Below, one piece after another: positions 1-64,000 of a DNA stretch of 64,000 nucleotides (its first letter is position 1; each line of letters starts with the position of its first letter). The translations under genes and the position numbers were made by a program. The notes beneath the pieces were generated by a model that was given only the letters and a program-made list of their open reading frames with translations, had not been told where the DNA came from and ran no database searches. The DNA comes from a virus: IMG/VR virus record IMGVR_UViG_3300025669_002431; one strand, written 5' to 3'.

Positions 1-74
1 ACTTGACTTCGAAAACGCCTAATCGGCTCTTCCGTGTGGGGTAAAATTTTGGCCCCCATTAAGCTTTTTCGATA

Positions 75-356
75 TTAGGGCAGCATCTCGATTATCACTG
101 TTCCACTGACTTCCATCAGTCTCTTGGTCTTTACGTCTGTGAAGTAGTATCCGTCACTGTTGGCCTCACTCTGAGGTCGTCCTGTTGACGTGTATTCCTT
201 GACCATCACTCCACCGGAGAAGACTTCGATTTTGTGTTGGTTACCCAATGCTCTGTATTTACCCATTTGACCATCGGTACAACCACTGATGCTAATCATT
301 GAAAATGTGGTAACTATTGCAATCGCGATCATCAGGACTAATGTCTTTTTCATGGG
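75..356 (-). CDS. putative lipoprotein
   Basis: Internal start MKKTLVLMIAIAIVTTFSMISISGC gives a signal peptide and lipobox (ISGC). Co-oriented with neighbours. No other recognisable motif. Confidence 0.45.
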   Translation of the reverse strand, partial: PMKKTLVLMIAIAIVTTFSMISISGCTDGQMGKYRALGNQHKIEVFSGGVMVKEYTSTGRPQSEANSDGYYFTDVKTKRLMEVSGTVIIEMLP

Positions 357-390
357 ACCTCTTTTCTTTTCGGTTTCGGCTTCGTTTCGA

Positions 391-600
391 CTATACAAAT
401 AAAGTAGCAATAGATACAATAATCGCGGCTATAATCGAATACGCTGCTACTGGGGGAAATAGTCCACAGACGAAACCATGTAAGTGAGTGAACGCAGGCG
501 GCTTGTCTGCCTGTTCTAATAAGAAGTTAACACTGTAGGGCATGAAAATCGCACTAATTACACCGGTAATACAACATCCGCATATAACCAAGAAAATCAT
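391..600 (-). CDS. small membrane protein
   Basis: Hydrophobic 70-aa product from internal Met (MIFLVICGCCITGVISAIF...). The upstream part of ORF 391..759 runs through tRNA-Tyr and is not credible. Confidence 0.3.
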   Translation of the reverse strand: MIFLVICGCCITGVISAIFMPYSVNFLLEQADKPPAFTHLHGFVCGLFPPVAAYSIIAAIIVSIATLFV

Positions 601-674
601 TCCCCCGCAGCCTCCACCAGCCACAAGACATCCATCATCTAGAGTGTTCTTCACAACAACTCCTTTCAAAAAAG

Positions 675-763
675 TGGTGTGGGTGGTAGAATTCGAATCT
701 ACTAGGTCCGTTAGGACACAGGGTTTACAGCCCTGTCCAGCCCTCCATCTCTGGCGCACCCAC
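675..763 (-). tRNA. tRNA-Tyr (anticodon GTA), bacterial type with long variable arm, CCA encoded
   Basis: Hand-folded: acceptor GTGGGTG/CACCCAC, T-arm GTAGA-TTCGAAT-TCTAC, anticodon loop CTGTAAA, 16-nt variable stem-loop, 3' ACCA. Confidence 0.75.
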
Positions 764-1493
764 TCAAAGACAACTCATAACTCTTGGCCCATTTTCTGAC
801 AGCATTGTCAGATACCCCATACTTCTCACCTATCTTTACAATACTAATCATATTAATTTCTTTTAATAATTGTTTTTTTGAAGGTCTTACAACCTTTCTT
901 AGGCTTATTCCTTTTTTCTTATTAGAACAGGATATACATCTTATACTCTTTTGAGATATGACCTTTCCACAGTCCTTACATACTACTTGAGATTTCTCTA
1001 AAATTATTTTTGTATTGATTTTTAATTTTAATTTTAATTGTTTCTCTCTTATAATCGTATGGGTTAAAGTGTGACAATTTGAACAGAGGATTTGCAAATT
1101 CTCCAATCTATTGTCGATCCTATCCATATTTATATGATGTAATTCTAATCCTATACTATGCCCCCTCCATTTAGAGAGATTACATTCTTCACAAACTTTT
1201 GTTCGAATCCCTCTAGAATATAACATTTCTTTTATTTTTGTTGTTTTTTTAATCGGAGAATTTTCGCAAAAGACTTCTTCATTTTTATATTTATAATGCG
1301 GTTGTCTTTTAGATCTATGATTCTTCTCAGAAAAATGGGAAAAATTAATATCAAGTTTTTTCATTTTTTTAATTAGTCCTGACCTATTTCCAGGGGAGGT
1401 AACAGATAATCCCATCTTTTCAATTAATTCGGTTAAATTGATACTCTCTTTAACTAACTTATCCAACTTTTTTTTATTCATACAATTCTCCAT
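711..1493 (-). CDS. HNH homing endonuclease
   Basis: HNH motif LELHHINMDRIDNRLENLQILCSNCHTLTH with flanking Cys pairs. The likely true start is MNKKK at 1481 (RBS GGAG). The 3' end overlaps tRNA-Tyr, as with T4 segB in a tRNA cluster. Confidence 0.8.
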   Translation of the reverse strand: MENCMNKKKLDKLVKESINLTELIEKMGLSVTSPGNRSGLIKKMKKLDINFSHFSEKNHRSKRQPHYKYKNEEVFCENSPIKKTTKIKEMLYSRGIRTKVCEECNLSKWRGHSIGLELHHINMDRIDNRLENLQILCSNCHTLTHTIIREKQLKLKLKINTKIILEKSQVVCKDCGKVISQKSIRCISCSNKKKGISLRKVVRPSKKQLLKEINMISIVKIGEKYGVSDNAVRKWAKSYELSLSGCARDGGLDRAVNPVS

Positions 1494-1496
1494 AAT

Positions 1497-1504
1497 TTAT
1501 TTAT
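1497..1504 (-). promoter_or_regulatory. T4-type late-promoter-like box TATAAATA
   Basis: The minus strand reads TATAAATAAATTATGGAGAATTGTATG immediately upstream of the HNH start. Confidence 0.25.
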
Positions 1505-1567
1505 AATATCTCTACCTATTACTATATATATTCATATATGAGTACATAAATATAGGAGGATTTATTA

Positions 1568-1669
1568 TGAATACAGAAACTAAAATCATAATAGTTAAAT
1601 CATTACTTGCTCTGGTTGTCGTCGCGGCACCCATCATAGCGCAAGAAATTATTAACAGTTTCAGCTAAC
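1568..1669 (+). CDS. small hydrophobic peptide (33 aa), plus strand
   Basis: AGGAGG sits 7 nt upstream of the ATG. Product MNTETKIIIVKSLLALVVVAAPIIAQEIINSFS is followed by a hairpin and T-run terminator. Its 3' end lies inside the duplicated element. Confidence 0.3.
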
Positions 1670-1714
1670 TGATACAAAAGGAGATGTGATCGTAACACAT
1701 CTCTTTTTTTGTTC
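1639..1714 (+). repeat. 76-nt conserved element, copy 1 (second copy at 29454..29530)
   Basis: About 85% identical to copy 2. The hairpin stem differs by compensatory changes (gagatgtg/cacatctc versus gaaatgtg/cacatttc). Confidence 0.7.
1681..1711 (+). terminator. rho-independent terminator (hairpin + T7), plus strand
   Basis: gagatgtg-atcgtaa-cacatctc followed by ttttttt. Confidence 0.55.
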
Positions 1715-1789
1715 TTTTACTAAAAGTTTAAAGTTTGTCCTCAAATAAATTAACGATAGATTAACCTAGAGAATGATTAACAGTTCGAG

Positions 1790-3775
1790 TTACTTAACCA
1801 TCTCAAGAAACACCGCCTCCGACAACATGGGGATTTTAAGCTGCTTCGCTTTAGCCACCTTCCCCGGGCTGGGTTTTTCCCCTACTACCAAATAGTCAAC
1901 TCTTTTTGATATTGTTGATACAATTTTTCCACCATTATTTCTAACAGCGTCTACAAACTCAACTCTTGTAAATTCTTTAAATTTTCCCGTACCTAATAAT
2001 TTCTTTCCTTTTAGTGGACCGCCTAATACTCCACCATCTACGTTTTTAACTGTAGCCATATTTAATCCAGCTCCTTTCAATCTCGTTACAAGTTCAATAT
2101 TTTTTGGTTGATCGAAAAAGTCTATAATTCCATCTGCGACTAATTCTCCAATTCCATCTACTACCATCAACTCATTTTTACTCATTTTTATAAGATCATC
2201 AATAGTTAGGAACTTATTAGCAAGAATCTTCGATAACGTTCTACCAACGTTATGTATCTGCATCCCACATAACACTCTATTGAATGATTGTTCTTTTGAC
2301 TTCTCTATTGCAGCTAATATATTATCAGCAGATTTTTCACCAATTCTCTCAAGCTTCAGTAATTGTGCTTTTGTAAGGGTATATAGATCTGCAACTGTTT
2401 TTACCAATCCAGTATCAATCAATTGAGCAATAAGCATATCTCCAATATTATCTATATCCATCACATCTCTTTTGACAAAATATTCTATCGTGCCTTTGAG
2501 CTGTGCAGGACAAGAAGGATTGGAACATATGTAATAAGCATTAACTTTCTTTACATTACCTCTACATACTGGACACTTCTTTGGAATCTTTGAAACTTTT
2601 GGAACTCTTCCTGTTTGCCCTGGAACTGGTCCTACTACTTGTGGAATTATTTCCCCAGCCTTCTCGACTAAGACCATATCTCCTTCTCTAATGTCTTTCT
2701 CTGCTAATATCTCAAAGTTATGAAGAGTTGCTTTCTTAACCATTGTACCAGCTAAAAGAATTGGTTGGAGATGAGCTACTGGTGTGATTATCCCAGATTT
2801 GCCAACTTGTAAACCAATACTCAGCAACTTCGTACCTCTTCTCTCGGCAGGAAATTTGTATGCAATGAGCCACTTCGGATGATGTGATGTTTCTTCAAAT
2901 GTATCTCTACTGATAGCACTATCTACTTTAACTACCACTCCATCTATTGGATAAGAGAGTTCATATCTAGCAGTATCCCAACGTGCAATATAGGCCATCA
3001 TTGCTTCTTTAGAATCAACGGTAACCGAATGTTGATTTGTTCGAAATCCTAATGTTCGCATATTATTCAGATCAACAGATTGGTATGGGGAATTACCTCC
3101 AATCATTCTGAACATAAAGTTTCTAAGGTTTACTTTACCTGCTTCAGTAGAATTCTTTCTTTTGAGTATTCCTGCTGCAGCATTTCTTGGATTCATGAGA
3201 AGCTTCTCGCCTGCGTCTTCTTTGATTTTATTTATTCTATCAAACTCTACAAATTCCATGTATATTTCGCCACGTACCTCTACATCTACATCGCATGTTA
3301 ATGTCAAGGGTATATCATGAATGGTTCGAACTGTATGAGTTACATCATCTCCTGATTCACCATCTCCTCTTGTGACTGCTCTCACAAGCTTCCCATTTTT
3401 ATAAGTTACTGAAATTGCTACACCATCTATTTTCAATTCAGCGGATAGGTCTTCTCCTTCACCTATCTTACACCCTTTGTCGTTTACTCTGTCTACAAAT
3501 CCTTCCACTTCTTCTTGGTTGTATGTGTTTCCAATGGATAGCATTGGGACGTCATGATTGACAGAAGTAAATTTATCAATTACCTCTCCACCAACTCTTT
3601 TGGTTGGGGAGCAGGAGGTGTCCAATTCTGGATGTTCTTTCTCAAATTTAATCAGAGCATGTAGTCTTTTATCATATTCTTGATCTGTAATCTTTGGCTC
3701 TGCTTGTACATAATATCGTTCATTGTGTAAAATGATTTCTGCCGTCATGGCAGAGTGTCTTTCTTGAACATCCAT
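1790..3775 (-). CDS. ligA: NAD-dependent DNA ligase (LigA family)
   Basis: Adenylation motif ELKIDG, four-Cys zinc finger CPVCRGNV...C, HhH region and C-terminal BRCT-like tail. About 660 aa, typical LigA size. Confidence 0.93.
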   Translation of the reverse strand: MDVQERHSAMTAEIILHNERYYVQAEPKITDQEYDKRLHALIKFEKEHPELDTSCSPTKRVGGEVIDKFTSVNHDVPMLSIGNTYNQEEVEGFVDRVNDKGCKIGEGEDLSAELKIDGVAISVTYKNGKLVRAVTRGDGESGDDVTHTVRTIHDIPLTLTCDVDVEVRGEIYMEFVEFDRINKIKEDAGEKLLMNPRNAAAGILKRKNSTEAGKVNLRNFMFRMIGGNSPYQSVDLNNMRTLGFRTNQHSVTVDSKEAMMAYIARWDTARYELSYPIDGVVVKVDSAISRDTFEETSHHPKWLIAYKFPAERRGTKLLSIGLQVGKSGIITPVAHLQPILLAGTMVKKATLHNFEILAEKDIREGDMVLVEKAGEIIPQVVGPVPGQTGRVPKVSKIPKKCPVCRGNVKKVNAYYICSNPSCPAQLKGTIEYFVKRDVMDIDNIGDMLIAQLIDTGLVKTVADLYTLTKAQLLKLERIGEKSADNILAAIEKSKEQSFNRVLCGMQIHNVGRTLSKILANKFLTIDDLIKMSKNELMVVDGIGELVADGIIDFFDQPKNIELVTRLKGAGLNMATVKNVDGGVLGGPLKGKKLLGTGKFKEFTRVEFVDAVRNNGGKIVSTISKRVDYLVVGEKPSPGKVAKAKQLKIPMLSEAVFLEMVK

Positions 3776-3803
3776 CTTGGGTGTTTCCTTTTCTTTTTAA
3801 AAA

Positions 3804-3864
3804 TGGCCGGGACGGCGAGGATCGAACTCGCGACAGATGCTCTACCAACTGAGCTACGTCCCGG
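3804..3864 (-). ncRNA. 61-nt tRNA-like element lacking an anticodon arm
   Basis: Acceptor CGGGACG/CGTCCCG, canonical D-arm GCTC-AGTTGGTA-GAGC, T-arm GCGAG-TTCGATC-CTCGC and 3' GCCA. Only 7 nt lie between the D and T arms. Confidence 0.5.
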
Positions 3865-3867
3865 TGA

Positions 3868-3943
3868 TGGTGGGGAGAGGCCGAGTCGAACGGCCATCTC
3901 TGGTTTTTCAGACCAGCGCTAAGACCCCATCAGCTACCTCCCC
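3868..3943 (-). tRNA. tRNA-Phe (anticodon GAA)
   Basis: Acceptor GGGGAGG, anticodon arm CTGGT-CTGAAAA-ACCAG, T-arm GGCCG-TTCGACT-CGGCC, 3' ACCA. Confidence 0.75.
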
Positions 3944-3963
3944 TTCTGAAAAATTGCGGAGTG

Positions 3964-3985
3964 AGGATTTCACTAATGTTCCGAT
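3964..3985. repeat. direct repeat flanking pseudo-tRNA (copy 1)
   Basis: aggatttcacTAaTGTTCCGAT. Copy 2 at 4099..4119 is aggatttcacATtGTTCCGAT. Confidence 0.55.
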
Positions 3986-3994
3986 ATGATTGAC

Positions 3995-4085
3995 AAGATA
4001 AACTATATGGGATTTGAACCCACATTTCCGGATTGCGGTCCGGTGCCCTACCAATTAGACGAATAGCCGCTATACATATTGTCTC
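3995..4085 (-). pseudogene. degenerate tRNA-like sequence (pseudo-tRNA)
   Basis: Has a T-arm GTGGG-TTCAAAT-CCCAT and a D-loop AATTGGTA motif. Acceptor and anticodon stems do not pair canonically and no CCA is present. Confidence 0.35.
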
Positions 4086-4098
4086 TTCTCTCACAGGA

Positions 4099-4119
4099 AG
4101 GATTTCACATTGTTCCGAT
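4099..4119. repeat. direct repeat flanking pseudo-tRNA (copy 2)
   Basis: 20 of 22 nt identical to 3964..3985. Confidence 0.55.
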
Positions 4120-4183
4120 TCTTCATAGCATTTCGAACTACTATTAGTGTCCCGTCTTCATTCCTTACCGCATAAAAACTATA

Positions 4184-4489
4184 CTATAATTCATCCACAA
4201 CGCATGCTATTGAATGTTCTTTATATATAAATAATCTTCTCTTCTCTGCATTCATTACTGGTACACAATGATCTTGTTCACCAATTACTATAATATCTCC
4301 AACCTTTACTTGCATTGGAATTCTATCACCATCAGCCATCCTTTTACCAGGACCTACTGCAAGTACTGTTGCAAACTGACGCGGTAATATATTCTCATTC
4401 ATCATAGGCATAATAATATTTCCAACCTTCTCTTCAGGTGGTAATATTTCCAATAAAACATTATCTAAAATCGGGTTATAACTTTCCAT
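4184..4489 (-). CDS. groES: GroES/Hsp10-type co-chaperonin (T4 gp31 analogue)
   Basis: Aligns along its length to bacterial GroES (VLAVGPGKR..., VKVGDIIV...). 101 aa. Confidence 0.88.
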   Translation of the reverse strand: MESYNPILDNVLLEILPPEEKVGNIIMPMMNENILPRQFATVLAVGPGKRMADGDRIPMQVKVGDIIVIGEQDHCVPVMNAEKRRLFIYKEHSIACVVDEL

Positions 4490-4509
4490 AAATCTCTCTT
4501 TCCTTTTGT

Positions 4510-4935
4510 TTAATAATCATCACTCATTTCTATAAATGTTGTGTACCACCAAGCTAATACTTTCTTGGCTTTGTCTTCATCACGAGGATCAAACTGAAGC
4601 TCGTATTCACAATCTAAAAATCGGGGATTATATGTTGGGCTCATTTCTTCATATTCCATATCAACTAATATATTTATATCATGATATGCACAATTTACTC
4701 TTCCCTCTATTATTTTTAAGATAGAAGTATAATTAAATCCTTCTCTGGCAAAATTCTGCATTGATGTGGCTGTACCATCATATAATACAGGAGACCTATC
4801 TCTAGCCTCCAGTAATTTTCCTCTTAAGTGGAGTATCTTCAAATAAAAATTCAAACGTTGTTTTTTAATTATACTTAGCATGTGTACTTTAGACATTAAC
4901 TCCCACTCAATGTCTCTCTTAGATAAATTCACCAT
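4510..4935 (-). CDS. hypothetical protein
   Basis: 141-aa minus-strand ORF. Its start overlaps the upstream stop (ATGA), suggesting translational coupling. Confidence 0.4.
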   Translation of the reverse strand: MVNLSKRDIEWELMSKVHMLSIIKKQRLNFYLKILHLRGKLLEARDRSPVLYDGTATSMQNFAREGFNYTSILKIIEGRVNCAYHDINILVDMEYEEMSPTYNPRFLDCEYELQFDPRDEDKAKKVLAWWYTTFIEMSDDY

Positions 4936-5474
4936 TAATCTGTCAACATTCTCTGAAGTAGGGTAGTAGCTTCACATCTACCTACAGGAGTAGCCAATTC
5001 TTCACCAGTAAAGAACTTGTCGCCTTGATTCACTCTCGTGATAGTATCACTTGACTTTCTAAGAACTTCTATCCATTTTCCATAATCCTCACCATACATA
5101 TCTTCTTTTAAGGATTCTAACCACTGTAAAAACTCTTCATAAGTTTCTGGAAGAACTCCTACAAATTCACCATCATCTGCATAACCATAACAACCAATGC
5201 CAGCCATCAATTTAATTGTTACATCGTCCTCTGCCCATGGTGGAGACATCACAAGACAGAATACAGAATTTTGAGGACCACTCTTTGCAAATATTTCATT
5301 ACCACCCATTGTTATATGTCCAGTACCCATAGTAAGGGATGCTTCTCCAGATTTAATATGGACATAATTTTTATAAATCTCTACATCTGTTTTACCATCA
5401 TCTAATGATATACTACCATTGGTAGACTTATGATTTTCGTCTATTGATAAAAGATCCCAATTAGATAAAGCCAT
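4935..5474 (-). CDS. hypothetical protein
   Basis: 179-aa minus-strand ORF with an RBS. No recognisable motif. Confidence 0.4.
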   Translation of the reverse strand: MALSNWDLLSIDENHKSTNGSISLDDGKTDVEIYKNYVHIKSGEASLTMGTGHITMGGNEIFAKSGPQNSVFCLVMSPPWAEDDVTIKLMAGIGCYGYADDGEFVGVLPETYEEFLQWLESLKEDMYGEDYGKWIEVLRKSSDTITRVNQGDKFFTGEELATPVGRCEATTLLQRMLTD

Positions 5475-5486
5475 TTTAATACCTTT

Positions 5487-5984
5487 CTACATAGCAAAGC
5501 AATCGGAACACTCGTCTTCAGTATCTTTGATTACTTTTTTGATATGTTGGTTTGCCAATTCAATTTGGCTATCTATATGCCTGATAATCTCAAGGTGATC
5601 GAACGCAATATCATTTAATGGAATTTCGTTTCCATCGACGAGATCTACTGGATCAACCCAGCGTAGTTCTGATGCATCATCTCCTGCTTCCCAATTGTAA
5701 TCTTTAGGGTCAATCATTACGCAGTGAACTATTGTTATAGCATGCCCTCTTGGATCACGTAATGGTGTACCGACAGTAGTGTATTGATCTTTATAAGTAA
5801 ATTTAATAGCTGCACCAGTTTCTTCTAGTACTTCTCTCGAAATTGCTTCATGTAGGTCTTCACCTTCATCTACAAACCCACCAGGAAGAGCCCACTTACC
5901 ATGTTCAGTTTCACCCTTTCTCTTGACCATCAACACCCTAAGTCTATCAACTGAATCAAATATTACTGCATCTACTGTAACCAT
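5487..5984 (-). CDS. NUDIX hydrolase
   Basis: Nudix box GGFVDEGEDLHEAISREVLEETGA. The start is probably MVTVDAV (5984) rather than the ORF-track Met at 6065. Confidence 0.85.
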   Translation of the reverse strand: MVTVDAVIFDSVDRLRVLMVKRKGETEHGKWALPGGFVDEGEDLHEAISREVLEETGAAIKFTYKDQYTTVGTPLRDPRGHAITIVHCVMIDPKDYNWEAGDDASELRWVDPVDLVDGNEIPLNDIAFDHLEIIRHIDSQIELANQHIKKVIKDTEDECSDCFAM

Positions 5985-6330
5985 AGGTCTCGGATAATCG
6001 TAGTGGAATCCGCCCAATAATTGGCCGACGCACTGGGATTCGCTCACCCCCCATCCTGATCTCATCTCGCGTAGGTCTTGGGGATCTACCTATTGTTGGT
6101 TGCCAATCATCATCTAGTCCTGTCTCCTCAGGCTCATCAACATCATCACTAATATCTTCAGATACCTCTTCAATAGTAAGCAGTTCATATTCTTTAAATC
6201 TATGAGTATGTCCGCTACCCATTCTAACAACATTATGACTTTCTCTTTTCTCAATAGATTCAATGCTATTACAGTTTATATATTTTGTAGGTTCTTCTTC
6301 CTCTACTTTAAACCACCAACCATTTCCCAT
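5956..6330 (-). CDS. hypothetical acidic protein
   Basis: 124-aa ORF with an Asp/Glu-rich middle. The 3' end overlaps the alternative NUDIX start. Confidence 0.35.
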
Positions 6331-6667
6331 CTCTGTATTCCTCTACAATAATGTTGCTTGGACTCATTGATGCATCAACCTTTTTCTCAATTTCTGCCAT
6401 AGTAACTGCCTGACGAGATACAGTAATGTGCACCCAGTCTTTAAACTTTTTACTTTCACCTAATCTTTTGAATGCTATTTTCTTATTAGCATGTTGTGAC
6501 CGTTGATTCTGGGCCACTGCAACTGCTCCACTTGGAGGATGAGTTATTCTTACAGCGCTATCTGTTTTATTTCTATGCTGTCCTCCAGGACCACTACCAC
6601 GAAATGTATCAATTACAAAATCTTTTTTTGTGAGAGTAAGGACTTTCTTTCTGACCTTAGTATGCAC
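6308..6667 (-). CDS. arfB: ArfB/ICT1-like peptidyl-tRNA hydrolase (class-I release factor GGQ domain)
   Basis: [20 protein letters not shown] closely matches the GGQ motif region of E. coli ArfB (YaeJ). Small size (119 aa). Confidence 0.78.
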
Positions 6668-6669
6668 AT

Positions 6670-7053
6670 CTATCCCTTTATTGTTTTATGAAACGTCTTT
6701 TCATCCCATACAAATGGTACTAAAAACGAACCAGGAATCATCTCTTGCATATATCTTGAACCTGCTGGATTCAATGAATGTATAATTACTTTAGCATCAA
6801 CTGGATTCTTATTTATATATCTAGCAACCTCAGCACCTGTATTTGTTTCAGCACTATTTACAAATACTTGATCACCTAGGTCATGATCACCTAGGTCATG
6901 ATCTAGTAATATTAAATCATATTCTTTTTCTTTTAATAGACGAATTGCTTCTCTAGCAGTATCTACATATTCACCGACCCAACCATGCTCTAGTATTCTT
7001 TGTTTAAATTGTCTAATTCTATTACTGTTGTCTTCTAAAACCAATACTTTCAT
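6670..7053 (-). CDS. stand-alone response-regulator receiver (CheY-like REC) domain
   Basis: MKVLVLEDN...[12 protein letters not shown] matches the CheY fold and acidic pocket. Contains a [10 protein letters not shown] tandem duplication. Confidence 0.8.
6870..6899. repeat. 15-bp perfect in-frame tandem duplication (gatcacctaggtcat x2) inside the REC gene
   Basis: Visible directly in the sequence. It duplicates DHDLG immediately after the predicted phospho-acceptor Asp. Confidence 0.9.
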
Positions 7054-7073
7054 TATTCTTCCTTAAATAGTAA

Positions 7074-7102
7074 GGAGAGGAAGACATAACACCTCCCTCT
7101 CC
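7074..7102 (-). terminator. GC-rich hairpin downstream of the MVP-like gene
   Basis: Stem GGAGAGG / CCTCTCC lies between the MVP stop (7123) and the REC RBS. The U-tract is weak. Confidence 0.3.
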
Positions 7103-7122
7103 ACCACACTCTCGAACTCTAC

Positions 7123-15051: not shown

Positions 15052-16743
15052 TTATTTGGATTTAATATGTTCATCTACATACTCTGCGATTCTTTGATTG
15101 ATTGAAGAATAGGTAGATATTGTGATTGCCATATTTCGTTCAGATCCTGCCTCTTTTAATGATCTAAGCAAATACTTTTTAATTATAGGTGCCAATTTTG
15201 GAATATGTATATTTAATATTTCATCAAATGGACATATTAAATCAAAAGATTTTTCTTCTTGTTTTATAAAATGTCTCATTCCAAATAATATTGGAAACCA
15301 TATGGGTTTTTTATTATAAGGTAGAGAATCTCTACTAACATCTATGTTTTTCTTTAAATATATGCTTAAAAATGTTAAAGGTTTTACATACTCTTTTGGA
15401 ATCTTTATCTTTTTAGAGGCTGAATCATATTTGATTGATTTGACATATGATAATAGTTTTATTTTATTACCATCAGAATATTTATCATCATTAAAATCTA
15501 ATTCTATATTAAATTTATCTATAATTAGAAGTATAAATGGTGATAACGGATACACTTTAGATTTATATTGTTCATCTAGATTTTTTATTACCTCTGAAGA
15601 TAATCCATAATATTGAATTACTCGATCATATGTACCATCCTCGTTATATATATCTTTTGGGAAAAATTTATTGTCTATATTTAGCAGCATAGAATATTTT
15701 AATAATGTTAAATCTACAATTATACCTGGATCATTTTCAGTCCATCCTATAAATGATTTAAAACTTTGTCCATTATCTGAATATTTATCCAACTCAGATT
15801 TTAATTCAACATAATTACCTTTAGAATTTTCTATAGATCTAATTTTTAATGAAACAGAATCATTAAGACATCTAACCATCTCACTTATTTGATGTTCATT
15901 ATTAGATATATTTATCGTTAATTTAACAGAATTTGTATTAAATGGATCAAATACGCCTTTATTTGTATTTTTATCATCTATAACTCTGTCGTATAATTTT
16001 CCAGATGTGTTTCTACCATCCCCTATTCCTTGTGGTAATCCTTTTTCTTCAATTATTTTGCCGAATTCATCAAATACTCCTGGTTGAAAATATACATTGA
16101 ATTCATTTTTATTTACTTTAAATATATATCGCGCAAAAACTTCTATACCCTTATTTTTATTATAAAAATCATTTTTAATTTGATCCTCTAATTCATTTTT
16201 CGCGCTAAGATCTATAATATTGCATATTTTTGATGTTAAATCTTGTGTTCTTGGATTGGCATCTCTCATTAGTTGTTTATAATTATTAAAAGATGTACAA
16301 TTATTTATAGGTAAGTGTGTAGGAAAATCTTTTAATGATATTTCAAATATATTTTTATACATTCCATTAATTATATGTGAAATAAGTTTATTTCCTATAA
16401 TCCGCATACATAATGGTTTAACTCCATTGAATGGGATACATTTAAATCCTGCCATTTCTTCTTCACTTACTACATATATTTCATCTGATCCAATTTCTTT
16501 ACATTTGCCTTTATGAAGTCTATAGTTTCCTTGTACTTCTTTCTCTATATCTTCTGGTTTCTTAGTAGTATTATAATCAATATGATGGATTTCATAAAAT
16601 TCACGTTTTTTCGTTGATGTTAAATTTTTAATCCTCTCTTCTAGATTAGTAGTATATCCTATTTTTACATAATATTTATCATTTTTTGGATCATCTACAC
16701 CTTTAATTTCAAGCATATAAACACAAAATTTATTTTGGTTCAT
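15052..16743 (-). CDS. GIY-YIG (T5orf172-type) domain protein
   Basis: N-terminus FCVYMLEIKG...YYVKIGYTTNLEERIKNL matches the T5orf172 GIY-YIG-like domain. The remaining 450 aa have no recognisable motif. Confidence 0.55.
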   Translation of the reverse strand: MNQNKFCVYMLEIKGVDDPKNDKYYVKIGYTTNLEERIKNLTSTKKREFYEIHHIDYNTTKKPEDIEKEVQGNYRLHKGKCKEIGSDEIYVVSEEEMAGFKCIPFNGVKPLCMRIIGNKLISHIINGMYKNIFEISLKDFPTHLPINNCTSFNNYKQLMRDANPRTQDLTSKICNIIDLSAKNELEDQIKNDFYNKNKGIEVFARYIFKVNKNEFNVYFQPGVFDEFGKIIEEKGLPQGIGDGRNTSGKLYDRVIDDKNTNKGVFDPFNTNSVKLTINISNNEHQISEMVRCLNDSVSLKIRSIENSKGNYVELKSELDKYSDNGQSFKSFIGWTENDPGIIVDLTLLKYSMLLNIDNKFFPKDIYNEDGTYDRVIQYYGLSSEVIKNLDEQYKSKVYPLSPFILLIIDKFNIELDFNDDKYSDGNKIKLLSYVKSIKYDSASKKIKIPKEYVKPLTFLSIYLKKNIDVSRDSLPYNKKPIWFPILFGMRHFIKQEEKSFDLICPFDEILNIHIPKLAPIIKKYLLRSLKEAGSERNMAITISTYSSINQRIAEYVDEHIKSK

Positions 16744-16936
16744 TAAACTCCTTTTCTTTTCTAATTAATGGAATCTCTTTACCTTCTGACATTTCCTGCA
16801 AGTCTGCTTGTTCTTGGAAAAATTCGCATACTTTTCGTTCACTTGCATTATGACCCCTAAATAAGTTCATTTTTCTCATTGCATCTATTGCTTCTTGCCA
16901 ACTTTTATGCATTTAAATATCTTCCTTTATATTATA

Positions 16937-17013
16937 TGGTGGGCCTGGAAGGGCTCGAACCTTCGACTTCCACCGTGTAAAGATGGCACTCTAGCCAGCT
17001 GAGTTACAGGCCC
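16937..17013 (-). tRNA. tRNA-Val (anticodon TAC)
   Basis: Acceptor GGGCCTG, anticodon arm CCATC-TTTACAC-GGTGG, T-arm GAAGG-TTCGAGC-CCTTC, ACCA. Confidence 0.75.
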
Positions 17014-17021
17014 ACATGATA

Positions 17022-17438
17022 TTATCTCCTAGAGGTCGCTTTTCTTTTCGCTACCGCCCTCTTCTTTGGAGCACGCTTTCGTATAGTAGTTGTAGTTTTC
17101 TTTTTAGCTGCTACCTTCTTTGGGGATGCCTTCTTTTTGGCAGGTTTTATTTTCATCTTGGCAACTACTTTTCTCTTAGTAGGTTTTTTATACTTTATTA
17201 AATATCCAGTAGTACCTATACTCCAACCTAGAGCAATATAAAAATCTTTTTTAGATCTTATTACAGCATTAATAATTGACCGCATCTTTCCTAATGGAAT
17301 TTTCGCATTATAACTATAGTAATATATATTTGATATCTTATTCTTTTCAACAAACAATTCAAAATTACATATTGTTCTAGTGGTTTTTCCAGATGGGCTT
17401 AGACTATTTACTATAAAATTAGAGTGTTTCTTAGTCAT
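17022..17438 (-). CDS. Lys/Ala-rich histone-H1-like DNA-binding protein (putative)
   Basis: C-terminal 55 aa are KKPTKRKVVAKMKIKPAKKKASPKKVAAKKK...RKATSRR, an H1/Hc1-like basic tail. Confidence 0.35.
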   Translation of the reverse strand: MTKKHSNFIVNSLSPSGKTTRTICNFELFVEKNKISNIYYYSYNAKIPLGKMRSIINAVIRSKKDFYIALGWSIGTTGYLIKYKKPTKRKVVAKMKIKPAKKKASPKKVAAKKKTTTTIRKRAPKKRAVAKRKATSRR

Positions 17439-17485
17439 CCTCTCTCTTGCATAATAATATCCCTTTCTCTCTTTAAATGTATATT

Positions 17486-17863
17486 CTACTCCACTTTCAT
17501 CAACACATCTATTGGTAACTTTCTATACGCTCGAATAAATCTCTTTTCTACATCTTTAAATATTTCACTTACAGCATCTATAATAATTTCATAATGTTTC
17601 CAATTATTTACCCGTATATCGAGGTGCGCAAGAGCAATTATTCCCGCTTTCTTTTTGCAATGAAATCGTAAATCACATTTTAGTTTTATTGGTATTTCTC
17701 TTGTTTGGCCAGTTTTACAGGCTCTAATTACATATCGAACTGTATCTCTATGATCCATCCCACTATATGGTTTATGAATAGTATATGTATACGTTGGAGC
17801 ATTTATTACAATATTTTCATTAGAACGTACTTTAATCATAGGGTGTCTATTTGTATCACTCAT
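17486..17863 (-). CDS. hypothetical protein
   Basis: 125-aa minus-strand ORF. Confidence 0.35.
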   Translation of the reverse strand: MSDTNRHPMIKVRSNENIVINAPTYTYTIHKPYSGMDHRDTVRYVIRACKTGQTREIPIKLKCDLRFHCKKKAGIIALAHLDIRVNNWKHYEIIIDAVSEIFKDVEKRFIRAYRKLPIDVLMKVE

Positions 17864-18564
17864 TCAGGAATCCAATTTTTGTCTTTCGCCTCACACTGTT
17901 CCCGAACTCTAGAAGTTGCAGATTTAGCTAGTGCGGCAGCGTGATACAATGATATTAGTTTACTACATTGTACAGAGTGTATATTTACTGTCTTCTCATT
18001 TCTCATTACATCATGAAAACAATTAAATATTTGCATAGCTCCAGGTGTAGTACTATTATATTGATCGCAAATACTCTCCACATTATATACTCCCATAGAA
18101 GGGTCTGTAAACATACTATCATCTTTTTTTCGTGTTATAAATAAATCACTATATTTCTTTACTGGTATAGTACAATAGAAGTCGGGATAATATAATCCAC
18201 CTGTAACTAATGGATATTGAAATTCAAAGTTCATGTCACTATCAAATGGAACATCTTCTAAAAGTATTCTATCTTTTCTAGCTTCCGCATCTAATACTGA
18301 GATTGATTTATTTATAAAAAGTCTAATCATATTCCATTCAGTCCAACTTGAACCCGACCAGCGAATTCCAAAATTTAATAACTTTCCTTTTGGATCTAAT
18401 GAAATTTGTAGATATCTGTGTTCTCTGGGCTTTGTAAAATTGCTCGAAGGTATTGAGAAATTAAATTTTTCGGACATACCTTTAGTACTCCTCAATAATG
18501 ATAATTTAAACCACTTAGATCCGTCTTCTATTTTTGCATCATGTATCTCTACTACGTGTCCCAT
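17860..18564 (-). CDS. hypothetical protein
   Basis: 234-aa minus-strand ORF overlapping its neighbour's stop by 4 nt. Confidence 0.4.
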   Translation of the reverse strand: MGHVVEIHDAKIEDGSKWFKLSLLRSTKGMSEKFNFSIPSSNFTKPREHRYLQISLDPKGKLLNFGIRWSGSSWTEWNMIRLFINKSISVLDAEARKDRILLEDVPFDSDMNFEFQYPLVTGGLYYPDFYCTIPVKKYSDLFITRKKDDSMFTDPSMGVYNVESICDQYNSTTPGAMQIFNCFHDVMRNEKTVNIHSVQCSKLISLYHAAALAKSATSRVREQCEAKDKNWIPE

Positions 18565-18571
18565 CGTGATT

Positions 18572-18997
18572 CTATACCTTACGTAATGTTAATTCTTCCT
18601 CAACAACTAGTTCGTCTTCACTTGCACTCAATGCTAATTGATAATCAGTCATACCTTCTTTATCATCTAGTTCAACTTCACTATCAGTCATATCAATTAC
18701 ACCAGATGATTCTCTTTTCTTTCTTGCAATATATGTAGCTACTACATCTTTATATTCTGGTCTAACGCATACATTTGTCTCCATATATCTATCCAATCCT
18801 AGAATTAATTCGTCCATAAATAGAAGTAATCTTTCAAATTCACAGTCTTGTACTGGATACTGGAAATCATACATAGTTAAATATCCATTTTCGTCTAATA
18901 AAAATTCAATTTCAAAATCTTCATTTACTGCTTTCACATAAAGATCATCATCGGCCATACCGATCAACTCAGATGTAAATTCAATTCCCACTTTCAT
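18572..18997 (-). CDS. hypothetical acidic protein
   Basis: 141-aa ORF, strongly acidic. Confidence 0.35.
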   Translation of the reverse strand: MKVGIEFTSELIGMADDDLYVKAVNEDFEIEFLLDENGYLTMYDFQYPVQDCEFERLLLFMDELILGLDRYMETNVCVRPEYKDVVATYIARKKRESSGVIDMTDSEVELDDKEGMTDYQLALSASEDELVVEEELTLRKV

Positions 18998-19122
18998 TCT
19001 CCTCGGTTTTATTTAACACACATTCTACTGCTAGCTTAAACGCTATCAATTGATCTGTACTTGGTACGTCTGGGATTTCCGCACCAAGAATCTCCAATGT
19101 ATCTTGAATAGATAATGTCATA

Positions 19123-19476
19123 TTATAACCTCTTTAATTCTTGATTCTTTTTATTACGAAAGGTATTTACTAATTCTTTAAGATACTGCATGCTTCTCCA
19201 CGCCGATCTACATGCAAATGGATCCATCTCAAAATCATCATAGCAATCTTCTGTTTGCCTTCTACCAAATTTTATTTTACGATGAAGTTCTACTTTGGCA
19301 CGGACATACTCATTCAATGCTGATTCAAATCCAGTTCCAAAAGTTAATTCCCCTCTCTGTACTTTTTTTCTCATAAGATGAAACACTTCTTCAAATACTG
19401 CAGTATGTACGTCATCACTATCTCGTATTAGCTCCCTCTCCACTCTATCTCGTATATGACAGCATACATCATTCAT
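19123..19476 (-). CDS. hypothetical protein
   Basis: Probable start MNDVCCHIRD. The ORF-track N-terminus overlaps the next gene out of frame. Confidence 0.3.
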   Translation of the reverse strand: MNDVCCHIRDRVERELIRDSDDVHTAVFEEVFHLMRKKVQRGELTFGTGFESALNEYVRAKVELHRKIKFGRRQTEDCYDDFEMDPFACRSAWRSMQYLKELVNTFRNKKNQELKRL

Positions 19477-19477
19477 G

Positions 19478-19855
19478 TTATTGCTTTGTAGCTTTTTCGA
19501 GTTTCTCGTAAGCGTCCATTGTCTTCTCGGCTGCGGCTTTGTTGATAAGATCTCTGAGTTTGGAAACGCGTTCTCTATTCTTCTTCCGTTTCGCGTTTTT
19601 CTTCTCTGAGTAGGCGTTGGAAACATCTGCACCGCCACTGTCGAATGTTTTCACGTCTGGACTTCTCAACTTGGTTTCGAATTCGGCATCCAAACCAAGT
19701 ACCAATCGATAACCATCCGTCATTATTTGAATTCGTCTTGCTTTTTCTTTTTCAACTTCAAGTAATACAACTGATGCAATAATGTCTTGTGATCCAATTT
19801 CTGCGGCAACTCTTTCTTTGAGTGTGTCTACGACTTCGACTACTGGCTCTGGCAT
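19478..19855 (-). CDS. hypothetical protein
   Basis: 125-aa ORF over a moderately GC-elevated stretch. Confidence 0.35.
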   Translation of the reverse strand: MPEPVVEVVDTLKERVAAEIGSQDIIASVVLLEVEKEKARRIQIMTDGYRLVLGLDAEFETKLRSPDVKTFDSGGADVSNAYSEKKNAKRKKNRERVSKLRDLINKAAAEKTMDAYEKLEKATKQ

Positions 19856-19947
19856 GGTTATACCCTTTCTTTGTTCGTTGTTTTTGAGGACAAACTATAA
19901 ACTGGTAGGCACGCTTGTCCTGCACTACGCCCTTGGAGATAAAATTA

Positions 19948-20516
19948 TGAAAAATCTTAATGAAAATGAACTTAGAGATCTATATTTAAATAAAGAATTA
20001 AATCCGTATGAGATAGGAAAATTGTTAGAATGTGATCATAAAACAATTAGGAAATACTTAAAAGTATATAATATTCCTATGAGGTCTGCATCAGAATATA
20101 ATTATATCCCTCGTAGATCACACACTAATCCTATTAAGGGGGAATATATGATACCATCGTCTATAGCTGCTCATGTTGCATATTTATGTGAGGGTTGGCA
20201 TACTGAGAAAACTGATATGTTACAGTTTTGTAACACAGATCCAAATTTGATAGATTTATTTACTAATTGTTTAACCAATGTATATAAAGTCAATAAATAT
20301 AGACTAGTAATAATGTCTAATTCTAAAGAGGAATGTGATCATCTTTTAAAATTATATCCAAATGCTTCTCAGTATATAGAAGCCGGTCGAAAAACTCCTT
20401 TAGTTAGAGTTATTTGTGGTGGAAAAACTATAGCTAGAGATTTTATAAAAAATGCATACTCTATATTAGAAATGGTAGGCGGGGAGGGAGTCGAACCCTC
20501 AGACACCAGATTCTAA
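19948..20516 (+). CDS. HTH-containing protein, possible free-standing homing endonuclease
   Basis: The only convincing plus-strand gene. RBS GGAGATAAAATT-ATG. N-terminal HTH (NUMOD1/sigma-r4-like: ELRDLYLNKELNPYEIGKLLECDHKTIRKYL). The 3' end runs into the tRNA at 20473. Confidence 0.4.
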
Positions 20517-20549
20517 ATCTAGCCGCTTTGCCAGTTTGCGCACCCGCCC
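20473..20549 (-). tRNA. type-I tRNA with anticodon TAG (Leu anticodon but short 5-nt variable loop)
   Basis: Acceptor GGGCGGG/CCCGCCT (G1:U72), anticodon arm CTAGA-TTTAGAA-TCTGG, T-arm GAGGG-TTCGACT-CCCTC, ACCA. No long variable arm. Confidence 0.55.
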
Positions 20550-20560
20550 ATATTTAAAAA

Positions 20561-20654
20561 TGGCGGAGGAGATAGGATTCGAACCTATGGAGGACGTCTT
20601 TCAGCCCCCAACGGTTTAGCAAACCGTCGCAATAATCCACTCTGCCACTCCTCC
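20561..20654 (-). tRNA. tRNA-Ser (anticodon GCT), long variable arm
   Basis: Acceptor GGAGGAG, anticodon arm ACGGT-TTGCTAA-ACCGT, 21-nt variable arm, T-arm ATAGG-TTCGAAT-CCTAT, GCCA. Confidence 0.65.
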
Positions 20655-20660
20655 GATCAA

Positions 20661-20942
20661 TCAACCGTCTATAATATCAAACCATTTATTCATTATACCT
20701 TTAATCCATGTTAATTCGTAATTATAATTCACAAACACCAAAATTCCAAATACAGTTAATACGCATCCTACAACAATAAGCATCCATGGACAGGTTATAA
20801 TAGTCATAATTATTCCACAAACTACTCCCAATACCATTAATCCCCCAATAAGTAAAAACAAGAATAATTTGACTAAAAATTCAAATGATTCTCTAGTAGC
20901 AGTGTCTAACTTATCCCTATCGATCTCAATTTTCATAACCAC
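20661..20942 (-). CDS. small membrane protein (2 TM)
   Basis: Two hydrophobic helices (LFLLIGGLMVLGVVCGIIM..., WMLIVVGCVLTVFGILVF). Confidence 0.4.
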   Translation of the reverse strand: MVMKIEIDRDKLDTATRESFEFLVKLFLFLLIGGLMVLGVVCGIIMTIITCPWMLIVVGCVLTVFGILVFVNYNYELTWIKGIMNKWFDIIDG

Positions 20943-21223
20943 TTCCTTAATCTGTCAGGATCTATAACATTAAAACTAAGGAGTATAAATACTATAAACA
21001 TGACCCCCATTAATCCAAGTAGTACCCAAATCATCCAAGGAGCAGTCATATACATCATGTAAAAACAAAGACCGATGACAGTTAAAGTCATTCCCGCGAG
21101 GGCGGCTACTGTTATTACGAATGTCATCCCACCAAATACTAACAAACATGATAGTCCAAGATTATTAAGTACTTTTGATAAGTCAAATTCTATTGTGTAT
21201 TTTCCATCTTTCCCTTCAGCCAT
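20933..21223 (-). CDS. small membrane protein (2-3 TM)
   Basis: Hydrophobic helices. Adjacent and similar in architecture to 20661..20942. Confidence 0.4.
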   Translation of the reverse strand: MAEGKDGKYTIEFDLSKVLNNLGLSCLLVFGGMTFVITVAALAGMTLTVIGLCFYMMYMTAPWMIWVLLGLMGVMFIVFILLSFNVIDPDRLRKWL

Positions 21224-21251
21224 GGCGATCTCCTTTTCTTTGGCCTATGAT

Positions 21252-21431
21252 TTAATCATAGAATTCAGAAAATAACGAGAAATTTTCTTTACTTGCCCCA
21301 CACTCAGGACACACCCAATCACACGGGAGATCATGGTAGTCTGTTCCGGGGGCTATAGCTTCTGCTGGATCCCCTTCACTTGGAGAATATTCCTGTCCAC
21401 ATAATTCGCAGAAGTAGGAATTACCACTCAT
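21252..21431 (-). CDS. rubredoxin (59 aa)
   Basis: Not in the ORF track (below 60 aa). MSGNSYFCELCGQEY...PGTDYHDLPCDWVCPECGASKENF has both CxxCG and CPxCG knuckles. Confidence 0.7.
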   Translation of the reverse strand: MSGNSYFCELCGQEYSPSEGDPAEAIAPGTDYHDLPCDWVCPECGASKENFSLFSEFYD

Positions 21432-21446
21432 TCTTTTTCTCCTTCA

Positions 21447-21944
21447 TTAGAATGCTTTCGCGAACTTGATACTCGCTATCCAATTTCTAGTTTCTTTTCT
21501 TAGAGCAAGAGATGCATTTCTAGGGCCACGTTTGATGTCTATTCCAACAGCCTCAACAAGTAGAGCATCTCTATTTACCACTTTTACCAATTCTTCCAAT
21601 GTATCTGCAGATACTATTATTATATTTTTAGTATGTGGTTTAGACTTATCTACAGCTGCTCTTCTCTGATGTGGAAGCATTGTCTGATATGTTATAAAGC
21701 TTGCCCAAGCATGAGGTTCTTTTCCTATATCTTGTTTAAGTGTAGCAACCCCATCAGTAGCAGATATTAAACATACTTCTACATTATCTACTACTAAAGA
21801 ATCACATACAGTATTAGTATCTTTTATAAGTTGCATCAAACTATGGTGAATTATAATTCTAAGATTTAAAGTAATCGGTGAAGATGATTCTACTGTAGTA
21901 TGTTTTGTAGGAGAGGGGGTCTCTTTCTTTTTCCAGAAAGGCAT
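21447..21944 (-). CDS. hypothetical protein
   Basis: 165-aa minus-strand ORF. Confidence 0.4.
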   Translation of the reverse strand: MPFWKKKETPSPTKHTTVESSSPITLNLRIIIHHSLMQLIKDTNTVCDSLVVDNVEVCLISATDGVATLKQDIGKEPHAWASFITYQTMLPHQRRAAVDKSKPHTKNIIIVSADTLEELVKVVNRDALLVEAVGIDIKRGPRNASLALRKETRNWIASIKFAKAF

Positions 21945-21946
21945 TA

Positions 21947-22210
21947 CTATTCCTCGCTAGGTTCTTTCTTGTCTTCACTCGTGTCGCAAATTGGAAACCA
22001 ATATTTTCTTGGAACAAATAAATATAAGATTACTCCTGGTGCAATTATACTCAATCCTGCGCCAATTATTACTAGAAATGCCATTGGTTCTGAAATCAAT
22101 AACACCAATAGAAGTACTATAACTGCTATACATACTGTAAGCAACATGCCTGAAAGAAATGCTTCAGACGCGCGCAAGCCATCAAGTTCAATCGAGATCT
22201 TTTTTCCCAT
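21947..22210 (-). CDS. small membrane protein
   Basis: Start MGKKISIELDGL. Two TM helices. The ORF-track N-terminus runs through tRNA-Ser and is not credible. Confidence 0.35.
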   Translation of the reverse strand: MGKKISIELDGLRASEAFLSGMLLTVCIAVIVLLLVLLISEPMAFLVIIGAGLSIIAPGVILYLFVPRKYWFPICDTSEDKKEPSEE

Positions 22211-22239
22211 AAGGGTTCTTTCCTTTCGTGTGCGGGTTA

Positions 22240-22323
22240 TGGCGGAGGAGGCAGGACTCGAACCTGCAAGACCGAAGTCGCACGCTTTCCAGGCGTGTGC
22301 GTTACCAATTACGCTACTCCTCC
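22240..22323 (-). tRNA. tRNA-Ser (anticodon GGA), long variable arm
   Basis: Acceptor GGAGGAG (same as the other tRNA-Ser), anticodon arm CACGC-CTGGAAA-GCGTG, variable hairpin GAC-TTCG-GTC, T-arm GCAGG-TTCGAGT-CCTGC, GCCA. Confidence 0.75.
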
Positions 22324-22348
22324 ACATAGAGGTCATTCAATGACCTAA

Positions 22349-22756
22349 TTATAAATATTTCAAATCAGGTTTACGTATAACCCCTTCTGCGCGGGGATCA
22401 AATTTTTCACCTATAGAAGCTTTTTGATATATAGGCCCCCACTTCCGCGTTGCCCTTTCAAGATATTCAAGTACTAAACAGGTCTCACATGTACACGCCA
22501 TATTTGTACAATCTCCCACATGTTTAAAATTATACCAAGGACTTGTAGGTTCTTTAATAGCTTCGTTTACGATTCGCATAAACATCTCTCTAGCTTCTTC
22601 ATACGTACTATAATCAGCATAAGGATTATTGTGTGATTGCATACACAACTTTTGCCCTGCTACTTCATCTATCCAGAAGACTACAGCTGCTAATTCTACT
22701 AGATTTGGTATACTAAAATCTATCTCTAAATTTTCATCCTTGAATTTACATTCCAT
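22349..22756 (-). CDS. hypothetical protein
   Basis: 135-aa ORF, Cys-containing (CTNMACTCETC). Confidence 0.35.
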   Translation of the reverse strand: MECKFKDENLEIDFSIPNLVELAAVVFWIDEVAGQKLCMQSHNNPYADYSTYEEAREMFMRIVNEAIKEPTSPWYNFKHVGDCTNMACTCETCLVLEYLERATRKWGPIYQKASIGEKFDPRAEGVIRKPDLKYL

Positions 22757-22940
22757 GATCTATAAGTATATTTATATCATCCGCAGATTCTCTAAAAAGC
22801 GGAGTTCTTTTAGTTTTATCATAACTTTTATCTTCTTCTCTTGTAAACTGCCAGAAGGTTTCTAGTAGTGTAACATCCCCTTGCGTTTCTGCAACAAATA
22901 TAGTAGCAAAAGCATTTCTTTCTATTCTCATAATATTTTC

Positions 22941-23252
22941 CTAAGTTGTAACTAAGACTTCTTCTTTCTTATCTTCATCTGCTATAGGAGCAAATGCTTC
23001 TGCACCATGTGCAAAATATTTGACTAGGTTCTCAGCTGTTTGAGGAATTGTGAAATATTTTCCTTTTGGTAAAAATACCTTACATGTGGGTCTACCTTTA
23101 TCCATGCCATTGTCTACTATGTTCTCAATATGTAAAATATTTATTACTACTATTTTTCCATTAATATCTGTGAGAGTTATTAGAAATCGTTTAATTGAAT
23201 TATCTATTACATCTTGAAAAAGCCTAAATGCTTCCTGTTGTGTCAATGACAA
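22941..23252 (-). CDS. hypothetical protein
   Basis: 103-aa minus-strand ORF. Confidence 0.3.
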   Translation of the reverse strand: MSLTQQEAFRLFQDVIDNSIKRFLITLTDINGKIVVINILHIENIVDNGMDKGRPTCKVFLPKGKYFTIPQTAENLVKYFAHGAEAFAPIADEDKKEEVLVTT

Positions 23253-23913
23253 CTTTCTTCTCCTTCTTTGCTATGTTTGTAGGTTTCCATTTTTTTGACC
23301 AATGAATATCAGTTTGTACATGATTTTCTCTGACGAACTTTCCAATATTCAATTGAAATTCTGAGAATGGAAATGCTGAATAAGACCTCACAACTACTCC
23401 TTCTTTCGGTCCTCCGAACATAGAAGGGTATTTCATCTGTTCTAATATAAGTCCCTTTAATTGGTTCTCATCTTTTACGAATCCCTCATATAATACCGGA
23501 GGAGTAGGAACATTCAACATTGTAGCATAATTGGATATTACATCCCAGCTTAAAAATACATTATTTTCTACTACAGATAACAAGAATAAGAAGTGAGGTA
23601 AAGACGTATATTCTATACTATGAATTGCATACATATTTTCAAAGTAAAACCATAAATTACTATAATCTCCTTCACATCCAAATGTTTTACCAGCCCAATT
23701 TTTTACTATGTTGAATGATGGATGAGTTGCTTTTCCACCGCGAGATCTAGCATACACTTCGCAGTCCACTATCCCTGTATTAGATCCATCCATCTTTTCT
23801 GTAATTATTATTTTTCTTCCAATAAATGGAGCAGATGATACTAGTTTCCTATTTGGATTTCCAGGAGAAAATGGTAGCCTCAACGTCCTAGGATATTTGT
23901 CTATGTTAATCAT
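23224..23913 (-). CDS. ATP-dependent RNA ligase (RNA_ligase/Rnl5-DRB0094-like nucleotidyltransferase)
   Basis: Motif I ITEKMDGSN (KxDG), motif IV KEGVVVRS, motif V KFVREN. Size and spacing fit minimal RNA ligases. Confidence 0.6.
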   Translation of the reverse strand: MINIDKYPRTLRLPFSPGNPNRKLVSSAPFIGRKIIITEKMDGSNTGIVDCEVYARSRGGKATHPSFNIVKNWAGKTFGCEGDYSNLWFYFENMYAIHSIEYTSLPHFLFLLSVVENNVFLSWDVISNYATMLNVPTPPVLYEGFVKDENQLKGLILEQMKYPSMFGGPKEGVVVRSYSAFPFSEFQLNIGKFVRENHVQTDIHWSKKWKPTNIAKKEKKVVIDTTGSI

Positions 23914-24293
23914 TATATAGATTCCGTTCTAATTACTAAATCCCTTACTCTATGTTTCATATCTTGTATTACTTCAGAATTTCGTCTTAGTTGTTTGATC
24001 TTTTTTTCATGTACTATATAATCAGCATATGCGTCATATTCTTGTTTGGATACTATATTGTGTTTTAATGCTACATCTATAGGTAATTCAATTTCCCAAT
24101 ATATGTCATCCCAGCTATATAACTCATAATAGAAAAAGCGACCATCGGAAAATAGATAAAATATTTTTGCTGCGTCTTCTTCCATAATAACCGCAGTTCT
24201 ATCTATAAAGTTATCAAATCCAATTAATCTTCTTTCTCGAAGTCGTATATAATAGTCATCCTTTGTGAACTCAAATTTATCCACCAGTATCAA
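23913..24293 (-). CDS. hypothetical protein
   Basis: 126-aa ORF. Start overlaps the upstream stop. Confidence 0.35.
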   Translation of the reverse strand: MILVDKFEFTKDDYYIRLRERRLIGFDNFIDRTAVIMEEDAAKIFYLFSDGRFFYYELYSWDDIYWEIELPIDVALKHNIVSKQEYDAYADYIVHEKKIKQLRRNSEVIQDMKHRVRDLVIRTESI

Positions 24294-24618
24294 CTCCTTC
24301 TACATAAATCCCATCTGTTTCTTCCGATAATTGAAATATCTTTGATGTATTTCCGGTTACATAAAAGTATGTATTTTTACTAATTGAATCAAATATTGGT
24401 GGCTGTTCTATTTCAATATCATGATCGTTTAATAATTTCGCAAGAGAATTCCAATTCATTTTTTTAGATACTCTTAAAACAAGATTCAATCTTTCCTCCT
24501 ATAAACCCAATGTGAATCGCGTATATGATATTCATATTTTTTCTGAATTACTTTAAACCATGCCCAGTGTCCATCTACCTTAATAGGATACCAAGCATAC
24601 CAATCTTTCCATGTTACA

Positions 24619-25191
24619 TCATTCGAGTGACTCAGTCGGTACGATTTCCTTATTTTCCTCTTTTCCCACATGGCTATCAAACTCCTCTTTGAACTGCTTG
24701 AGGTCGCCTAAGACTTCCTCTAGAGTTAGGAAATCCTCTGCCGGTGCAGCCATTGCAGCTTCAAGTTGTTCAATTTTTTCTTTCACTGTCCTTTCCATAT
24801 GCTCTCTAGTGTATCCAAAGAATGTCATTTCATATAAAATAGCAGCAGCAACTTCTTCGTTTGAATATGAGTCTAATGTATCTTCATCTATTTCCATTGC
24901 CAATAATTCATCCCACATAGTAAATTCCATGGCATATGTTTCAGTGTCTCCTTCTACTCGACCCCATACATAATACATATAATCATCTTTATCATGCTCA
25001 GTTGGTATATTCGCACCAACACATAATATATTATTTGTTTTTTCAGATGATGGTAAAATTTCTTTAATTTCATTAAAAGCTAATTGATATCCATCATCAC
25101 AACGGGGGTCATACTCTGCTAACACATCATCTATTATTATTTTCAAAACAGCTGTAAATTCTACGTTTTTTATTAATTCACTTAGATTCAT
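24619..25191 (-). CDS. hypothetical acidic protein
   Basis: 190-aa ORF, strongly acidic. Confidence 0.35.
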   Translation of the reverse strand: MNLSELIKNVEFTAVLKIIIDDVLAEYDPRCDDGYQLAFNEIKEILPSSEKTNNILCVGANIPTEHDKDDYMYYVWGRVEGDTETYAMEFTMWDELLAMEIDEDTLDSYSNEEVAAAILYEMTFFGYTREHMERTVKEKIEQLEAAMAAPAEDFLTLEEVLGDLKQFKEEFDSHVGKEENKEIVPTESLE

Positions 25192-25200
25192 TAACTTCTC

Positions 25201-25722
25201 CTAGAAGGTTAAGGCCGAATCCCATACTGAGTCTTCAAGTTTTCCGGATAATATGCAATGCTTGACGATCAGTTTCATTATCTTTTTTACTTTGTGAAGG
25301 TCGATCTCATTTCCTACACGCACCTCTTGTTCGATATTGGTAAGGGGTGTACCCAATAGAAGGGAGTAAATGACATGATAAATTCTATATTCTTTTTTGA
25401 ATATGTCGGCTCGCCTACTCATTGGACCATGCCATCCGATAGTTCTTTGATTTATTTTTATGTCAATATGCATATCTTGTATTTCCAACATCATTGCCAT
25501 CAATAGTGTTTTCATTTCATCCATTATCCTCCAATAAATATCTCTTTCGTGATCATTGGGAAGAGCCAAGCCTCTGTCTCCATGAACCAATGAATCAATG
25601 TGACCTAACCCATAATTTACAATATTATCAATCATTTCTACTGGAAAAGGAATACGTTCATCCGATACATGTTTGTCCATACAAACTGTGAGTGAATCCT
25701 GTTTCGCCATTTTAACCGCCAT
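25201..25722 (-). CDS. hypothetical protein
   Basis: 173-aa ORF. Confidence 0.35.
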   Translation of the reverse strand: MAVKMAKQDSLTVCMDKHVSDERIPFPVEMIDNIVNYGLGHIDSLVHGDRGLALPNDHERDIYWRIMDEMKTLLMAMMLEIQDMHIDIKINQRTIGWHGPMSRRADIFKKEYRIYHVIYSLLLGTPLTNIEQEVRVGNEIDLHKVKKIMKLIVKHCILSGKLEDSVWDSALTF

Positions 25723-26221
25723 GATAAACCTCCTTGGGAACGCTTCTTGCTATACGGGTTCTACAAATCTTTTGACAATTGATTATATCTATACCATCAA
25801 ATTCTGGATCGGTTTCTACGTCTAAAATTCCAGTTTCGAATTTTTCTGCATTTGAAACTTCTTGTAATGTTAAACTTGCTCTTTGTGACCCTCTGTAACT
25901 TCGTCTATTACTTTTACACATATAACATGAACACTTCCTTATATTGTTTGCTAACATTCTTATCTCATCTCTGGAGTGTAGTCGTATCATATCATCAATT
26001 AAATAACACACGAATAGTTCGCTTTCATCAAATAATTTTTCGTCTCCAAAATATCTATTTATATGAATTACTTCTGTATTCTCCCTACCAAAACCAAAAT
26101 ACATATCCCCTTTTTGAGGGCCAGTTCGGTGTATACACCGTTTAACATATAAATTATGTTGTATTGCCTGTTGCCGCAATAACCGTCTCATTAATCGTTT
26201 AGGTAACTTAGACTTAGGCAT
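25712..26221 (-). CDS. hypothetical protein
   Basis: 169-aa ORF, basic N-terminus. Confidence 0.35.
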   Translation of the reverse strand: MPKSKLPKRLMRRLLRQQAIQHNLYVKRCIHRTGPQKGDMYFGFGRENTEVIHINRYFGDEKLFDESELFVCYLIDDMIRLHSRDEIRMLANNIRKCSCYMCKSNRRSYRGSQRASLTLQEVSNAEKFETGILDVETDPEFDGIDIINCQKICRTRIARSVPKEVYHGG

Positions 26222-26264
26222 AATTCTATCCTCCTGGGTTAGATAAAAAACCTATTAATAAATG

Positions 26265-26606
26265 TTATATTGCTAATCCAATTAATACTCCTATGCCAAA
26301 CAAGAAAACAGTCCACCCCACAAATATTACGAATAATATTATATTTTTCCCATTGGTTATGGCTTGTTCATCAATATGCTCGCGATGTTTATCCATGCGT
26401 CTCATTTCTTTTCCTGTAAGCCTTCTATGTCGTGGCTTGGCGTTGATAATTTCTTCAACATCCCCTAATAAGGGGTTAGGAGTAGGTTTAATTAGTGCGG
26501 CCTGCGCCCGCTCCTGTGCGTCAAATATTCGTGAACGTTCAGCAAAATCAGGATCAGTTCTTCTCATAAACTCTTCACATGTTTCATTAGCTTCACTATG
26601 TCTCAC
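26265..26606 (-). CDS. C-terminally membrane-anchored protein
   Basis: 113 aa. C-terminal TM NIILFVIFVGWTVFLFGIGVLIGLAI. Confidence 0.35.
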   Translation of the reverse strand: MRHSEANETCEEFMRRTDPDFAERSRIFDAQERAQAALIKPTPNPLLGDVEEIINAKPRHRRLTGKEMRRMDKHREHIDEQAITNGKNIILFVIFVGWTVFLFGIGVLIGLAI

Positions 26607-26674
26607 GATGTAATTTTGTAATCCTGGATCCTCTTACTGTTGCATCTTCCCGTCCTTGACCATTTGGTAATTCG

Positions 26675-27229
26675 CTAAGGTGTACTGGAGGGCGACGTGG
26701 TGAGGTTCCCATATGTTCTTTTCCTTTCTTCTATTTCTTTCCCTCCCCATGTTGGTGGTGGGATACATCTCTTCCATTTATGAAGCAAACATTCCCAGTT
26801 CGCCTTATATACATCTTTGTTATATTTATATCTGAAGTTTGGTAATCTATTAGTGTTATGATACACAGAATCATAATACCAATCATAAAATTGTTGCTTG
26901 ATTAACCCTTCCCACATAGAAACTCCTATCTTATTAAAATATTCTAACTTGCTTTCTTGTGGGCATAACTCATCTGGAAATCTATACTTAAACTCTCTTA
27001 TAAGACATATAAGAAGCGATAAGGTCCATTTATAATTATCATATGATTTCGCTGTCCAGTTTAAAAATGTATGACCTGTCTCAGATGTTTTTATCGGCAT
27101 ACTAATACCTGACATATTCAAACAGTTTGATAATACATTAGTAATATCTTTAATCGATAGAGCTAATAATTTATCGTCTAGTACTTTTGCACAAACTGAT
27201 GGGTTGCGAGATACCGGGTAAACATTCAT
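26675..27229 (-). CDS. hypothetical protein
   Basis: 184-aa ORF. Confidence 0.35.
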   Translation of the reverse strand: MNVYPVSRNPSVCAKVLDDKLLALSIKDITNVLSNCLNMSGISMPIKTSETGHTFLNWTAKSYDNYKWTLSLLICLIREFKYRFPDELCPQESKLEYFNKIGVSMWEGLIKQQFYDWYYDSVYHNTNRLPNFRYKYNKDVYKANWECLLHKWKRCIPPPTWGGKEIEERKRTYGNLTTSPSSTP

Positions 27230-27230
27230 G

Positions 27231-27773
27231 TTACATATCCGTTTGTTTTAGATCGTCACACATTCCTAGTTTAAGGGCATCCTCTGCAGTTAGCCATTTA
27301 TCAGTAGTCCCTAGCAAATCTCGTCTTATTATTGCCAATGGAAGTCCTGTACACTTTACATAGTGTGCCTCTATTCGTTCAGTTAAGAACTCAAAATGAT
27401 CTTTAATACTTATTAATTCATGTGCCTTTCCTTTCATACCGGAAGTGTACTGGTGGCTCATAATTGATGTATTCGGAGTAAAAGTTCTTTTTCCTTTTTC
27501 CCCATTCATAAATATCATTAAAGCTGCGGATGCAACCACTCCTAACCCAACTACATGTATAGGTAATTTTGAAGAGTTCATTGCGTCTACTATACTAAAT
27601 CCTGCATACATATCTCCACCAGAACTATGAATCATTAATGTCAGGTGTTCTAATCCATTATCCTCTAAATTATGAAACAATATAAATTCTGTTAAATTGG
27701 TTGCCAATTCAACATCTATATCTCCAAATAATTGAAAAACTCCATATTGATCCAGTCTACTTTTCTCTGTCAT
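27231..27773 (-). CDS. clpP: ClpP-like serine protease (S14 family)
   Basis: Aligns to ClpP: SSGGDMYAGFSIVDAM (as INSPGG...YD), Ser in GVVASAALMIF, His in IMSHQYTSG, Asp in WLTAEDALKLGMCDD. Confidence 0.72.
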   Translation of the reverse strand: MTEKSRLDQYGVFQLFGDIDVELATNLTEFILFHNLEDNGLEHLTLMIHSSGGDMYAGFSIVDAMNSSKLPIHVVGLGVVASAALMIFMNGEKGKRTFTPNTSIMSHQYTSGMKGKAHELISIKDHFEFLTERIEAHYVKCTGLPLAIIRRDLLGTTDKWLTAEDALKLGMCDDLKQTDM

Positions 27774-27776
27774 ATG

Positions 27777-28427
27777 TTACTGCCTTTTCATTTTGTTTCG
27801 ATACACATATAAGTAGTCATGAATTCCTTCCCATTGTGGTATATTTACTTCATCTACAAGCTCAAAATAATTTTCGTTATTTATCAATTCTCCAAAGTCA
27901 TCACAACCAGTACACCCACCCCATCCTTCACCAACATATATTAGGTATTCACTTCTCAATAGTCTAATACAATTTAAGGCCATTGGTTCTGCGTATGGTG
28001 GCCAACAAAGCAATAGATTTCTATCAGGATAATCTAATATTGTATTTTCATGACCATCTTCTATCTCTGTAAATTCTATAACTTCTACTGGTTGTCCAGT
28101 TCTGCCAGATTTACCTTCTCTAAATGATGCATAATTTTTTCTTGTAATTTTTTTATCAACTGCTATAATATCTACCCCCATTTCTTTTAGAAGCATTGCC
28201 CAATATCCTCGGCCCGCTCCAATTTCTATTATTGGTCCATATTTCGCAATGCATCCTAGCGCTGCCAAGTTCGGTACCGCGAATGAATATTTTTCTATAA
28301 GCCTCCATCTATGATCTATAAATTCAGAAGGGTCTTTCATTTCTAGTATATGTTCTAAATATTTATCCCCATTACATGCATTAAATTCATCAAGATATTC
28401 TATTTTAGCCGGGGCCGATATTACCAT
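27777..28427 (-). CDS. Rossmann-fold SAM-dependent methyltransferase-like protein
   Basis: Motif I IIEIGAGRGYWAML, acidic loop IIAVDKK, then LLCWPPY resembling the (D/N/S)PPY amino-MTase motif but with Trp in the first position. Confidence 0.45.
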   Translation of the reverse strand: MVISAPAKIEYLDEFNACNGDKYLEHILEMKDPSEFIDHRWRLIEKYSFAVPNLAALGCIAKYGPIIEIGAGRGYWAMLLKEMGVDIIAVDKKITRKNYASFREGKSGRTGQPVEVIEFTEIEDGHENTILDYPDRNLLLCWPPYAEPMALNCIRLLRSEYLIYVGEGWGGCTGCDDFGELINNENYFELVDEVNIPQWEGIHDYLYVYRNKMKRQ

Positions 28428-28839
28428 CCTCTTTTTCCTTATCCTTTAGAACTACTATCCAGTCATCCCATATTTTTGATTCAACGTATACCCCCAACGC
28501 TTCAATCCTTAAATCTAATTCTTGTTTTTTATTAGTATTGATTATTTCAAATAATAAACTAACTGATTCTTCTGGAAATTCTACTGACAGTATGCACTGG
28601 TTCAAAAACGATTGAGGATAATCATCTTCATAAAATTCAAAGAGATCGAATATTTTTACAAACATAGGAAGGATCCAGCTGTTTCCTTCAGCATTACTTC
28701 TCTCAGCAGGAGAAATATCATTAATATCGCAACAACGAAATAAAACTTCTTGAAATGTTTTATAATCGTTTTCTTTTAAGAAATCTAGTATTTCTATTTT
28801 AAGATTGTTCGGCTTCTGAAAAAATAGTATTCTTCTCAT
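28405..28839 (-). CDS. hypothetical protein
   Basis: 144-aa ORF. Confidence 0.35.
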   Translation of the reverse strand: MRRILFFQKPNNLKIEILDFLKENDYKTFQEVLFRCCDINDISPAERSNAEGNSWILPMFVKIFDLFEFYEDDYPQSFLNQCILSVEFPEESVSLLFEIINTNKKQELDLRIEALGVYVESKIWDDWIVVLKDKEKEDGNIGPG

Positions 28840-28858
28840 TTAATCTCCTTTCATATAA

Positions 28859-29452
28859 TTACCATCTCTTTTTATTAAATTCTTTATTACGAATTCTTAC
28901 TGAATCTTTGTTTAGAGATCCATAATTCTCAGTTAAAGAATGGCAATTTGGACACAATAAATCTAAATTATGTTCTTTAGAGTTTCTAGCATCCCCATCT
29001 ATATGATGTATTGATAATGGAATATTTCCAGATGTTGAATTTATTTCACTCCATCCACATCTACTACATTTATTATCATATTTCTCAAACATATACCTTC
29101 TAATAAATTTTAATAGTGTATAATCTTTTCCGGTATATCCAGGAATTAATTCGCTTTTCCAATTTTTGATTCTTATTTTATATTGATGTTCTCTACAGCA
29201 TTCTTGAGAACAGTATTTTTTACCCCTATTTTTAATAATATTTTTACATTCTATACATACATATTCAATTGAATTTTTTAAATGGGGCCCTCTTTTACAA
29301 TTTTTTAATTTTTCTGATGTTCTATTATTATATAAAGCTGAACAACTACTATTGCAGAATTTTTTCTTCCCACTTAATATTTTATTACACTCTAAACATG
29401 TATGAGTCATACATGATTCATAATGCCTAGAATAATTTGAGGCACAATACAT
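28859..29452 (-). CDS. HNH homing endonuclease with Cys-rich repeats (paralog family 1)
   Basis: HNH motif LSIHHIDGDARNSKEHNLDLLCPNCHSLTENYG. FCNSSCSALYNNR-type repeats. Confidence 0.8.
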   Translation of the reverse strand: MYCASNYSRHYESCMTHTCLECNKILSGKKKFCNSSCSALYNNRTSEKLKNCKRGPHLKNSIEYVCIECKNIIKNRGKKYCSQECCREHQYKIRIKNWKSELIPGYTGKDYTLLKFIRRYMFEKYDNKCSRCGWSEINSTSGNIPLSIHHIDGDARNSKEHNLDLLCPNCHSLTENYGSLNKDSVRIRNKEFNKKRW

Positions 29453-29453
29453 T

Positions 29454-29530
29454 GCGCAAGAAGTTATTAACAGTCTTATCTAGCTGATACAAAAAGAAAT
29501 GTGCTCACAACACATTTCTTTTTTTGTTTC
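29454..29530 (+). repeat. 76-nt conserved element, copy 2 (hairpin + T9), abutting the HNH start
   Basis: gcgcaagaagttattaacag...gaaatgtg-ctcacaa-cacatttc-ttttttttt. About 85% identical to 1639..1714. Confidence 0.7.
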
Positions 29531-30038
29531 ATTTTCCCTTAAAGTCGGGTAGACAATTCCCATTATCGGGTTTCTTACTCATAATATCTTTTAGTTGATC
29601 AAAACTAATAGGTGTAAACTTATTACTATCAACTCCAACGTCATGACTCTTTCCAATGGATGGAAGAGTACCATGACTGTGTCCATATAGATGCCAACTG
29701 TTACGATGAGAATTATCCCATACTCTCATAGCATAATGACATAGTATTAACCTTCTACCTTCATGTCTTAAAATAATTATCTGAGGCAATCTTGGAAATA
29801 TTTGATTAATATCTTTATCGTGATTTCCTTGACAAAATATAATTTTACCATTTAACCTAAGAAGCATTTGATTTGTTTTAATTGTAGAATTATAAAAGCT
29901 AAAATCTCCAAGATGATATACAGTATCTCCAGATGATACAACACTGTTCCAATTCTTTACCATAGTTTCATCCATCTCTTCTTTGGATTTAAATGGACGA
30001 TTACAATACTTTATAATATTTTTATGCGAAAAATTCAA
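29529..30038 (-). CDS. calcineurin-like metallophosphoesterase
   Basis: MPP motifs GDxxY/GDF (HLGDFSFY), GNHD and GHSHG. Confidence 0.8.
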   Translation of the reverse strand: MNFSHKNIIKYCNRPFKSKEEMDETMVKNWNSVVSSGDTVYHLGDFSFYNSTIKTNQMLLRLNGKIIFCQGNHDKDINQIFPRLPQIIILRHEGRRLILCHYAMRVWDNSHRNSWHLYGHSHGTLPSIGKSHDVGVDSNKFTPISFDQLKDIMSKKPDNGNCLPDFKGK

Positions 30039-30119
30039 TGGGTGTCAGCTGTAAAAAATATATTACCACTGACACCAATTCCTCCTCTTATGTTCTTACC
30101 CATCTTTCTCCTTGTATCG

Positions 30120-30812
30120 CTATAAACTAAAAAATGTCCAACCATCAACTCGATCATTTACGAATTGAATGCTTATAAACCCGCTACTTTCTCCTCTAAA
30201 CATATTCCCAGTCCACTCCCAGTTCATTGTACGATGAATATCACCATCCCCCCAATTCATTTCCATACCTTTCTTACCATGTACACCCATTATTCTTACT
30301 ACTTGATTATATGTCATTCCTTTTTTAAGTTTATTGACATATGATTGTGGATTGAATGATGAGTTATTTCTTTTAGATGGTTCGTACTGTGGTGTAACCG
30401 ATTTAGTATGTTTTGGTTTAGATGACATGTCATCTATCATTGATGGTGGCTTGACTATTTTTTTAGGTAATTCTGCTGGTATTGGTGCTGGTGTAGTGGA
30501 TGTTGGTGGTTGTCCTATTTGAGATGTATTATTAACATCAACCATTATACATGTCGTTACAAAAATACTAAATATTAAAATCAATCCTCCACATCCTATT
30601 CTACCTATATTCTTCCTAAATACATCAAATTTAGCAGTCCATGTAAGATCAGGTACTTCAATTTCATGATTGCAGTGTCTACATTTTCCAGTCGTATTAG
30701 CATATTGATCTGGAATATTAAGATAATGTCCACAATTATGACAAGTGAAATTAATCATAAATGTTGTTTCCTTTCTAATATCTTTTTCTATTGTCCGGTC
30801 TTCCATTCCCAT
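30120..30812 (-). CDS. membrane protein with N-terminal zinc ribbon and Pro/Thr-rich linker
   Basis: CHNCGHY...CRHCNHE ribbon, one TM (GGLILIFSIFVTTCIMV), then a PPTSTTPAPIPAELP linker and a C-terminal domain. Confidence 0.4.
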   Translation of the reverse strand: MGMEDRTIEKDIRKETTFMINFTCHNCGHYLNIPDQYANTTGKCRHCNHEIEVPDLTWTAKFDVFRKNIGRIGCGGLILIFSIFVTTCIMVDVNNTSQIGQPPTSTTPAPIPAELPKKIVKPPSMIDDMSSKPKHTKSVTPQYEPSKRNNSSFNPQSYVNKLKKGMTYNQVVRIMGVHGKKGMEMNWGDGDIHRTMNWEWTGNMFRGESSGFISIQFVNDRVDGWTFFSL

Positions 30813-31542
30813 TATTTAATATCCCATAATTTTCAGTTAGAGAATGACAATTTGGACATAACATCCTAAGATTATCTGGCTTATTATTTTTCCAGTTACC
30901 ATCTATATGATCTAAATGAATAGGAACTTTACCAGTGATTTGATGGATTTTATCCCAACTACACATAGAACATTTTTTTCCATCTCTTTCTATGATATAA
31001 TTTCTTACAAATGTAGCGGTTTGAACTTTACCATACATACCATTAGTTTCACCAGATATCCATTTTTCTACATTTTTTATATATTTATTATATCCAGCGC
31101 ATTTATGAGAACAAAACTTTCGAGGTCGCCCCTTAAATTTTATTCCACATTGTTGACATATATAATTTCCATCTTCATCAGAATGTATTTTATTTTTACT
31201 TATCGGTCCTCTTCGGCATGATTTAAGTCCTTCAGAATTTTTATTATTATATATTCCAGCACATTTATGAGAACAAAACTTTGCTCTATTATCTTTTGAT
31301 GTTAGTTTTTCACCACACTCTAAACAGAAGTTCTCTCGTTTACATGCATTTAAATGTTTTTTATGATTTGCTTTTAATATTTTTTTATTACAATTTTCAC
31401 ATATTTTGAATCTATTTTCAGTTATTCTACTAGTTTTTTTCTTTATTTCTGGGCAAGAAGACCAGTGTTTTGAACAACACCATTTACCATTTTTTAATTG
31501 ATATTTACCTTCATTCCCACAACCATAATTACATAAAATCAT
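30775..31542 (-). CDS. HNH homing endonuclease with Cys-rich repeats (paralog family 1)
   Basis: HNH motif IHLDHIDGNWKNNKPDNLRMLCPNCHSLTENYG. FCSHKCAGIYNNK repeats. Confidence 0.8.
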   Translation of the reverse strand: MILCNYGCGNEGKYQLKNGKWCCSKHWSSCPEIKKKTSRITENRFKICENCNKKILKANHKKHLNACKRENFCLECGEKLTSKDNRAKFCSHKCAGIYNNKNSEGLKSCRRGPISKNKIHSDEDGNYICQQCGIKFKGRPRKFCSHKCAGYNKYIKNVEKWISGETNGMYGKVQTATFVRNYIIERDGKKCSMCSWDKIHQITGKVPIHLDHIDGNWKNNKPDNLRMLCPNCHSLTENYGILNNGNGRPDNRKRY

Positions 31543-31611
31543 AGGACAAATACTCCTTTTATATATTTGTCCTCAAAATTTTAAGAGCAATAAATGTGAT
31601 TCAAATTAAAG

Positions 31612-31685
31612 TGGAGCAGGCGGAGGGAATCGAACCCTCGTGTCAAGATTGGAAATCTTGAATTTTACCACTAAAGTACGCCTGC
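31612..31685 (-). tRNA. tRNA-Gly (anticodon TCC)
   Basis: Acceptor GCAGGCG/CGCCTGC, anticodon arm CAAGA-TTTCCAA-TCTTG, T-arm GAGGG-TTCGATT-CCCTC, TCCA. Confidence 0.7.
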
Positions 31686-31691
31686 GGGTTA

Positions 31692-32231
31692 TTACTTTTC
31701 TTTCTTCTTCTTGCCAATAGAAAGGTCGACGTTTGAGATAACCGATAACATATCCCCAAGAAATATCGAAACCAGCTCGTTCCTTTGGAGACTAATTTGT
31801 TTATCCTTACCGGATTTTAGGCCTTGTCCAAGCTGATTGAATATATCCTGTCTAAGTTCCCAAGGAACTACTACATTTAACTCAGTTATATCGTGTTCTT
31901 CACCTCGGAAAATAAATCTACCGGGGTCTATTTCTCCCTTTTGTTTAAATTCTACTATAGTTTCACCATCATTTGATAATGTGGGCATGGGTCCAGCGTC
32001 ACCAGACGGCCATTTGGAAACCCATAGCATTAATTTTGAGGCATAATCTTCATTGAGAACATTATCATTTTTTGCAAACGCTACTGCTGCTAAGCACGAT
32101 GATAATATATTTACATCTTGCTGTGTTTTGAATAATTTATAAGTGCGTTTGAGACCACCAAGAAGAAAGTCTAAACCGGGCTCATCGTCCCCTTGATCTC
32201 CTTGATCTTCCATTTCTTTTCCAAAAAACAT
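31692..32231 (-). CDS. hypothetical protein
   Basis: 179-aa ORF. Confidence 0.35.
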   Translation of the reverse strand: MFFGKEMEDQGDQGDDEPGLDFLLGGLKRTYKLFKTQQDVNILSSCLAAVAFAKNDNVLNEDYASKLMLWVSKWPSGDAGPMPTLSNDGETIVEFKQKGEIDPGRFIFRGEEHDITELNVVVPWELRQDIFNQLGQGLKSGKDKQISLQRNELVSIFLGDMLSVISNVDLSIGKKKKEK

Positions 32232-32246
32232 ATTATATTTCTCTCC

Positions 32247-32963
32247 TTATGTCCGAAGCCAACACCAAGTTACACTCTCTCGTATGCGATGAGATATCGA
32301 GTCTAAACATTTGATTCTTGCATCTCCAATTTTTCCTTCTGCATAATAATGCCAATGCCCACAATATATTAAACTGGGTTTATTTTCTTGTACTATATAT
32401 GATAACGCCTCTCTAGACGGATCTTCTACTTCAATACAATCATCTAATGGTGTAAATTCAGTAGGGGTAGTATGACAGATTAAAATGTCTATTTTTTCTT
32501 TTGTCAATTTAACTAGATCCATGTAACTGATAGTTTCTTCTGGAAACCAATCATGTCCTAGTATTCTTATATCTGCGTCAATTGATGTAGCACCACCCAT
32601 AAATAATACATTTCTTCCATCTGGAAGATATAGGACAGTATTTCTTGGAGCATAAAAAATATTTTTCTCAACCTCTAAGTCGCCTATTTTTAAACTATTG
32701 AGTCCCCACCAGTGTTCATGGTTTCCGCCACAGAATACAATTTCTGCACCGCGAAGATTTATAGCACTCATAGGAGGACCACCAAAATAATCAGTTTGTG
32801 GCCAGTATCCGAAATCACCGACTTGAAGTATTAATCTGGGTCTTTCTTGTTTTATTAGTTTGTTGAGCATTGGCCAATGACCGTGAACATCTCCAACAAT
32901 CATTATCCCATCACTTATATCTGTCCTAAAAATTGTTCTGCCTAGATCATTAGAGATCTTCAT
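32247..32963 (-). CDS. calcineurin-like metallophosphoesterase
   Basis: MPP motifs GDVHG, VGDFG, GGNHE and a His-rich C-terminus. Confidence 0.8.
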   Translation of the reverse strand: MKISNDLGRTIFRTDISDGIMIVGDVHGHWPMLNKLIKQERPRLILQVGDFGYWPQTDYFGGPPMSAINLRGAEIVFCGGNHEHWWGLNSLKIGDLEVEKNIFYAPRNTVLYLPDGRNVLFMGGATSIDADIRILGHDWFPEETISYMDLVKLTKEKIDILICHTTPTEFTPLDDCIEVEDPSREALSYIVQENKPSLIYCGHWHYYAEGKIGDARIKCLDSISHRIRESVTWCWLRT

Positions 32964-33180
32964 ATCCCATTACCACCTTTTTCTCTGTGAGTTCGTACTC
33001 TACTATCTCATAATCATCTGGGAATGTTATACCCACATCGAATTTAACTTGCTTCAATGCCCGCTCAGCCTTCCTTATAGTATTAAATATTCGGCCAAGC
33101 TCATTATGAATCCGTTTACCGTAGTGATTCGCGCCAATAAATAATCCATTTCTTTTATTTCTTACTTTCCAAACTATCAT
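32950..33180 (-). CDS. hypothetical protein
   Basis: 76-aa ORF. Confidence 0.3.
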   Translation of the reverse strand: MIVWKVRNKRNGLFIGANHYGKRIHNELGRIFNTIRKAERALKQVKFDVGITFPDDYEIVEYELTEKKVVMGYEDL

Positions 33181-33488
33181 ATTACAATTCCTTTCCTAAA
33201 TATTTTATTCGTAGTACCATGTACTCCAGCAGTACGATTAAATAATAATTTACATAACTCATATCCATAAAATGAAAAACTAGGTATATGTGTACCAGGC
33301 ATAGATCTACCAGATACTACTATTCTTTCTTGAACAATCTCCTTTATAATATCTGAATCTATCAGAAGTCTATAATTATATTCGCCCATTCTAAGTGAGC
33401 CATGTACAAAAGCAAGTCTTAATATATCATAACTATCATATAAATCTTTTAAATCTTGGTATCCATCCTTTAGATATATTGCCAACAT
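33177..33488 (-). CDS. hypothetical protein
   Basis: 103-aa ORF. Confidence 0.3.
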   Translation of the reverse strand: MLAIYLKDGYQDLKDLYDSYDILRLAFVHGSLRMGEYNYRLLIDSDIIKEIVQERIVVSGRSMPGTHIPSFSFYGYELCKLLFNRTAGVHGTTNKIFRKGIVI

Positions 33489-33539
33489 ATGCTATCCTTT
33501 TAGATTGGCAGGGGGACAGAATCCCCCCACCACTCACAA

Positions 33540-34061
33540 CTATTTCGAGTTGAACCCTACAACGGATACGTATGGATACCAGTTATCCTTCTCACCGTAA
33601 CAGGCGGCAAGGAGGCGTTCGAGAACGACTATTCCTGATAAGTCCTCATCATGATAGAATTTGAGAAGGAATTCGATCTTCTCTCTATCATTGTCCCAGT
33701 GAAGTAGGTGTGTGAAAAGCACCCGAGCTTCACCAATATAACAGCCTTCAGTTGTAACAATTTCCAGAATGTCGCTAATATCAAGACTATCGTTCCATTC
33801 ACTTCCACCACGGATAACGATATTTAACCCCTGCCTGAACATGGGGTTGCTAAAGGCCATTATATGATTACTAGGGCCCTCGTCATCCTCCTCTTCCTCA
33901 CCACCATCGTCGTCATCCGAAGTAACTTCGTCAACTAGAGGAGCCACTGATAACCCCTCCTCATGAATAATCATTTTATCGTCAAACTCTGATGGAACGT
34001 ATCCATCAACTAATCCTTGAACTTCTGTCTCGTATGTGGTCGTGTGAACACTACTATTCAT
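33540..34061 (-). CDS. hypothetical protein with poly-acidic tract
   Basis: DDDDGGEEEEDDEGP tract. 173 aa. Confidence 0.35.
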   Translation of the reverse strand: MNSSVHTTTYETEVQGLVDGYVPSEFDDKMIIHEEGLSVAPLVDEVTSDDDDGGEEEEDDEGPSNHIMAFSNPMFRQGLNIVIRGGSEWNDSLDISDILEIVTTEGCYIGEARVLFTHLLHWDNDREKIEFLLKFYHDEDLSGIVVLERLLAACYGEKDNWYPYVSVVGFNSK

Positions 34062-34073
34062 ATACTACCTTTC

Positions 34074-34598
34074 TTAAATATTTATCACAGGAAGAGTACT
34101 ACCGAATGCTCCCTGCTCTTCTCTAGTATTACGTTCGGAGTCTAATGTGCCCCAAACCTCTAGCATCTTATCGTAAACAAAATCATTTATTACATAATTT
34201 GTAGAATTTCGTAAGAAGTCATCTCCTGATTTATTATATATGGATGCTATCGCTGCGGCCACGCCTGTAGCTTGCCCCATACCGCCTGAACCTACACAGA
34301 CGATTAATAGATCAGAAGCAAATACATCTACCCAATCTTCTATTGCTTCAAAAATTAAAATTGCTAACTTGTCAGTAAATAAAACTGAATCAAAACGTTC
34401 AGCCGCAGCTTCACTTTGAATATCATCACAAATTGCATCTACTCTATCTATTTGTTCTCCTGATATCTCTGGTGGAGAATCAGGTAAAATTCTATCAGCA
34501 CTTTCAAATTCTTCTGTACTTAACAAATTAATTAGTATATATGGAGTCTCTGGTTTTAGGCTTTTTGCAGCCGTTGGGGACGAAACAATGAATTTCAA
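34074..34598 (-). CDS. possible LOG/SLOG-like Rossmann-fold protein
   Basis: LLIVCVGSGGMGQATGVAAAIAS resembles the GGGxGLMG nucleotide-binding loop of LOG/SLOG proteins. Weak. Confidence 0.25.
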   Translation of the reverse strand: MKFIVSSPTAAKSLKPETPYILINLLSTEEFESADRILPDSPPEISGEQIDRVDAICDDIQSEAAAERFDSVLFTDKLAILIFEAIEDWVDVFASDLLIVCVGSGGMGQATGVAAAIASIYNKSGDDFLRNSTNYVINDFVYDKMLEVWGTLDSERNTREEQGAFGSTLPVINI

Positions 34599-34601
34599 CG
34601 T

Positions 34602-34979
34602 TTACTCTCCTGTCGTTATTGTTTCTTCTTCGAGAAGGATTGCATAATTCCTGCTTAAACAGTCTACGTTACTTATGAATTCTTGTACAAACAATGGAAA
34701 GTCAATATAATAAAGGGTGCCTGTGGAATTACATCTTATCTTTTTTCTAAGCCCTCTTGATATTTTTTTAGCCGATGAGAGGTCGAATGCTGTAATGTCT
34801 TTAGGACCAACAGCAATGTCCTCATCTATCATTTTACATACTGGACAATCGGTTGAACTATAATTACCTACGCCTTTAGGAATACCATCAAGGGGATCTT
34901 TACCAAACTCCTCTCTAATCCTATTACATACTTTTAATACTCTTCGTTGATTCTCATTAACTGGTGTTATTAATTCCAT
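34602..34979 (-). CDS. hypothetical protein
   Basis: 125-aa ORF. Confidence 0.3.
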   Translation of the reverse strand: MELITPVNENQRRVLKVCNRIREEFGKDPLDGIPKGVGNYSSTDCPVCKMIDEDIAVGPKDITAFDLSSAKKISRGLRKKIRCNSTGTLYYIDFPLFVQEFISNVDCLSRNYAILLEEETITTGE

Positions 34980-34999
34980 TTTATTATCCCTACCTTATT

Positions 35000-35581
35000 T
35001 TATAAATCTACATATGCCCTAGGCACTTCTACATATAAATCGAATGAATCAGGTGTGACCTTTCTTATAAATGTATTTACTCCTGGGCCAAGTATATATT
35101 CAATTCTTTCAATGACATCTTTCTCTGTGTCTCCTACGCATATTGTTTTTTCCCCTTTTATAGATACATATTTTTCAGGGAAAGTATGTAGATAAAATTC
35201 TCTTTGAGTTTGAAAAAATGCTTCTTCTCGTGAAAGGGGAATGAATGCACCCAATTGTATTGATTTATCTGCGTAGTATTTTTGGAGATATTCTTTCCCT
35301 TTAATAGTAACTGCATCAAGATCATCGATATATTTGCTTTTTCGTAATCCATCTACTACCCAAGTTGGAACATATATGTCTCCAATATTCCATGTAGTCT
35401 CGCCTGGAAAATGCTGATCATTTTTTGAAGTTAATTGTTTTCCACTTGAAATTAGCATCTCTATATGCTGTAGCCAGATGTTCATAAAAAATCTCCTAAC
35501 AAAAAAATCCCGTTCGTTCCGGATAAGTAAATGAAGCAAGCCACCTTGATTTCTCAAAGTGATTTTTCCGCTCCGCTTCAT
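35000..35581 (-). CDS. hypothetical protein
   Basis: 193-aa ORF. Confidence 0.35.
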   Translation of the reverse strand: MKRSGKITLRNQGGLLHLLIRNERDFFVRRFFMNIWLQHIEMLISSGKQLTSKNDQHFPGETTWNIGDIYVPTWVVDGLRKSKYIDDLDAVTIKGKEYLQKYYADKSIQLGAFIPLSREEAFFQTQREFYLHTFPEKYVSIKGEKTICVGDTEKDVIERIEYILGPGVNTFIRKVTPDSFDLYVEVPRAYVDL

Positions 35582-35599
35582 TATTTAATATATATAGTA

Positions 35600-36184
35600 T
35601 CAGGTGGTCTGCACTAGTGGTTCGGCGTGATCTACCATGTATTCTTGGAACCTTTTCATGGAAGTTTCCTTGGTATACGAGGGAGTATTATAAGGAGTTT
35701 GCACCAAATATGCGTCTCCACCATGTGCTCTAAATCGGGATACATTGCGTCTAAAGTCATCTATTAGTATAGTTCCTTTGCTCGCACAGAAGTGTTTTGG
35801 CTTTCCTATGAAGTATGGAACGTCTGGAGTATGTTTGCTCATCCATCTTATTTTTCCGTTTATACATCTTGCTGAATGTATGGGATCATCTGAATCAACT
35901 CTTGCTGTTAGTATACATACTCTCTCATATAGTACTCTTTCAAGTGCAAGAAAATCTAAAATATCCTGAGCGTATTCTGTCATGGGTAAATTCGCCCACC
36001 AATCCTCAGTCATCATTTCTATAAATTCTTTTCGCGATACGCCAGCAAGAGATTCTAATTGTACATCATTTATAATTTTTATGCGAACGTTTCTATCTTG
36101 AATATCGAGTAATTTTATACTTGCACCGAAAAAATCAACAAGTACTCCGTCTAAATCCAAAAAGATAGTTCTGTATGGTCTCAT
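35600..36184 (-). CDS. HAD-superfamily phosphatase, 5'(3')-deoxyribonucleotidase-like
   Basis: HAD motif I IFLDLDGVLVDF and motif IV ILIDDF. Size and pattern resemble the NT5C family. Confidence 0.6.
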   Translation of the reverse strand: MRPYRTIFLDLDGVLVDFFGASIKLLDIQDRNVRIKIINDVQLESLAGVSRKEFIEMMTEDWWANLPMTEYAQDILDFLALERVLYERVCILTARVDSDDPIHSARCINGKIRWMSKHTPDVPYFIGKPKHFCASKGTILIDDFRRNVSRFRAHGGDAYLVQTPYNTPSYTKETSMKRFQEYMVDHAEPLVQTT

Positions 36185-37128
36185 TAGTTTACCTTCCTAT
36201 TCAGAACCTTTAAGGCTTTCTTTATTGAGCCTAAAGGAACTGAGTTTGTTGCTGTGTCAATATTTAATGTGTATAATTTGTAAGGAAAATATCGAGTATA
36301 TTCTTTGATTTTATTCATCATAATACAACGATCCCAACCTAGTATTTCTCCAGCTAACCACATAGGACCACTGTTTATTCCAATGAAGTATTTACACTCT
36401 GCTATTTTATTCATCATGTCTATAATAGTTCCCCCTGATTCCCTCATGGTATTTCCATTCATCCATTTAGGAATAGGTTGGACACAATAATGTGGCAGCA
36501 TAGGAACATTCATATGAATTTCAAATGGATCATATCCCATCGCTTTAACATCATTCCATACTATTTCGGGACCACCATCCATTAAACTTTTTTTACTATA
36601 AGCAGTATTACCAATGAAATGAATGCCCACCATATTAGAATTTTTAACAGGTTTTATTTTAGGTCTCCAGTTACCCCAATCAACATCTAATCCAAATTCT
36701 AATTTCGCTACATTTTGAAACTTCTTCAGCTTAGAATTCATGGGCTGTTCTGGAAACTTTAAAACAAATATATAATCATATTCTTTAATATATGAACTAT
36801 CATATTTTTCTTTAAATGTATCTTTGAATACAGAAGGTCTATCGTGTTTTCCTTTTGTCTTATTTAAAATCACAATATCTTCGTGTAATCCTTTGACTTG
36901 GATCATGGGGTGACAACCTATATTGAACTCCCAATTAGGATATTTTTTCTTAAGTACTTCATATATCTGGAAGAACATTATGAAGTCGCCAAGCCCATGA
37001 TCGAAAACAAAGAGAGCTTTCCCTGATTTTTTCCTGTTAAGATAAGAACAGACAGTGGCTCTCTTTGAAACTATATTCTCTATTAGCATATTATTTCCAA
37101 ACGTCGGCGTCTTCCTCACTTGTTTCAT
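36184..37128 (-). CDS. putative glycosyltransferase (GT9/heptosyltransferase-like N-terminus)
   Basis: ALFVFDHGLGDFIMFFQIYEVLKKKYPNWEFNI resembles the GT9 signature. Weak. Confidence 0.35.
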   Translation of the reverse strand: MKQVRKTPTFGNNMLIENIVSKRATVCSYLNRKKSGKALFVFDHGLGDFIMFFQIYEVLKKKYPNWEFNIGCHPMIQVKGLHEDIVILNKTKGKHDRPSVFKDTFKEKYDSSYIKEYDYIFVLKFPEQPMNSKLKKFQNVAKLEFGLDVDWGNWRPKIKPVKNSNMVGIHFIGNTAYSKKSLMDGGPEIVWNDVKAMGYDPFEIHMNVPMLPHYCVQPIPKWMNGNTMRESGGTIIDMMNKIAECKYFIGINSGPMWLAGEILGWDRCIMMNKIKEYTRYFPYKLYTLNIDTATNSVPLGSIKKALKVLNRKVN

Positions 37129-39376
37129 ACTGTTCTATTATCTCAGTTCTAAGCACGTCCTCTACATCATTATCCCATGCTTTTCTAAATTCAGCATTTT
37201 CTCTGTAATATTTAATCGCTTCCTTCTGTCTAAACTTCTGAGTAGGATACGATTCTAATGTACACCAAGCGGCAGCTTTAATTCTTTTTGTTCTCTTTAG
37301 TAGTTCATAATTTGTCCAGAAGTTTGAGAAGCCTCTTTCGAAACTAACTATCATGGATATGTCAATGTTTGGAGAAAATAACTTATTCTTTACAGCCTTT
37401 CCTGTGAGCTTAACTCCATTGAATCCATACTCTCCTGCTACATCTCCAGTAGGCCTGAAGAAAAAAAGTTGTGTAGATGCGAATAGATTAGCATTACCTC
37501 CTGGAATATTATACGCTCCAAGAAATTTTAGTTTATTAAATCCTTTGAATTTACCAACCTGCATACTATCTCTAAGTTGATTCAGAGCGAACAAACATAT
37601 ATTATAATTTGCCATCTTATCAGAATATTTTTTAAGATATTTAGTAAGGGCACTTGCTTGTATACTTAATTGTTCTGTATTAGTTGTTACCTCAGCTTCA
37701 GTAGGAGTACTCGCTATACTATCCCATACTATAATGGATGGTACATCTAGTATATCTTTGTGTTCTTCCTTATATGCACATAACCCCTCAACGATTGAGA
37801 ATACCTTTTCGATTGTAATTCCATTTTGTGGATTTATCTCTGGATATTTAACTCCAAGATCTGTAAGTCTTTTTTTAGTAGTTGTATTTTCTGAATCTAA
37901 GTATACTGATATAAATTTTCCAGGCCATTTCCTTTGACCCGAAGATATAACCTTCGCAGCCAATGTAGAGTTATGAGTAACTATGAACTCGTCAGTTATA
38001 TATGACCCATTTGGATTATTAACTTCTATGCACTGAGCTTCTGATTTTTCAACAAACTTAACCGATTTTATACATTTCGTTATGGTTCTTTTTCTTATAT
38101 TTGATAATAACTTTGATTTTTCTTTTACTCTTACTGGGGGAAAACAATTTGGTAGGTTTATATCTAGTTGAAATGATTTAAAAATATTCCCATTATATTT
38201 TGTTTTTTTATTATATATTTTTATTCTTCCTCCCAATGATCTAATTATAAATGCTACGTCATCTATCAATCGTTTAGATATTGAATAAAAACACATTCTA
38301 TTTGTTTTTTCTATAGATCCATCAGTATCACATAACCCTTGTAAGATTGATAATCTATCATCAATTGAACTAAATTTATATGAATCTGGTATAAATTTAT
38401 CTTTAGAACTTTTTCCCAATAATCCTAATTCATTTAAAATAACTTTCATCTCATTGCGTAAAATATCTTTTTTGCCTTGACCTCTTCTATTCATTCTATT
38501 AAATATATATCCGTATTTTGAGCCATTAATTACCTCTAATTTTATATTATCTGGGAGGGTTTTTTCACAAATATTTATAATTTCTTTATATTTATCAGAT
38601 ACTGTAAGAGATATTTTATCATTTCGACTATACATAGATCCATCTCCCAAAAGGCACCCCAATAAATATGGGTCAATCGGTAAATTATTTTTATCAAAAT
38701 TAATAGCATTATTAACAGGTATGGTCCATTTTTTATCGCTAGTATGTTGGTTATTTATATCTTCAAAAATCTCTTCTAATCGTCTAACTTTAAATTCTGA
38801 TTTATAATCTTTTTTACATATCCAAAGATGGTCTAACGTGGATCTAGCTTTGGTTCCGTCGGTAAATTTTATTTCATATATATCCTTTTCCCCCTGTGGA
38901 GATACATTTGTAATATTACAAATTTCCCCTCTAGAATCAAATACATTATTTCCTATTTTCATTTCTCCCATAGTCTTCCAACCACTAGGTGTTAAAATTT
39001 TAGAATACAATGGTTGTGCTTTTCCACAACCAGGAGGCCCAACAAATTGTACTAATCCTGTCGAGACTCCTCCACCAAGTACAGTATCCAATAGATCTAT
39101 ACCAGTAGGAATAGTTGTCTTATTTTCTTTTGATTCAGTAAAGTCATATCCTTTTTTAAGGAAAGAAGAAAAGTCTTCAAATAAGTCTTTAGATTTTTCT
39201 AATTCACCTTCTGTCAGCTTGACATCCGAATATTTACTAGTTATTAATGTATCTTCTTCTATTGATGCTGCCGCTTCCGTTGGGACCTGAGGTAGCAAAG
39301 TTTTCTTTTTCTTTTTCTCCTGCACTGCAGGAATTGATTCTTCTTCAACAAGTTTATCCATTATCTTCCTTTCCAA
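37091..39376 (-). CDS. RecA/UvsX-family recombinase interrupted by a LAGLIDADG intein in the Walker A loop
   Basis: The extein reads LGGGVSTGLVQFVGPPGCGK-STLAAKVIS...VYLDSE, a RecA-like P-loop. The insert has LAGLIDADG motifs (LLGCLLGDGSM, LQGLCDTDGSIE) and ends THN|S. Confidence 0.7.
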   Translation of the reverse strand: MERKIMDKLVEEESIPAVQEKKKKKTLLPQVPTEAAASIEEDTLITSKYSDVKLTEGELEKSKDLFEDFSSFLKKGYDFTESKENKTTIPTGIDLLDTVLGGGVSTGLVQFVGPPGCGKAQPLYSKILTPSGWKTMGEMKIGNNVFDSRGEICNITNVSPQGEKDIYEIKFTDGTKARSTLDHLWICKKDYKSEFKVRRLEEIFEDINNQHTSDKKWTIPVNNAINFDKNNLPIDPYLLGCLLGDGSMYSRNDKISLTVSDKYKEIINICEKTLPDNIKLEVINGSKYGYIFNRMNRRGQGKKDILRNEMKVILNELGLLGKSSKDKFIPDSYKFSSIDDRLSILQGLCDTDGSIEKTNRMCFYSISKRLIDDVAFIIRSLGGRIKIYNKKTKYNGNIFKSFQLDINLPNCFPPVRVKEKSKLLSNIRKRTITKCIKSVKFVEKSEAQCIEVNNPNGSYITDEFIVTHNSTLAAKVISSGQRKWPGKFISVYLDSENTTTKKRLTDLGVKYPEINPQNGITIEKVFSIVEGLCAYKEEHKDILDVPSIIVWDSIASTPTEAEVTTNTEQLSIQASALTKYLKKYSDKMANYNICLFALNQLRDSMQVGKFKGFNKLKFLGAYNIPGGNANLFASTQLFFFRPTGDVAGEYGFNGVKLTGKAVKNKLFSPNIDISMIVSFERGFSNFWTNYELLKRTKRIKAAAWCTLESYPTQKFRQKEAIKYYRENAEFRKAWDNDVEDVLRTEIIEQYETSEEDADVWK
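37970..39019 (-). mobile_element. intein with LAGLIDADG homing endonuclease (in the RecA-like gene)
   Basis: About 350 aa with block A-like ILTPSGWKTM..., two LAGLIDADG motifs and C-terminal ...IVTHN followed by Ser. Confidence 0.6.
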
Positions 39377-39740
39377 TCATAGTCGTAGTCTTAGTCTTAT
39401 TTCTATCTAATTCTTCAATTATTTTGACAACCTCGCGAATGTCAACTTCATCACCTTCCTTCTCATCTCCCATAACTTTTCTTCTCACTTCGAACTCGCT
39501 CTTAAAAGAACCTTCGATTGCTCTGTTGACATCAAGTCTTACTTTTTGGAACTCTACTATTGTTTTTATTTTATTTTCTAGTAGATATCTTTTAGAGTAA
39601 TCTTTAGATTCAGGAAATATTGCTTCCATCTTACCATCTATTAGTTTAAGACGATCACGCATCGTGAATAGGTCTACTCTATTTAAAGATATACCATCTA
39701 TTATGTCAAATAGTTCTTTATTTTTTTCTTTCTTAGCCAT
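39354..39740 (-). CDS. hypothetical protein
   Basis: 128-aa ORF. Confidence 0.35.
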   Translation of the reverse strand: MAKKEKNKELFDIIDGISLNRVDLFTMRDRLKLIDGKMEAIFPESKDYSKRYLLENKIKTIVEFQKVRLDVNRAIEGSFKSEFEVRRKVMGDEKEGDEVDIREVVKIIEELDRNKTKTTTMIGKEDNG

Positions 39741-39920
39741 TACTCTAAAATTACCTTTAGTTCGCCTGTATTATTTAATGTATGTAGTGTAGGAGCATCC
39801 ATCATAGATGCATCTTGAAGGACTTCGTCGATAGATTGCATAGGAGTTTCAATTGCTTCTTCGGAACTTTCCAGCTTCGTTTTGTCTTCCTTTTCTTCTA
39901 CCTCTAGGCCATCCAATTCA

Positions 39921-40598
39921 CTATATACTTTTTGGTTTTTTTTCTTCATCAGAATCTCCAACATTTTTTATACTATGTTCATCCTTTGCAGCATTATAAT
40001 ACGATTCAGCAAAAGCTGTACATGTTTCTTTTATTTCTTCAGATTGTTCTATTTTATCTGCATGAAAAGGAATGTCCAATTCTAATTTATTATTATCTGT
40101 TATATTTGAACTGTAATCAGAAGATGGATTCTTAATAGGATATATCCCTATACATTTAGTAGAATATTCTACAATTCTTCCATTTGGTTGAGTTGTCCAA
40201 TAATACACATCCCCCTTATAATTTATAGAGGTGTCTTCATTATTACTAGCAAATGATCTTGCTCTTATTGTTTCATTATACCAAGCAGATATTATATTAT
40301 AAATTGGCAATCCAGTTAATTCTAAATGCACTGAATATAATTCATTATCAATTACTCTAGCAGAATTTGATAAATCATTTTTATCAACCTCTATATATCC
40401 ACCGGGTAATATAAATGATAAATTAGTCGATGCAAGCATTCTCTCAGCGTCTGAGATTAATTTTATTTCTTTTGTATTATTTAAAACGCAATTTGGTAAC
40501 GTCCATCTGGTGAAAAAGAATCCAGTTATATATGGATCTACTGCATGATCACATCCACCAAACGGTCTATTTACTTTACCTTTTTTATCTTCTTCCAT
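39921..40598 (-). CDS. hypothetical protein
   Basis: 225-aa ORF. Confidence 0.4.
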   Translation of the reverse strand: MEEDKKGKVNRPFGGCDHAVDPYITGFFFTRWTLPNCVLNNTKEIKLISDAERMLASTNLSFILPGGYIEVDKNDLSNSARVIDNELYSVHLELTGLPIYNIISAWYNETIRARSFASNNEDTSINYKGDVYYWTTQPNGRIVEYSTKCIGIYPIKNPSSDYSSNITDNNKLELDIPFHADKIEQSEEIKETCTAFAESYYNAAKDEHSIKNVGDSDEEKKPKSI

Positions 40599-40710
40599 TT
40601 TTCTCTCCTATTATAACCAACACTACTTCCACTTCCTTTATTTCTCTGTAAACAACTAATAGCTAACGCAGACAAGCCGCGCTAGCTAATAGTCGTTTAT
40701 TTTAACTAGA

Positions 40711-40923
40711 TTAACTATGTGCTATAAAATCACCAACAATATCAGTTAGTTCTAAACTTGAGACATGAATGTCTGGTGTCATATATCCATCGTGGGTATA
40801 TGTAGCAGCATAAGTCTCTACTTCAGTAATATTGTTAAATGTATTTCCATAACAATCTTGCCATAAGCCATCGGCCCATGTTATATTTAATGCTAATCCT
40901 GTACTAGCAGCTATAATCATCAT
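40711..40923 (-). CDS. small secreted protein (paralog pair A)
   Basis: Signal-like N-terminus MMIIAASTGLALN. Shares ...NTFNNITEVETY... with the 46-aa ORF at 40978..41118. Confidence 0.4.
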   Translation of the reverse strand: MMIIAASTGLALNITWADGLWQDCYGNTFNNITEVETYAATYTHDGYMTPDIHVSSLELTDIVGDFIAHS

Positions 40924-40977
40924 GATGTATTTCCTCCTAAATGTTAAGTACTTTGTATAATTATATAATTATATTCT

Positions 40978-41118
40978 TTACGCAGGTTCTGCTCTTGCTG
41001 TGAGATATTCTTGAACTTCACTAAGGTTATTGTATGTAGTTCCACCGTTTACATAAAACATACCATCAATAAAGTTAATTCCTACTTCATTTCCATTTCC
41101 GTCTACGAATAGTGCCAT
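40978..41118 (-). CDS. small protein (46 aa; paralog pair B)
   Basis: Not in the ORF track. MALFVDGNGNEVGINFIDGMFYVNGGTTYNNLSEVQEYLTARAEPA. Confidence 0.35.
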   Translation of the reverse strand: MALFVDGNGNEVGINFIDGMFYVNGGTTYNNLSEVQEYLTARAEPA

Positions 41119-41132
41119 GACACATCCTCCTT

Positions 41133-42029
41133 TTATTTCTTTCCTATTTTAGAACATTTCCAACCATTTTTATGGCTTTTCTGTCGACCGAATGCCACAT
41201 GATTCATTCCAACTACGTTTAAATTATTTTCTTCACAAAATTTAGATAAGTTATCTACAATATATATTTTTCCAGTTGGATCAATTATTTTATATTTATT
41301 TTTTGTTCCATATGTATTTCCTTTATTAATATCAGATATTTTGTTCCTTAACTCATCATTATTCCATGCAGATTTTATCTTGTTTTTGTGTTCTAATCTC
41401 TTTTCATCACTTCTATTTTTCCAAATTTCTGTCTGTATTTTGGATATCTTTTTCTTTACTTCAGGTCTATTTAGAGAATCAGTAATTTCTTTTATTCTTT
41501 TACTTCTATTTTCTTCAATAGACCAAAAATTCTTTAAACCTCTAGAAACTTTTTCTTTATATTCTTTGTTTTTATTTAACTCAGTAAAAATTTTACTATG
41601 GTTTTTTCTTCTCTCTTTTGACCATTTTTGATTTATTGGTGTCTCTCCACCATCTGTTAAATTTGTGAGAGGACCATTTCCTAAATCATATCTGCCTATA
41701 TTTTTTATTATATGTTTTTCTTCATTAAATGCATTTAATTTATTCATCTCAATTTTTAATTTAATTATAATAGGTTCAAGATCATACCTAAAAATCTTTC
41801 TAATTTTGTTAAGTTTTAATTGGTTTCTTTTAGAAAAACATCGACTTGCTTCAGATAGATGGGATTTATATCTCCGACCATGACCTGCGCCAACATAAAA
41901 TGGTTCATATAATAATCCAAATCCCAAATTAGGATAAACATATTTTCCAGGTTTTCGGGGATCTAGATAAATATATACATAATAATTATTTTGATTTTTT
42001 TTCTTTTTGTTTTTTGGAGTGGAGGGCAT
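41133..42029 (-). CDS. GIY-YIG homing endonuclease
   Basis: GIY-YIG core YYVYIYLDP...FYVGAGHGRRYKSH followed by Lys-rich NUMOD-like DNA-binding repeats. Confidence 0.78.
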   Translation of the reverse strand: MPSTPKNKKKKNQNNYYVYIYLDPRKPGKYVYPNLGFGLLYEPFYVGAGHGRRYKSHLSEASRCFSKRNQLKLNKIRKIFRYDLEPIIIKLKIEMNKLNAFNEEKHIIKNIGRYDLGNGPLTNLTDGGETPINQKWSKERRKNHSKIFTELNKNKEYKEKVSRGLKNFWSIEENRSKRIKEITDSLNRPEVKKKISKIQTEIWKNRSDEKRLEHKNKIKSAWNNDELRNKISDINKGNTYGTKNKYKIIDPTGKIYIVDNLSKFCEENNLNVVGMNHVAFGRQKSHKNGWKCSKIGKK

Positions 42030-43050
42030 AAATTAAATTTCCTGTTGCTACAGCCGCTAATGGGTCTTTTGCTCTTCTTATATCAGAGACATTATATGGG
42101 AATATATCTCTATAGTTTTCATCGAAAACTTTTGTAAAACATTCTATAAACCCATTGGGTAAAGATGTTCCACCCGATACAATGATCGGAATATCTTCTC
42201 CTATTTCGAGAGCATCAGAAGATTTTTCAAATTCTTTACAAAATGTTTTTAATATATATTCTATCATATCTTTATAGAAGAAAACCAGACACTCTAATGC
42301 TCGTTTCTCTGCTTTTTTCTTTGATATAATAGGATTATCTAAATCTAATTTACTCTCTTTTAATCTTGTAACTCTACTTACAGGAACATTAATAGAATCA
42401 GACACTTGTTTATCAATCCAGTCTCCTCCTCTCTTGATAGCAAATGCTAGACTCATAATTCCTCTGTAAGAAAACGCTACATTAATTAAACCACATCCAC
42501 AACTGATCCCTATTCCGCTAAAGTTCGTATCTGCACACTCTGAAAAAATTATCCCCATTCCTTCATTTAAAGGTTTAGCATCATATCCGATAGAATCTAA
42601 AACCTTTGAGAACACCTGTTCATGATACAGCACAGGAGGATTGTCAGCGTCTACTGTGTCTGCTGGCACTGAGTATACACAATAGCCTCTTTGTCCCTTA
42701 GGAGGCGTTTTGACTAGCTTCTTAGCCATCACAGTGAGTATATCTATAGCATCTATGTCCTTGCTGGAGATGACGCCTCCTTCCATAGGACGTCTTGGAG
42801 TAATACCAAATATCTGGGAAAATCTAAAACAATCTTCACCAATAATAAAGACTCTTTCCACATCGTCCTCATTACTAACTATGTAATCTAAATCTGTATT
42901 TTCTAATTCTTCTATTGCTATAACATCAGTATCAATCTCTGAGAACATATTTCTTACTGTATTTATAGTAATTTTACCTTCAGTTGCCTGACAGGCGGAA
43001 ACTTGATTCATTGTACCTAAATCATACCCATAATAATGTTTTATATCCAT
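41986..43050 (-). CDS. actin-fold ATPase (ParM/MreB/FtsA-like)
   Basis: ASKHA motifs: phosphate-1 YGYDLGTMNQVSA, phosphate-2 GIGISCGCGLINVAF, adenosine IIVSGGTSLPNGF. Confidence 0.6.
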   Translation of the reverse strand: MDIKHYYGYDLGTMNQVSACQATEGKITINTVRNMFSEIDTDVIAIEELENTDLDYIVSNEDDVERVFIIGEDCFRFSQIFGITPRRPMEGGVISSKDIDAIDILTVMAKKLVKTPPKGQRGYCVYSVPADTVDADNPPVLYHEQVFSKVLDSIGYDAKPLNEGMGIIFSECADTNFSGIGISCGCGLINVAFSYRGIMSLAFAIKRGGDWIDKQVSDSINVPVSRVTRLKESKLDLDNPIISKKKAEKRALECLVFFYKDMIEYILKTFCKEFEKSSDALEIGEDIPIIVSGGTSLPNGFIECFTKVFDENYRDIFPYNVSDIRRAKDPLAAVATGNLIYALHSKKQKEKKSK

Positions 43051-43052
43051 GC

Positions 43053-43418
43053 TTACCTTTCTAATTCTCCTAGTTTATCTAATTGTGATGCAATATCAAC
43101 AGTCTTTGTTCGTTTACTAACTTTGTTTGTACGTGAAGTAATATCTGATATATCTGGCTCAGGTATATACGTAGGACTAGAGCCCTTCTTTAATTTGTCC
43201 TCATTTTTTTCATTTCCTTTTCCAGTAGATGTGTATGTTACTGATGGATCTTTCATTATTCCTACTATTTCCATTAATCTATTATTTATTAATGTTAACT
43301 GATCCATTATATCGCCAGCGTCAAATGTACTAACAGATATAGGTGGGTGTTTATCTTTTTCTAAGATTCGCAACCTACTCTTTATGTGTCTTACGTCTTC
43401 TTGATGTCTTAGTGTCAT
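43053..43418 (-). CDS. hypothetical protein
   Basis: 121-aa ORF. Confidence 0.35.
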   Translation of the reverse strand: MTLRHQEDVRHIKSRLRILEKDKHPPISVSTFDAGDIMDQLTLINNRLMEIVGIMKDPSVTYTSTGKGNEKNEDKLKKGSSPTYIPEPDISDITSRTNKVSKRTKTVDIASQLDKLGELER

Positions 43419-43419
43419 T

Positions 43420-43926
43420 TTAAATATACTCTATGTTGACTTCTCTACACTTTAATAGTTCATCGTAAATATTTACCATATGGTGCTCTACAGTCATCCT
43501 ATATGACCTATCTACTCCATCTCTAACCCCATCTTCTACCAAATAATCATTATTTATTATTGTTTTAAAATAAATTTTGTCATATGACTCAATATGATGT
43601 TTGGCCATCTCTATCATAGCCAACGCTAATTCATCATCTCCACCACCATTTATTCTAGTATATGCTATTGAATCAATGATAGTTCTATCACATATAACAA
43701 TATCATAATTTGCTTCTAAAAATAATTCATGTTGTAGTTGTGAACAAAATATCCACATTTGACTTTTTGAGTTTCCATCTTTATTAATTTTAAATGGGGA
43801 GTGTCTAGCGTTCTCCATAAAAATACCTACAGATTTAGTAGGGTGTATCATTTTCATCTCATGTGCTTTTTCTAATACAGATGTGGTTTTCCCAACCGAA
43901 TGTGAACCCGAAAATGCTATACGCAT
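43420..43926 (-). CDS. P-loop NTPase / small kinase-like protein
   Basis: Walker A AFSGSHSVGKTT at the N-terminus and Walker B-like DIVICDRT. Family not assignable by eye. Confidence 0.45.
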   Translation of the reverse strand: MRIAFSGSHSVGKTTSVLEKAHEMKMIHPTKSVGIFMENARHSPFKINKDGNSKSQMWIFCSQLQHELFLEANYDIVICDRTIIDSIAYTRINGGGDDELALAMIEMAKHHIESYDKIYFKTIINNDYLVEDGVRDGVDRSYRMTVEHHMVNIYDELLKCREVNIEYI

Positions 43927-44735
43927 AAAATAATACCTTTCTTTTCTAAAAAATTCTCTAATGCTTGTTTTTCATATACTCCACTTTTCTTTAGATTTTC
44001 CTCAGCTGATAATATTTGTAAGTTATCTAAAGAATTTATAACTTTAGGATCATCTATTCCATTTTCAACAAAAGATTTTATTGGAATAATATGATCAATA
44101 TGATAATTGGTTGTATCTTCTTTCCAAAGATTATAATTTTTACACTTCTTTAAATGTTTTAGTAAATCTTGTCGAGAATAACCCAAAGTTTTTTCTGTAC
44201 TTCGAGACTTTCTTTTTCCTGTTGCCTTCGTGGTACAAAATAAAAGAGATTTACATAATATATGAATCCGTAGTTTATCTTCGACTTCTTCCCTATTTGG
44301 ATTCCACGATTTACTATTTTTACCGCTTGTTCTTTCTTTTCTACATTGTTTACACAAACTACCTTTTCCATTATTTCTTCTTTTGCTGATAAAATGAGAT
44401 AGAGTTATAGATGATATATTCCCACATCTACATCTATATTTCATTTTTGTTTTATTATTAATATATTCTTTTTCAAGGAGTTCACAACCCTTATCGAAAA
44501 AAATCTTTTTAATATCCTCATAATTAAACTTATGTAAATCTTTTCTATTTTTAGCAGAACAACTTCTACAATAAGGAGACCGTCGTAATGTATTCCAAGA
44601 ACTATTTTTTTCTTTTCCGCAAGAACAAATGCATTTTATTTTAGTATGCGGATTAACATAAATTTCTTCTAATAATTTGCATCCCTTATCCTCTAAATAT
44701 TTTCGTATATATTCTATTGTATATTTTTTATTCAT
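43917..44735 (-). CDS. HNH-type endonuclease with Cys-rich N-terminus (paralog family 2)
   Basis: YHIDHIIPIKSF...LDNLQILSAEEN. Multiple CxxC pairs. Paralog of 46199..47008. Confidence 0.6.
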   Translation of the reverse strand: MNKKYTIEYIRKYLEDKGCKLLEEIYVNPHTKIKCICSCGKEKNSSWNTLRRSPYCRSCSAKNRKDLHKFNYEDIKKIFFDKGCELLEKEYINNKTKMKYRCRCGNISSITLSHFISKRRNNGKGSLCKQCRKERTSGKNSKSWNPNREEVEDKLRIHILCKSLLFCTTKATGKRKSRSTEKTLGYSRQDLLKHLKKCKNYNLWKEDTTNYHIDHIIPIKSFVENGIDDPKVINSLDNLQILSAEENLKKSGVYEKQALENFLEKKGIILCV

Positions 44736-45478
44736 TTTCTTCTATCATTCTCTTTTATATACTTGTCAATTCTTTTTTTATTTTTATCAAACCGTTGGAA
44801 TTGAGGATGTAACTCTGATATTTTATTCCATATCTCAAACTCTTTCTTGTGAGCCTGATCGTTCCTAGATCCTCTTGTCCTCCTATAGTAAAACAACGGG
44901 CCTGGGACCCTTATTCCATAGTGTCCTGCTTCCCCTAGTTTTATACCGAACTCCCAGTCTTCATACCCTTCCAGTGTTGTATTATATCCTTTTACTTCCC
45001 TAAAATCTTTTTTATGATATAGTGCTGTATTTACAAATTGATTTTTAGCAGCATAATTTTTATAATTATATTTACCCATTATTTTTATCTCATTAAATGC
45101 TCCAAAAAATTGTACATCGGTATATACTATATCATGTCTTCCCATTGGAGTTATAAACGGATAACATTTTGAAATAAATCTTGCATCTATTTTATCATCC
45201 GCATCTAGTGGTAAAATATATTTCCCCCGCGATTGTCTAATTGCTTTATTTCTAGATATGGCGGGACCCTTAGTATCTTTATTATTTATTGATCGTATTC
45301 TTTTATCTATTTTTTTCCATTTAGAAATTACATCACTTGTATTATCAGTGGACCCATCATTTATAATAATGATTTCAAAATTTTGATATTTTTGTGCTAA
45401 TACTGATTTTATACATTCCCCTAAAAATTTACCATGATTAAAGCAGGGAATTATAACAGAAACTAAATGTCTAATCAT
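44732..45478 (-). CDS. family-2 glycosyltransferase (GT-A)
   Basis: VSVIIPCFNHGKFLGECIKSVLAQKYQNFEIIIINDGSTDNT signature, DxD (LDADD). Confidence 0.82.
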   Translation of the reverse strand: MIRHLVSVIIPCFNHGKFLGECIKSVLAQKYQNFEIIIINDGSTDNTSDVISKWKKIDKRIRSINNKDTKGPAISRNKAIRQSRGKYILPLDADDKIDARFISKCYPFITPMGRHDIVYTDVQFFGAFNEIKIMGKYNYKNYAAKNQFVNTALYHKKDFREVKGYNTTLEGYEDWEFGIKLGEAGHYGIRVPGPLFYYRRTRGSRNDQAHKKEFEIWNKISELHPQFQRFDKNKKRIDKYIKENDRRK

Positions 45479-45479
45479 T

Positions 45480-46208
45480 TTATAATAACTTCTTTTCCCA
45501 TTTATCTCTATCTTTTCTGATTTTCTTCATTGTGTCTTCTATTTTACGTTTACATAATTTAGGCTTATCTGTTTTATCGCATTTTGACATCTGAGATAAT
45601 AATGCTTCTTCTATTTCTTTTGATCTTTGTATTTTACAAATATATAAATCCTTACCACTATATTTCTGGCACTCACCATGTACATGCTTCCTATATAATT
45701 TTCTAGTTACTAATGCTATAATACCAATTACTGCTATAGAAGATACTAGTGCAGCAGTACCTTTAATATGTTTCCAATCCCCGTGAATTTCTTTTGCTCT
45801 TTTACTTATATCATTAACTTTTGCCATGACTAGATCCATTGTATCAACAAATTTTGTACCCATCCTAGGAATATCTCTTATCTTACCTTTAGAAGGACCA
45901 CTTAGAACATCTATCTGAGATTGCCTATCATCAATTCTACTCATTAACCCCTCTCTAGATGTCTCTGTTAATAATAGTTCTTGAATGTGTTCGGTAAAGG
46001 TATCAAATAAATTTTCACAGATGTTTAATCTATCTATCATTTCTTCTGTACTAACTGTATCATCTGTTACAATTTTATTTATGCTAATCTCATAAATTTC
46101 TTGAATGGATCCTGGCTCATCTAGTTCTTCTCCGACTAGAGCTTCCATAAGATCTCCTAGAGCGCGTTTAAATTCTACGCTCATCAAAAAACTTTCACTT
46201 ATGTACAT
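45480..46208 (-). CDS. hypothetical protein with C-terminal TM segment
   Basis: 242 aa. TM TAALVSSIAVIGIIALV near the C-terminus. Confidence 0.35.
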   Translation of the reverse strand: MYISESFLMSVEFKRALGDLMEALVGEELDEPGSIQEIYEISINKIVTDDTVSTEEMIDRLNICENLFDTFTEHIQELLLTETSREGLMSRIDDRQSQIDVLSGPSKGKIRDIPRMGTKFVDTMDLVMAKVNDISKRAKEIHGDWKHIKGTAALVSSIAVIGIIALVTRKLYRKHVHGECQKYSGKDLYICKIQRSKEIEEALLSQMSKCDKTDKPKLCKRKIEDTMKKIRKDRDKWEKKLL

Positions 46209-47008
46209 ATGATTTCCTCCTCGATATAATCTGTGGTGGTATTTTTTAAATATTTATTAAACAAAAGTTTATCGCATTTTGAACTCTTTTTCCAATTACT
46301 ATGACTTGGTAATATGCGTAAATTATCAAGGGCATTTATTATTTTAGGATCATATATTTTTTCATCTATAAATGATTTTATTGGAAATATATGATCTATA
46401 TGATAATTATAAGAGTTATTCTTCCAATTCTCAAATAATGGATCTCTTTTGAGTTTATTTAAAAAGTCACCTCTAGAATATCCAAGCATGTTTTCTGTTT
46501 TGCATGTTTTTTTATGACCTGTTGCTTTTAATGTACAATATATTAGAGACCTGCATGCTACGTCTACTTTTCTCCTTACTTCTATTTTTTGCCTATCTGG
46601 ATTCCAATTATAATGATTCTTTCCCGATCTCTTTTTTATAGCACATTTCATACATCTCTGACCTTTCTTAAAATCTGAAAATCTTATATTTGAAGTGTTT
46701 CCACAAGAACAGATGTAAATTAATGTAGATTTATCATTCCTGTAGTTATCTAATAATTCGCACCCATTTTCTTTAAAATACCCTTCAACATAATCCTGAG
46801 TATGTTTTTTATATTTATTAGTTTCTGCATAATTACATTTTTTACATTTATGTTTCTTTTTAAAATGAAGAAATTTTATAAATGATATATTTCCACAGGA
46901 ACACCTAAATTTTATCGGATATTTAGTACTTCTATAGGTATCAATTAGTTTACATTCATATTTTTTAAAATATTCTTCAACATATTTTTGATTATATTTT
47001 CTATTCAT
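46199..47008 (-). CDS. HNH-type endonuclease with Cys-rich N-terminus (paralog family 2)
   Basis: YHIDHIFPIKSF...LDNLRILPSHSN. Shares WNPNRE/WNPDRQ and YCT(L/T)KATG blocks with 43917..44735. Confidence 0.6.
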   Translation of the reverse strand: MNRKYNQKYVEEYFKKYECKLIDTYRSTKYPIKFRCSCGNISFIKFLHFKKKHKCKKCNYAETNKYKKHTQDYVEGYFKENGCELLDNYRNDKSTLIYICSCGNTSNIRFSDFKKGQRCMKCAIKKRSGKNHYNWNPDRQKIEVRRKVDVACRSLIYCTLKATGHKKTCKTENMLGYSRGDFLNKLKRDPLFENWKNNSYNYHIDHIFPIKSFIDEKIYDPKIINALDNLRILPSHSNWKKSSKCDKLLFNKYLKNTTTDYIEEEIICT

Positions 47009-47017
47009 ATATTCTCT

Positions 47018-47266
47018 CTACCACTTATTTTTTGGGCACGATTCATTCTTCAGTCTCGTCTTGTGGCGCAAAATACACCCGCATGCACTACATTTATGTA
47101 CTCTAGTTGTACTTTGTTTATATTTTAAAGCAAATTCACAGTTTGAACAAATTTTTCTTCTTCTTTTAATTTCTTCTTCAGATGCAAGACTTATTCCCGT
47201 AACGGATTTAGTAACTCCAGTTGCGCCATGAATAACTCTTTTAATTTCTCTTATACGTTTATGCAT
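47018..47266 (-). CDS. small zinc-ribbon protein
   Basis: CSNCE...CSACGC...C cluster. 82 aa, basic. Confidence 0.4.
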   Translation of the reverse strand: MHKRIREIKRVIHGATGVTKSVTGISLASEEEIKRRRKICSNCEFALKYKQSTTRVHKCSACGCILRHKTRLKNESCPKNKW

Positions 47267-47267
47267 A

Positions 47268-47714
47268 CTAATCTTTCTCTGGTCTTGCTTTTATAAATAA
47301 CCAGGACTTCCCCGACCTCGGATTCTTCTTTATTCTTTTTCTATCTTGACTAACAAAAGCCGGAGGCCGTATTAAAGTAAATTTTCCATCCATAATAGGA
47401 CCTTCTACTACAAATGTAATATGAAACTTTCCCCATCCCCTAAGCTCAATCATTCCCTTCTGTAGTACCTTAACTATTCCCTCTCCAAACTCCCCTTTAG
47501 GAATTACATAGTGGTCAGCTTTAAGCCACCACATATCATGGTCGTGTCCTTGCATAGCTAAAGTTTTTTCATGAACGTCAGGAATTCTATGTTTAGGAAG
47601 TGCCCAAGAAGCTACACTTAATCTATTAGGATATTTAATTCTAAGATCATAGTGATGCTTTGCTCGTCCCATACTATAATGATCGTGTAAAATATATGGT
47701 AAAAATCTAGCCAT
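47268..47714 (-). CDS. LigD-type 3'-phosphoesterase (PE) domain protein
   Basis: AKHHYDLRIKYPNRLSVASWALPKHRIP...GHDHDMWWLKADHYVIPKGEFGEGIVKV...GWGKFHITF matches the LigD PE signature. Confidence 0.75.
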   Translation of the reverse strand: MARFLPYILHDHYSMGRAKHHYDLRIKYPNRLSVASWALPKHRIPDVHEKTLAMQGHDHDMWWLKADHYVIPKGEFGEGIVKVLQKGMIELRGWGKFHITFVVEGPIMDGKFTLIRPPAFVSQDRKRIKKNPRSGKSWLFIKARPEKD

Positions 47715-47725
47715 TATTACCCCTT

Positions 47726-48052
47726 CTATATTACCTTTATTTTCGTAATAACTCTTTCCTCATAAACTAATTTATGATTGGTAATATCTACTAACCGAAC
47801 TAAAGTTATTAATAGTTCATTATTACCTTTATATTTAGTTTTAAACATAGGCTTACTGATTTGTAATTCAAATTCTGGTAAATCATCAGCCCCACCAGAA
47901 TTTAACTGCTCTTCTTGCTTTGTATATTTATCTGCAACTTTTTTTAATTTACTAACAGCCTTTGAGATGTTATCAAATTCTGCTAACTCTATTGATACTT
48001 TTGAAGTCTGTAATCCTTCATTTAAAAATATATCCGAAATAGATCTTTTCAT
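47726..48052 (-). CDS. hypothetical protein
   Basis: 108-aa ORF. Confidence 0.35.
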   Translation of the reverse strand: MKRSISDIFLNEGLQTSKVSIELAEFDNISKAVSKLKKVADKYTKQEEQLNSGGADDLPEFELQISKPMFKTKYKGNNELLITLVRLVDITNHKLVYEERVITKIKVI

Positions 48053-48076
48053 TTTTATATTCCTCTATTTTAATAA

Positions 48077-48337
48077 TTATGATGACGGAAGTTTAACCAT
48101 CACTACACCAGACGGAAGAGCATATATAGTACCTGGTGGTAATATCGCTAATGGAATCGGGGGAACAATCGGAATATTATTGATTATAAGAAACCCGTCT
48201 TCAATTTTAACATCTCCTAACTCAACATTAACCCCTTCTTCTCTAAGATTAAGTATATTATACCTACCGGTTTTAACAATAATTCCATTCTTAACTTGAA
48301 GTCCATTACCGACTCTAGTAGTTGGAAACCCAAACAT
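48077..48337 (-). CDS. hypothetical protein
   Basis: 86-aa ORF. Confidence 0.3.
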   Translation of the reverse strand: MFGFPTTRVGNGLQVKNGIIVKTGRYNILNLREEGVNVELGDVKIEDGFLIINNIPIVPPIPLAILPPGTIYALPSGVVMVKLPSS

Positions 48338-48348
48338 AAATATACTCC

Positions 48349-48495
48349 TTATTTCTTTTTCGCTGCTTGTTTCTTTTTCATACTTCTATATGCTAGATAT
48401 CCAGCACCACCTGCCGCCACTGCCGCCCCTCCCACTCCTACTATTACCGCCGATTTCTCTTCTAAATAATCTATAAACATATTAGATTCATGCAT
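48349..48495 (-). CDS. small single-TM protein with Lys-rich tail (48 aa)
   Basis: Not in the ORF track. MHESNMFIDYLEEKSAVIVGVGGAAVAAGGAGYLAYRSMKKKQAAKKK has holin-like architecture. Confidence 0.35.
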   Translation of the reverse strand: MHESNMFIDYLEEKSAVIVGVGGAAVAAGGAGYLAYRSMKKKQAAKKK

Positions 48496-49072
48496 TGTTA
48501 TTTTCTCCTATGATATTAATCATATCTTTAAAACTTTCTGAACTACACTTAAGGATATCTTCAAATAAATATATATCTACTGTGTCTTTCCATTTATCTA
48601 AAAACATCGCTTTTATATCAAGAGTAATATATTCTTTTAGATTACAAGTGAGAGTACTTTCACATATAAACAATTCTGGTCTATAATTTTGTTTTGCAAT
48701 AAGTATAGGATGTTTACGTTCTGACAATCCTATCTCTTTAGTCCCATTCCACCATCCCCGAAGCCCTGTCTCCTCACTACCAGTAATGAGGTCCCATAAA
48801 TTAATTTCTTTGTAATGTTTACACTCTACAATTACTTTTTCAGAAAAAATAGCTGTCTCTTTAGATGTGGATGCTATATCTACAGCTTGCCCTTCAGTAA
48901 CTAACCCTTTCTTAGCTCTGATAGTATGTCTTCCACCGCTAGATTGAGAACGCCAAAAAAGATCATCCCGCTTCCCATCACTCCAAAGCTTAGAAAGGTC
49001 TCTAGCAACTTTTCGTTCAAACCGTCCACCTTTTTCCTTAGAGTTCATTTTATCTACCTTTATATTTTTCAA
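48488..49072 (-). CDS. putative PD-(D/E)xK-family nuclease
   Basis: GRFERKVARDL...AVDIAS...VIVECKHYKE has D...ExK spacing consistent with the restriction-endonuclease fold. Weak. Confidence 0.4.
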   Translation of the reverse strand: MKNIKVDKMNSKEKGGRFERKVARDLSKLWSDGKRDDLFWRSQSSGGRHTIRAKKGLVTEGQAVDIASTSKETAIFSEKVIVECKHYKEINLWDLITGSEETGLRGWWNGTKEIGLSERKHPILIAKQNYRPELFICESTLTCNLKEYITLDIKAMFLDKWKDTVDIYLFEDILKCSSESFKDMINIIGENNNA

Positions 49073-49345
49073 TTTTATTGGTAAAACTAGAGATGATTTT
49101 ATTAGCCACGTTTATACAGCTTCTTTTATGTTGGGGAGTTTTTCCTTTACCACAATGTTTACTCACATTGGATTTAACTGTACGTCTATAATGGCTCAAT
49201 CCTCTTACCATACATGAGTTATACTTTGAGGGATTACTTTTATATTTATTACAAACAGACTTCGCCTTTCTTACAGAGGTTCCGACATACCTCCAAGAAA
49301 AATAAGAATTTACTGTGTTCTCTATAAACTTCTCAGATATATACA

Positions 49346-50248
49346 TTATTTTAACCTCACGTATTTAGGATTAATATTAAACCTTTCTATTAGGTCTTTC
49401 TCTGTCCCAGTATAATCGGTCTTTTCCTTTAATCTTGGATCTCTATCACACAAATTAAATTCGTGATCGTATATAAACCACATAGGATCACTCTTATCTG
49501 TGTATCTAACTACACTCTCTGGAAAAGCTTTGTCATGCATAGTAGTATGATAGCTATGCCAACATGTTTTAAACTTCTTGTAATCTTTATTAAATTTCTC
49601 TATTGTATTTACGAATGGTCCATATCTATCTTCTTTGGTCATGAGTTTACTTTTTCCATCGGGTCTCTTTAGGGCCATTACGCCACTTGTAAAACAAACC
49701 ATAGAAAATTCTCTATTATGTTTTATACAATACGGAAGCCAAATGTTTTGTAGTCTATCTATAAATGTTTTGTTAAGAGCATCATCATTATCTAACTTTG
49801 TGAATATAAACCACTTCTTTTTAATGCCTCGATCAATAAGGAGATTTTGTATTATGTGTGTCTGATATCTAAATGGATCCTTATATGGTATAAGCATTGG
49901 ATGCATTCGATTATATTTTCTGTATGATTTTATATCAGTTGTATCCTTATCAAAAAAAGTAAACCATTCGAAATTCTGATTCGTTTGATTTAACATAGAT
50001 GGATAACAAATTTGATCAAATAATTCTGTTCTTTGTTGCATCCATTTTTTACCAATTCCTTGTTTAAGAATTGGCTTTTGCCAATTTCGTTTATATTCTC
50101 TTCCAGTATGCCCTACGTTTTTACTTAGATTAATATTGAAATGGGTTATGACAATATGACATATATCGTTTGGATTTATTCTAAACTTTCTAAGGGACTT
50201 TAGTTCGTCCTGATATTTTTTATTGTTCTCAAACCAGACTGGATTCAT
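49346..50248 (-). CDS. putative GT-A-fold glycosyltransferase
   Basis: DxD-like TKLDNDDAL, a 300-aa globular ORF. Confidence 0.3.
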   Translation of the reverse strand: MNPVWFENNKKYQDELKSLRKFRINPNDICHIVITHFNINLSKNVGHTGREYKRNWQKPILKQGIGKKWMQQRTELFDQICYPSMLNQTNQNFEWFTFFDKDTTDIKSYRKYNRMHPMLIPYKDPFRYQTHIIQNLLIDRGIKKKWFIFTKLDNDDALNKTFIDRLQNIWLPYCIKHNREFSMVCFTSGVMALKRPDGKSKLMTKEDRYGPFVNTIEKFNKDYKKFKTCWHSYHTTMHDKAFPESVVRYTDKSDPMWFIYDHEFNLCDRDPRLKEKTDYTGTEKDLIERFNINPKYVRLK

Positions 50249-50260
50249 TTATGTATCTTT

Positions 50261-50842
50261 CTATTTTATTCTTGTTATAGTTCCAGTGTACGATAGAAAT
50301 GCTGCTAATGGAATGCTCCAAAACAAGGTGAGAAACATCCCAGTAAATATTGGCCCCCAAAATTTCATAGCATTCCCTGCATCTGCATCAGCAACTATTT
50401 CATATGTTGCCCCTTTAACTTCTACGGTAAACTTATGATATGGATTGGAACCAGAATTCCATCTAACATTACAATCTATATTTTTAACTCCTTTTGCATC
50501 GGCGACCACCTTACTTGAGAGCCCACCCTTTGGAAAAAGTGCTATGTTTGCCCCTAACATTTCTCCCTTCTTTTTAGGTAATCCTGAATCAAAAAGCATA
50601 TACGATGTAGCAGCACCAGCCAACAGCTGCCAACCTACTTTTTTTGATCTATCTTCTGCCTGAATGATAGTACCCCCTCCATAATAACTACCTTCTTTTA
50701 AAACTTCTGGACTTAGAAGTTCTTCAATTTTCCGTTCACTTACATATGTTTTCTTTTCCATTGCTACTTCTCCATTGCTACTTCTCATATATTTATAATG
50801 TGTACACATTACAACCACAGTCCCAAATACGATCATACCCAT
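50261..50842 (-). CDS. membrane protein (N- and C-terminal TM segments)
   Basis: MGMIVFGTVVVMC... and ...IFTGMFLTLFWSIPLAAFLSY. Confidence 0.35.
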   Translation of the reverse strand: MGMIVFGTVVVMCTHYKYMRSSNGEVAMEKKTYVSERKIEELLSPEVLKEGSYYGGGTIIQAEDRSKKVGWQLLAGAATSYMLFDSGLPKKKGEMLGANIALFPKGGLSSKVVADAKGVKNIDCNVRWNSGSNPYHKFTVEVKGATYEIVADADAGNAMKFWGPIFTGMFLTLFWSIPLAAFLSYTGTITRIK

Positions 50843-52634
50843 TGAGTTGCATATTCTGCCACTCAGTTAAATTTGAATCAAATGATTCTAATAAATTTTT
50901 TAATTTATGCTTCTGAAATTTAATTCTAGAGGATCTATCTCCATTCTTAACATAATAATAAGAAGGCTTAGATTTAGAAGTAAAACTAAATCCATTCTTT
51001 AAATAAACTTCACCAGTTCCATATCTTAAATCACAATATGTGATAATTGATTTAGGATTATATTTAGTTTTAAAATACTTTAATAATTTAGAGAACCCAC
51101 CAACAACACTAGTATTAATCTTATTACAAAATCTTAATATTTCATATTCGTATTTTTTATTATATCTGGATTTACCAATGGTTAAAATAGAAACTAATTC
51201 GTCTTCGAAATATAGTCCATATTGTGTTCCTTTGATAGAACCCTGAATGTGGTTATCAAATAAAAATAATTGGGCATTATCATTTGCAACTTCTTTAATA
51301 GTACATTTACGAGCAAATACCCGATATTTAGTTAACCCTAGTTTATTTTTGATTATAGACTTAACAATTTCTAGCTTATCAATCCATTCATCTTCGAAGA
51401 CATGTAAAAGATTTATTCCTTTTTCTTTACATTTATAAGTTTTATCCAAGTGATAATCTTTATTTTTACCATTAAGATCCGAATGCCAGTATAAACCATT
51501 ATATTCGATAGCAAGGTTATTGGATAGTATGTAGACGTCGAGTTCCTTACCGATTAATACAGAGCGGTCATTCTCTATTATTTCAATATCGTCGGTTAAG
51601 ATTGATCTACAAAAATCAAAAATCTCTTTCTCACCTTTGGAACAACTATTCAATTTAGGATAACAATTTGAGCATCTTGGGATTTTGCCATTGTCTACAC
51701 TATCGTTAAAATCATTTCCACATTTAATGCAGTTCCAAGAATATTCAAAATCAACCCCTTGAAAATCATTCTCTGTGAAATTTGGAGCGCATTTATTTTT
51801 AAGTCGATCAGAATTAATAAGATTAGTGAAAAATTTGCTTCTTCTTTTTTGTGTAGTATTATATATTATTTCATCTAATTGCAGAATTGTTTTTACACCA
51901 TATTTCTTTAAATTAGTTTTCTCAATTTTGTCTCTAATTTCTTTAGAGTTAGAAGCGTGTTCTACACCATATTTTTTTAGATTTGTATTTTTAATTTTTT
52001 CTTTCACTTTTTCAGATTGGAAAACACATTCAACACCATGTCGGTTCAAATTAGTTTTTTTAATCTTAGATTTAATATCTTTATTCTGACCAACATTTTC
52101 AACACCATATAGTTCTAAATTAGTTTTCTTAATCTTATCTCTTATTTCCTTAGATTGTAGTGGATTTTCAACACCATATCGTTTCAGGTTAGTTTGTTTC
52201 ATTTTAGTTCTTATCTCTGATGACTGGCCGGAATATTCTACACCATATTTTTCTATCATAGTATGTTTAGCACGATCTCTGATTTTTTTAGATCTCGATA
52301 CATGATCTACACCATACCTTTTTTGAAATGTTTTTTTAGTTTTAATTTTAGTCTCTTCAGCTTGCAATGTGCATTCAACACCATATCGTTCAAGACTGCT
52401 TCGTTTTCGTTTTTCTACCCCGTGTTTTCCGCCGCACGACGCCGAACAAGTTTTAGTAAATCCTTTGCCAAGTCCTTTAAAGTTACATAACTGGCCACAT
52501 ATAGGACATTTATTATTAGAATTAATATATTTTAAATAGTATATCATAATATTTATTTTATGAAAACTACGGATATGTCCTGATAGTTGAACTAAATTCT
52601 TAAATTCTTTATCACATATTTTACAGTTTATCAT
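50793..52634 (-). CDS. modular endonuclease: C2H2 zinc finger + about 8 NUMOD3-like 29-aa repeats + Vsr/DUF559-like nuclease domain
   Basis: CKICDKEF...HIRSFH C2H2. Tandem repeats KTNLxxYGVExxxQSKEIRDKIKK. C-terminus DVYILSNNLAIEYNGLYWHSD...GINLLHVFEDEW matches the Vsr-like endonuclease core. Confidence 0.55.
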   Translation of the reverse strand: MINCKICDKEFKNLVQLSGHIRSFHKINIMIYYLKYINSNNKCPICGQLCNFKGLGKGFTKTCSASCGGKHGVEKRKRSSLERYGVECTLQAEETKIKTKKTFQKRYGVDHVSRSKKIRDRAKHTMIEKYGVEYSGQSSEIRTKMKQTNLKRYGVENPLQSKEIRDKIKKTNLELYGVENVGQNKDIKSKIKKTNLNRHGVECVFQSEKVKEKIKNTNLKKYGVEHASNSKEIRDKIEKTNLKKYGVKTILQLDEIIYNTTQKRRSKFFTNLINSDRLKNKCAPNFTENDFQGVDFEYSWNCIKCGNDFNDSVDNGKIPRCSNCYPKLNSCSKGEKEIFDFCRSILTDDIEIIENDRSVLIGKELDVYILSNNLAIEYNGLYWHSDLNGKNKDYHLDKTYKCKEKGINLLHVFEDEWIDKLEIVKSIIKNKLGLTKYRVFARKCTIKEVANDNAQLFLFDNHIQGSIKGTQYGLYFEDELVSILTIGKSRYNKKYEYEILRFCNKINTSVVGGFSKLLKYFKTKYNPKSIITYCDLRYGTGEVYLKNGFSFTSKSKPSYYYVKNGDRSSRIKFQKHKLKNLLESFDSNLTEWQNMQLNGYDRIWDCGCNVYTL

Positions 52635-52637
52635 AAC

Positions 52638-53363
52638 TTATCCAATATCGATTATAACGGCTGGCAAACTACCTCTTTCCATTTTTTCTATCAAATCTCT
52701 TCGCATTTCTTGTCCCTCACTTAGGAGAGCGTCAGCATTTAATGGAATTTGACCAAATGGGGTATTAATCTCAGTATATCCTCTGCGAATACTTCCTATC
52801 ATAATCATTGTATCAGCTAGGCAAAGATCCATAAACACTCTATGAAGAGATACTGGGATCTTTCTAAGATCATCGGGATGAACTCTTTCATATTCAACAA
52901 CAAAATTAGTAGCTAATGTACTTATACTATCGTCTCCTAATACCTCTACAATATTAGGAGCTCTAAATCTATATGTCTTACTCCATGCAGAGAAAGGTGA
53001 AAAAAATCTTGCTTTAAATACAGACAAAGACCACCATTTCATACCTTCAAAACTAGTTGCTCCTGTAGGTGGGTGGCCTGAGATAAAATTATCAGTGCAT
53101 GGCCAATAGCATTCTTTAATCCCCAGAATCTCACTGTTTTCTTCATCGAAGAAATAATACCAACTATTTCTAGTATCGTGTTGATACTCTGCTATATGAG
53201 GAAGTACACTTGTACGTTCTGAATCTGGATAGTATTGACTAAACTCTTTAAGAGATGTGAGCTTACACCAATCTTTGATCTCTTCATCTGTCTTCTCTAT
53301 GAAGGATGATGGAAGAGCCAATCTACCTTTTACATATGTTAAAACTTGATTCCAGGTTAGCAT
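52638..53363 (-). CDS. hypothetical protein
   Basis: 241-aa ORF. Confidence 0.4.
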   Translation of the reverse strand: MLTWNQVLTYVKGRLALPSSFIEKTDEEIKDWCKLTSLKEFSQYYPDSERTSVLPHIAEYQHDTRNSWYYFFDEENSEILGIKECYWPCTDNFISGHPPTGATSFEGMKWWSLSVFKARFFSPFSAWSKTYRFRAPNIVEVLGDDSISTLATNFVVEYERVHPDDLRKIPVSLHRVFMDLCLADTMIMIGSIRRGYTEINTPFGQIPLNADALLSEGQEMRRDLIEKMERGSLPAVIIDIG

Positions 53364-53365
53364 TT

Positions 53366-53725
53366 TTACGTTCCTATTTGTTCGTCAAACCAGTCTGATG
53401 GTTCGTCCAATGGGCTAATGATATCTACTCCTATTACAATAGAGTTTTCTGTTTTAGGTGTAGCGAAAATAGGAGTATTAAATAACTCGATTATTCTCGG
53501 ACGGAAGTTGAAAATACTAGCAAGAGGGTGATCCCCAATATTATAAGAAAGTTTATATCCTGTGCAGACACAAGTATTACTTCTATACCCTTCTCGTTCG
53601 TAACACTTAGGCTTGATCCAGATTCCATCTATTTCTTGGTCAAGAAGCTCTGGATGAGTTTGTAACTGATTCAACAGATCTCTTCCAGTCATAATAATCC
53701 TCCTATATAAAAATATTTTCAACAT
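53366..53725 (-). CDS. hypothetical protein
   Basis: 119-aa ORF. Confidence 0.35.
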   Translation of the reverse strand: MLKIFLYRRIIMTGRDLLNQLQTHPELLDQEIDGIWIKPKCYEREGYRSNTCVCTGYKLSYNIGDHPLASIFNFRPRIIELFNTPIFATPKTENSIVIGVDIISPLDEPSDWFDEQIGT

Positions 53726-54863
53726 CTTCTAACTCAAGATATATATCATCTAACTTAGATAATGCGTCTATAAATGAATTCTTATTAATGTCATCTTTTT
53801 TATTCAGTATATCATCCATGTACTTAATCCAATTTATTTTCTCAATTGAATTTTTAAGTTCCAACCATCGAGATAAGCATTCATATGATATCATTTTATA
53901 AGCTTTAGTAACAGTTTCGTTAGATTCTAAAGCTGCTTCCCATTTTTTAGAAGTAGCATGCTCTGGGTCTGTATCTATAAATACATTTCCTCCGCTTGCT
54001 ACTCTATCTATAAGCCCAGATCCTATCGTTTTTTCAACTGTATCTGATTCAGATATCATTCTAACAGCATTCTTAGGACCTATGCCTTTTACGCCAGGAA
54101 TGTCATCACTCTTATCTCCAACGAGTGCCATAACCATAGGTATATCAGCTATTTCCAATTTAGATATTTGATATATTAGATCTTGTTGAATCTTCTCAGA
54201 CGATTTGCTGAGCTTCGTATATGAAATTAGGCAATTATCTTTATCTACTAAATGCCTATTGCCTCTCATGGTATATATCTGAACAATATTATCTTCTTCT
54301 AAAATTTGAAACATATCCTTATCATTAGAACAAATTACATTTATAGCATTTTTATTAGTTATCTTTCTAGTTATCAGATAGTATGGTACGAAATCAGATT
54401 CTAGATAGCTTAAATAAAAGAAATGACATCCTGGTATTTTATTAATTACCTTCTCAGATAATTCAGAATTTTTCATTCTGATCTTAAATAAATCTTCATA
54501 TAGTTCTGGATCTTTGAGGTTAGCGATAGCTCTATTTTCTTTATATCCTGTATGTATCTCTCTATGATACGCCGATTTACCAAAATCGGAGAAAAAATAT
54601 AGATTACATTTTAGACCTCTTTCCTTAGAATACTTCTTCCACCATGAAATAGTATATAATACTGCTTGAAATATAGTGCTATCTAAAAATTTAGTTCCTG
54701 TAGAATTGAAGACTATATCTTTTGCAACGTCCTCTACGTATAGAGCTGTTGCAATATTTTTAAAATCGATATAAACATTTAATTCGTCTGGACATTGTTC
54801 ATCTATTCTCTTTTCAAGCTCACCAGGTGGTTTGAATGAGAGAATATTTTTAGGGTCTGGCAT
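53703..54863 (-). CDS. rnh: RNase H / 5'-3' flap endonuclease (T4 rnh-like, FEN family)
   Basis: NLYFFSDFGKSAYHREIHTGYKENR (as GKSFRHELYPEYKANR) and helix-hairpin-helix MVMALVGDKSDDIPGVKGIGPKNA. Confidence 0.82.
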   Translation of the reverse strand: MPDPKNILSFKPPGELEKRIDEQCPDELNVYIDFKNIATALYVEDVAKDIVFNSTGTKFLDSTIFQAVLYTISWWKKYSKERGLKCNLYFFSDFGKSAYHREIHTGYKENRAIANLKDPELYEDLFKIRMKNSELSEKVINKIPGCHFFYLSYLESDFVPYYLITRKITNKNAINVICSNDKDMFQILEEDNIVQIYTMRGNRHLVDKDNCLISYTKLSKSSEKIQQDLIYQISKLEIADIPMVMALVGDKSDDIPGVKGIGPKNAVRMISESDTVEKTIGSGLIDRVASGGNVFIDTDPEHATSKKWEAALESNETVTKAYKMISYECLSRWLELKNSIEKINWIKYMDDILNKKDDINKNSFIDALSKLDDIYLELEDVENIFI

Positions 54864-54867
54864 TAAG

Positions 54868-55245
54868 TTAGTTACCTTTCCTTGCCTTTTCTTTTAAAGT
54901 ATTTAATTTCAACTCACGTTGTTTCAAAGTTTCTTGATAATTATCTCTAAACTTTAAAACTTTTTCTTTACATCTATCTGGATTAGCGTCTCTATTACAC
55001 TTCCCAGATAGGCCTCCTATGAATCCGACAAGCCGTCTATATATCTTGACCTCACATTCTAGTTTAGCAATAGGATTACTTCTACCACTACATACTTTTA
55101 ATCTATCAGATTGTCGATTGATAGCCGTCTTAATATTCATAGTAATTTGATCAGACTGAGTAGTTTTATTAAACCCACCCATCTTATCTTCAGCAGCTGC
55201 GACCTTGCGTAGATTCGCTTCTATAAAGGATTTAGAACTGTTCAT
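54868..55245 (-). CDS. hypothetical protein
   Basis: 125-aa ORF. Confidence 0.35.
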   Translation of the reverse strand: MNSSKSFIEANLRKVAAAEDKMGGFNKTTQSDQITMNIKTAINRQSDRLKVCSGRSNPIAKLECEVKIYRRLVGFIGGLSGKCNRDANPDRCKEKVLKFRDNYQETLKQRELKLNTLKEKARKGN

Positions 55246-55246
55246 A

Positions 55247-55333
55247 TTAAATAGATATGTCCAACCCAGCTAGAATTGACAGTATCATTGACAAAAAGTT
55301 AATAATCGCTGTGATAATTTCTAAAACACTCAT
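55247..55333 (-). CDS. small hydrophobic peptide (28 aa)
   Basis: Not in the ORF track. AAAGGAGAGAAACC-ATG RBS. Product MSVLEIITAIINFLSMILSILAGLDISI, with its stop abutting the next ATG. Confidence 0.35.
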   Translation of the reverse strand: MSVLEIITAIINFLSMILSILAGLDISI

Positions 55334-55404
55334 GGTTTCTCTCCTTTTTAATTAATTTGTACACGAGGTACTATCTTATACTAATTTGTCCTCACTAAAA
55401 AAAA

Positions 55405-58400
55405 CTATTTTTTAATTTCACAACTACCATTATCGCAGAATTTTAGCGTTTCTTTTGATTCTATCTCTTCTTCTTTAGTCATTTTTATCTTCGATAATTT
55501 TAAAGGTTTTAGGGTTGATATATATAATTCATATTTTTCTTTTGTAATTTCTTCATATGGCATTTGTTTATATGATTTCACATCAAGAGGTAAAAATGAT
55601 ACAGCTTTTATTTTGTCTTCATATACTTCTAACACATCTTTAATCGAATTAGATTCATTTTCGTTAAATGTTACAGTCTGTGATACACCATTATCAGACC
55701 AATAGTGTTGTATATCTGCGTGAAGAGCCATTTGTTCCCATATAGTAATATCTCTCTTGGATTTAAAGAAATTTTTAGTTCTTATTGGAAATTCAAAAAT
55801 CCACGAATTTTTTTTATAATAAGACTGCTCTTTTTTATATCCGGCAATTTCTAGTGGTTTAATAAAAGGAGAGTTTTTTTGAAATTCTATTCTTCGAATA
55901 TAATATTCTGAGTGTGGAAAATGAATACCCGGATTACTTCCTGGTAATAATGATACAGTATTATGACTTTTTATACCTCCGGAATAATACCAATGATCTT
56001 TATCGACTTCTAAATCATACGTTTCTTCATACCCTTCTAATTCATGTACACTTACTACTTTACCTAAAATTAAAACATTTTGAGATTCAGTCAGACACTT
56101 AAATGATATATCATGTGGTGGATTTCGCATGTCATTTATTTTTATTAATTTATTGGATGTTTTTAATAATACATGGAGAGAATTAATATCTGTGTGGGAA
56201 TTTAATGTTAAATTCCATATATGTTTAATTTCTTGTTTGTTCTCCCCTTCTGTATTCAAAGATCTTCCAAAACATAATCCAACAGAAAATCCAACTTCTT
56301 GTATATTTTTTGCAAAATTATCATAGGCGGTTGAAATACATATTCCCACATCGCCGTCACGAACAAATACACAACCATCCGAATCAATTAATCCCGAAAT
56401 AAATGCTAAAATATTTTCTTTAGATGATTCTCTTACAATTCTTGGAATTACCGATATATTGCCCTGTTCATCATATTTAGTTATTCCATTAATATTCCAA
56501 AAGTCCCAAAGATGCCGAGACCCAATTTCAAGCACAAACGCGTTTCTATCTTGACTTGCAGGTTTTATATTAGAGTCTAATCCAAATAAATCATATATTA
56601 TTTTTTTTGCTTTTTCCAGATTATATTTATTCTCATCTATAAATCTAGTTCTAAATTTATGTCTACTCAAACAACCGTCTCCATATAAATATCCTATAAT
56701 CCAAGCAAGATCATTATTCATATATTCAGGTTGAGTTATAATATTTCCACGAGCACCAATAAAAGTATCTGGTATTGCTGAATGGGATAGTTTTGAACAA
56801 ATATTTTTTCTATAAGAATTCATACTAATATGAATAATATCGCCAGCTCGAACATCATTGGCACATATCCATTTGTTGACGTCTATTCTCTTATATCCTC
56901 CTTTTTCACTACTAGCATTCATATGTTCACTAACAAACACCATATGATTCGGGGTGCATTCAAAATCTAAATTGTAGTTCATTTTAATTTTAATTATTTT
57001 AGAAGTACTATTTCTATATGTTCTTAATATTTTATTTTTACTATTTTTCTGGTATACATAACTATCACTGTGATCGTTGTTCCACTCCAAATCTTCAGGA
57101 TGTTCTTCTAATAATTCATCTAGAGATAAAATCCCTCTATCTGTCGAAGTTAACGATCTACCCGGTCTACAACCACTCGGTTTTGTCGTAGTTACTTTTA
57201 TACTTTTCGGTACACATAACCACCTAGAATATAATTTATCCAGTTTTCTAATATTATTATATCCAGAATCACAAAACTCATTAAGAAACCTACGTCTACC
57301 AAATTTATAAATAGCATCTGTTATTCCTGACATAGATAACCCAATTCTTCTATTTCTAAGCATAACTTGATTTGTGCGTTCATCATGAGATGGTACTAAT
57401 GTAACACTTTTAGCTAAAAGATAAGCATATTTAAGAGTTTCTAAAAATTCTTCTTCGTTTTCATGATTAGCTGGAAATGTTTCACACAATAAACACATTT
57501 CATATTTTGATAGTGACATTTCAGCACAGGGATTTAATCCACAAACTCCCTCATCTTCCCATTTCTCTCCATCTTTTATCCTCCCATACTTTCTCATATT
57601 ATCTAAATACACTATTCCTGGTTCACCGTTATTAATAATGTGCTTGGTTAATTGTGTATAATCTGCACCAACTTCAGCAAATACTGAATTGTTTGAATTC
57701 CATCTCCAATCCTTTAATTCCTTTTCATATTTCTCAGGATTTTTCATATTCAAAAAATCAATATCATCATATTCTCCTATTGCTATTTCACTAGACCTTC
57801 TTTGTCCACCGCTTACTACACATTTCCCAACTATATTGAAAATATCAACTATATTTACAGATGTAATATATTTATCTACACATTTATTAAGAACCAGTTT
57901 TATCTCTTCTATACATAATTTTAATGGACCTGGTCCGGGAGCAATGCCTCCAAATGTTTTTATAAAACTTCCGTTAGGTCTTATTTTACTAAAATCAAAT
58001 TCTCTGGGCATTTTTGATTTATGAACATAAGAGTTTAATACTACTTCCACAGCATCTCTCCAACCTTCTCTACTATCATCTATAGTAAAAACATAATCTC
58101 CAACCTTAGGTTCTTGAATTTTAACTTTTCCTGCCCCTTTTAGATCGAATCCGCACCCTACCCCCAATAAAGCAACGTCCATTAACCAACAAAAAGGTCC
58201 ACTAAAATCATAATGTAGATCTTCAGTGGAACAAAATCCACAATTTAATAAAACAGCTACTCCTTTTTTCCAAACAACATCTTCTCCAAGGGTCCACAAC
58301 ATTCTCCCTGGAGGAAGAAATTTAAAATTCCACATCAACTCAAACATTTTTTGAGCAGATTTCTGTGCTTTATGTGCATTCCAATACAATCTTAAATTTT

Positions 58401-58635
58401 TACAATGATTTAGTTGAATTGTATAACATCCTTCCACTACTCGTTTGAGAGTCTCCCAAAATTCTTCATATCTATCTTCTTTTTCAATATATCGACTATA
58501 CGTTCTTTTATATGTAATAGCTCCAACTGGTCCCCAATTAGGTTGCTCGTTTGTATATTGATCTAAAAAATTCTCTGTCAAATTAAACTTTTCCCTGATT
58601 GGAAAAACCCAATCACTCATGTCAACTTTTGTCAT
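55405..58635 (-). CDS. nrdJ: class II (adenosylcobalamin-type, monomeric RTPR-like) ribonucleotide reductase interrupted by a LAGLIDADG intein
   Basis: Active-site GLNPCAEMSL...CLLCETF (N-x-C-x-E). C-terminal redox pair FCDNGSC (C-x4-C). The extein is about 700 aa. The insert has block B ECTPNHMVFV, LAGLIDADG motifs (IGYLYGDGCL, ISGLIDSDGCV) and ends SHN|T. Confidence 0.7.
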   Translation of the reverse strand: MTKVDMSDWVFPIREKFNLTENFLDQYTNEQPNWGPVGAITYKRTYSRYIEKEDRYEEFWETLKRVVEGCYTIQLNHCKNLRLYWNAHKAQKSAQKMFELMWNFKFLPPGRMLWTLGEDVVWKKGVAVLLNCGFCSTEDLHYDFSGPFCWLMDVALLGVGCGFDLKGAGKVKIQEPKVGDYVFTIDDSREGWRDAVEVVLNSYVHKSKMPREFDFSKIRPNGSFIKTFGGIAPGPGPLKLCIEEIKLVLNKCVDKYITSVNIVDIFNIVGKCVVSGGQRRSSEIAIGEYDDIDFLNMKNPEKYEKELKDWRWNSNNSVFAEVGADYTQLTKHIINNGEPGIVYLDNMRKYGRIKDGEKWEDEGVCGLNPCAEMSLSKYEMCLLCETFPANHENEEEFLETLKYAYLLAKSVTLVPSHDERTNQVMLRNRRIGLSMSGITDAIYKFGRRRFLNEFCDSGYNNIRKLDKLYSRWLCVPKSIKVTTTKPSGCRPGRSLTSTDRGILSLDELLEEHPEDLEWNNDHSDSYVYQKNSKNKILRTYRNSTSKIIKIKMNYNLDFECTPNHMVFVSEHMNASSEKGGYKRIDVNKWICANDVRAGDIIHISMNSYRKNICSKLSHSAIPDTFIGARGNIITQPEYMNNDLAWIIGYLYGDGCLSRHKFRTRFIDENKYNLEKAKKIIYDLFGLDSNIKPASQDRNAFVLEIGSRHLWDFWNINGITKYDEQGNISVIPRIVRESSKENILAFISGLIDSDGCVFVRDGDVGICISTAYDNFAKNIQEVGFSVGLCFGRSLNTEGENKQEIKHIWNLTLNSHTDINSLHVLLKTSNKLIKINDMRNPPHDISFKCLTESQNVLILGKVVSVHELEGYEETYDLEVDKDHWYYSGGIKSHNTVSLLPGSNPGIHFPHSEYYIRRIEFQKNSPFIKPLEIAGYKKEQSYYKKNSWIFEFPIRTKNFFKSKRDITIWEQMALHADIQHYWSDNGVSQTVTFNENESNSIKDVLEVYEDKIKAVSFLPLDVKSYKQMPYEEITKEKYELYISTLKPLKLSKIKMTKEEEIESKETLKFCDNGSCEIKK
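55960..57156 (-). mobile_element. intein with LAGLIDADG homing endonuclease (in the RNR gene)
   Basis: About 399 aa, SLTSTDRGIL... to ...YYSGGIKSHN. Blocks A, B, C/E, F and G are recognisable. Confidence 0.6.
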
Positions 58636-58653
58636 ATTTTCTCCTGGTTATCT

Positions 58654-59175
58654 TTAAGAGTTTGAGACTTGTTCAAAAACATCTCTAAGTACTTCTAATG
58701 TTCCAGCGTTTTTTAAACGCAAAAAAATAAAATCTGCTATCGTTGGTTCTGTTGGTTTCTTAATCAAAGGTAAATTAATCTCTTCTGGTAACTTGTCACC
58801 TTTATAGCTATTACATTGGCTACATGCGGCAACTGTATTTAAGAATTCATCTTTGCCTCCTCTACTCTTTGGCAGAACATGATCGATAGTCAAATTCTTA
58901 TGCTTTCTTCCACAATACTGACACTTAAATCCATCTCTCACTAATACGTGTTTTTTAGAGTATGGTAAATTATGTTTATAAATGACATTCACAAACTTCA
59001 CCAACCTCACAACCTTAGGAAGTAGATAGTCTTCAGCTACGGTTCTTATATTATATACCGCGTTTCCTACTGGCTCAACTATACCTCTAAAAATCAAATT
59101 CACTGCGTCTTTCCAACCGACACAATTTATTGGCATATAGTTGCTATTCAAAACAATTACATCCCGCTTCATCAT
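58654..59175 (-). CDS. HNH endonuclease (McrA-like)
   Basis: CQYCGRK...LTIDHVLPKSRGG...AACSQCNSYKG. Confidence 0.8.
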   Translation of the reverse strand: MMKRDVIVLNSNYMPINCVGWKDAVNLIFRGIVEPVGNAVYNIRTVAEDYLLPKVVRLVKFVNVIYKHNLPYSKKHVLVRDGFKCQYCGRKHKNLTIDHVLPKSRGGKDEFLNTVAACSQCNSYKGDKLPEEINLPLIKKPTEPTIADFIFLRLKNAGTLEVLRDVFEQVSNS

Positions 59176-59660
59176 TAAACTCCTTTTTCATACACATCTA
59201 ATTCTTTTATCTTTATATATTTCTTTTTATAAAATAAGATCCATATATGATCATAATTTTTAGAATCAAAATGTCCTTTTATTCCACTATTCACCCACCC
59301 GAGTTTGGTATACAATCGTTGAGATTCTTTATTATCTACCTCTGTATATAACACTTGAAGTTTTGGGTATAGATTTATAAGGAACTGGGCGTATCCACTT
59401 CTTCTATATTTCTTTTGTATAAATAGTACTGATAATTCTCTGTGTTTGTGTTCATTAACCTTAACCATTATATGTCCTATATAATCATCATTCTTATTAC
59501 TGAATACAAACTTTCCAGTATCTCCCTCTTTCAACATATTCACATAATCTTCAGCATGTATTTTATTATCAAATACTTTTTTGACTAGTTCTTCTGTGGC
59601 AGGTAGAACTCTGAAATCAGAGGTGCTTAACTCATTTAAAAACTGATTACTAATAGACAT
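59175..59660 (-). CDS. GNAT-family N-acetyltransferase
   Basis: Motif A-like FIQKKYRRSGYAQFL. 161 aa. Confidence 0.6.
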   Translation of the reverse strand: MSISNQFLNELSTSDFRVLPATEELVKKVFDNKIHAEDYVNMLKEGDTGKFVFSNKNDDYIGHIMVKVNEHKHRELSVLFIQKKYRRSGYAQFLINLYPKLQVLYTEVDNKESQRLYTKLGWVNSGIKGHFDSKNYDHIWILFYKKKYIKIKELDVYEKGV

Positions 59661-60243
59661 CTATAATTACTCCTGCTTCATATAACATTACCTTAGACGT
59701 TTTCATTTCCTCAGCATATCTTTCTTCAAAGTCTGGATGATGAGTAACCACTATTCTAATTATACCTGATTGAATTAATGATCTGGCACAGTCTGTACAA
59801 GGAAAATATTCTATGTATGCTATACATCCTTCGAGGGGTGTACCACAACGAGCTGCATTATAAACAGCATTTCGTTCAGCATGTTCAAACCATTTATACT
59901 TTTCTGGTCTCTCAAATCTTTTTGGAACTTTACTAATAGAATCTTCTACGCCTCTAGGCATACCATTATACCCAGTCGATCTTACTTCATGCGAGGGGCC
60001 GACAATAACACAACCAACTTGAGTACTATTATCTTTAGACTTACTTGCAACAAAATTAGCCATCTTCAGATAGTGTCTATCCCATCGTTGCTGAGAGTAA
60101 TCAATTTTTTTGTGTTTGTTAATAAACACATATTTGATAATATCGAGCACACTATATAAAATTTTATTTAGAATTCTACTCGTAAGGTTCCATTTCCAAA
60201 AGCTCAAAATCGTGAGTATTTTCTTCATCTTTTTCGTACTCAT
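59650..60243 (-). CDS. cd: dCMP deaminase (cytidine/deoxycytidylate deaminase zinc-binding family)
   Basis: HAERNAV...PCTDCARSL zinc motif. T4 cd-like position next to frd. Confidence 0.85.
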   Translation of the reverse strand: MSTKKMKKILTILSFWKWNLTSRILNKILYSVLDIIKYVFINKHKKIDYSQQRWDRHYLKMANFVASKSKDNSTQVGCVIVGPSHEVRSTGYNGMPRGVEDSISKVPKRFERPEKYKWFEHAERNAVYNAARCGTPLEGCIAYIEYFPCTDCARSLIQSGIIRIVVTHHPDFEERYAEEMKTSKVMLYEAGVIIDVY

Positions 60244-60736
60244 CCTTATTAAGTTCTATCCACATTCTATGCTTATATACATCTGCTCCAGCATTCCAAT
60301 CGAAGTAGGCACTATCTTTTCCTGGTTCAATTTTATCTTTTACTTTAGTTATATATAATCTAGACACTTTCATAAAATATAACCTATATAGCTCCGCACC
60401 GCCAATAACAAAAATTTCGCCTATATTGTTTTTTTCAGCTAACTCATCCACTTCCTCTAGGGAGTGAACGACATATACATATTGAGGTGCTTTGTAATTT
60501 GGATCACGAGACATGACTATGTTAACACGTTTTGCCAAGGGCTTATTTCCCAAACATTCAAAAGTTTTTCTTCCCATCAATATTGCTTTACCTTCAGTAA
60601 GGCCTTTGAATCTTTTCGTATGTTTCCCAAGATTCCATGGAGCGCGTCCATTCTTTCCTATTAAATTATTTTCATCCATCGCTACAAACATTTTATAATC
60701 TACTGACATCATCGTTCCTTTCGTTTTTATTACCAC
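60176..60736 (-). CDS. frd: dihydrofolate reductase
   Basis: MFVAMDENNLIGKNGRAPW...ILMGRKTFECLG...VIGGAELY. Confidence 0.85.
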   Translation of the reverse strand: MVIKTKGTMMSVDYKMFVAMDENNLIGKNGRAPWNLGKHTKRFKGLTEGKAILMGRKTFECLGNKPLAKRVNIVMSRDPNYKAPQYVYVVHSLEEVDELAEKNNIGEIFVIGGAELYRLYFMKVSRLYITKVKDKIEPGKDSAYFDWNAGADVYKHRMWIELNKDEYEKDEENTHDFELLEMEPYE

Positions 60737-61548
60737 GGTTGTTTGGGATTAATTCTTTCAAATATAATGTTATCTGCAAATCCCCTTGATACTGCTTCCA
60801 TTGTTTTAGTATCAACCAACCAGGCCAATATTACTCCGCCTCTTTTATTAGCCCATACTGACTTAATGATTCTTTGCACTTTAGACCTTACATCCAATGA
60901 AATAAAATGAGGATCTCCTTTGGCCTCAAATAAATTGGCTGCTCCTCTTAATAATAATTTAAGAATGAACGATACATCTTGTTTATTGAAGTCAGATATT
61001 ATTTGTCCCCTAAGAATATTGGGGGCAACTCGTTTGAAGTAATTTAAGTCACTAAAGTTAAAAGAATGCATGGCAGCATGCCCTTTATAATTTTTTAACT
61101 CGTGCGCCAATAATTTTGCAGTTCCTTGCTTCCCCATAACATCTCCTTTAATGTCTACAAGAACGGGTGTTTTTTTAGATGTAAGTTCTAATACTTCTTC
61201 TAATGTTGGAATTGTATATTCTGTTTCTGAAAGTTTGAATTCTTTTAATTGCTTCAGAGTATATTGAGAAATTGTCCCACCTATTCCACATAGTTTATTT
61301 AAAAATAAGTCATGAAATACTACTAATTCTCCATCTAATGATAACTGTATATCTACTTCAACTGCATATTTATGTCTAATCGCATTTTCTACTGCAGGAA
61401 GACTATTCTCTGGAATATTACTTGGATTATCTGGTGTCCATAAACCTTTATGTGCAATTGGTTTATTTCTCAACCAATGTTTTTGGGGTATAGCTAGACC
61501 ACCACTATTAAAATAATTTTCTAATAACTTGTCGCTAATCGATTTCAT
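60730..61548 (-). CDS. glycerophosphodiester phosphodiesterase (GP-PDE) family protein
   Basis: IAHKGLW...ENSLPAVENAI...VEVDIQLSLDGELVVFHD. Confidence 0.72.
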   Translation of the reverse strand: MKSISDKLLENYFNSGGLAIPQKHWLRNKPIAHKGLWTPDNPSNIPENSLPAVENAIRHKYAVEVDIQLSLDGELVVFHDLFLNKLCGIGGTISQYTLKQLKEFKLSETEYTIPTLEEVLELTSKKTPVLVDIKGDVMGKQGTAKLLAHELKNYKGHAAMHSFNFSDLNYFKRVAPNILRGQIISDFNKQDVSFILKLLLRGAANLFEAKGDPHFISLDVRSKVQRIIKSVWANKRGGVILAWLVDTKTMEAVSRGFADNIIFERINPKQPW

Positions 61549-61720
61549 TTACTTCTCCTATTATATTTTAACATATCCAAAAAAATCCATCTCATTTTTA
61601 TAATTATTAAAAACTGAGTTAATTGTTTTAATGTCAGTTTTTGTTAAATTTTTAAGCTGAGTATTGTTATAGTTTAAAACTTTGTCCTCAAGCTTTTAGA
61701 CCAAATATAAATAATTCATA

Positions 61721-62992
61721 TTATCTTCTCCAATCAAATAACCCTTCTACCCCATCTGTAGAGAATGTGGGAATATTGCAGTTTTCATACACATCTCTTC
61801 TTTCTGCAAATGAATCATCTATAAAAATAGAATTGGGTTTAATATATTTGTATTTGTTGTCAGTCGTTTCTATATGAATGATTGTTTTAAAGAATTTATA
61901 ATCTATATGTTTATTCATAAGAGTTATATATGGATCTTTAATATGTTTTGATATTAAATAAATATTTTTATTTTTGTTTTGACATTGATATAAAAAAGCT
62001 AATAGGAATTCATTTATTTTCTTATCGATTATTAACGTATCGTCAAGATCCACATAAACATTTTCATAATCAATATCTATATCGTATCTACTAATCAATG
62101 CCCTATCTACTTCAATATCATATGTGTTTGGAATAATATCTATATCCCGCCCAAGGGCAACGTGGATGCTTAACAATGGAAAATTAACACCCAGATTTCT
62201 ATTCAGTCCCATTGTTCCGCTTATTCTCGAAGCAATCTCAAGTAAAGATAAATACCCATCCTTATTCTCTTTCAATTGAAAGAACCAAGGCCCTATGAAT
62301 TTTAATTTCTCTTGAATAATTTTTGCTATATTTTGAAACTCTTCGTTATGTACTGGAGAAGAGTTAACAGATATACCATTCTTTATTCTCTTTCTTTCCC
62401 TGGAGCCACAAAATTTCAATACCCCATCTTTATCTGAGAAACAATCTACAGTATATTCTTTTCCAGGTAAATACTCTAATATTAATAGAGATGAGTCTTT
62501 ATATAATTCAGCATTCAATTCTTTCCTATTATTAACTAGAACCGTGCCTACTGATCCTTGCCCTATATCTGGTTTTAAAAATATAGGGAAATCATTATAA
62601 TTTACATAATCCCTACTATACATTTTTGGGACATTCATCATATATTCGAATGTATTATAAGATACACTTTTTCTTCTACATATATAATTTGTGTTATATG
62701 ACGACCCTATAAGTTCACATGGTAGATCGTGATTAGATAATTCTAAAAGGACACTATCATGTGCAGGAAAAATAACATCTATTTTATATTTTTTAATAAC
62801 TTCTACTATTTTTGGTATAAATTCTTCATCTGATACATAAGGTATCCCATCGATATAATTAGCGTAAACATATTTTCCATGATCATCAACACTAGATAAC
62901 CCATATAGACTTATATCTTTTTCATATTGAAGTGCGCGATGTATCTCTAATCCAATTTCACTACCACACGGAAATACTAAAACGTTTGTCAT
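61721..62992 (-). CDS. ATP-grasp enzyme fused to a C-terminal HAD-like domain
   Basis: ATP-grasp core ...LILEYLPGKEYTVDCF...FFQLKENKDGYLSLLEIASRISG. C-terminal HAD motif I YVDLDDTLI. Confidence 0.65.
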   Translation of the reverse strand: MTNVLVFPCGSEIGLEIHRALQYEKDISLYGLSSVDDHGKYVYANYIDGIPYVSDEEFIPKIVEVIKKYKIDVIFPAHDSVLLELSNHDLPCELIGSSYNTNYICRRKSVSYNTFEYMMNVPKMYSRDYVNYNDFPIFLKPDIGQGSVGTVLVNNRKELNAELYKDSSLLILEYLPGKEYTVDCFSDKDGVLKFCGSRERKRIKNGISVNSSPVHNEEFQNIAKIIQEKLKFIGPWFFQLKENKDGYLSLLEIASRISGTMGLNRNLGVNFPLLSIHVALGRDIDIIPNTYDIEVDRALISRYDIDIDYENVYVDLDDTLIIDKKINEFLLAFLYQCQNKNKNIYLISKHIKDPYITLMNKHIDYKFFKTIIHIETTDNKYKYIKPNSIFIDDSFAERRDVYENCNIPTFSTDGVEGLFDWRR

Positions 62993-62994
62993 AA

Positions 62995-63738
62995 CTAATC
63001 CTTTTGTTTACATATGGAAAACAAAGATCCGCATAGATCTGGATATTCAAGTCCCAATTTATACAACCCTTCCAACTGAGCATCACCTAAAATGCCTAAT
63101 TCAATCATCTTACTCATTTGAAAATCTGCAAGTATCTTCAGCATTATTCCACCTTGTGAAATAACTTCAAATCCATTTCTCTCTAAATCTCTATTCAATT
63201 CAACTCTATCATATACTCGTCGGTGGCCATGATTGAGATCATTCTCAGTCAATGTTTTTAAGTCATCAATTAATTCCATATGCTTTGCCAATTGTCTAGA
63301 TAACGATCTAGAATTTGGAACAACAATAAAAAGTAATCCATCTTTAGATATTACTCTACTAATCATATCCAAAAACTTATCAACATCTAATACATGTTCC
63401 ATTACATATAAAGCAAATACACAATCATATGGTTTAGTGTCTTCAGGTAGCTCAAAGTCTTCGAATAAGGAATTGAAGAAGTACACATTAGGATATCCTT
63501 TAGCAAGTCCTCTTCCAATAAACTCTTTACACCCTTCTACCACATCAAGTCTTTTCAAAAGAGGATACAATTTATCAGTATCTCTACCATTAAAATATCC
63601 TAGCATTAATCCATTATAATCTTTTTTTAGGAATGGTTTAAATGTTGCAACAGATAATTCATCCATTTTTTCATATTGTGGATCATCTGGGGATACATAT
63701 GTATGGGATACCTCTTCTAAAAAATCTACTTCATTCAT
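62995..63738 (-). CDS. class I SAM-dependent methyltransferase
   Basis: Rossmann MTase pattern YDCVFALYVMEHVLD...LLFIVVPN. Confidence 0.55.
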   Translation of the reverse strand: MNEVDFLEEVSHTYVSPDDPQYEKMDELSVATFKPFLKKDYNGLMLGYFNGRDTDKLYPLLKRLDVVEGCKEFIGRGLAKGYPNVYFFNSLFEDFELPEDTKPYDCVFALYVMEHVLDVDKFLDMISRVISKDGLLFIVVPNSRSLSRQLAKHMELIDDLKTLTENDLNHGHRRVYDRVELNRDLERNGFEVISQGGIMLKILADFQMSKMIELGILGDAQLEGLYKLGLEYPDLCGSLFSICKQKD

Positions 63739-64000
63739 AATTCCACCTTCCTATATGCCCAGTTTGCCCCATTCATTCGTATATCTGGTGGTTTTCCAAA
63801 AGATTCATGTATAGCTTTCACAACCAAAGGCCAACCCTTAAGATTATAATCATGTCCACCAATCATACCAGTTGGTTTAATTTTTGGAAGCCAAATGGAT
63901 ATATCTTCACGAACTGATTCATAGGTGTGGCATCCATCTATATAAACAAAGTCCAAAGATTTATCATCAAACTTATCTACAACTAAATTACTCTTAGAAC
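63735..64000 (-). CDS. class I SAM-dependent (O-)methyltransferase, 3' part; gene continues beyond the window end
   Basis: FVYIDGCHTYESVREDISIWLPKIKPTGMIGGHDY matches the C-terminal half of TylF/CmcI-type MTases. The 5' end is truncated by the window. Confidence 0.5.
   Translation of the reverse strand, partial: SKSNLVVDKFDDKSLDFVYIDGCHTYESVREDISIWLPKIKPTGMIGGHDYNLKGWPLVVKAIHESFGKPPDIRMNGANWAYRKVEL

Follow-up and report, generated by a model that had tools for sequence, protein, structure and literature searches.

The window, by which we mean the whole stretch of DNA analysed, is 64,000 nucleotides of the IMG/VR virus record IMGVR_UViG_3300025669_002431. Its substantial open reading frames (ORFs) are all on the minus strand, its GC content is about 0.30–0.36, and 10 tRNA genes are scattered through it. 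The annotations are those of phage nucleotide and DNA metabolism (an NAD-ligase, RNR, two RNA ligases, an exonuclease, a dCMP deaminase and a NUDIX protein), with homing endonucleases and an intein-bearing RecA gene interspersed among them. The features that concern us are, in order of position:

37091..39376 (-), RecA-type recombinase with a LAGLIDADG intein (PF00154 and PF14528)
39354..39740 (-), conserved 'V' protein, 128 aa, located between the actin and RecA genes throughout Group 1 (see below)
41133..42029 (-), GIY-YIG homing-endonuclease-like gene (PF22945, E 4.7e-11)
41986..43050 (-), volactin-family actin homologue, ATG start, 354 aa
42148..42192 (-), adenosine-binding motif IPIIVSGGTSLPNGF, residues 287–301; G293, G294, T295 and F301 invariant
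42481..42522 (-), phosphate-2 motif FSGIGISCGCGLIN, residues 177–190; G179, S183, G185, G187 and N190 invariant or nearly so
43006..43029 (-), phosphate-1 motif GYDLGTMN, residues 8–15; D10, G12 and T13 invariant in 154 family members
43053..43418 (-), candidate adaptor or partner, 121 aa, on the same strand as the actin gene and upstream of it with a 2-nt gap
43056..43181 (-), C-terminal tail of the partner, residues 80–121: motif A, TYIPE, followed by the amphipathic motif B, VDIASQLDKLGE
43420..43926 (-), P-loop NTPase, 168 aa, AAA_28 and thymidylate-kinase-like (PF13521, E 1.6e-9; phrog_2107, E 4e-14)

The actin-fold reading frame, which runs for 354 residues from an ATG start on the minus strand, has exactly the coordinates given in the original prediction, and all the ASKHA motifs quoted there are present in its translation, the phosphate-1 motif in the context YGYDLGTMN and the phosphate-2 stretch as FSGIGISCGCGLINV. 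Every available sequence test places the protein in the Volactin family. It matches Pfam PF25216 ("Volactin") with 209.3 bits (E 1.3e-61), residues 7–342 aligning with profile positions 3–321 of 321; since the cut-off for this profile is 35 bits and nearly the whole profile is covered, the likeness of its motifs to those of actins is, as judged from these scores, far above chance. Identity to the orthologues of three Haloferax species (H. gibbonsii, H. prahovense and H. denitrificans) is 35% over 336 residues (E 4e-74), and the identical protein is encoded on six other public metagenome contigs, the longest of them 80 kb.

The conserved residues were compared across 154 family members of viral, haloarchaeal and planctomycete origin (82, 33 and 39, respectively). 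All 21 of the family-invariant residues are kept in the window protein and in these relatives from all three sources, and they include E163, the stretch GGDWID and the phosphate-2 Ser. Actin and MreB have an Asp where the phosphate-2 motif of the volactin family has Ser183. As a result of this replacement of the canonical Asp, the kinetics of the phage protein may differ from those of classical actins; the same Ser is found in bona fide volactin.

The AlphaFold2 model of the 354-residue protein is of high quality (pLDDT 92.5, pTM 0.91) and has an actin fold with the phosphate-1, phosphate-2 and adenosine nucleotide-binding motifs in place. Its top structural matches are filament-forming actins, and not members of the Ppx/GppA, hexokinase or hydantoinase clades, the placement that had been named as evidence against a cytomotive actin. 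The proposed likeness to ParM, MreB and FtsA rather than to sugar kinases thus holds as far as the structural matches go, but the family is that of volactin: in the Pfam search the FtsA profile gave a sub-threshold echo only (E 0.0027) and the MreB, ParM and Hsp70 profiles were unmatched. MreB_Mbl (PF06723) was absent among Pfam matches at E values up to 1, so the protein is not MreB, and PHROGs holds no family for either the actin or the 121-residue partner. Although a search with the single sequence found no close solved structure, the solved sequences nearest to the family profile are those of MamK (E 7e-8) and then BeeR (E 3e-4), the MreB sequences in the PDB reaching only E 0.06.

The family is large. 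At least 330 IMG/VR viral contigs encode a volactin relative, many of them 200–618 kb in length, and further relatives are encoded in two GenBank genomes labelled "uncultured phage", 485 and 595 kb long; viral status here is that of the IMG/VR classification, checked in a few loci through matches to tail or baseplate proteins. A word-indexed search gave over 250 homologues, each belonging to PF25216, and a profile search run exhaustively over 1.84 billion representatives gave 488 clusters at E ≤ 1e-30. The cellular members are mostly from Halobacteria, which hold the bona fide volactins, and from Planctomycetota, with a few in other bins. In a neighbour-joining tree, midpoint-rooted and without support values and hence crude, Groups 1 and 2 (defined below) form one deep viral clade and Group 3 a second, while Halobacteria and Planctomycetota form separate, shallower clades; the window protein falls in the deep, exclusively viral, low-GC clade.

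Homing elements usually target conserved motifs of important genes. In this family, inteins lie within the ATP-binding motifs of 18 of 147 representatives, the phosphate-2 loop being the insertion point in 16, so that inteins and free-standing homing endonucleases hit the most conserved motifs of the actin gene. This pattern, together with the occurrence of the gene on at least 330 viral contigs, argues that the actin gene is under functional constraint.

A tblastn comparison of the proteins encoded around the window's actin gene with 165 related loci gave almost no matches, because these proteins evolve too fast. Gene order was compared by de novo ORF calling, seeded on the actin ORF, and clustering across 166 loci, which revealed three viral synteny groups. 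In all eight genomes of Group 1, to which the window belongs, a small ORF of 113–143 residues precedes the actin gene, which is followed by a V protein of 126–152 residues and by RecA; a tiny Zn-ribbon ORF sometimes lies between the actin and V genes, and RNR, LigD_N and PDDEXK genes are frequent on the upstream side. The V protein has no Pfam or PHROG match, is similar to its counterpart in one relative (L004) with E 3e-12 and has a mean column identity of 48% in a five-genome alignment. RecA (402–495 residues) is the downstream end of this conserved block in each of the eight.

The block does not accord with the earlier placement of the gene in an accessory region. The neighbours named in that account, a GIY-YIG gene and unannotated ORFs, are indeed there; however, the GIY-YIG gene, which shares 44 nt with the 3' end of the actin gene, behaves as a mobile insertion. 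It is missing from this position in seven of the eight relatives, and in one (L166) a homologous GIY-YIG gene is found on the opposite side, between the partner and actin genes. These genes are independent homing-endonuclease insertions beside a conserved target and lie outside the actin system. The P-loop NTPase gene upstream of the partner is kept in some relatives only: an AAA_28-type NTPase is encoded directly upstream of the partner in one contig (P0002) and two genes upstream in another (L006).

The other two groups have different surroundings. In Group 2 (low GC, contigs of 120–270 kb), the pair sits among genes that, judged by eye only, resemble NUDIX hydrolases and glycosyltransferases; an assignment of these neighbours as head or tail genes was considered and rejected on the same inspection. 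Group 3, with a GC content of 0.47–0.66, is the largest (∼56 of 80 loci, the published huge phage LR745208.1 included), and here the pair lies near structural genes, beside a protein of 1,500 residues with a tail-sheath domain (phrog_2839, E 7e-31).

Megablast of 20 kb of the window found no close GenBank phage relative, and chimallin and tubulin genes were absent from the window ORFs scanned. A promoter scan carried little information in DNA so rich in AT, giving 81 sites against 67 expected. The nearest relatives of the actin are encoded on IMG/VR viral contigs of 223–248 kb and on a 335-kb NCBI contig. One near relative (L007) encodes, within 7 kb, baseplate-hub/tail-lysozyme, baseplate-assembly and tail-fibre-like proteins, and it has a homing-endonuclease family in common with the window. 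We conclude that the window is part of a large tailed phage; its RecA and NAD-ligase are of bacterial type and therefore point to a bacterial host.

Directly upstream of the actin gene lies the candidate partner, whose own gene abuts the next gene upstream with no intergenic region. An ORF in this position is present in all eight Group 1 genomes, with residues I85 and P86 (window numbering) invariant. Single-sequence searches and searches with a five-sequence profile found no homologue of the 121-residue protein outside its own small group, and no Pfam domain was found in it. The AlphaFold2 model is of low confidence (pLDDT 63.5, pTM 0.21) and suggests a layout of two N-terminal helices, a predicted disordered linker at residues 60–79 and C-terminal helices; the sequence contains no transmembrane segment and no hydrophobic stretch. 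Among the cellular relatives, the partner is either a DUF7139/CdpA-like membrane protein, the DUF7139 domain being that of the haloarchaeal partner, or consists of long coiled coils.

What the partners have in common is the C-terminus. In every lineage, the volactin gene is preceded on the same strand by a gene whose product is variable in its N-terminal part and ends in a similar tail, and this tail was found in this position in three phage lineages, in Planctomycetota and in Halobacteria. Its consensus is an acidic-pFIPs stretch, about 20 residues, and then gVDDAxxxLxxLr; the corresponding sequence in the window is SSPTYIPEPDISDITSRTNKVSKRTKTVDIASQLDKLGELER. Among 77 viral upstream ORFs, 35 match the expression [FY][IL]P[SDENP] where 3.7 would be expected, an enrichment of motif A of about 9-fold, and in 27 of those 35 the motif lies 34–56 residues from the C-terminus. 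An HMM made from viral tails only was searched against 16,586 six-frame decoy ORFs from all loci, and its matches in cellular loci were almost exclusively the ORF directly upstream of volactin (L139, E 4.8e-5; L089, E 7.7e-5; and many weaker). Reciprocally, 10 of 12 matches of a planctomycete-tail HMM in haloarchaeal loci were the ORF at position -1 (best E 0.006), upstream ORFs making up only about 1% of the decoys in this search. In held-out loci, including LR745208.1, the tail HMM matched upstream ORFs only. The window ORF itself scored E 0.0098 with the viral-tail HMM, a match that is weak alone, and the probable homology of the partners across lineages rests on the enrichment. A natural fusion of a planctomycete-type partner to an actin domain also exists (P0144). 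This is the only one of 15 N-terminally extended family members to be such a fusion; another (P0259) gave a weak match of 7 bits and the remaining 13 gave none.

The recurrence of the pair in hundreds of phage contigs, in haloarchaea and in Planctomycetota suggests that the two genes form a filament-plus-adaptor system used during infection. We think it probable, if by no means certain, that the phage volactin and its upstream partner make an ATP-driven filament with an adaptor, which organises either DNA replication and recombination or virion assembly. In such a mechanism, the phage actin would bind ATP and assemble into dynamic filaments in the infected cell, polymerisation being what membership of this family would predict. 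The C-terminal tail of the partner, with its YIP motif and amphipathic helix, would dock onto the filament, a step modelled on the binding of the ParR and AlpA C-termini to ParM and AlpC, and the variable N-terminal part would tie the filament to some structure of the phage or of its host. The pair would then serve the spatial organisation of phage DNA replication and recombination or of virion assembly; we infer this use from the position of the Group 1 pair in a conserved block of replication and recombination genes, a setting that speaks for a part in one of these processes. It may also be that the proximity of RecA is mere gene order, since the context differs between Groups 1, 2 and 3.

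A filament of this kind might instead act on the host, altering its shape, blocking its division or stiffening the cell so that the virus factory is enlarged or stabilised; it would then move no phage cargo and would resemble volactin in the rod-to-disk transitions of Haloferax. We regard this as rather unlikely, even though the sole family member studied by experiment governs the shape of the cell and reaches right across it between the membranes (PMC10869688), cellular partners are a DUF7139/CdpA-like membrane protein (PMC12126565) or long coiled coils, and the varied contexts of the pair across phage lineages favour a general host-directed function over any one phage process. The phage partner, by contrast, lacks a transmembrane segment and is modelled as two helices and a linker, the use of volactin is not known for the bacterial hosts of these phages, and in all eight Group 1 genomes the gene is embedded among replication and recombination genes.

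An improbable alternative is a strict ParMRC- or AlpACS-type machine, in which the partner would bind centromere-like DNA sites, with the filament pushing or pulling the genomes, as would suit a plasmid-prophage lifestyle or the positioning of replicating DNA. Its helices-linker-helix layout resembles that known for ParR, the cassette adjoins RecA in the conserved block, and the order of adaptor and then actin is that of alpAC (PMC4446434). The search for a centromere-like repeat next to the gene yielded only two-copy matches of 70–90% identity in the 36–48 kb part of the window and no iterated repeats, and no DNA-binding domain was found near the actin–partner cassette. It is more doubtful still that the protein is a non-polymerising actin-fold ATPase, comparable to an Hsp70-like chaperone or an FtsA/PilM-like scaffold and working in monomeric or small oligomeric form, be it in virion morphogenesis or elsewhere. 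A fold search of BFVD returned Hsp70 homologues only; the Hsp70, sugar-kinase and Ppx-GppA branches of the ASKHA superfamily gave neither the best structural nor the best profile match.

The cytoskeletons known from phages are mainly those of the tubulins PhuZ and TubZ, together with that of a single prophage actin, AlpC. Since AlpC is known, a phage-encoded actin as such is not unprecedented, whereas a 2020 review of jumbo-phage cell biology treats tubulins only. The searchable literature contains no paper linking volactin to phages, the sole co-occurrence of the words being in an unrelated Haloferax paper, and no description of natural inteins in an actin-fold protein. New here are the wide distribution of the volactin family among viruses, the conserved partner with its tail and the load of inteins. 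A family described so far only as a haloarchaeal cell-shape protein proves to be widespread in tailed phages, including those with genomes of 200–600 kb, with viral clades that are deeper than the cellular ones in the unsupported, midpoint-rooted neighbour-joining tree. A broader and more tentative reading, which we regard as possible but clearly less likely than not, is that the volactin-type actin and its partner are an ancient, mainly viral cytoskeletal module, the actin counterpart of PhuZ, with the cellular volactins as offshoots or exchange partners and the tail as a volactin-binding element. If so, the module would be a core feature of several large tailed phage lineages, organising replication or assembly, and the tail would explain how the tips of Haloferax filaments are anchored to the membrane through HVO_2016.

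Among known systems, the tubulins PhuZ and TubZ are likewise cytoskeletal NTPases of large phages, but their fold (tubulin/FtsZ) is unrelated, and the function of PhuZ has been shown by experiment, whereas that of the phage volactin is a prediction. The functional analogy with PhuZ had been drawn in the original prediction. The filament-forming actins BeeR (Verrucomicrobiota), MamK, MreB and crenactin are only 15–18% identical to the phage protein, and the N-terminal disordered extension of BeeR is missing from it.

The closest phage parallel in gene arrangement is AlpC/AlpA/alpS of the C. glutamicum prophage CGP3 (PMC4446434, PMC5539076), where a phage actin-like ATPase has a small, co-oriented adaptor gene directly upstream, as here. 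AlpA is co-transcribed with AlpC, and the system is needed for efficient phage DNA replication (PMC4446434), the process to which the cassette is linked. AlpC nevertheless belongs, in all probability, to a different actin family; the AlpAC cassette has alpS, whereas no alpS-like repeats or DNA-binding domain were detected in the window; and it comes from a temperate actinobacterial prophage, the window gene from jumbo-phage-like genomes. Type II ParMRC, in which an actin-fold NTPase is joined by a small adaptor that binds the filament through its C-terminal peptide, is the model proposed for the phage pair. Of the elements of the ParMRC and AlpACS cassettes, the small adjacent adaptor is present here and the centromere-like iterated repeats were not found. 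By analogy, the phage pair would thus work like the ParM and AlpC cassettes while not being a member of them, the centromere feature being the reason.

Volactin itself (VolA, HVO_2015; PF25216) is of the same family as the phage protein, the phosphate-2 Ser and GGDWID being common to both. In H. volcanii, the filaments of VolA-msfGFP are dynamically unstable and extend across the cytoplasm, their tips anchored at the membrane, and in Haloferax volactin has a role in cell shape and in rod-to-disk transitions (PMC10869688). That this role carries over as such to the phage protein is unlikely. Volactin is archaeal, whereas its phage relative comes from a tailed phage and an exclusively viral, low-GC clade. 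Like the phage gene, HVO_2015 has a co-oriented candidate partner upstream, with a C-terminal tail that is probably related; such a neighbour is a mark of the family that we propose from synteny, and no established one. This neighbour, HVO_2016, is a CdpA-like protein with four transmembrane segments, paralogous to an established anchor of the cytoskeleton; a pull-down with CdpA enriched volactin at p = 0.06 (PMC12126565). The volactin partner has about 300 residues in contrast to the soluble, 121-residue phage partner, which lacks the four-transmembrane DUF7139 domain, and the likeness between HVO_2016 and the phage partner is that of a short tail, statistical in nature and without a strong pairwise E value. 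In CdpA and HVO_2016, a disordered linker joins an anchor domain to a small C-terminal element, and the phage partner has the corresponding linker-plus-tail layout with motif B. The arrangement of the two phage genes is that of the CdpA-like protein and volactin in Haloferax, of AlpA and AlpC in CGP3 and of ParR and ParM on plasmids.

Inteins were found in 18 of the 147 representatives of the Volactin family (Pfam PF25216, an actin-fold family), namely P0128, P0131, P0133, P0135-P0139, P0142, P0146, P0149, P0157, P0181, P0206, P0213, P0222, P0250 and P0267. They range in size from 128 to 448 aa, have junctions of the form Cys...His-Asn|Cys/Ser, and in four examples the presence of Intein_splicing together with LAGLIDADG or HNH was confirmed. 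At least five distinct insertion sites are used, and all of them fall in one of two places, the GGDWID motif and the phosphate-2 loop. Natural inteins of an actin-fold protein were not described in the literature searched. The family member in the window (41986-43050) is free of an intein. A different elaboration is seen in P0126 (729 aa) and P0134 (750 aa), which are tandem double-actin proteins with a degenerate Volactin domain first and an intact one second.

Two other genes of the window bear on inserted elements:

37091-39376, minus strand: RecA with a LAGLIDADG intein inside
55405-58635, minus strand: RNR, 1076 aa

The PHROG profile match of the RNR is partial and split into two stretches, the best of which covers only residues 22-488, and on the strength of this alignment pattern the protein may also hold an insertion. 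RNR/NrdD inteins are present in relatives.

Downstream of the actin gene, the mobile GIY-YIG gene (41133-42029) is followed by these features:

40978-41118 and 40711-40923: two small paralogous ORFs, between the GIY-YIG gene and the hairpin
40660-40688, minus strand: terminator-like hairpin of 12 pairs, 6 of them G-C, then a T-rich tail
39921-40598, minus strand: 225-aa ORF, with the insertion block on one side and the V gene (a conserved 128-aa ORF) on the other

Since the hairpin, the strongest terminator-like hairpin of the region, sits directly past the GIY-YIG gene and the small paralogues, its position suggests that the inserted block terminates there. The 225-aa ORF gave weak matches to PHROG 'virion structural protein' families (E 4.5e-5 and 5e-4).

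Further putative mobile genes lie on the other side of the actin gene:

43917-44735 and 46199-47008, both minus strand: two Cys-rich paralogous ORFs, 269/272 aa

These ORFs, which may be mobile nucleases, fall in one cluster (Z) in the ORF clustering, and the 1.5 kb that separates them contains a GT2 glycosyltransferase gene as well as a 242-aa ORF. A Pfam scan of the pair returned zero matches. Judged by eye, the C-terminal parts of both appear HNH-like.

The window also contains a gene that is unusual on a phage genome:

7123-9867, minus strand: Major Vault Protein-like ORF, 914 aa, with Major Vault Protein domains

In the Pfam scan it matched MVP_shoulder (PF11978) over the whole profile (E 7.7e-28) and Vault_3 (E 4e-10), and a PHROG search with it gave no family match. 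It is located in the window's sole GC-rich stretch, which has a GC content of 0.51 against ∼0.33, and the gene is possibly a recent acquisition by the phage.

Among the loci of relatives, L086 (DAOVGR010000028.1) is binned as Thermoplasmatales and L162 as Patescibacteria. Because L086 has exactly the gene order of the Group 2 phages, one of the three viral synteny groups, and a GC content of 0.27, its place in an archaeal MAG is probably a binning error and the contig that of a phage.

In Haloferax and other Halobacteria (e.g. L115, L120 and L139), a CdpA-like/DUF7139 ORF stops 110-190 nt 5' of the volactin gene. Its product, a membrane protein, contains the amphipathic motif B helix (VDDAVxGLRxLqGG) once or twice and is a candidate membrane tip-anchor for volactin filaments; the helix is common to these haloarchaeal proteins, the phage partners and the planctomycete partners.

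Follow-up and report, generated by a model that had tools for sequence, protein, structure and literature searches.

By its sequence, the stand-alone LigD-type 3′-phosphoesterase (PE) encoded in the viral DNA described here is a member of an undescribed Trp-for-Tyr subfamily, the W-type PEs, which is a conserved gene of uncultivated jumbo phages. The DNA that was analyzed, a stretch of 64,000 nucleotides from the virus IMGVR_UViG_3300025669_002431, is referred to below as the window. Archaea and bacteria are well known to have stand-alone PEs, and the family assignment as such is ordinary. What is new is the Trp variant and the context in which the PE fold is found; it is not a new kind of system.

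The PE open reading frame lies on the minus strand, from an ATG at 47714 to a TAG at 47270-47268, and its translation contains all four of the motifs HHYDLRI, SWALPKHRIP, HDHDMWW and IPKGEFGEGIVKV. The 148-residue frame and the motifs quoted in the initial annotation are thus borne out, with the addition of the strand, which had been left unstated; the plus-strand frame at this locus is riddled with stop codons. The start codon is preceded by a Shine–Dalgarno-like sequence (Table 1). Since the ORF upstream ends at a stop codon at 47728-47726, 11 nt before the PE ATG, a longer N-terminus is excluded, and the protein begins 7 residues ahead of strand 1. Six further metagenomic contigs from ENA, JGI and Logan, the longest of 80 kb, bear a called gene for the identical protein. 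Promoters and terminators were counted near the gene no more often than in shuffled sequence, so that these counts are uninformative on operon boundaries, and the GC profile displays no compositional anomaly.

Table 1. Coordinates of the PE gene and of the other features of the window discussed in the text.
Feature	Coordinates	Strand	Remarks
Stand-alone 'minimised' LigD-type PE gene, W-type	47268..47714	-	148 aa
Shine–Dalgarno-like AAGGGG	47720..47725	-	5 nt 5′ of the PE ATG; read from sequence
Zinc-ribbon-like protein, CxxC...CxxC, 82 aa	47018..47266	-	phrog_13558, E 2.5e-14
Three small window-specific ORFs (108, 86 and 48 aa)	47726..48495	-	no family match
PDDEXK_15 nuclease	48488..49072	-	PF24608, E 3e-15; phrog_244 'Holliday junction resolvase', E 4e-13
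Conserved 241-aa protein	52638..53363	-	phrog_18911; between FEN and the nuclease in all relatives
FEN-type 5′-3′ exonuclease	53703..54863	-	first gene of the block FEN - 241-aa protein - PDDEXK_15 - PE
cREC_REC cyclic-phosphate-processing domain protein	6670-7053		beside an MVP-shoulder protein
RNA ligase 1	11658-12746		~35 kb from PE
RNA ligase 2	23224-23913		~24 kb from PE

That the gene encodes a member of the LigD PE family is, in our judgment, practically certain. The match to Pfam PF13298 (LigD_N), which had been suggested as a check, is clear, with a score of 55.8 bits over profile positions 6-107 of 107 (E 6e-15), where the curated gathering cut-off is 31.1. Against the NCBIfam equivalog model TIGR02777 (LigD_PE_dom), the score is 52.7 bits, and the cut-off is 144; since this cut-off is missed, the protein is a member of the family and not an equivalog of the LigD domain. 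The best phmmer match among PDB sequences is CkoPE (3p4h, E 1.8e-11), and further matches are MbaPE (3p43), PaeLigD-PE (3n9b and 2lj6) and the Methanocella PE (5dmp). The AlphaFold2 model, built from a 19-sequence alignment, is compact and has a mean pLDDT of 92.7 and a pTM of 0.87. In a Foldseek search of the PDB with this model, all seven matches at E ≤ 0.001 are PE structures, each with a probability of 1.00, and the next match has an E of 0.19; the target-normalized TM against the two minimal archaeal enzymes is 0.87-0.89. The model and the Foldseek matches agree on the eight-stranded β-barrel of the PE fold, to which the phage protein adds a basic C-terminal helix, residues 118-130.

The active site of PaePE provides the frame for reading that of the phage protein. 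Six PaePE residues are required for both activities, with His42, His48 and Asp50 as metal ligands and Arg52, His84 and Tyr88 as phosphate ligands, while Gln40, Glu82 and the N-peptide residues Arg14, Asp15 and Glu21 are required specifically for the 3′-phosphomonoesterase step (PMC3300020; PMC8656161). In the phage PE, the predicted metal triad (H12, H21 and D23) and the predicted phosphate ligands R25 and H59 are present, and all five are invariant in the 19-sequence alignment and in the close clade. K41, at the position of the diesterase-influencing PaePE Lys66, is likewise invariant in the 19 sequences. With the His, Asp and Arg ligands in place, the identification as a PE stands.

The sixth essential residue, Tyr, is absent, and Trp63 is found at H59+4, which is the register of His51/Tyr55 in CkoPE and of His78/Tyr82 in MbaPE (His+4 in both). 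Trp occupies the Tyr position in the query and in 8/8 close relatives. A short helix spans residues 61-64 of the model and matches the 3-10 helix of PaePE at Leu86-Asp90; from this helix and the alignment register, we infer where W63 would be placed relative to the metal site. In addition, H57 stands in place of the canonical Glu and H10 in place of the canonical Gln, and an N-peptide was not found in the protein. The proposal that the protein reproduces the PE signature is therefore right for five of the six essential residues, but not for the Tyr, which is Trp63, nor for the phosphatase-specific Glu and the N-peptide, which are missing. These features, namely the missing N-peptide, H10 for Gln and H57 for Glu, together with the TIGR02777 score below the cut-off, set the protein apart from full-function, phosphatase-proficient PEs such as that of bacterial LigD.

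We define W-type PEs as proteins of ~130-160 aa that keep H-H-D-R...H, have Trp for Tyr and a residue other than Glu two positions before the His, and form a separate clade. The window PE, with the signature HHHDRSHDHW and a profile E of 3.8e-53, is one of them. When 1.84 billion representatives were searched exhaustively with a profile, 6,090 clusters matched as PE family at E ≤ 1e-3, and 33 did so at E ≤ 1e-30. Among the best 150 library representatives, in which the W-type is over-represented since W-type sequences made up the query profile, Trp in place of Tyr goes with a residue other than Glu in 50 cases and with Glu in 7, and Tyr is kept with a residue other than Glu in 7 cases and with Glu in 67. 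Trp thus accompanies the loss of Glu (Fisher p 8e-21, phylogeny not corrected for). In the same best 150, the W-type proteins have a median length of 143 aa, with 48/57 at ≤200 aa, and the Y-type proteins, which keep the Tyr, are mostly fusions with a median of 463 aa. A second profile search added ~100 further W-type clusters, all of 130-160 aa and all metagenomic. The W-type was met with in metagenomes only, several of its members on phage contigs of 160-335 kb, and a more distant Y-type relative, P0297, is located in an ordinary archaeal chromosome.

The W-type set as assembled here has 148 sequences, with pairwise identities of only 35-60%, and H-H-D-R...H is intact in 143 of them. The retention of the five catalytic residues in so many members argues for an active enzyme under selection. 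In a neighbour-joining tree computed without the three signature columns, one bipartition has on the same side 136/144 W-type sequences and 5/125 Y-type sequences. Inside the W-type clade, the Trp position is occasionally filled by Phe, Ser, Ile, Ala or Val; the Glu is replaced by His, Pro or Asn, and the Gln by His in about half of the members. The phage clade has, in addition, insertions of 1-3 residues between the first two His ligands and of 3 residues after the Arg. It follows that the W-type subfamily is coherent, that selection keeps its metal and phosphate site intact, and that the Tyr hydroxyl is evidently dispensable.

If the Tyr hydroxyl is dispensable, what activity would a W-type PE have? 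In CkoPE and PaePE, this hydroxyl holds a phosphate-bound water, the proposed nucleophile of the monoesterase reaction; when the Tyr is changed to Ala, CkoPE keeps 23% and MbaPE 18% of the diesterase activity, and the 3′-phosphate product accumulates (PMC3082917). Deletion of the N-peptide causes a selective drop in monoesterase activity (PMC3258152; PMC3082917), and in the 'minimised' CkoPE the monoesterase is feeble and single-stranded substrates are preferred (PMC3258152). N-truncated PEs are often also without the Glu, and Brissett et al., in whose set the six catalytic residues, Tyr included, were strictly conserved, suggested that another phosphatase is used by those organisms (PMC4797286). 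The departures of the W-type all appear to fall on monoesterase-specific determinants: Trp stands for Tyr, Glu is lost, the N-peptide is missing and, in about half of the members, His takes the place of Gln. Since the changes hit these determinants and the diesterase core is kept, the W-type PE is most likely a 3′-phosphodiesterase in which the 3′-phosphatase activity would be weak or absent. On the other hand, the Trp indole NH can donate a hydrogen bond and could replace the Tyr, so that phosphatase activity may persist.

The claim that a free-standing PE-family protein is encoded by a phage is confirmed by the gene content of the window, as seen in PHROG scans. The window is a segment of a phage genome, with every gene on one strand and 10 tRNA genes, and its PHROG matches include a head maturation protease, a virion structural protein, many homing endonucleases, RNA ligases, a dCMP deaminase and a DHFR. 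An RF-1 domain protein and two metallophosphoesterase families are also present, and both RecA and the class II RNR bear inteins. The window is only distantly related to any deposited phage. The initial annotation had described the PE as having no ligase or polymerase partner, and the search for such partners agrees with it: Ku, ATP-dependent ligase and LigD Prim-Pol are all missing from the window ORFs of ≥90 aa (E ≤ 1e-4) and from the 16-20 kb neighbourhoods of the PE in nine related lineages. The combination of Ku, ATP-dependent DNA ligase and Prim-Pol with PE is thus found neither in the window nor in the nine relatives, a result that covers 64 kb of a probably much larger genome and leaves absence from the whole genome unproven. 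The only DNA ligase seen in the window is the NAD-dependent LigA.

Upstream of the PE lies a PDDEXK_15 nuclease, which is its conserved upstream partner in nine related phage lineages and which the initial annotation had missed. In L004, L005, L009, L012/L040 and L041, the nuclease is immediately 5′ of the PE, overlapping or abutting it; in L007 and L039, one gene lies between the two (in L007, a YAcAr/SLOG protein), and in L011 the nuclease is ~0.9 kb from the PE. The window has three small ORFs in this interval, for which no homologue appears in the related loci of the synteny map. Public gene calls for the nuclease start at an internal Met and give 186 aa. The nuclease carries the invariant motif E19...D65...E83-x-K85 and has weak tblastn matches to a gene of Bacillus phage SP-10 annotated as a resolvase. 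A profile of the nuclease gave no match among PDB sequences, and single-sequence PDB matches were rejected as spurious repeat matches; its structure prediction, from a 3-sequence alignment only, has a pLDDT of 40.5, too low for use.

The nuclease and PE belong to a larger block with the conserved order FEN - ~240-aa protein - PDDEXK_15 - PE - (RNR) - Volactin-like (actin-like) - RecA, in which the ~240-aa protein has a faint T4 gp13-like match in relatives. In a BLASTP synteny map of the window and the related PE loci, on contigs of 21-335 kb, only these block genes are common to the window and its relatives, at 34-61% identity; the zinc-ribbon protein, two HNH-like genes, glycosyltransferases, a DUF7487 homing endonuclease and the three small ORFs are found in the window only. 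The gene 3′ of the PE differs among relatives (class II RNR, NrdD and others), and because this downstream neighbour varies, the PE can be regarded as anchored to the nuclease side. The adjacency may, however, be mere inherited gene order, since the related phages share the whole syntenic block; next to more distant viral W-type PEs, the nuclease was not found within 4.5 kb.

The initial annotation had instead drawn attention to the zinc-ribbon protein on the other side. It does adjoin the PE in the window, where its ATG lies 1 nt past the PE stop codon, but it is not conserved beside the PE in any relative of the synteny map, and it was rejected as a functional PE partner. Its match to DUF6171, at 20 bits, is under the cut-off of 27.

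PE domains also occur in more distant viral sequences. One peptide pattern led to 27 IMG/VR contigs encoding PE relatives, among them stand-alone W-type genes, fusions of 455-939 aa and two giants of 1,772 and 2,221 aa. The neighbours of ten stand-alone viral PE genes include RNAP subunits, RNR, ThyX, UDG, Macro, QueF, FEN and Band_7, and the same ten neighbourhoods also contain a LigD Prim-Pol and a DNA-ligase OB domain. The viral contig L031 encodes a 478-aa PE-containing protein with a LigD_Prim-Pol match nearby, probably in the same protein, and in L041 a Tad2-like gene lies two genes 5′ of the PE. PHROGs holds no family for the PE, and tblastn with four different PEs found no match in 50,697 GenBank phage records, which we take as rarity and not absence because such short queries, at ~30% identity, are near the detection limit. 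A protein scan of genome contigs with the PE gave a sole match, weak and partial, in a Solibacteraceae MAG.

We propose, as a reading to which we give an even chance, that the PE would be a Mn-dependent 3′-end-trimming phosphodiesterase that serves phage DNA replication or recombination. Acting alone, outside any NHEJ machine, it would be a component of the replication/recombination block, co-expressed with the resolvase-like nuclease, FEN and RecA. Its reaction would be the clipping of the 3′-terminal nucleoside, for which the classical substrate is a DNA strand with a 3′ ribonucleotide tract, and its substrates here may be the 3′ ends of RNA-DNA hybrid strands or flaps arising from phage replication and recombination. 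The NAD-dependent ligase of the window would be available to seal the trimmed ends. As to a source of 3′ ribonucleotides for such a role, no Prim-Pol was found in the window. It is tempting to extend the proposal to the W-type PEs as a whole, as a largely phage-borne family that may have shed the 3′-phosphatase half, kept the clipping of nucleosides and become coupled to a resolvase-like nuclease at the core of recombination-dependent replication; we hold this extension to be rather doubtful. For example, RNA 3′ tracts of primers or R-loops could be trimmed into ends usable by the phage polymerase or the NAD-ligase.

The presence of a nuclease next to the PE might suggest that the PE heals the ends made by this nuclease. 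PD-(D/E)xK, HNH and GIY-YIG nucleases leave 3′-OH ends; the products of its PD-(D/E)xK partner therefore call for no healing by the PE. The healing of ends from the adjacent nuclease or from the homing endonucleases was rejected on these grounds, together with the loss of the phosphatase determinants. The related suggestion of the initial annotation, that the PE takes part in the processing of endonuclease-generated breaks, is for the same reasons unlikely as it was stated, the residues for 3′-phosphate removal being changed.

The other suggestion made at the outset was a link to RNA repair. In this scheme, the PE would heal 3′-phosphate, 2′,3′-cyclic phosphate or damaged 3′ nucleosides of RNA (tRNA) after cleavage by host anticodon nucleases, and the phage RNA ligases would reseal the RNA. 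The window does have two RNA ligases, the cREC_REC and RF-1 domain proteins and 10 tRNA genes, and CkoPE, which of the solved PEs is the closest, has a preference for single strands (PMC3258152). However, the ligases are 24 kb and 35 kb away, too far for the PE to be linked to either in a healing-and-sealing module, and no RNA ligase, kinase-phosphatase or RtcB is found beside the PE in the nine related lineages or in the ten distant viral loci, so that the link rests on co-occurrence in one genome. Moreover, the healing of a 3′-phosphate needs the monoesterase step, and it is exactly the determinants of this step that are changed in the W-type. The phage already has candidate healers in cREC and the two metallophosphoesterase families, and the healing enzymes catalogued in a 224-genome survey of jumbo phages are of the 2H, cRec, HAD and calcineurin types, with the LigD-type PE not among them (PMC7824862). 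We therefore consider RNA repair unlikely, and a substrate other than a polynucleotide more unlikely still. The latter would make the PE an anti-defence enzyme acting on signalling molecules, such as cyclic oligonucleotides or the second messengers of defence systems; the authors of the archaeal PE study floated the idea that stand-alone PEs serve reactions unrelated to end-healing, yet both of the archaeal stand-alone PEs that were tested there perform canonical end-healing (PMC3082917). Conflict-type neighbours of viral PEs (Macro and QueF, and the Tad2-like gene of L041) and the altered periphery of the active site are compatible with a different substrate, but the PE gene is fixed in a replication/recombination block and not in variable anti-defence islands, and K41, with its diesterase-influencing counterpart in PaePE, is invariant.

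Participation in NHEJ, with Ku, an ATP-dependent ligase and Prim-Pol encoded by another part of the phage genome or by the host, after the manner of split archaeal NHEJ operons, is more improbable again. The homology to the LigD PE speaks for it, as do the stand-alone Methanocella PE, whose gene shares an operon with those of an NHEJ polymerase and ligase (PMC4797286), and the contig L031, where a PE protein and a LigD_Prim-Pol match share one neighbourhood. Against this are the lack of all three NHEJ genes from the window ORFs of ≥90 aa and from the 16-20 kb neighbourhoods of the nine relatives, the low TIGR02777 equivalog score (52.7 against 144) and LigA as the sole DNA ligase seen. Least credible of all, and only barely worth entertaining, is the idea that the phage captured a cellular PE gene, of which this one would be a decayed or non-catalytic remnant. 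Such a remnant could have lost, as the phage PE has, one of the six essential residues, the Tyr, and the conserved Glu; it would hardly be expected to keep the other five catalytic residues in 143/148 W-type sequences at 35-60% pairwise identity, to give a confident and compact model and to be retained in at least nine diverged phage lineages.

To our knowledge, studies of the PE fold have dealt with it only as the arm of bacterial and archaeal NHEJ that heals ends. If the extended proposal, with the W-type at the core of recombination-dependent replication, is true, its role would be the first for this fold outside NHEJ. The location of the W-type in the replication/recombination block of a widespread group of uncultivated jumbo phages suggests a 3′-end-processing step in the DNA metabolism of large phages that is missing from current surveys. 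As a natural separation-of-function variant, the W-type would help to tease the two PE activities apart. There is also a practical consequence for annotation: the JGI automatic annotation often names W-type proteins of 130-160 aa 'bifunctional non-homologous end joining protein LigD', a mislabel through which NHEJ could be overcounted in metagenomes.

Among the known systems, the PE of bacterial LigD is fused to a ligase and a polymerase and works with Ku, whereas the phage PE does neither. The fold of PaePE is the same, and its H42/H48/D50/R52/H84 correspond to H12/H21/D23/R25/H59 of the window PE. PaePE carries, in contrast, the N-peptide (Arg14, Asp15 and Glu21), Gln40, Glu82 and Tyr88, none of which is in the phage PE; it also has full phosphatase and diesterase activities and prefers primer-templates, unlike the activity predicted for the phage enzyme. 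The NHEJ PE of Methanocella paludicola (5dmp) is, like the phage PE, a stand-alone protein of the same fold, but it is full-length, with an N-extension and the six catalytic residues, and its gene is operonic with an NHEJ polymerase and ligase (PMC4797286). The phage PE is instead paired with a PD-(D/E)xK nuclease in a replication/recombination block. The RNA healers of phages, that is, the T4 Pnkp-type HAD phosphatase and the 2H, cRec and calcineurin-like enzymes, could in principle serve the same 3′-end step, and the window has cREC_REC and Metallophos representatives of them; their folds and active sites are unrelated to those of PE.

The closest counterpart is CkoPE of Candidatus Korarchaeum cryptofilum (3p4h, 117 aa). 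CkoPE is cellular and archaeal, and the window PE is from a phage; CkoPE has Tyr55 and Glu49 where the phage PE has W63 and H57, and the insertions of the phage clade (1-3 and 3 residues) and the basic C-terminal helix of the window PE (118-130) set the phage proteins further apart. Nevertheless, CkoPE is both the best PDB sequence match and a top fold match (target TM 0.89), with the same metal triad, Arg and His, and it is likewise a free-standing β-barrel core with neither the N-peptide nor the LigD C-peptide. Its behavior, proficient as a diesterase, feeble as a monoesterase and with a preference for single strands, is the one that we predict for the phage PE.

The Volactin-family gene, which encodes an actin-fold protein, holds a fixed place in the conserved block: throughout the jumbo-phage group, it always has the PE/RNR genes on one side and RecA on the other. 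The protein shows 45–48% identity across the group, and it may be a phage cytoskeletal element. Coordinates of this gene in the window and in five related phages, and of the other features discussed here, are collected in the table below.

The window carries a heavy load of homing-endonuclease-like genes, among them two paralogous zinc-ribbon/HNH proteins, to which GIY-YIG and additional HNH matches add further. These genes appear to be window-specific insertions that interrupt the conserved block. In the window, inteins with LAGLIDADG domains split RecA as well as the class II ribonucleotide reductase, and inteins are also found in the RNR or NrdD of related phages. Around the PDDEXK_15 nuclease gene, the conserved upstream partner of PE, single relatives carry other genes, Tad2-like in one and YAcAr/SLOG in another.

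In addition to two RNA ligases and a DNA ligase, the window encodes an RF-1 domain protein (somewhere within 75-26606) and ten tRNA genes, which are dispersed between protein genes on the minus strand from 675 to 31685. One of these, a predicted tRNA-Tyr, has the strange anticodon ATA, so that either the call may be wrong or the tRNA may decode in an unusual way. Elsewhere in the window (6670-9867), a phage vault-like protein adjoins a predicted cyclic-phosphate enzyme, which is an unusual pairing.

Features of the window and of other loci with PE genes (L handles; L004, L005, L007, L009, L012, L039 and L041 are related phages)
Feature	Location	Strand	Remarks
NAD-dependent DNA ligase	window 1790-3775	-	BRCT domain
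NUDIX hydrolase	window 5487-6065	-	near vault-like and cREC_REC genes
cREC_REC (cyclic-phosphate-processing receiver) protein	window 6670-7053	-	directly after vault-like protein
Major Vault Protein shoulder + Vault_3 repeat protein	window 7123-9867	-	914 aa; E 8e-28 and 4e-10
RNA ligase	window 11658-12746	-	PHA02142 OB domain
tRNA-Tyr (predicted)	window 14952-15030		anticodon ATA; adjoins tRNA-Ala
T5orf172 protein	window 15052-16743	-	homing-endonuclease-like
RNA ligase	window 23224-23913	-	229 aa; motif EKMDGSN
RecA	window 37091-39376	-	LAGLIDADG-domain intein
Actin-fold protein	window 41986-43050	-	Volactin family PF25216, E 1.3e-61
Zinc-ribbon/HNH protein	window 43917-44735	-	272 aa; paralogue of 269-aa protein
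Zinc-ribbon/HNH protein	window 46199-47008	-	269 aa; paralogue of 272-aa protein
DUF7487 protein	window 50793-52634	-	613 aa; homing-endonuclease-like
Class II ribonucleotide reductase	window 55405-58635	-	LAGLIDADG-domain intein
Volactin-family gene	L004 12515-13612; L005 14666-15709; L009 14628-15689; L012 10057-11154; L039 9900-10952		relatives
YAcAr/SLOG-domain gene	L007 7932-8285		inserted between PDDEXK_15 and PE
Tad2-like (anti-Thoeris) gene	L041 7160-7453		immediately upstream of PDDEXK_15
Giant proteins, canonical (Tyr/Glu) PE	L013 2518-7836; L014 100-6765		IMG/VR contigs, 340 and 302 kb
PE-containing protein	L031 764-2200		478 aa; IMG/VR contig, 16 kb
Stand-alone W-type PE	L031 3619-4053		second PE; 1.4 kb downstream of 478-aa protein gene

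PE domains also occur within much larger proteins. Canonical PE domains form part of giant proteins, 1,772–2,900 aa long, which include the sequences P0100, P0105, P0110, P0146 and P0149 besides those in the table, and two of the giants are encoded on jumbo viral contigs. On L031, an IMG/VR contig with two PEs, the neighbour set contains a LigD_Prim-Pol match and a LigD_N match, both of which probably come from the 478-aa PE-containing protein.

The automatic JGI annotation labels single-domain PEs of 130–185 aa (P0219, P0221, P0222, P0226-P0228, P0251, P0256 and others) as "bifunctional non-homologous end joining protein LigD". For such short proteins, this label is a systematic misnomer, and it could inflate NHEJ counts in metagenomes.
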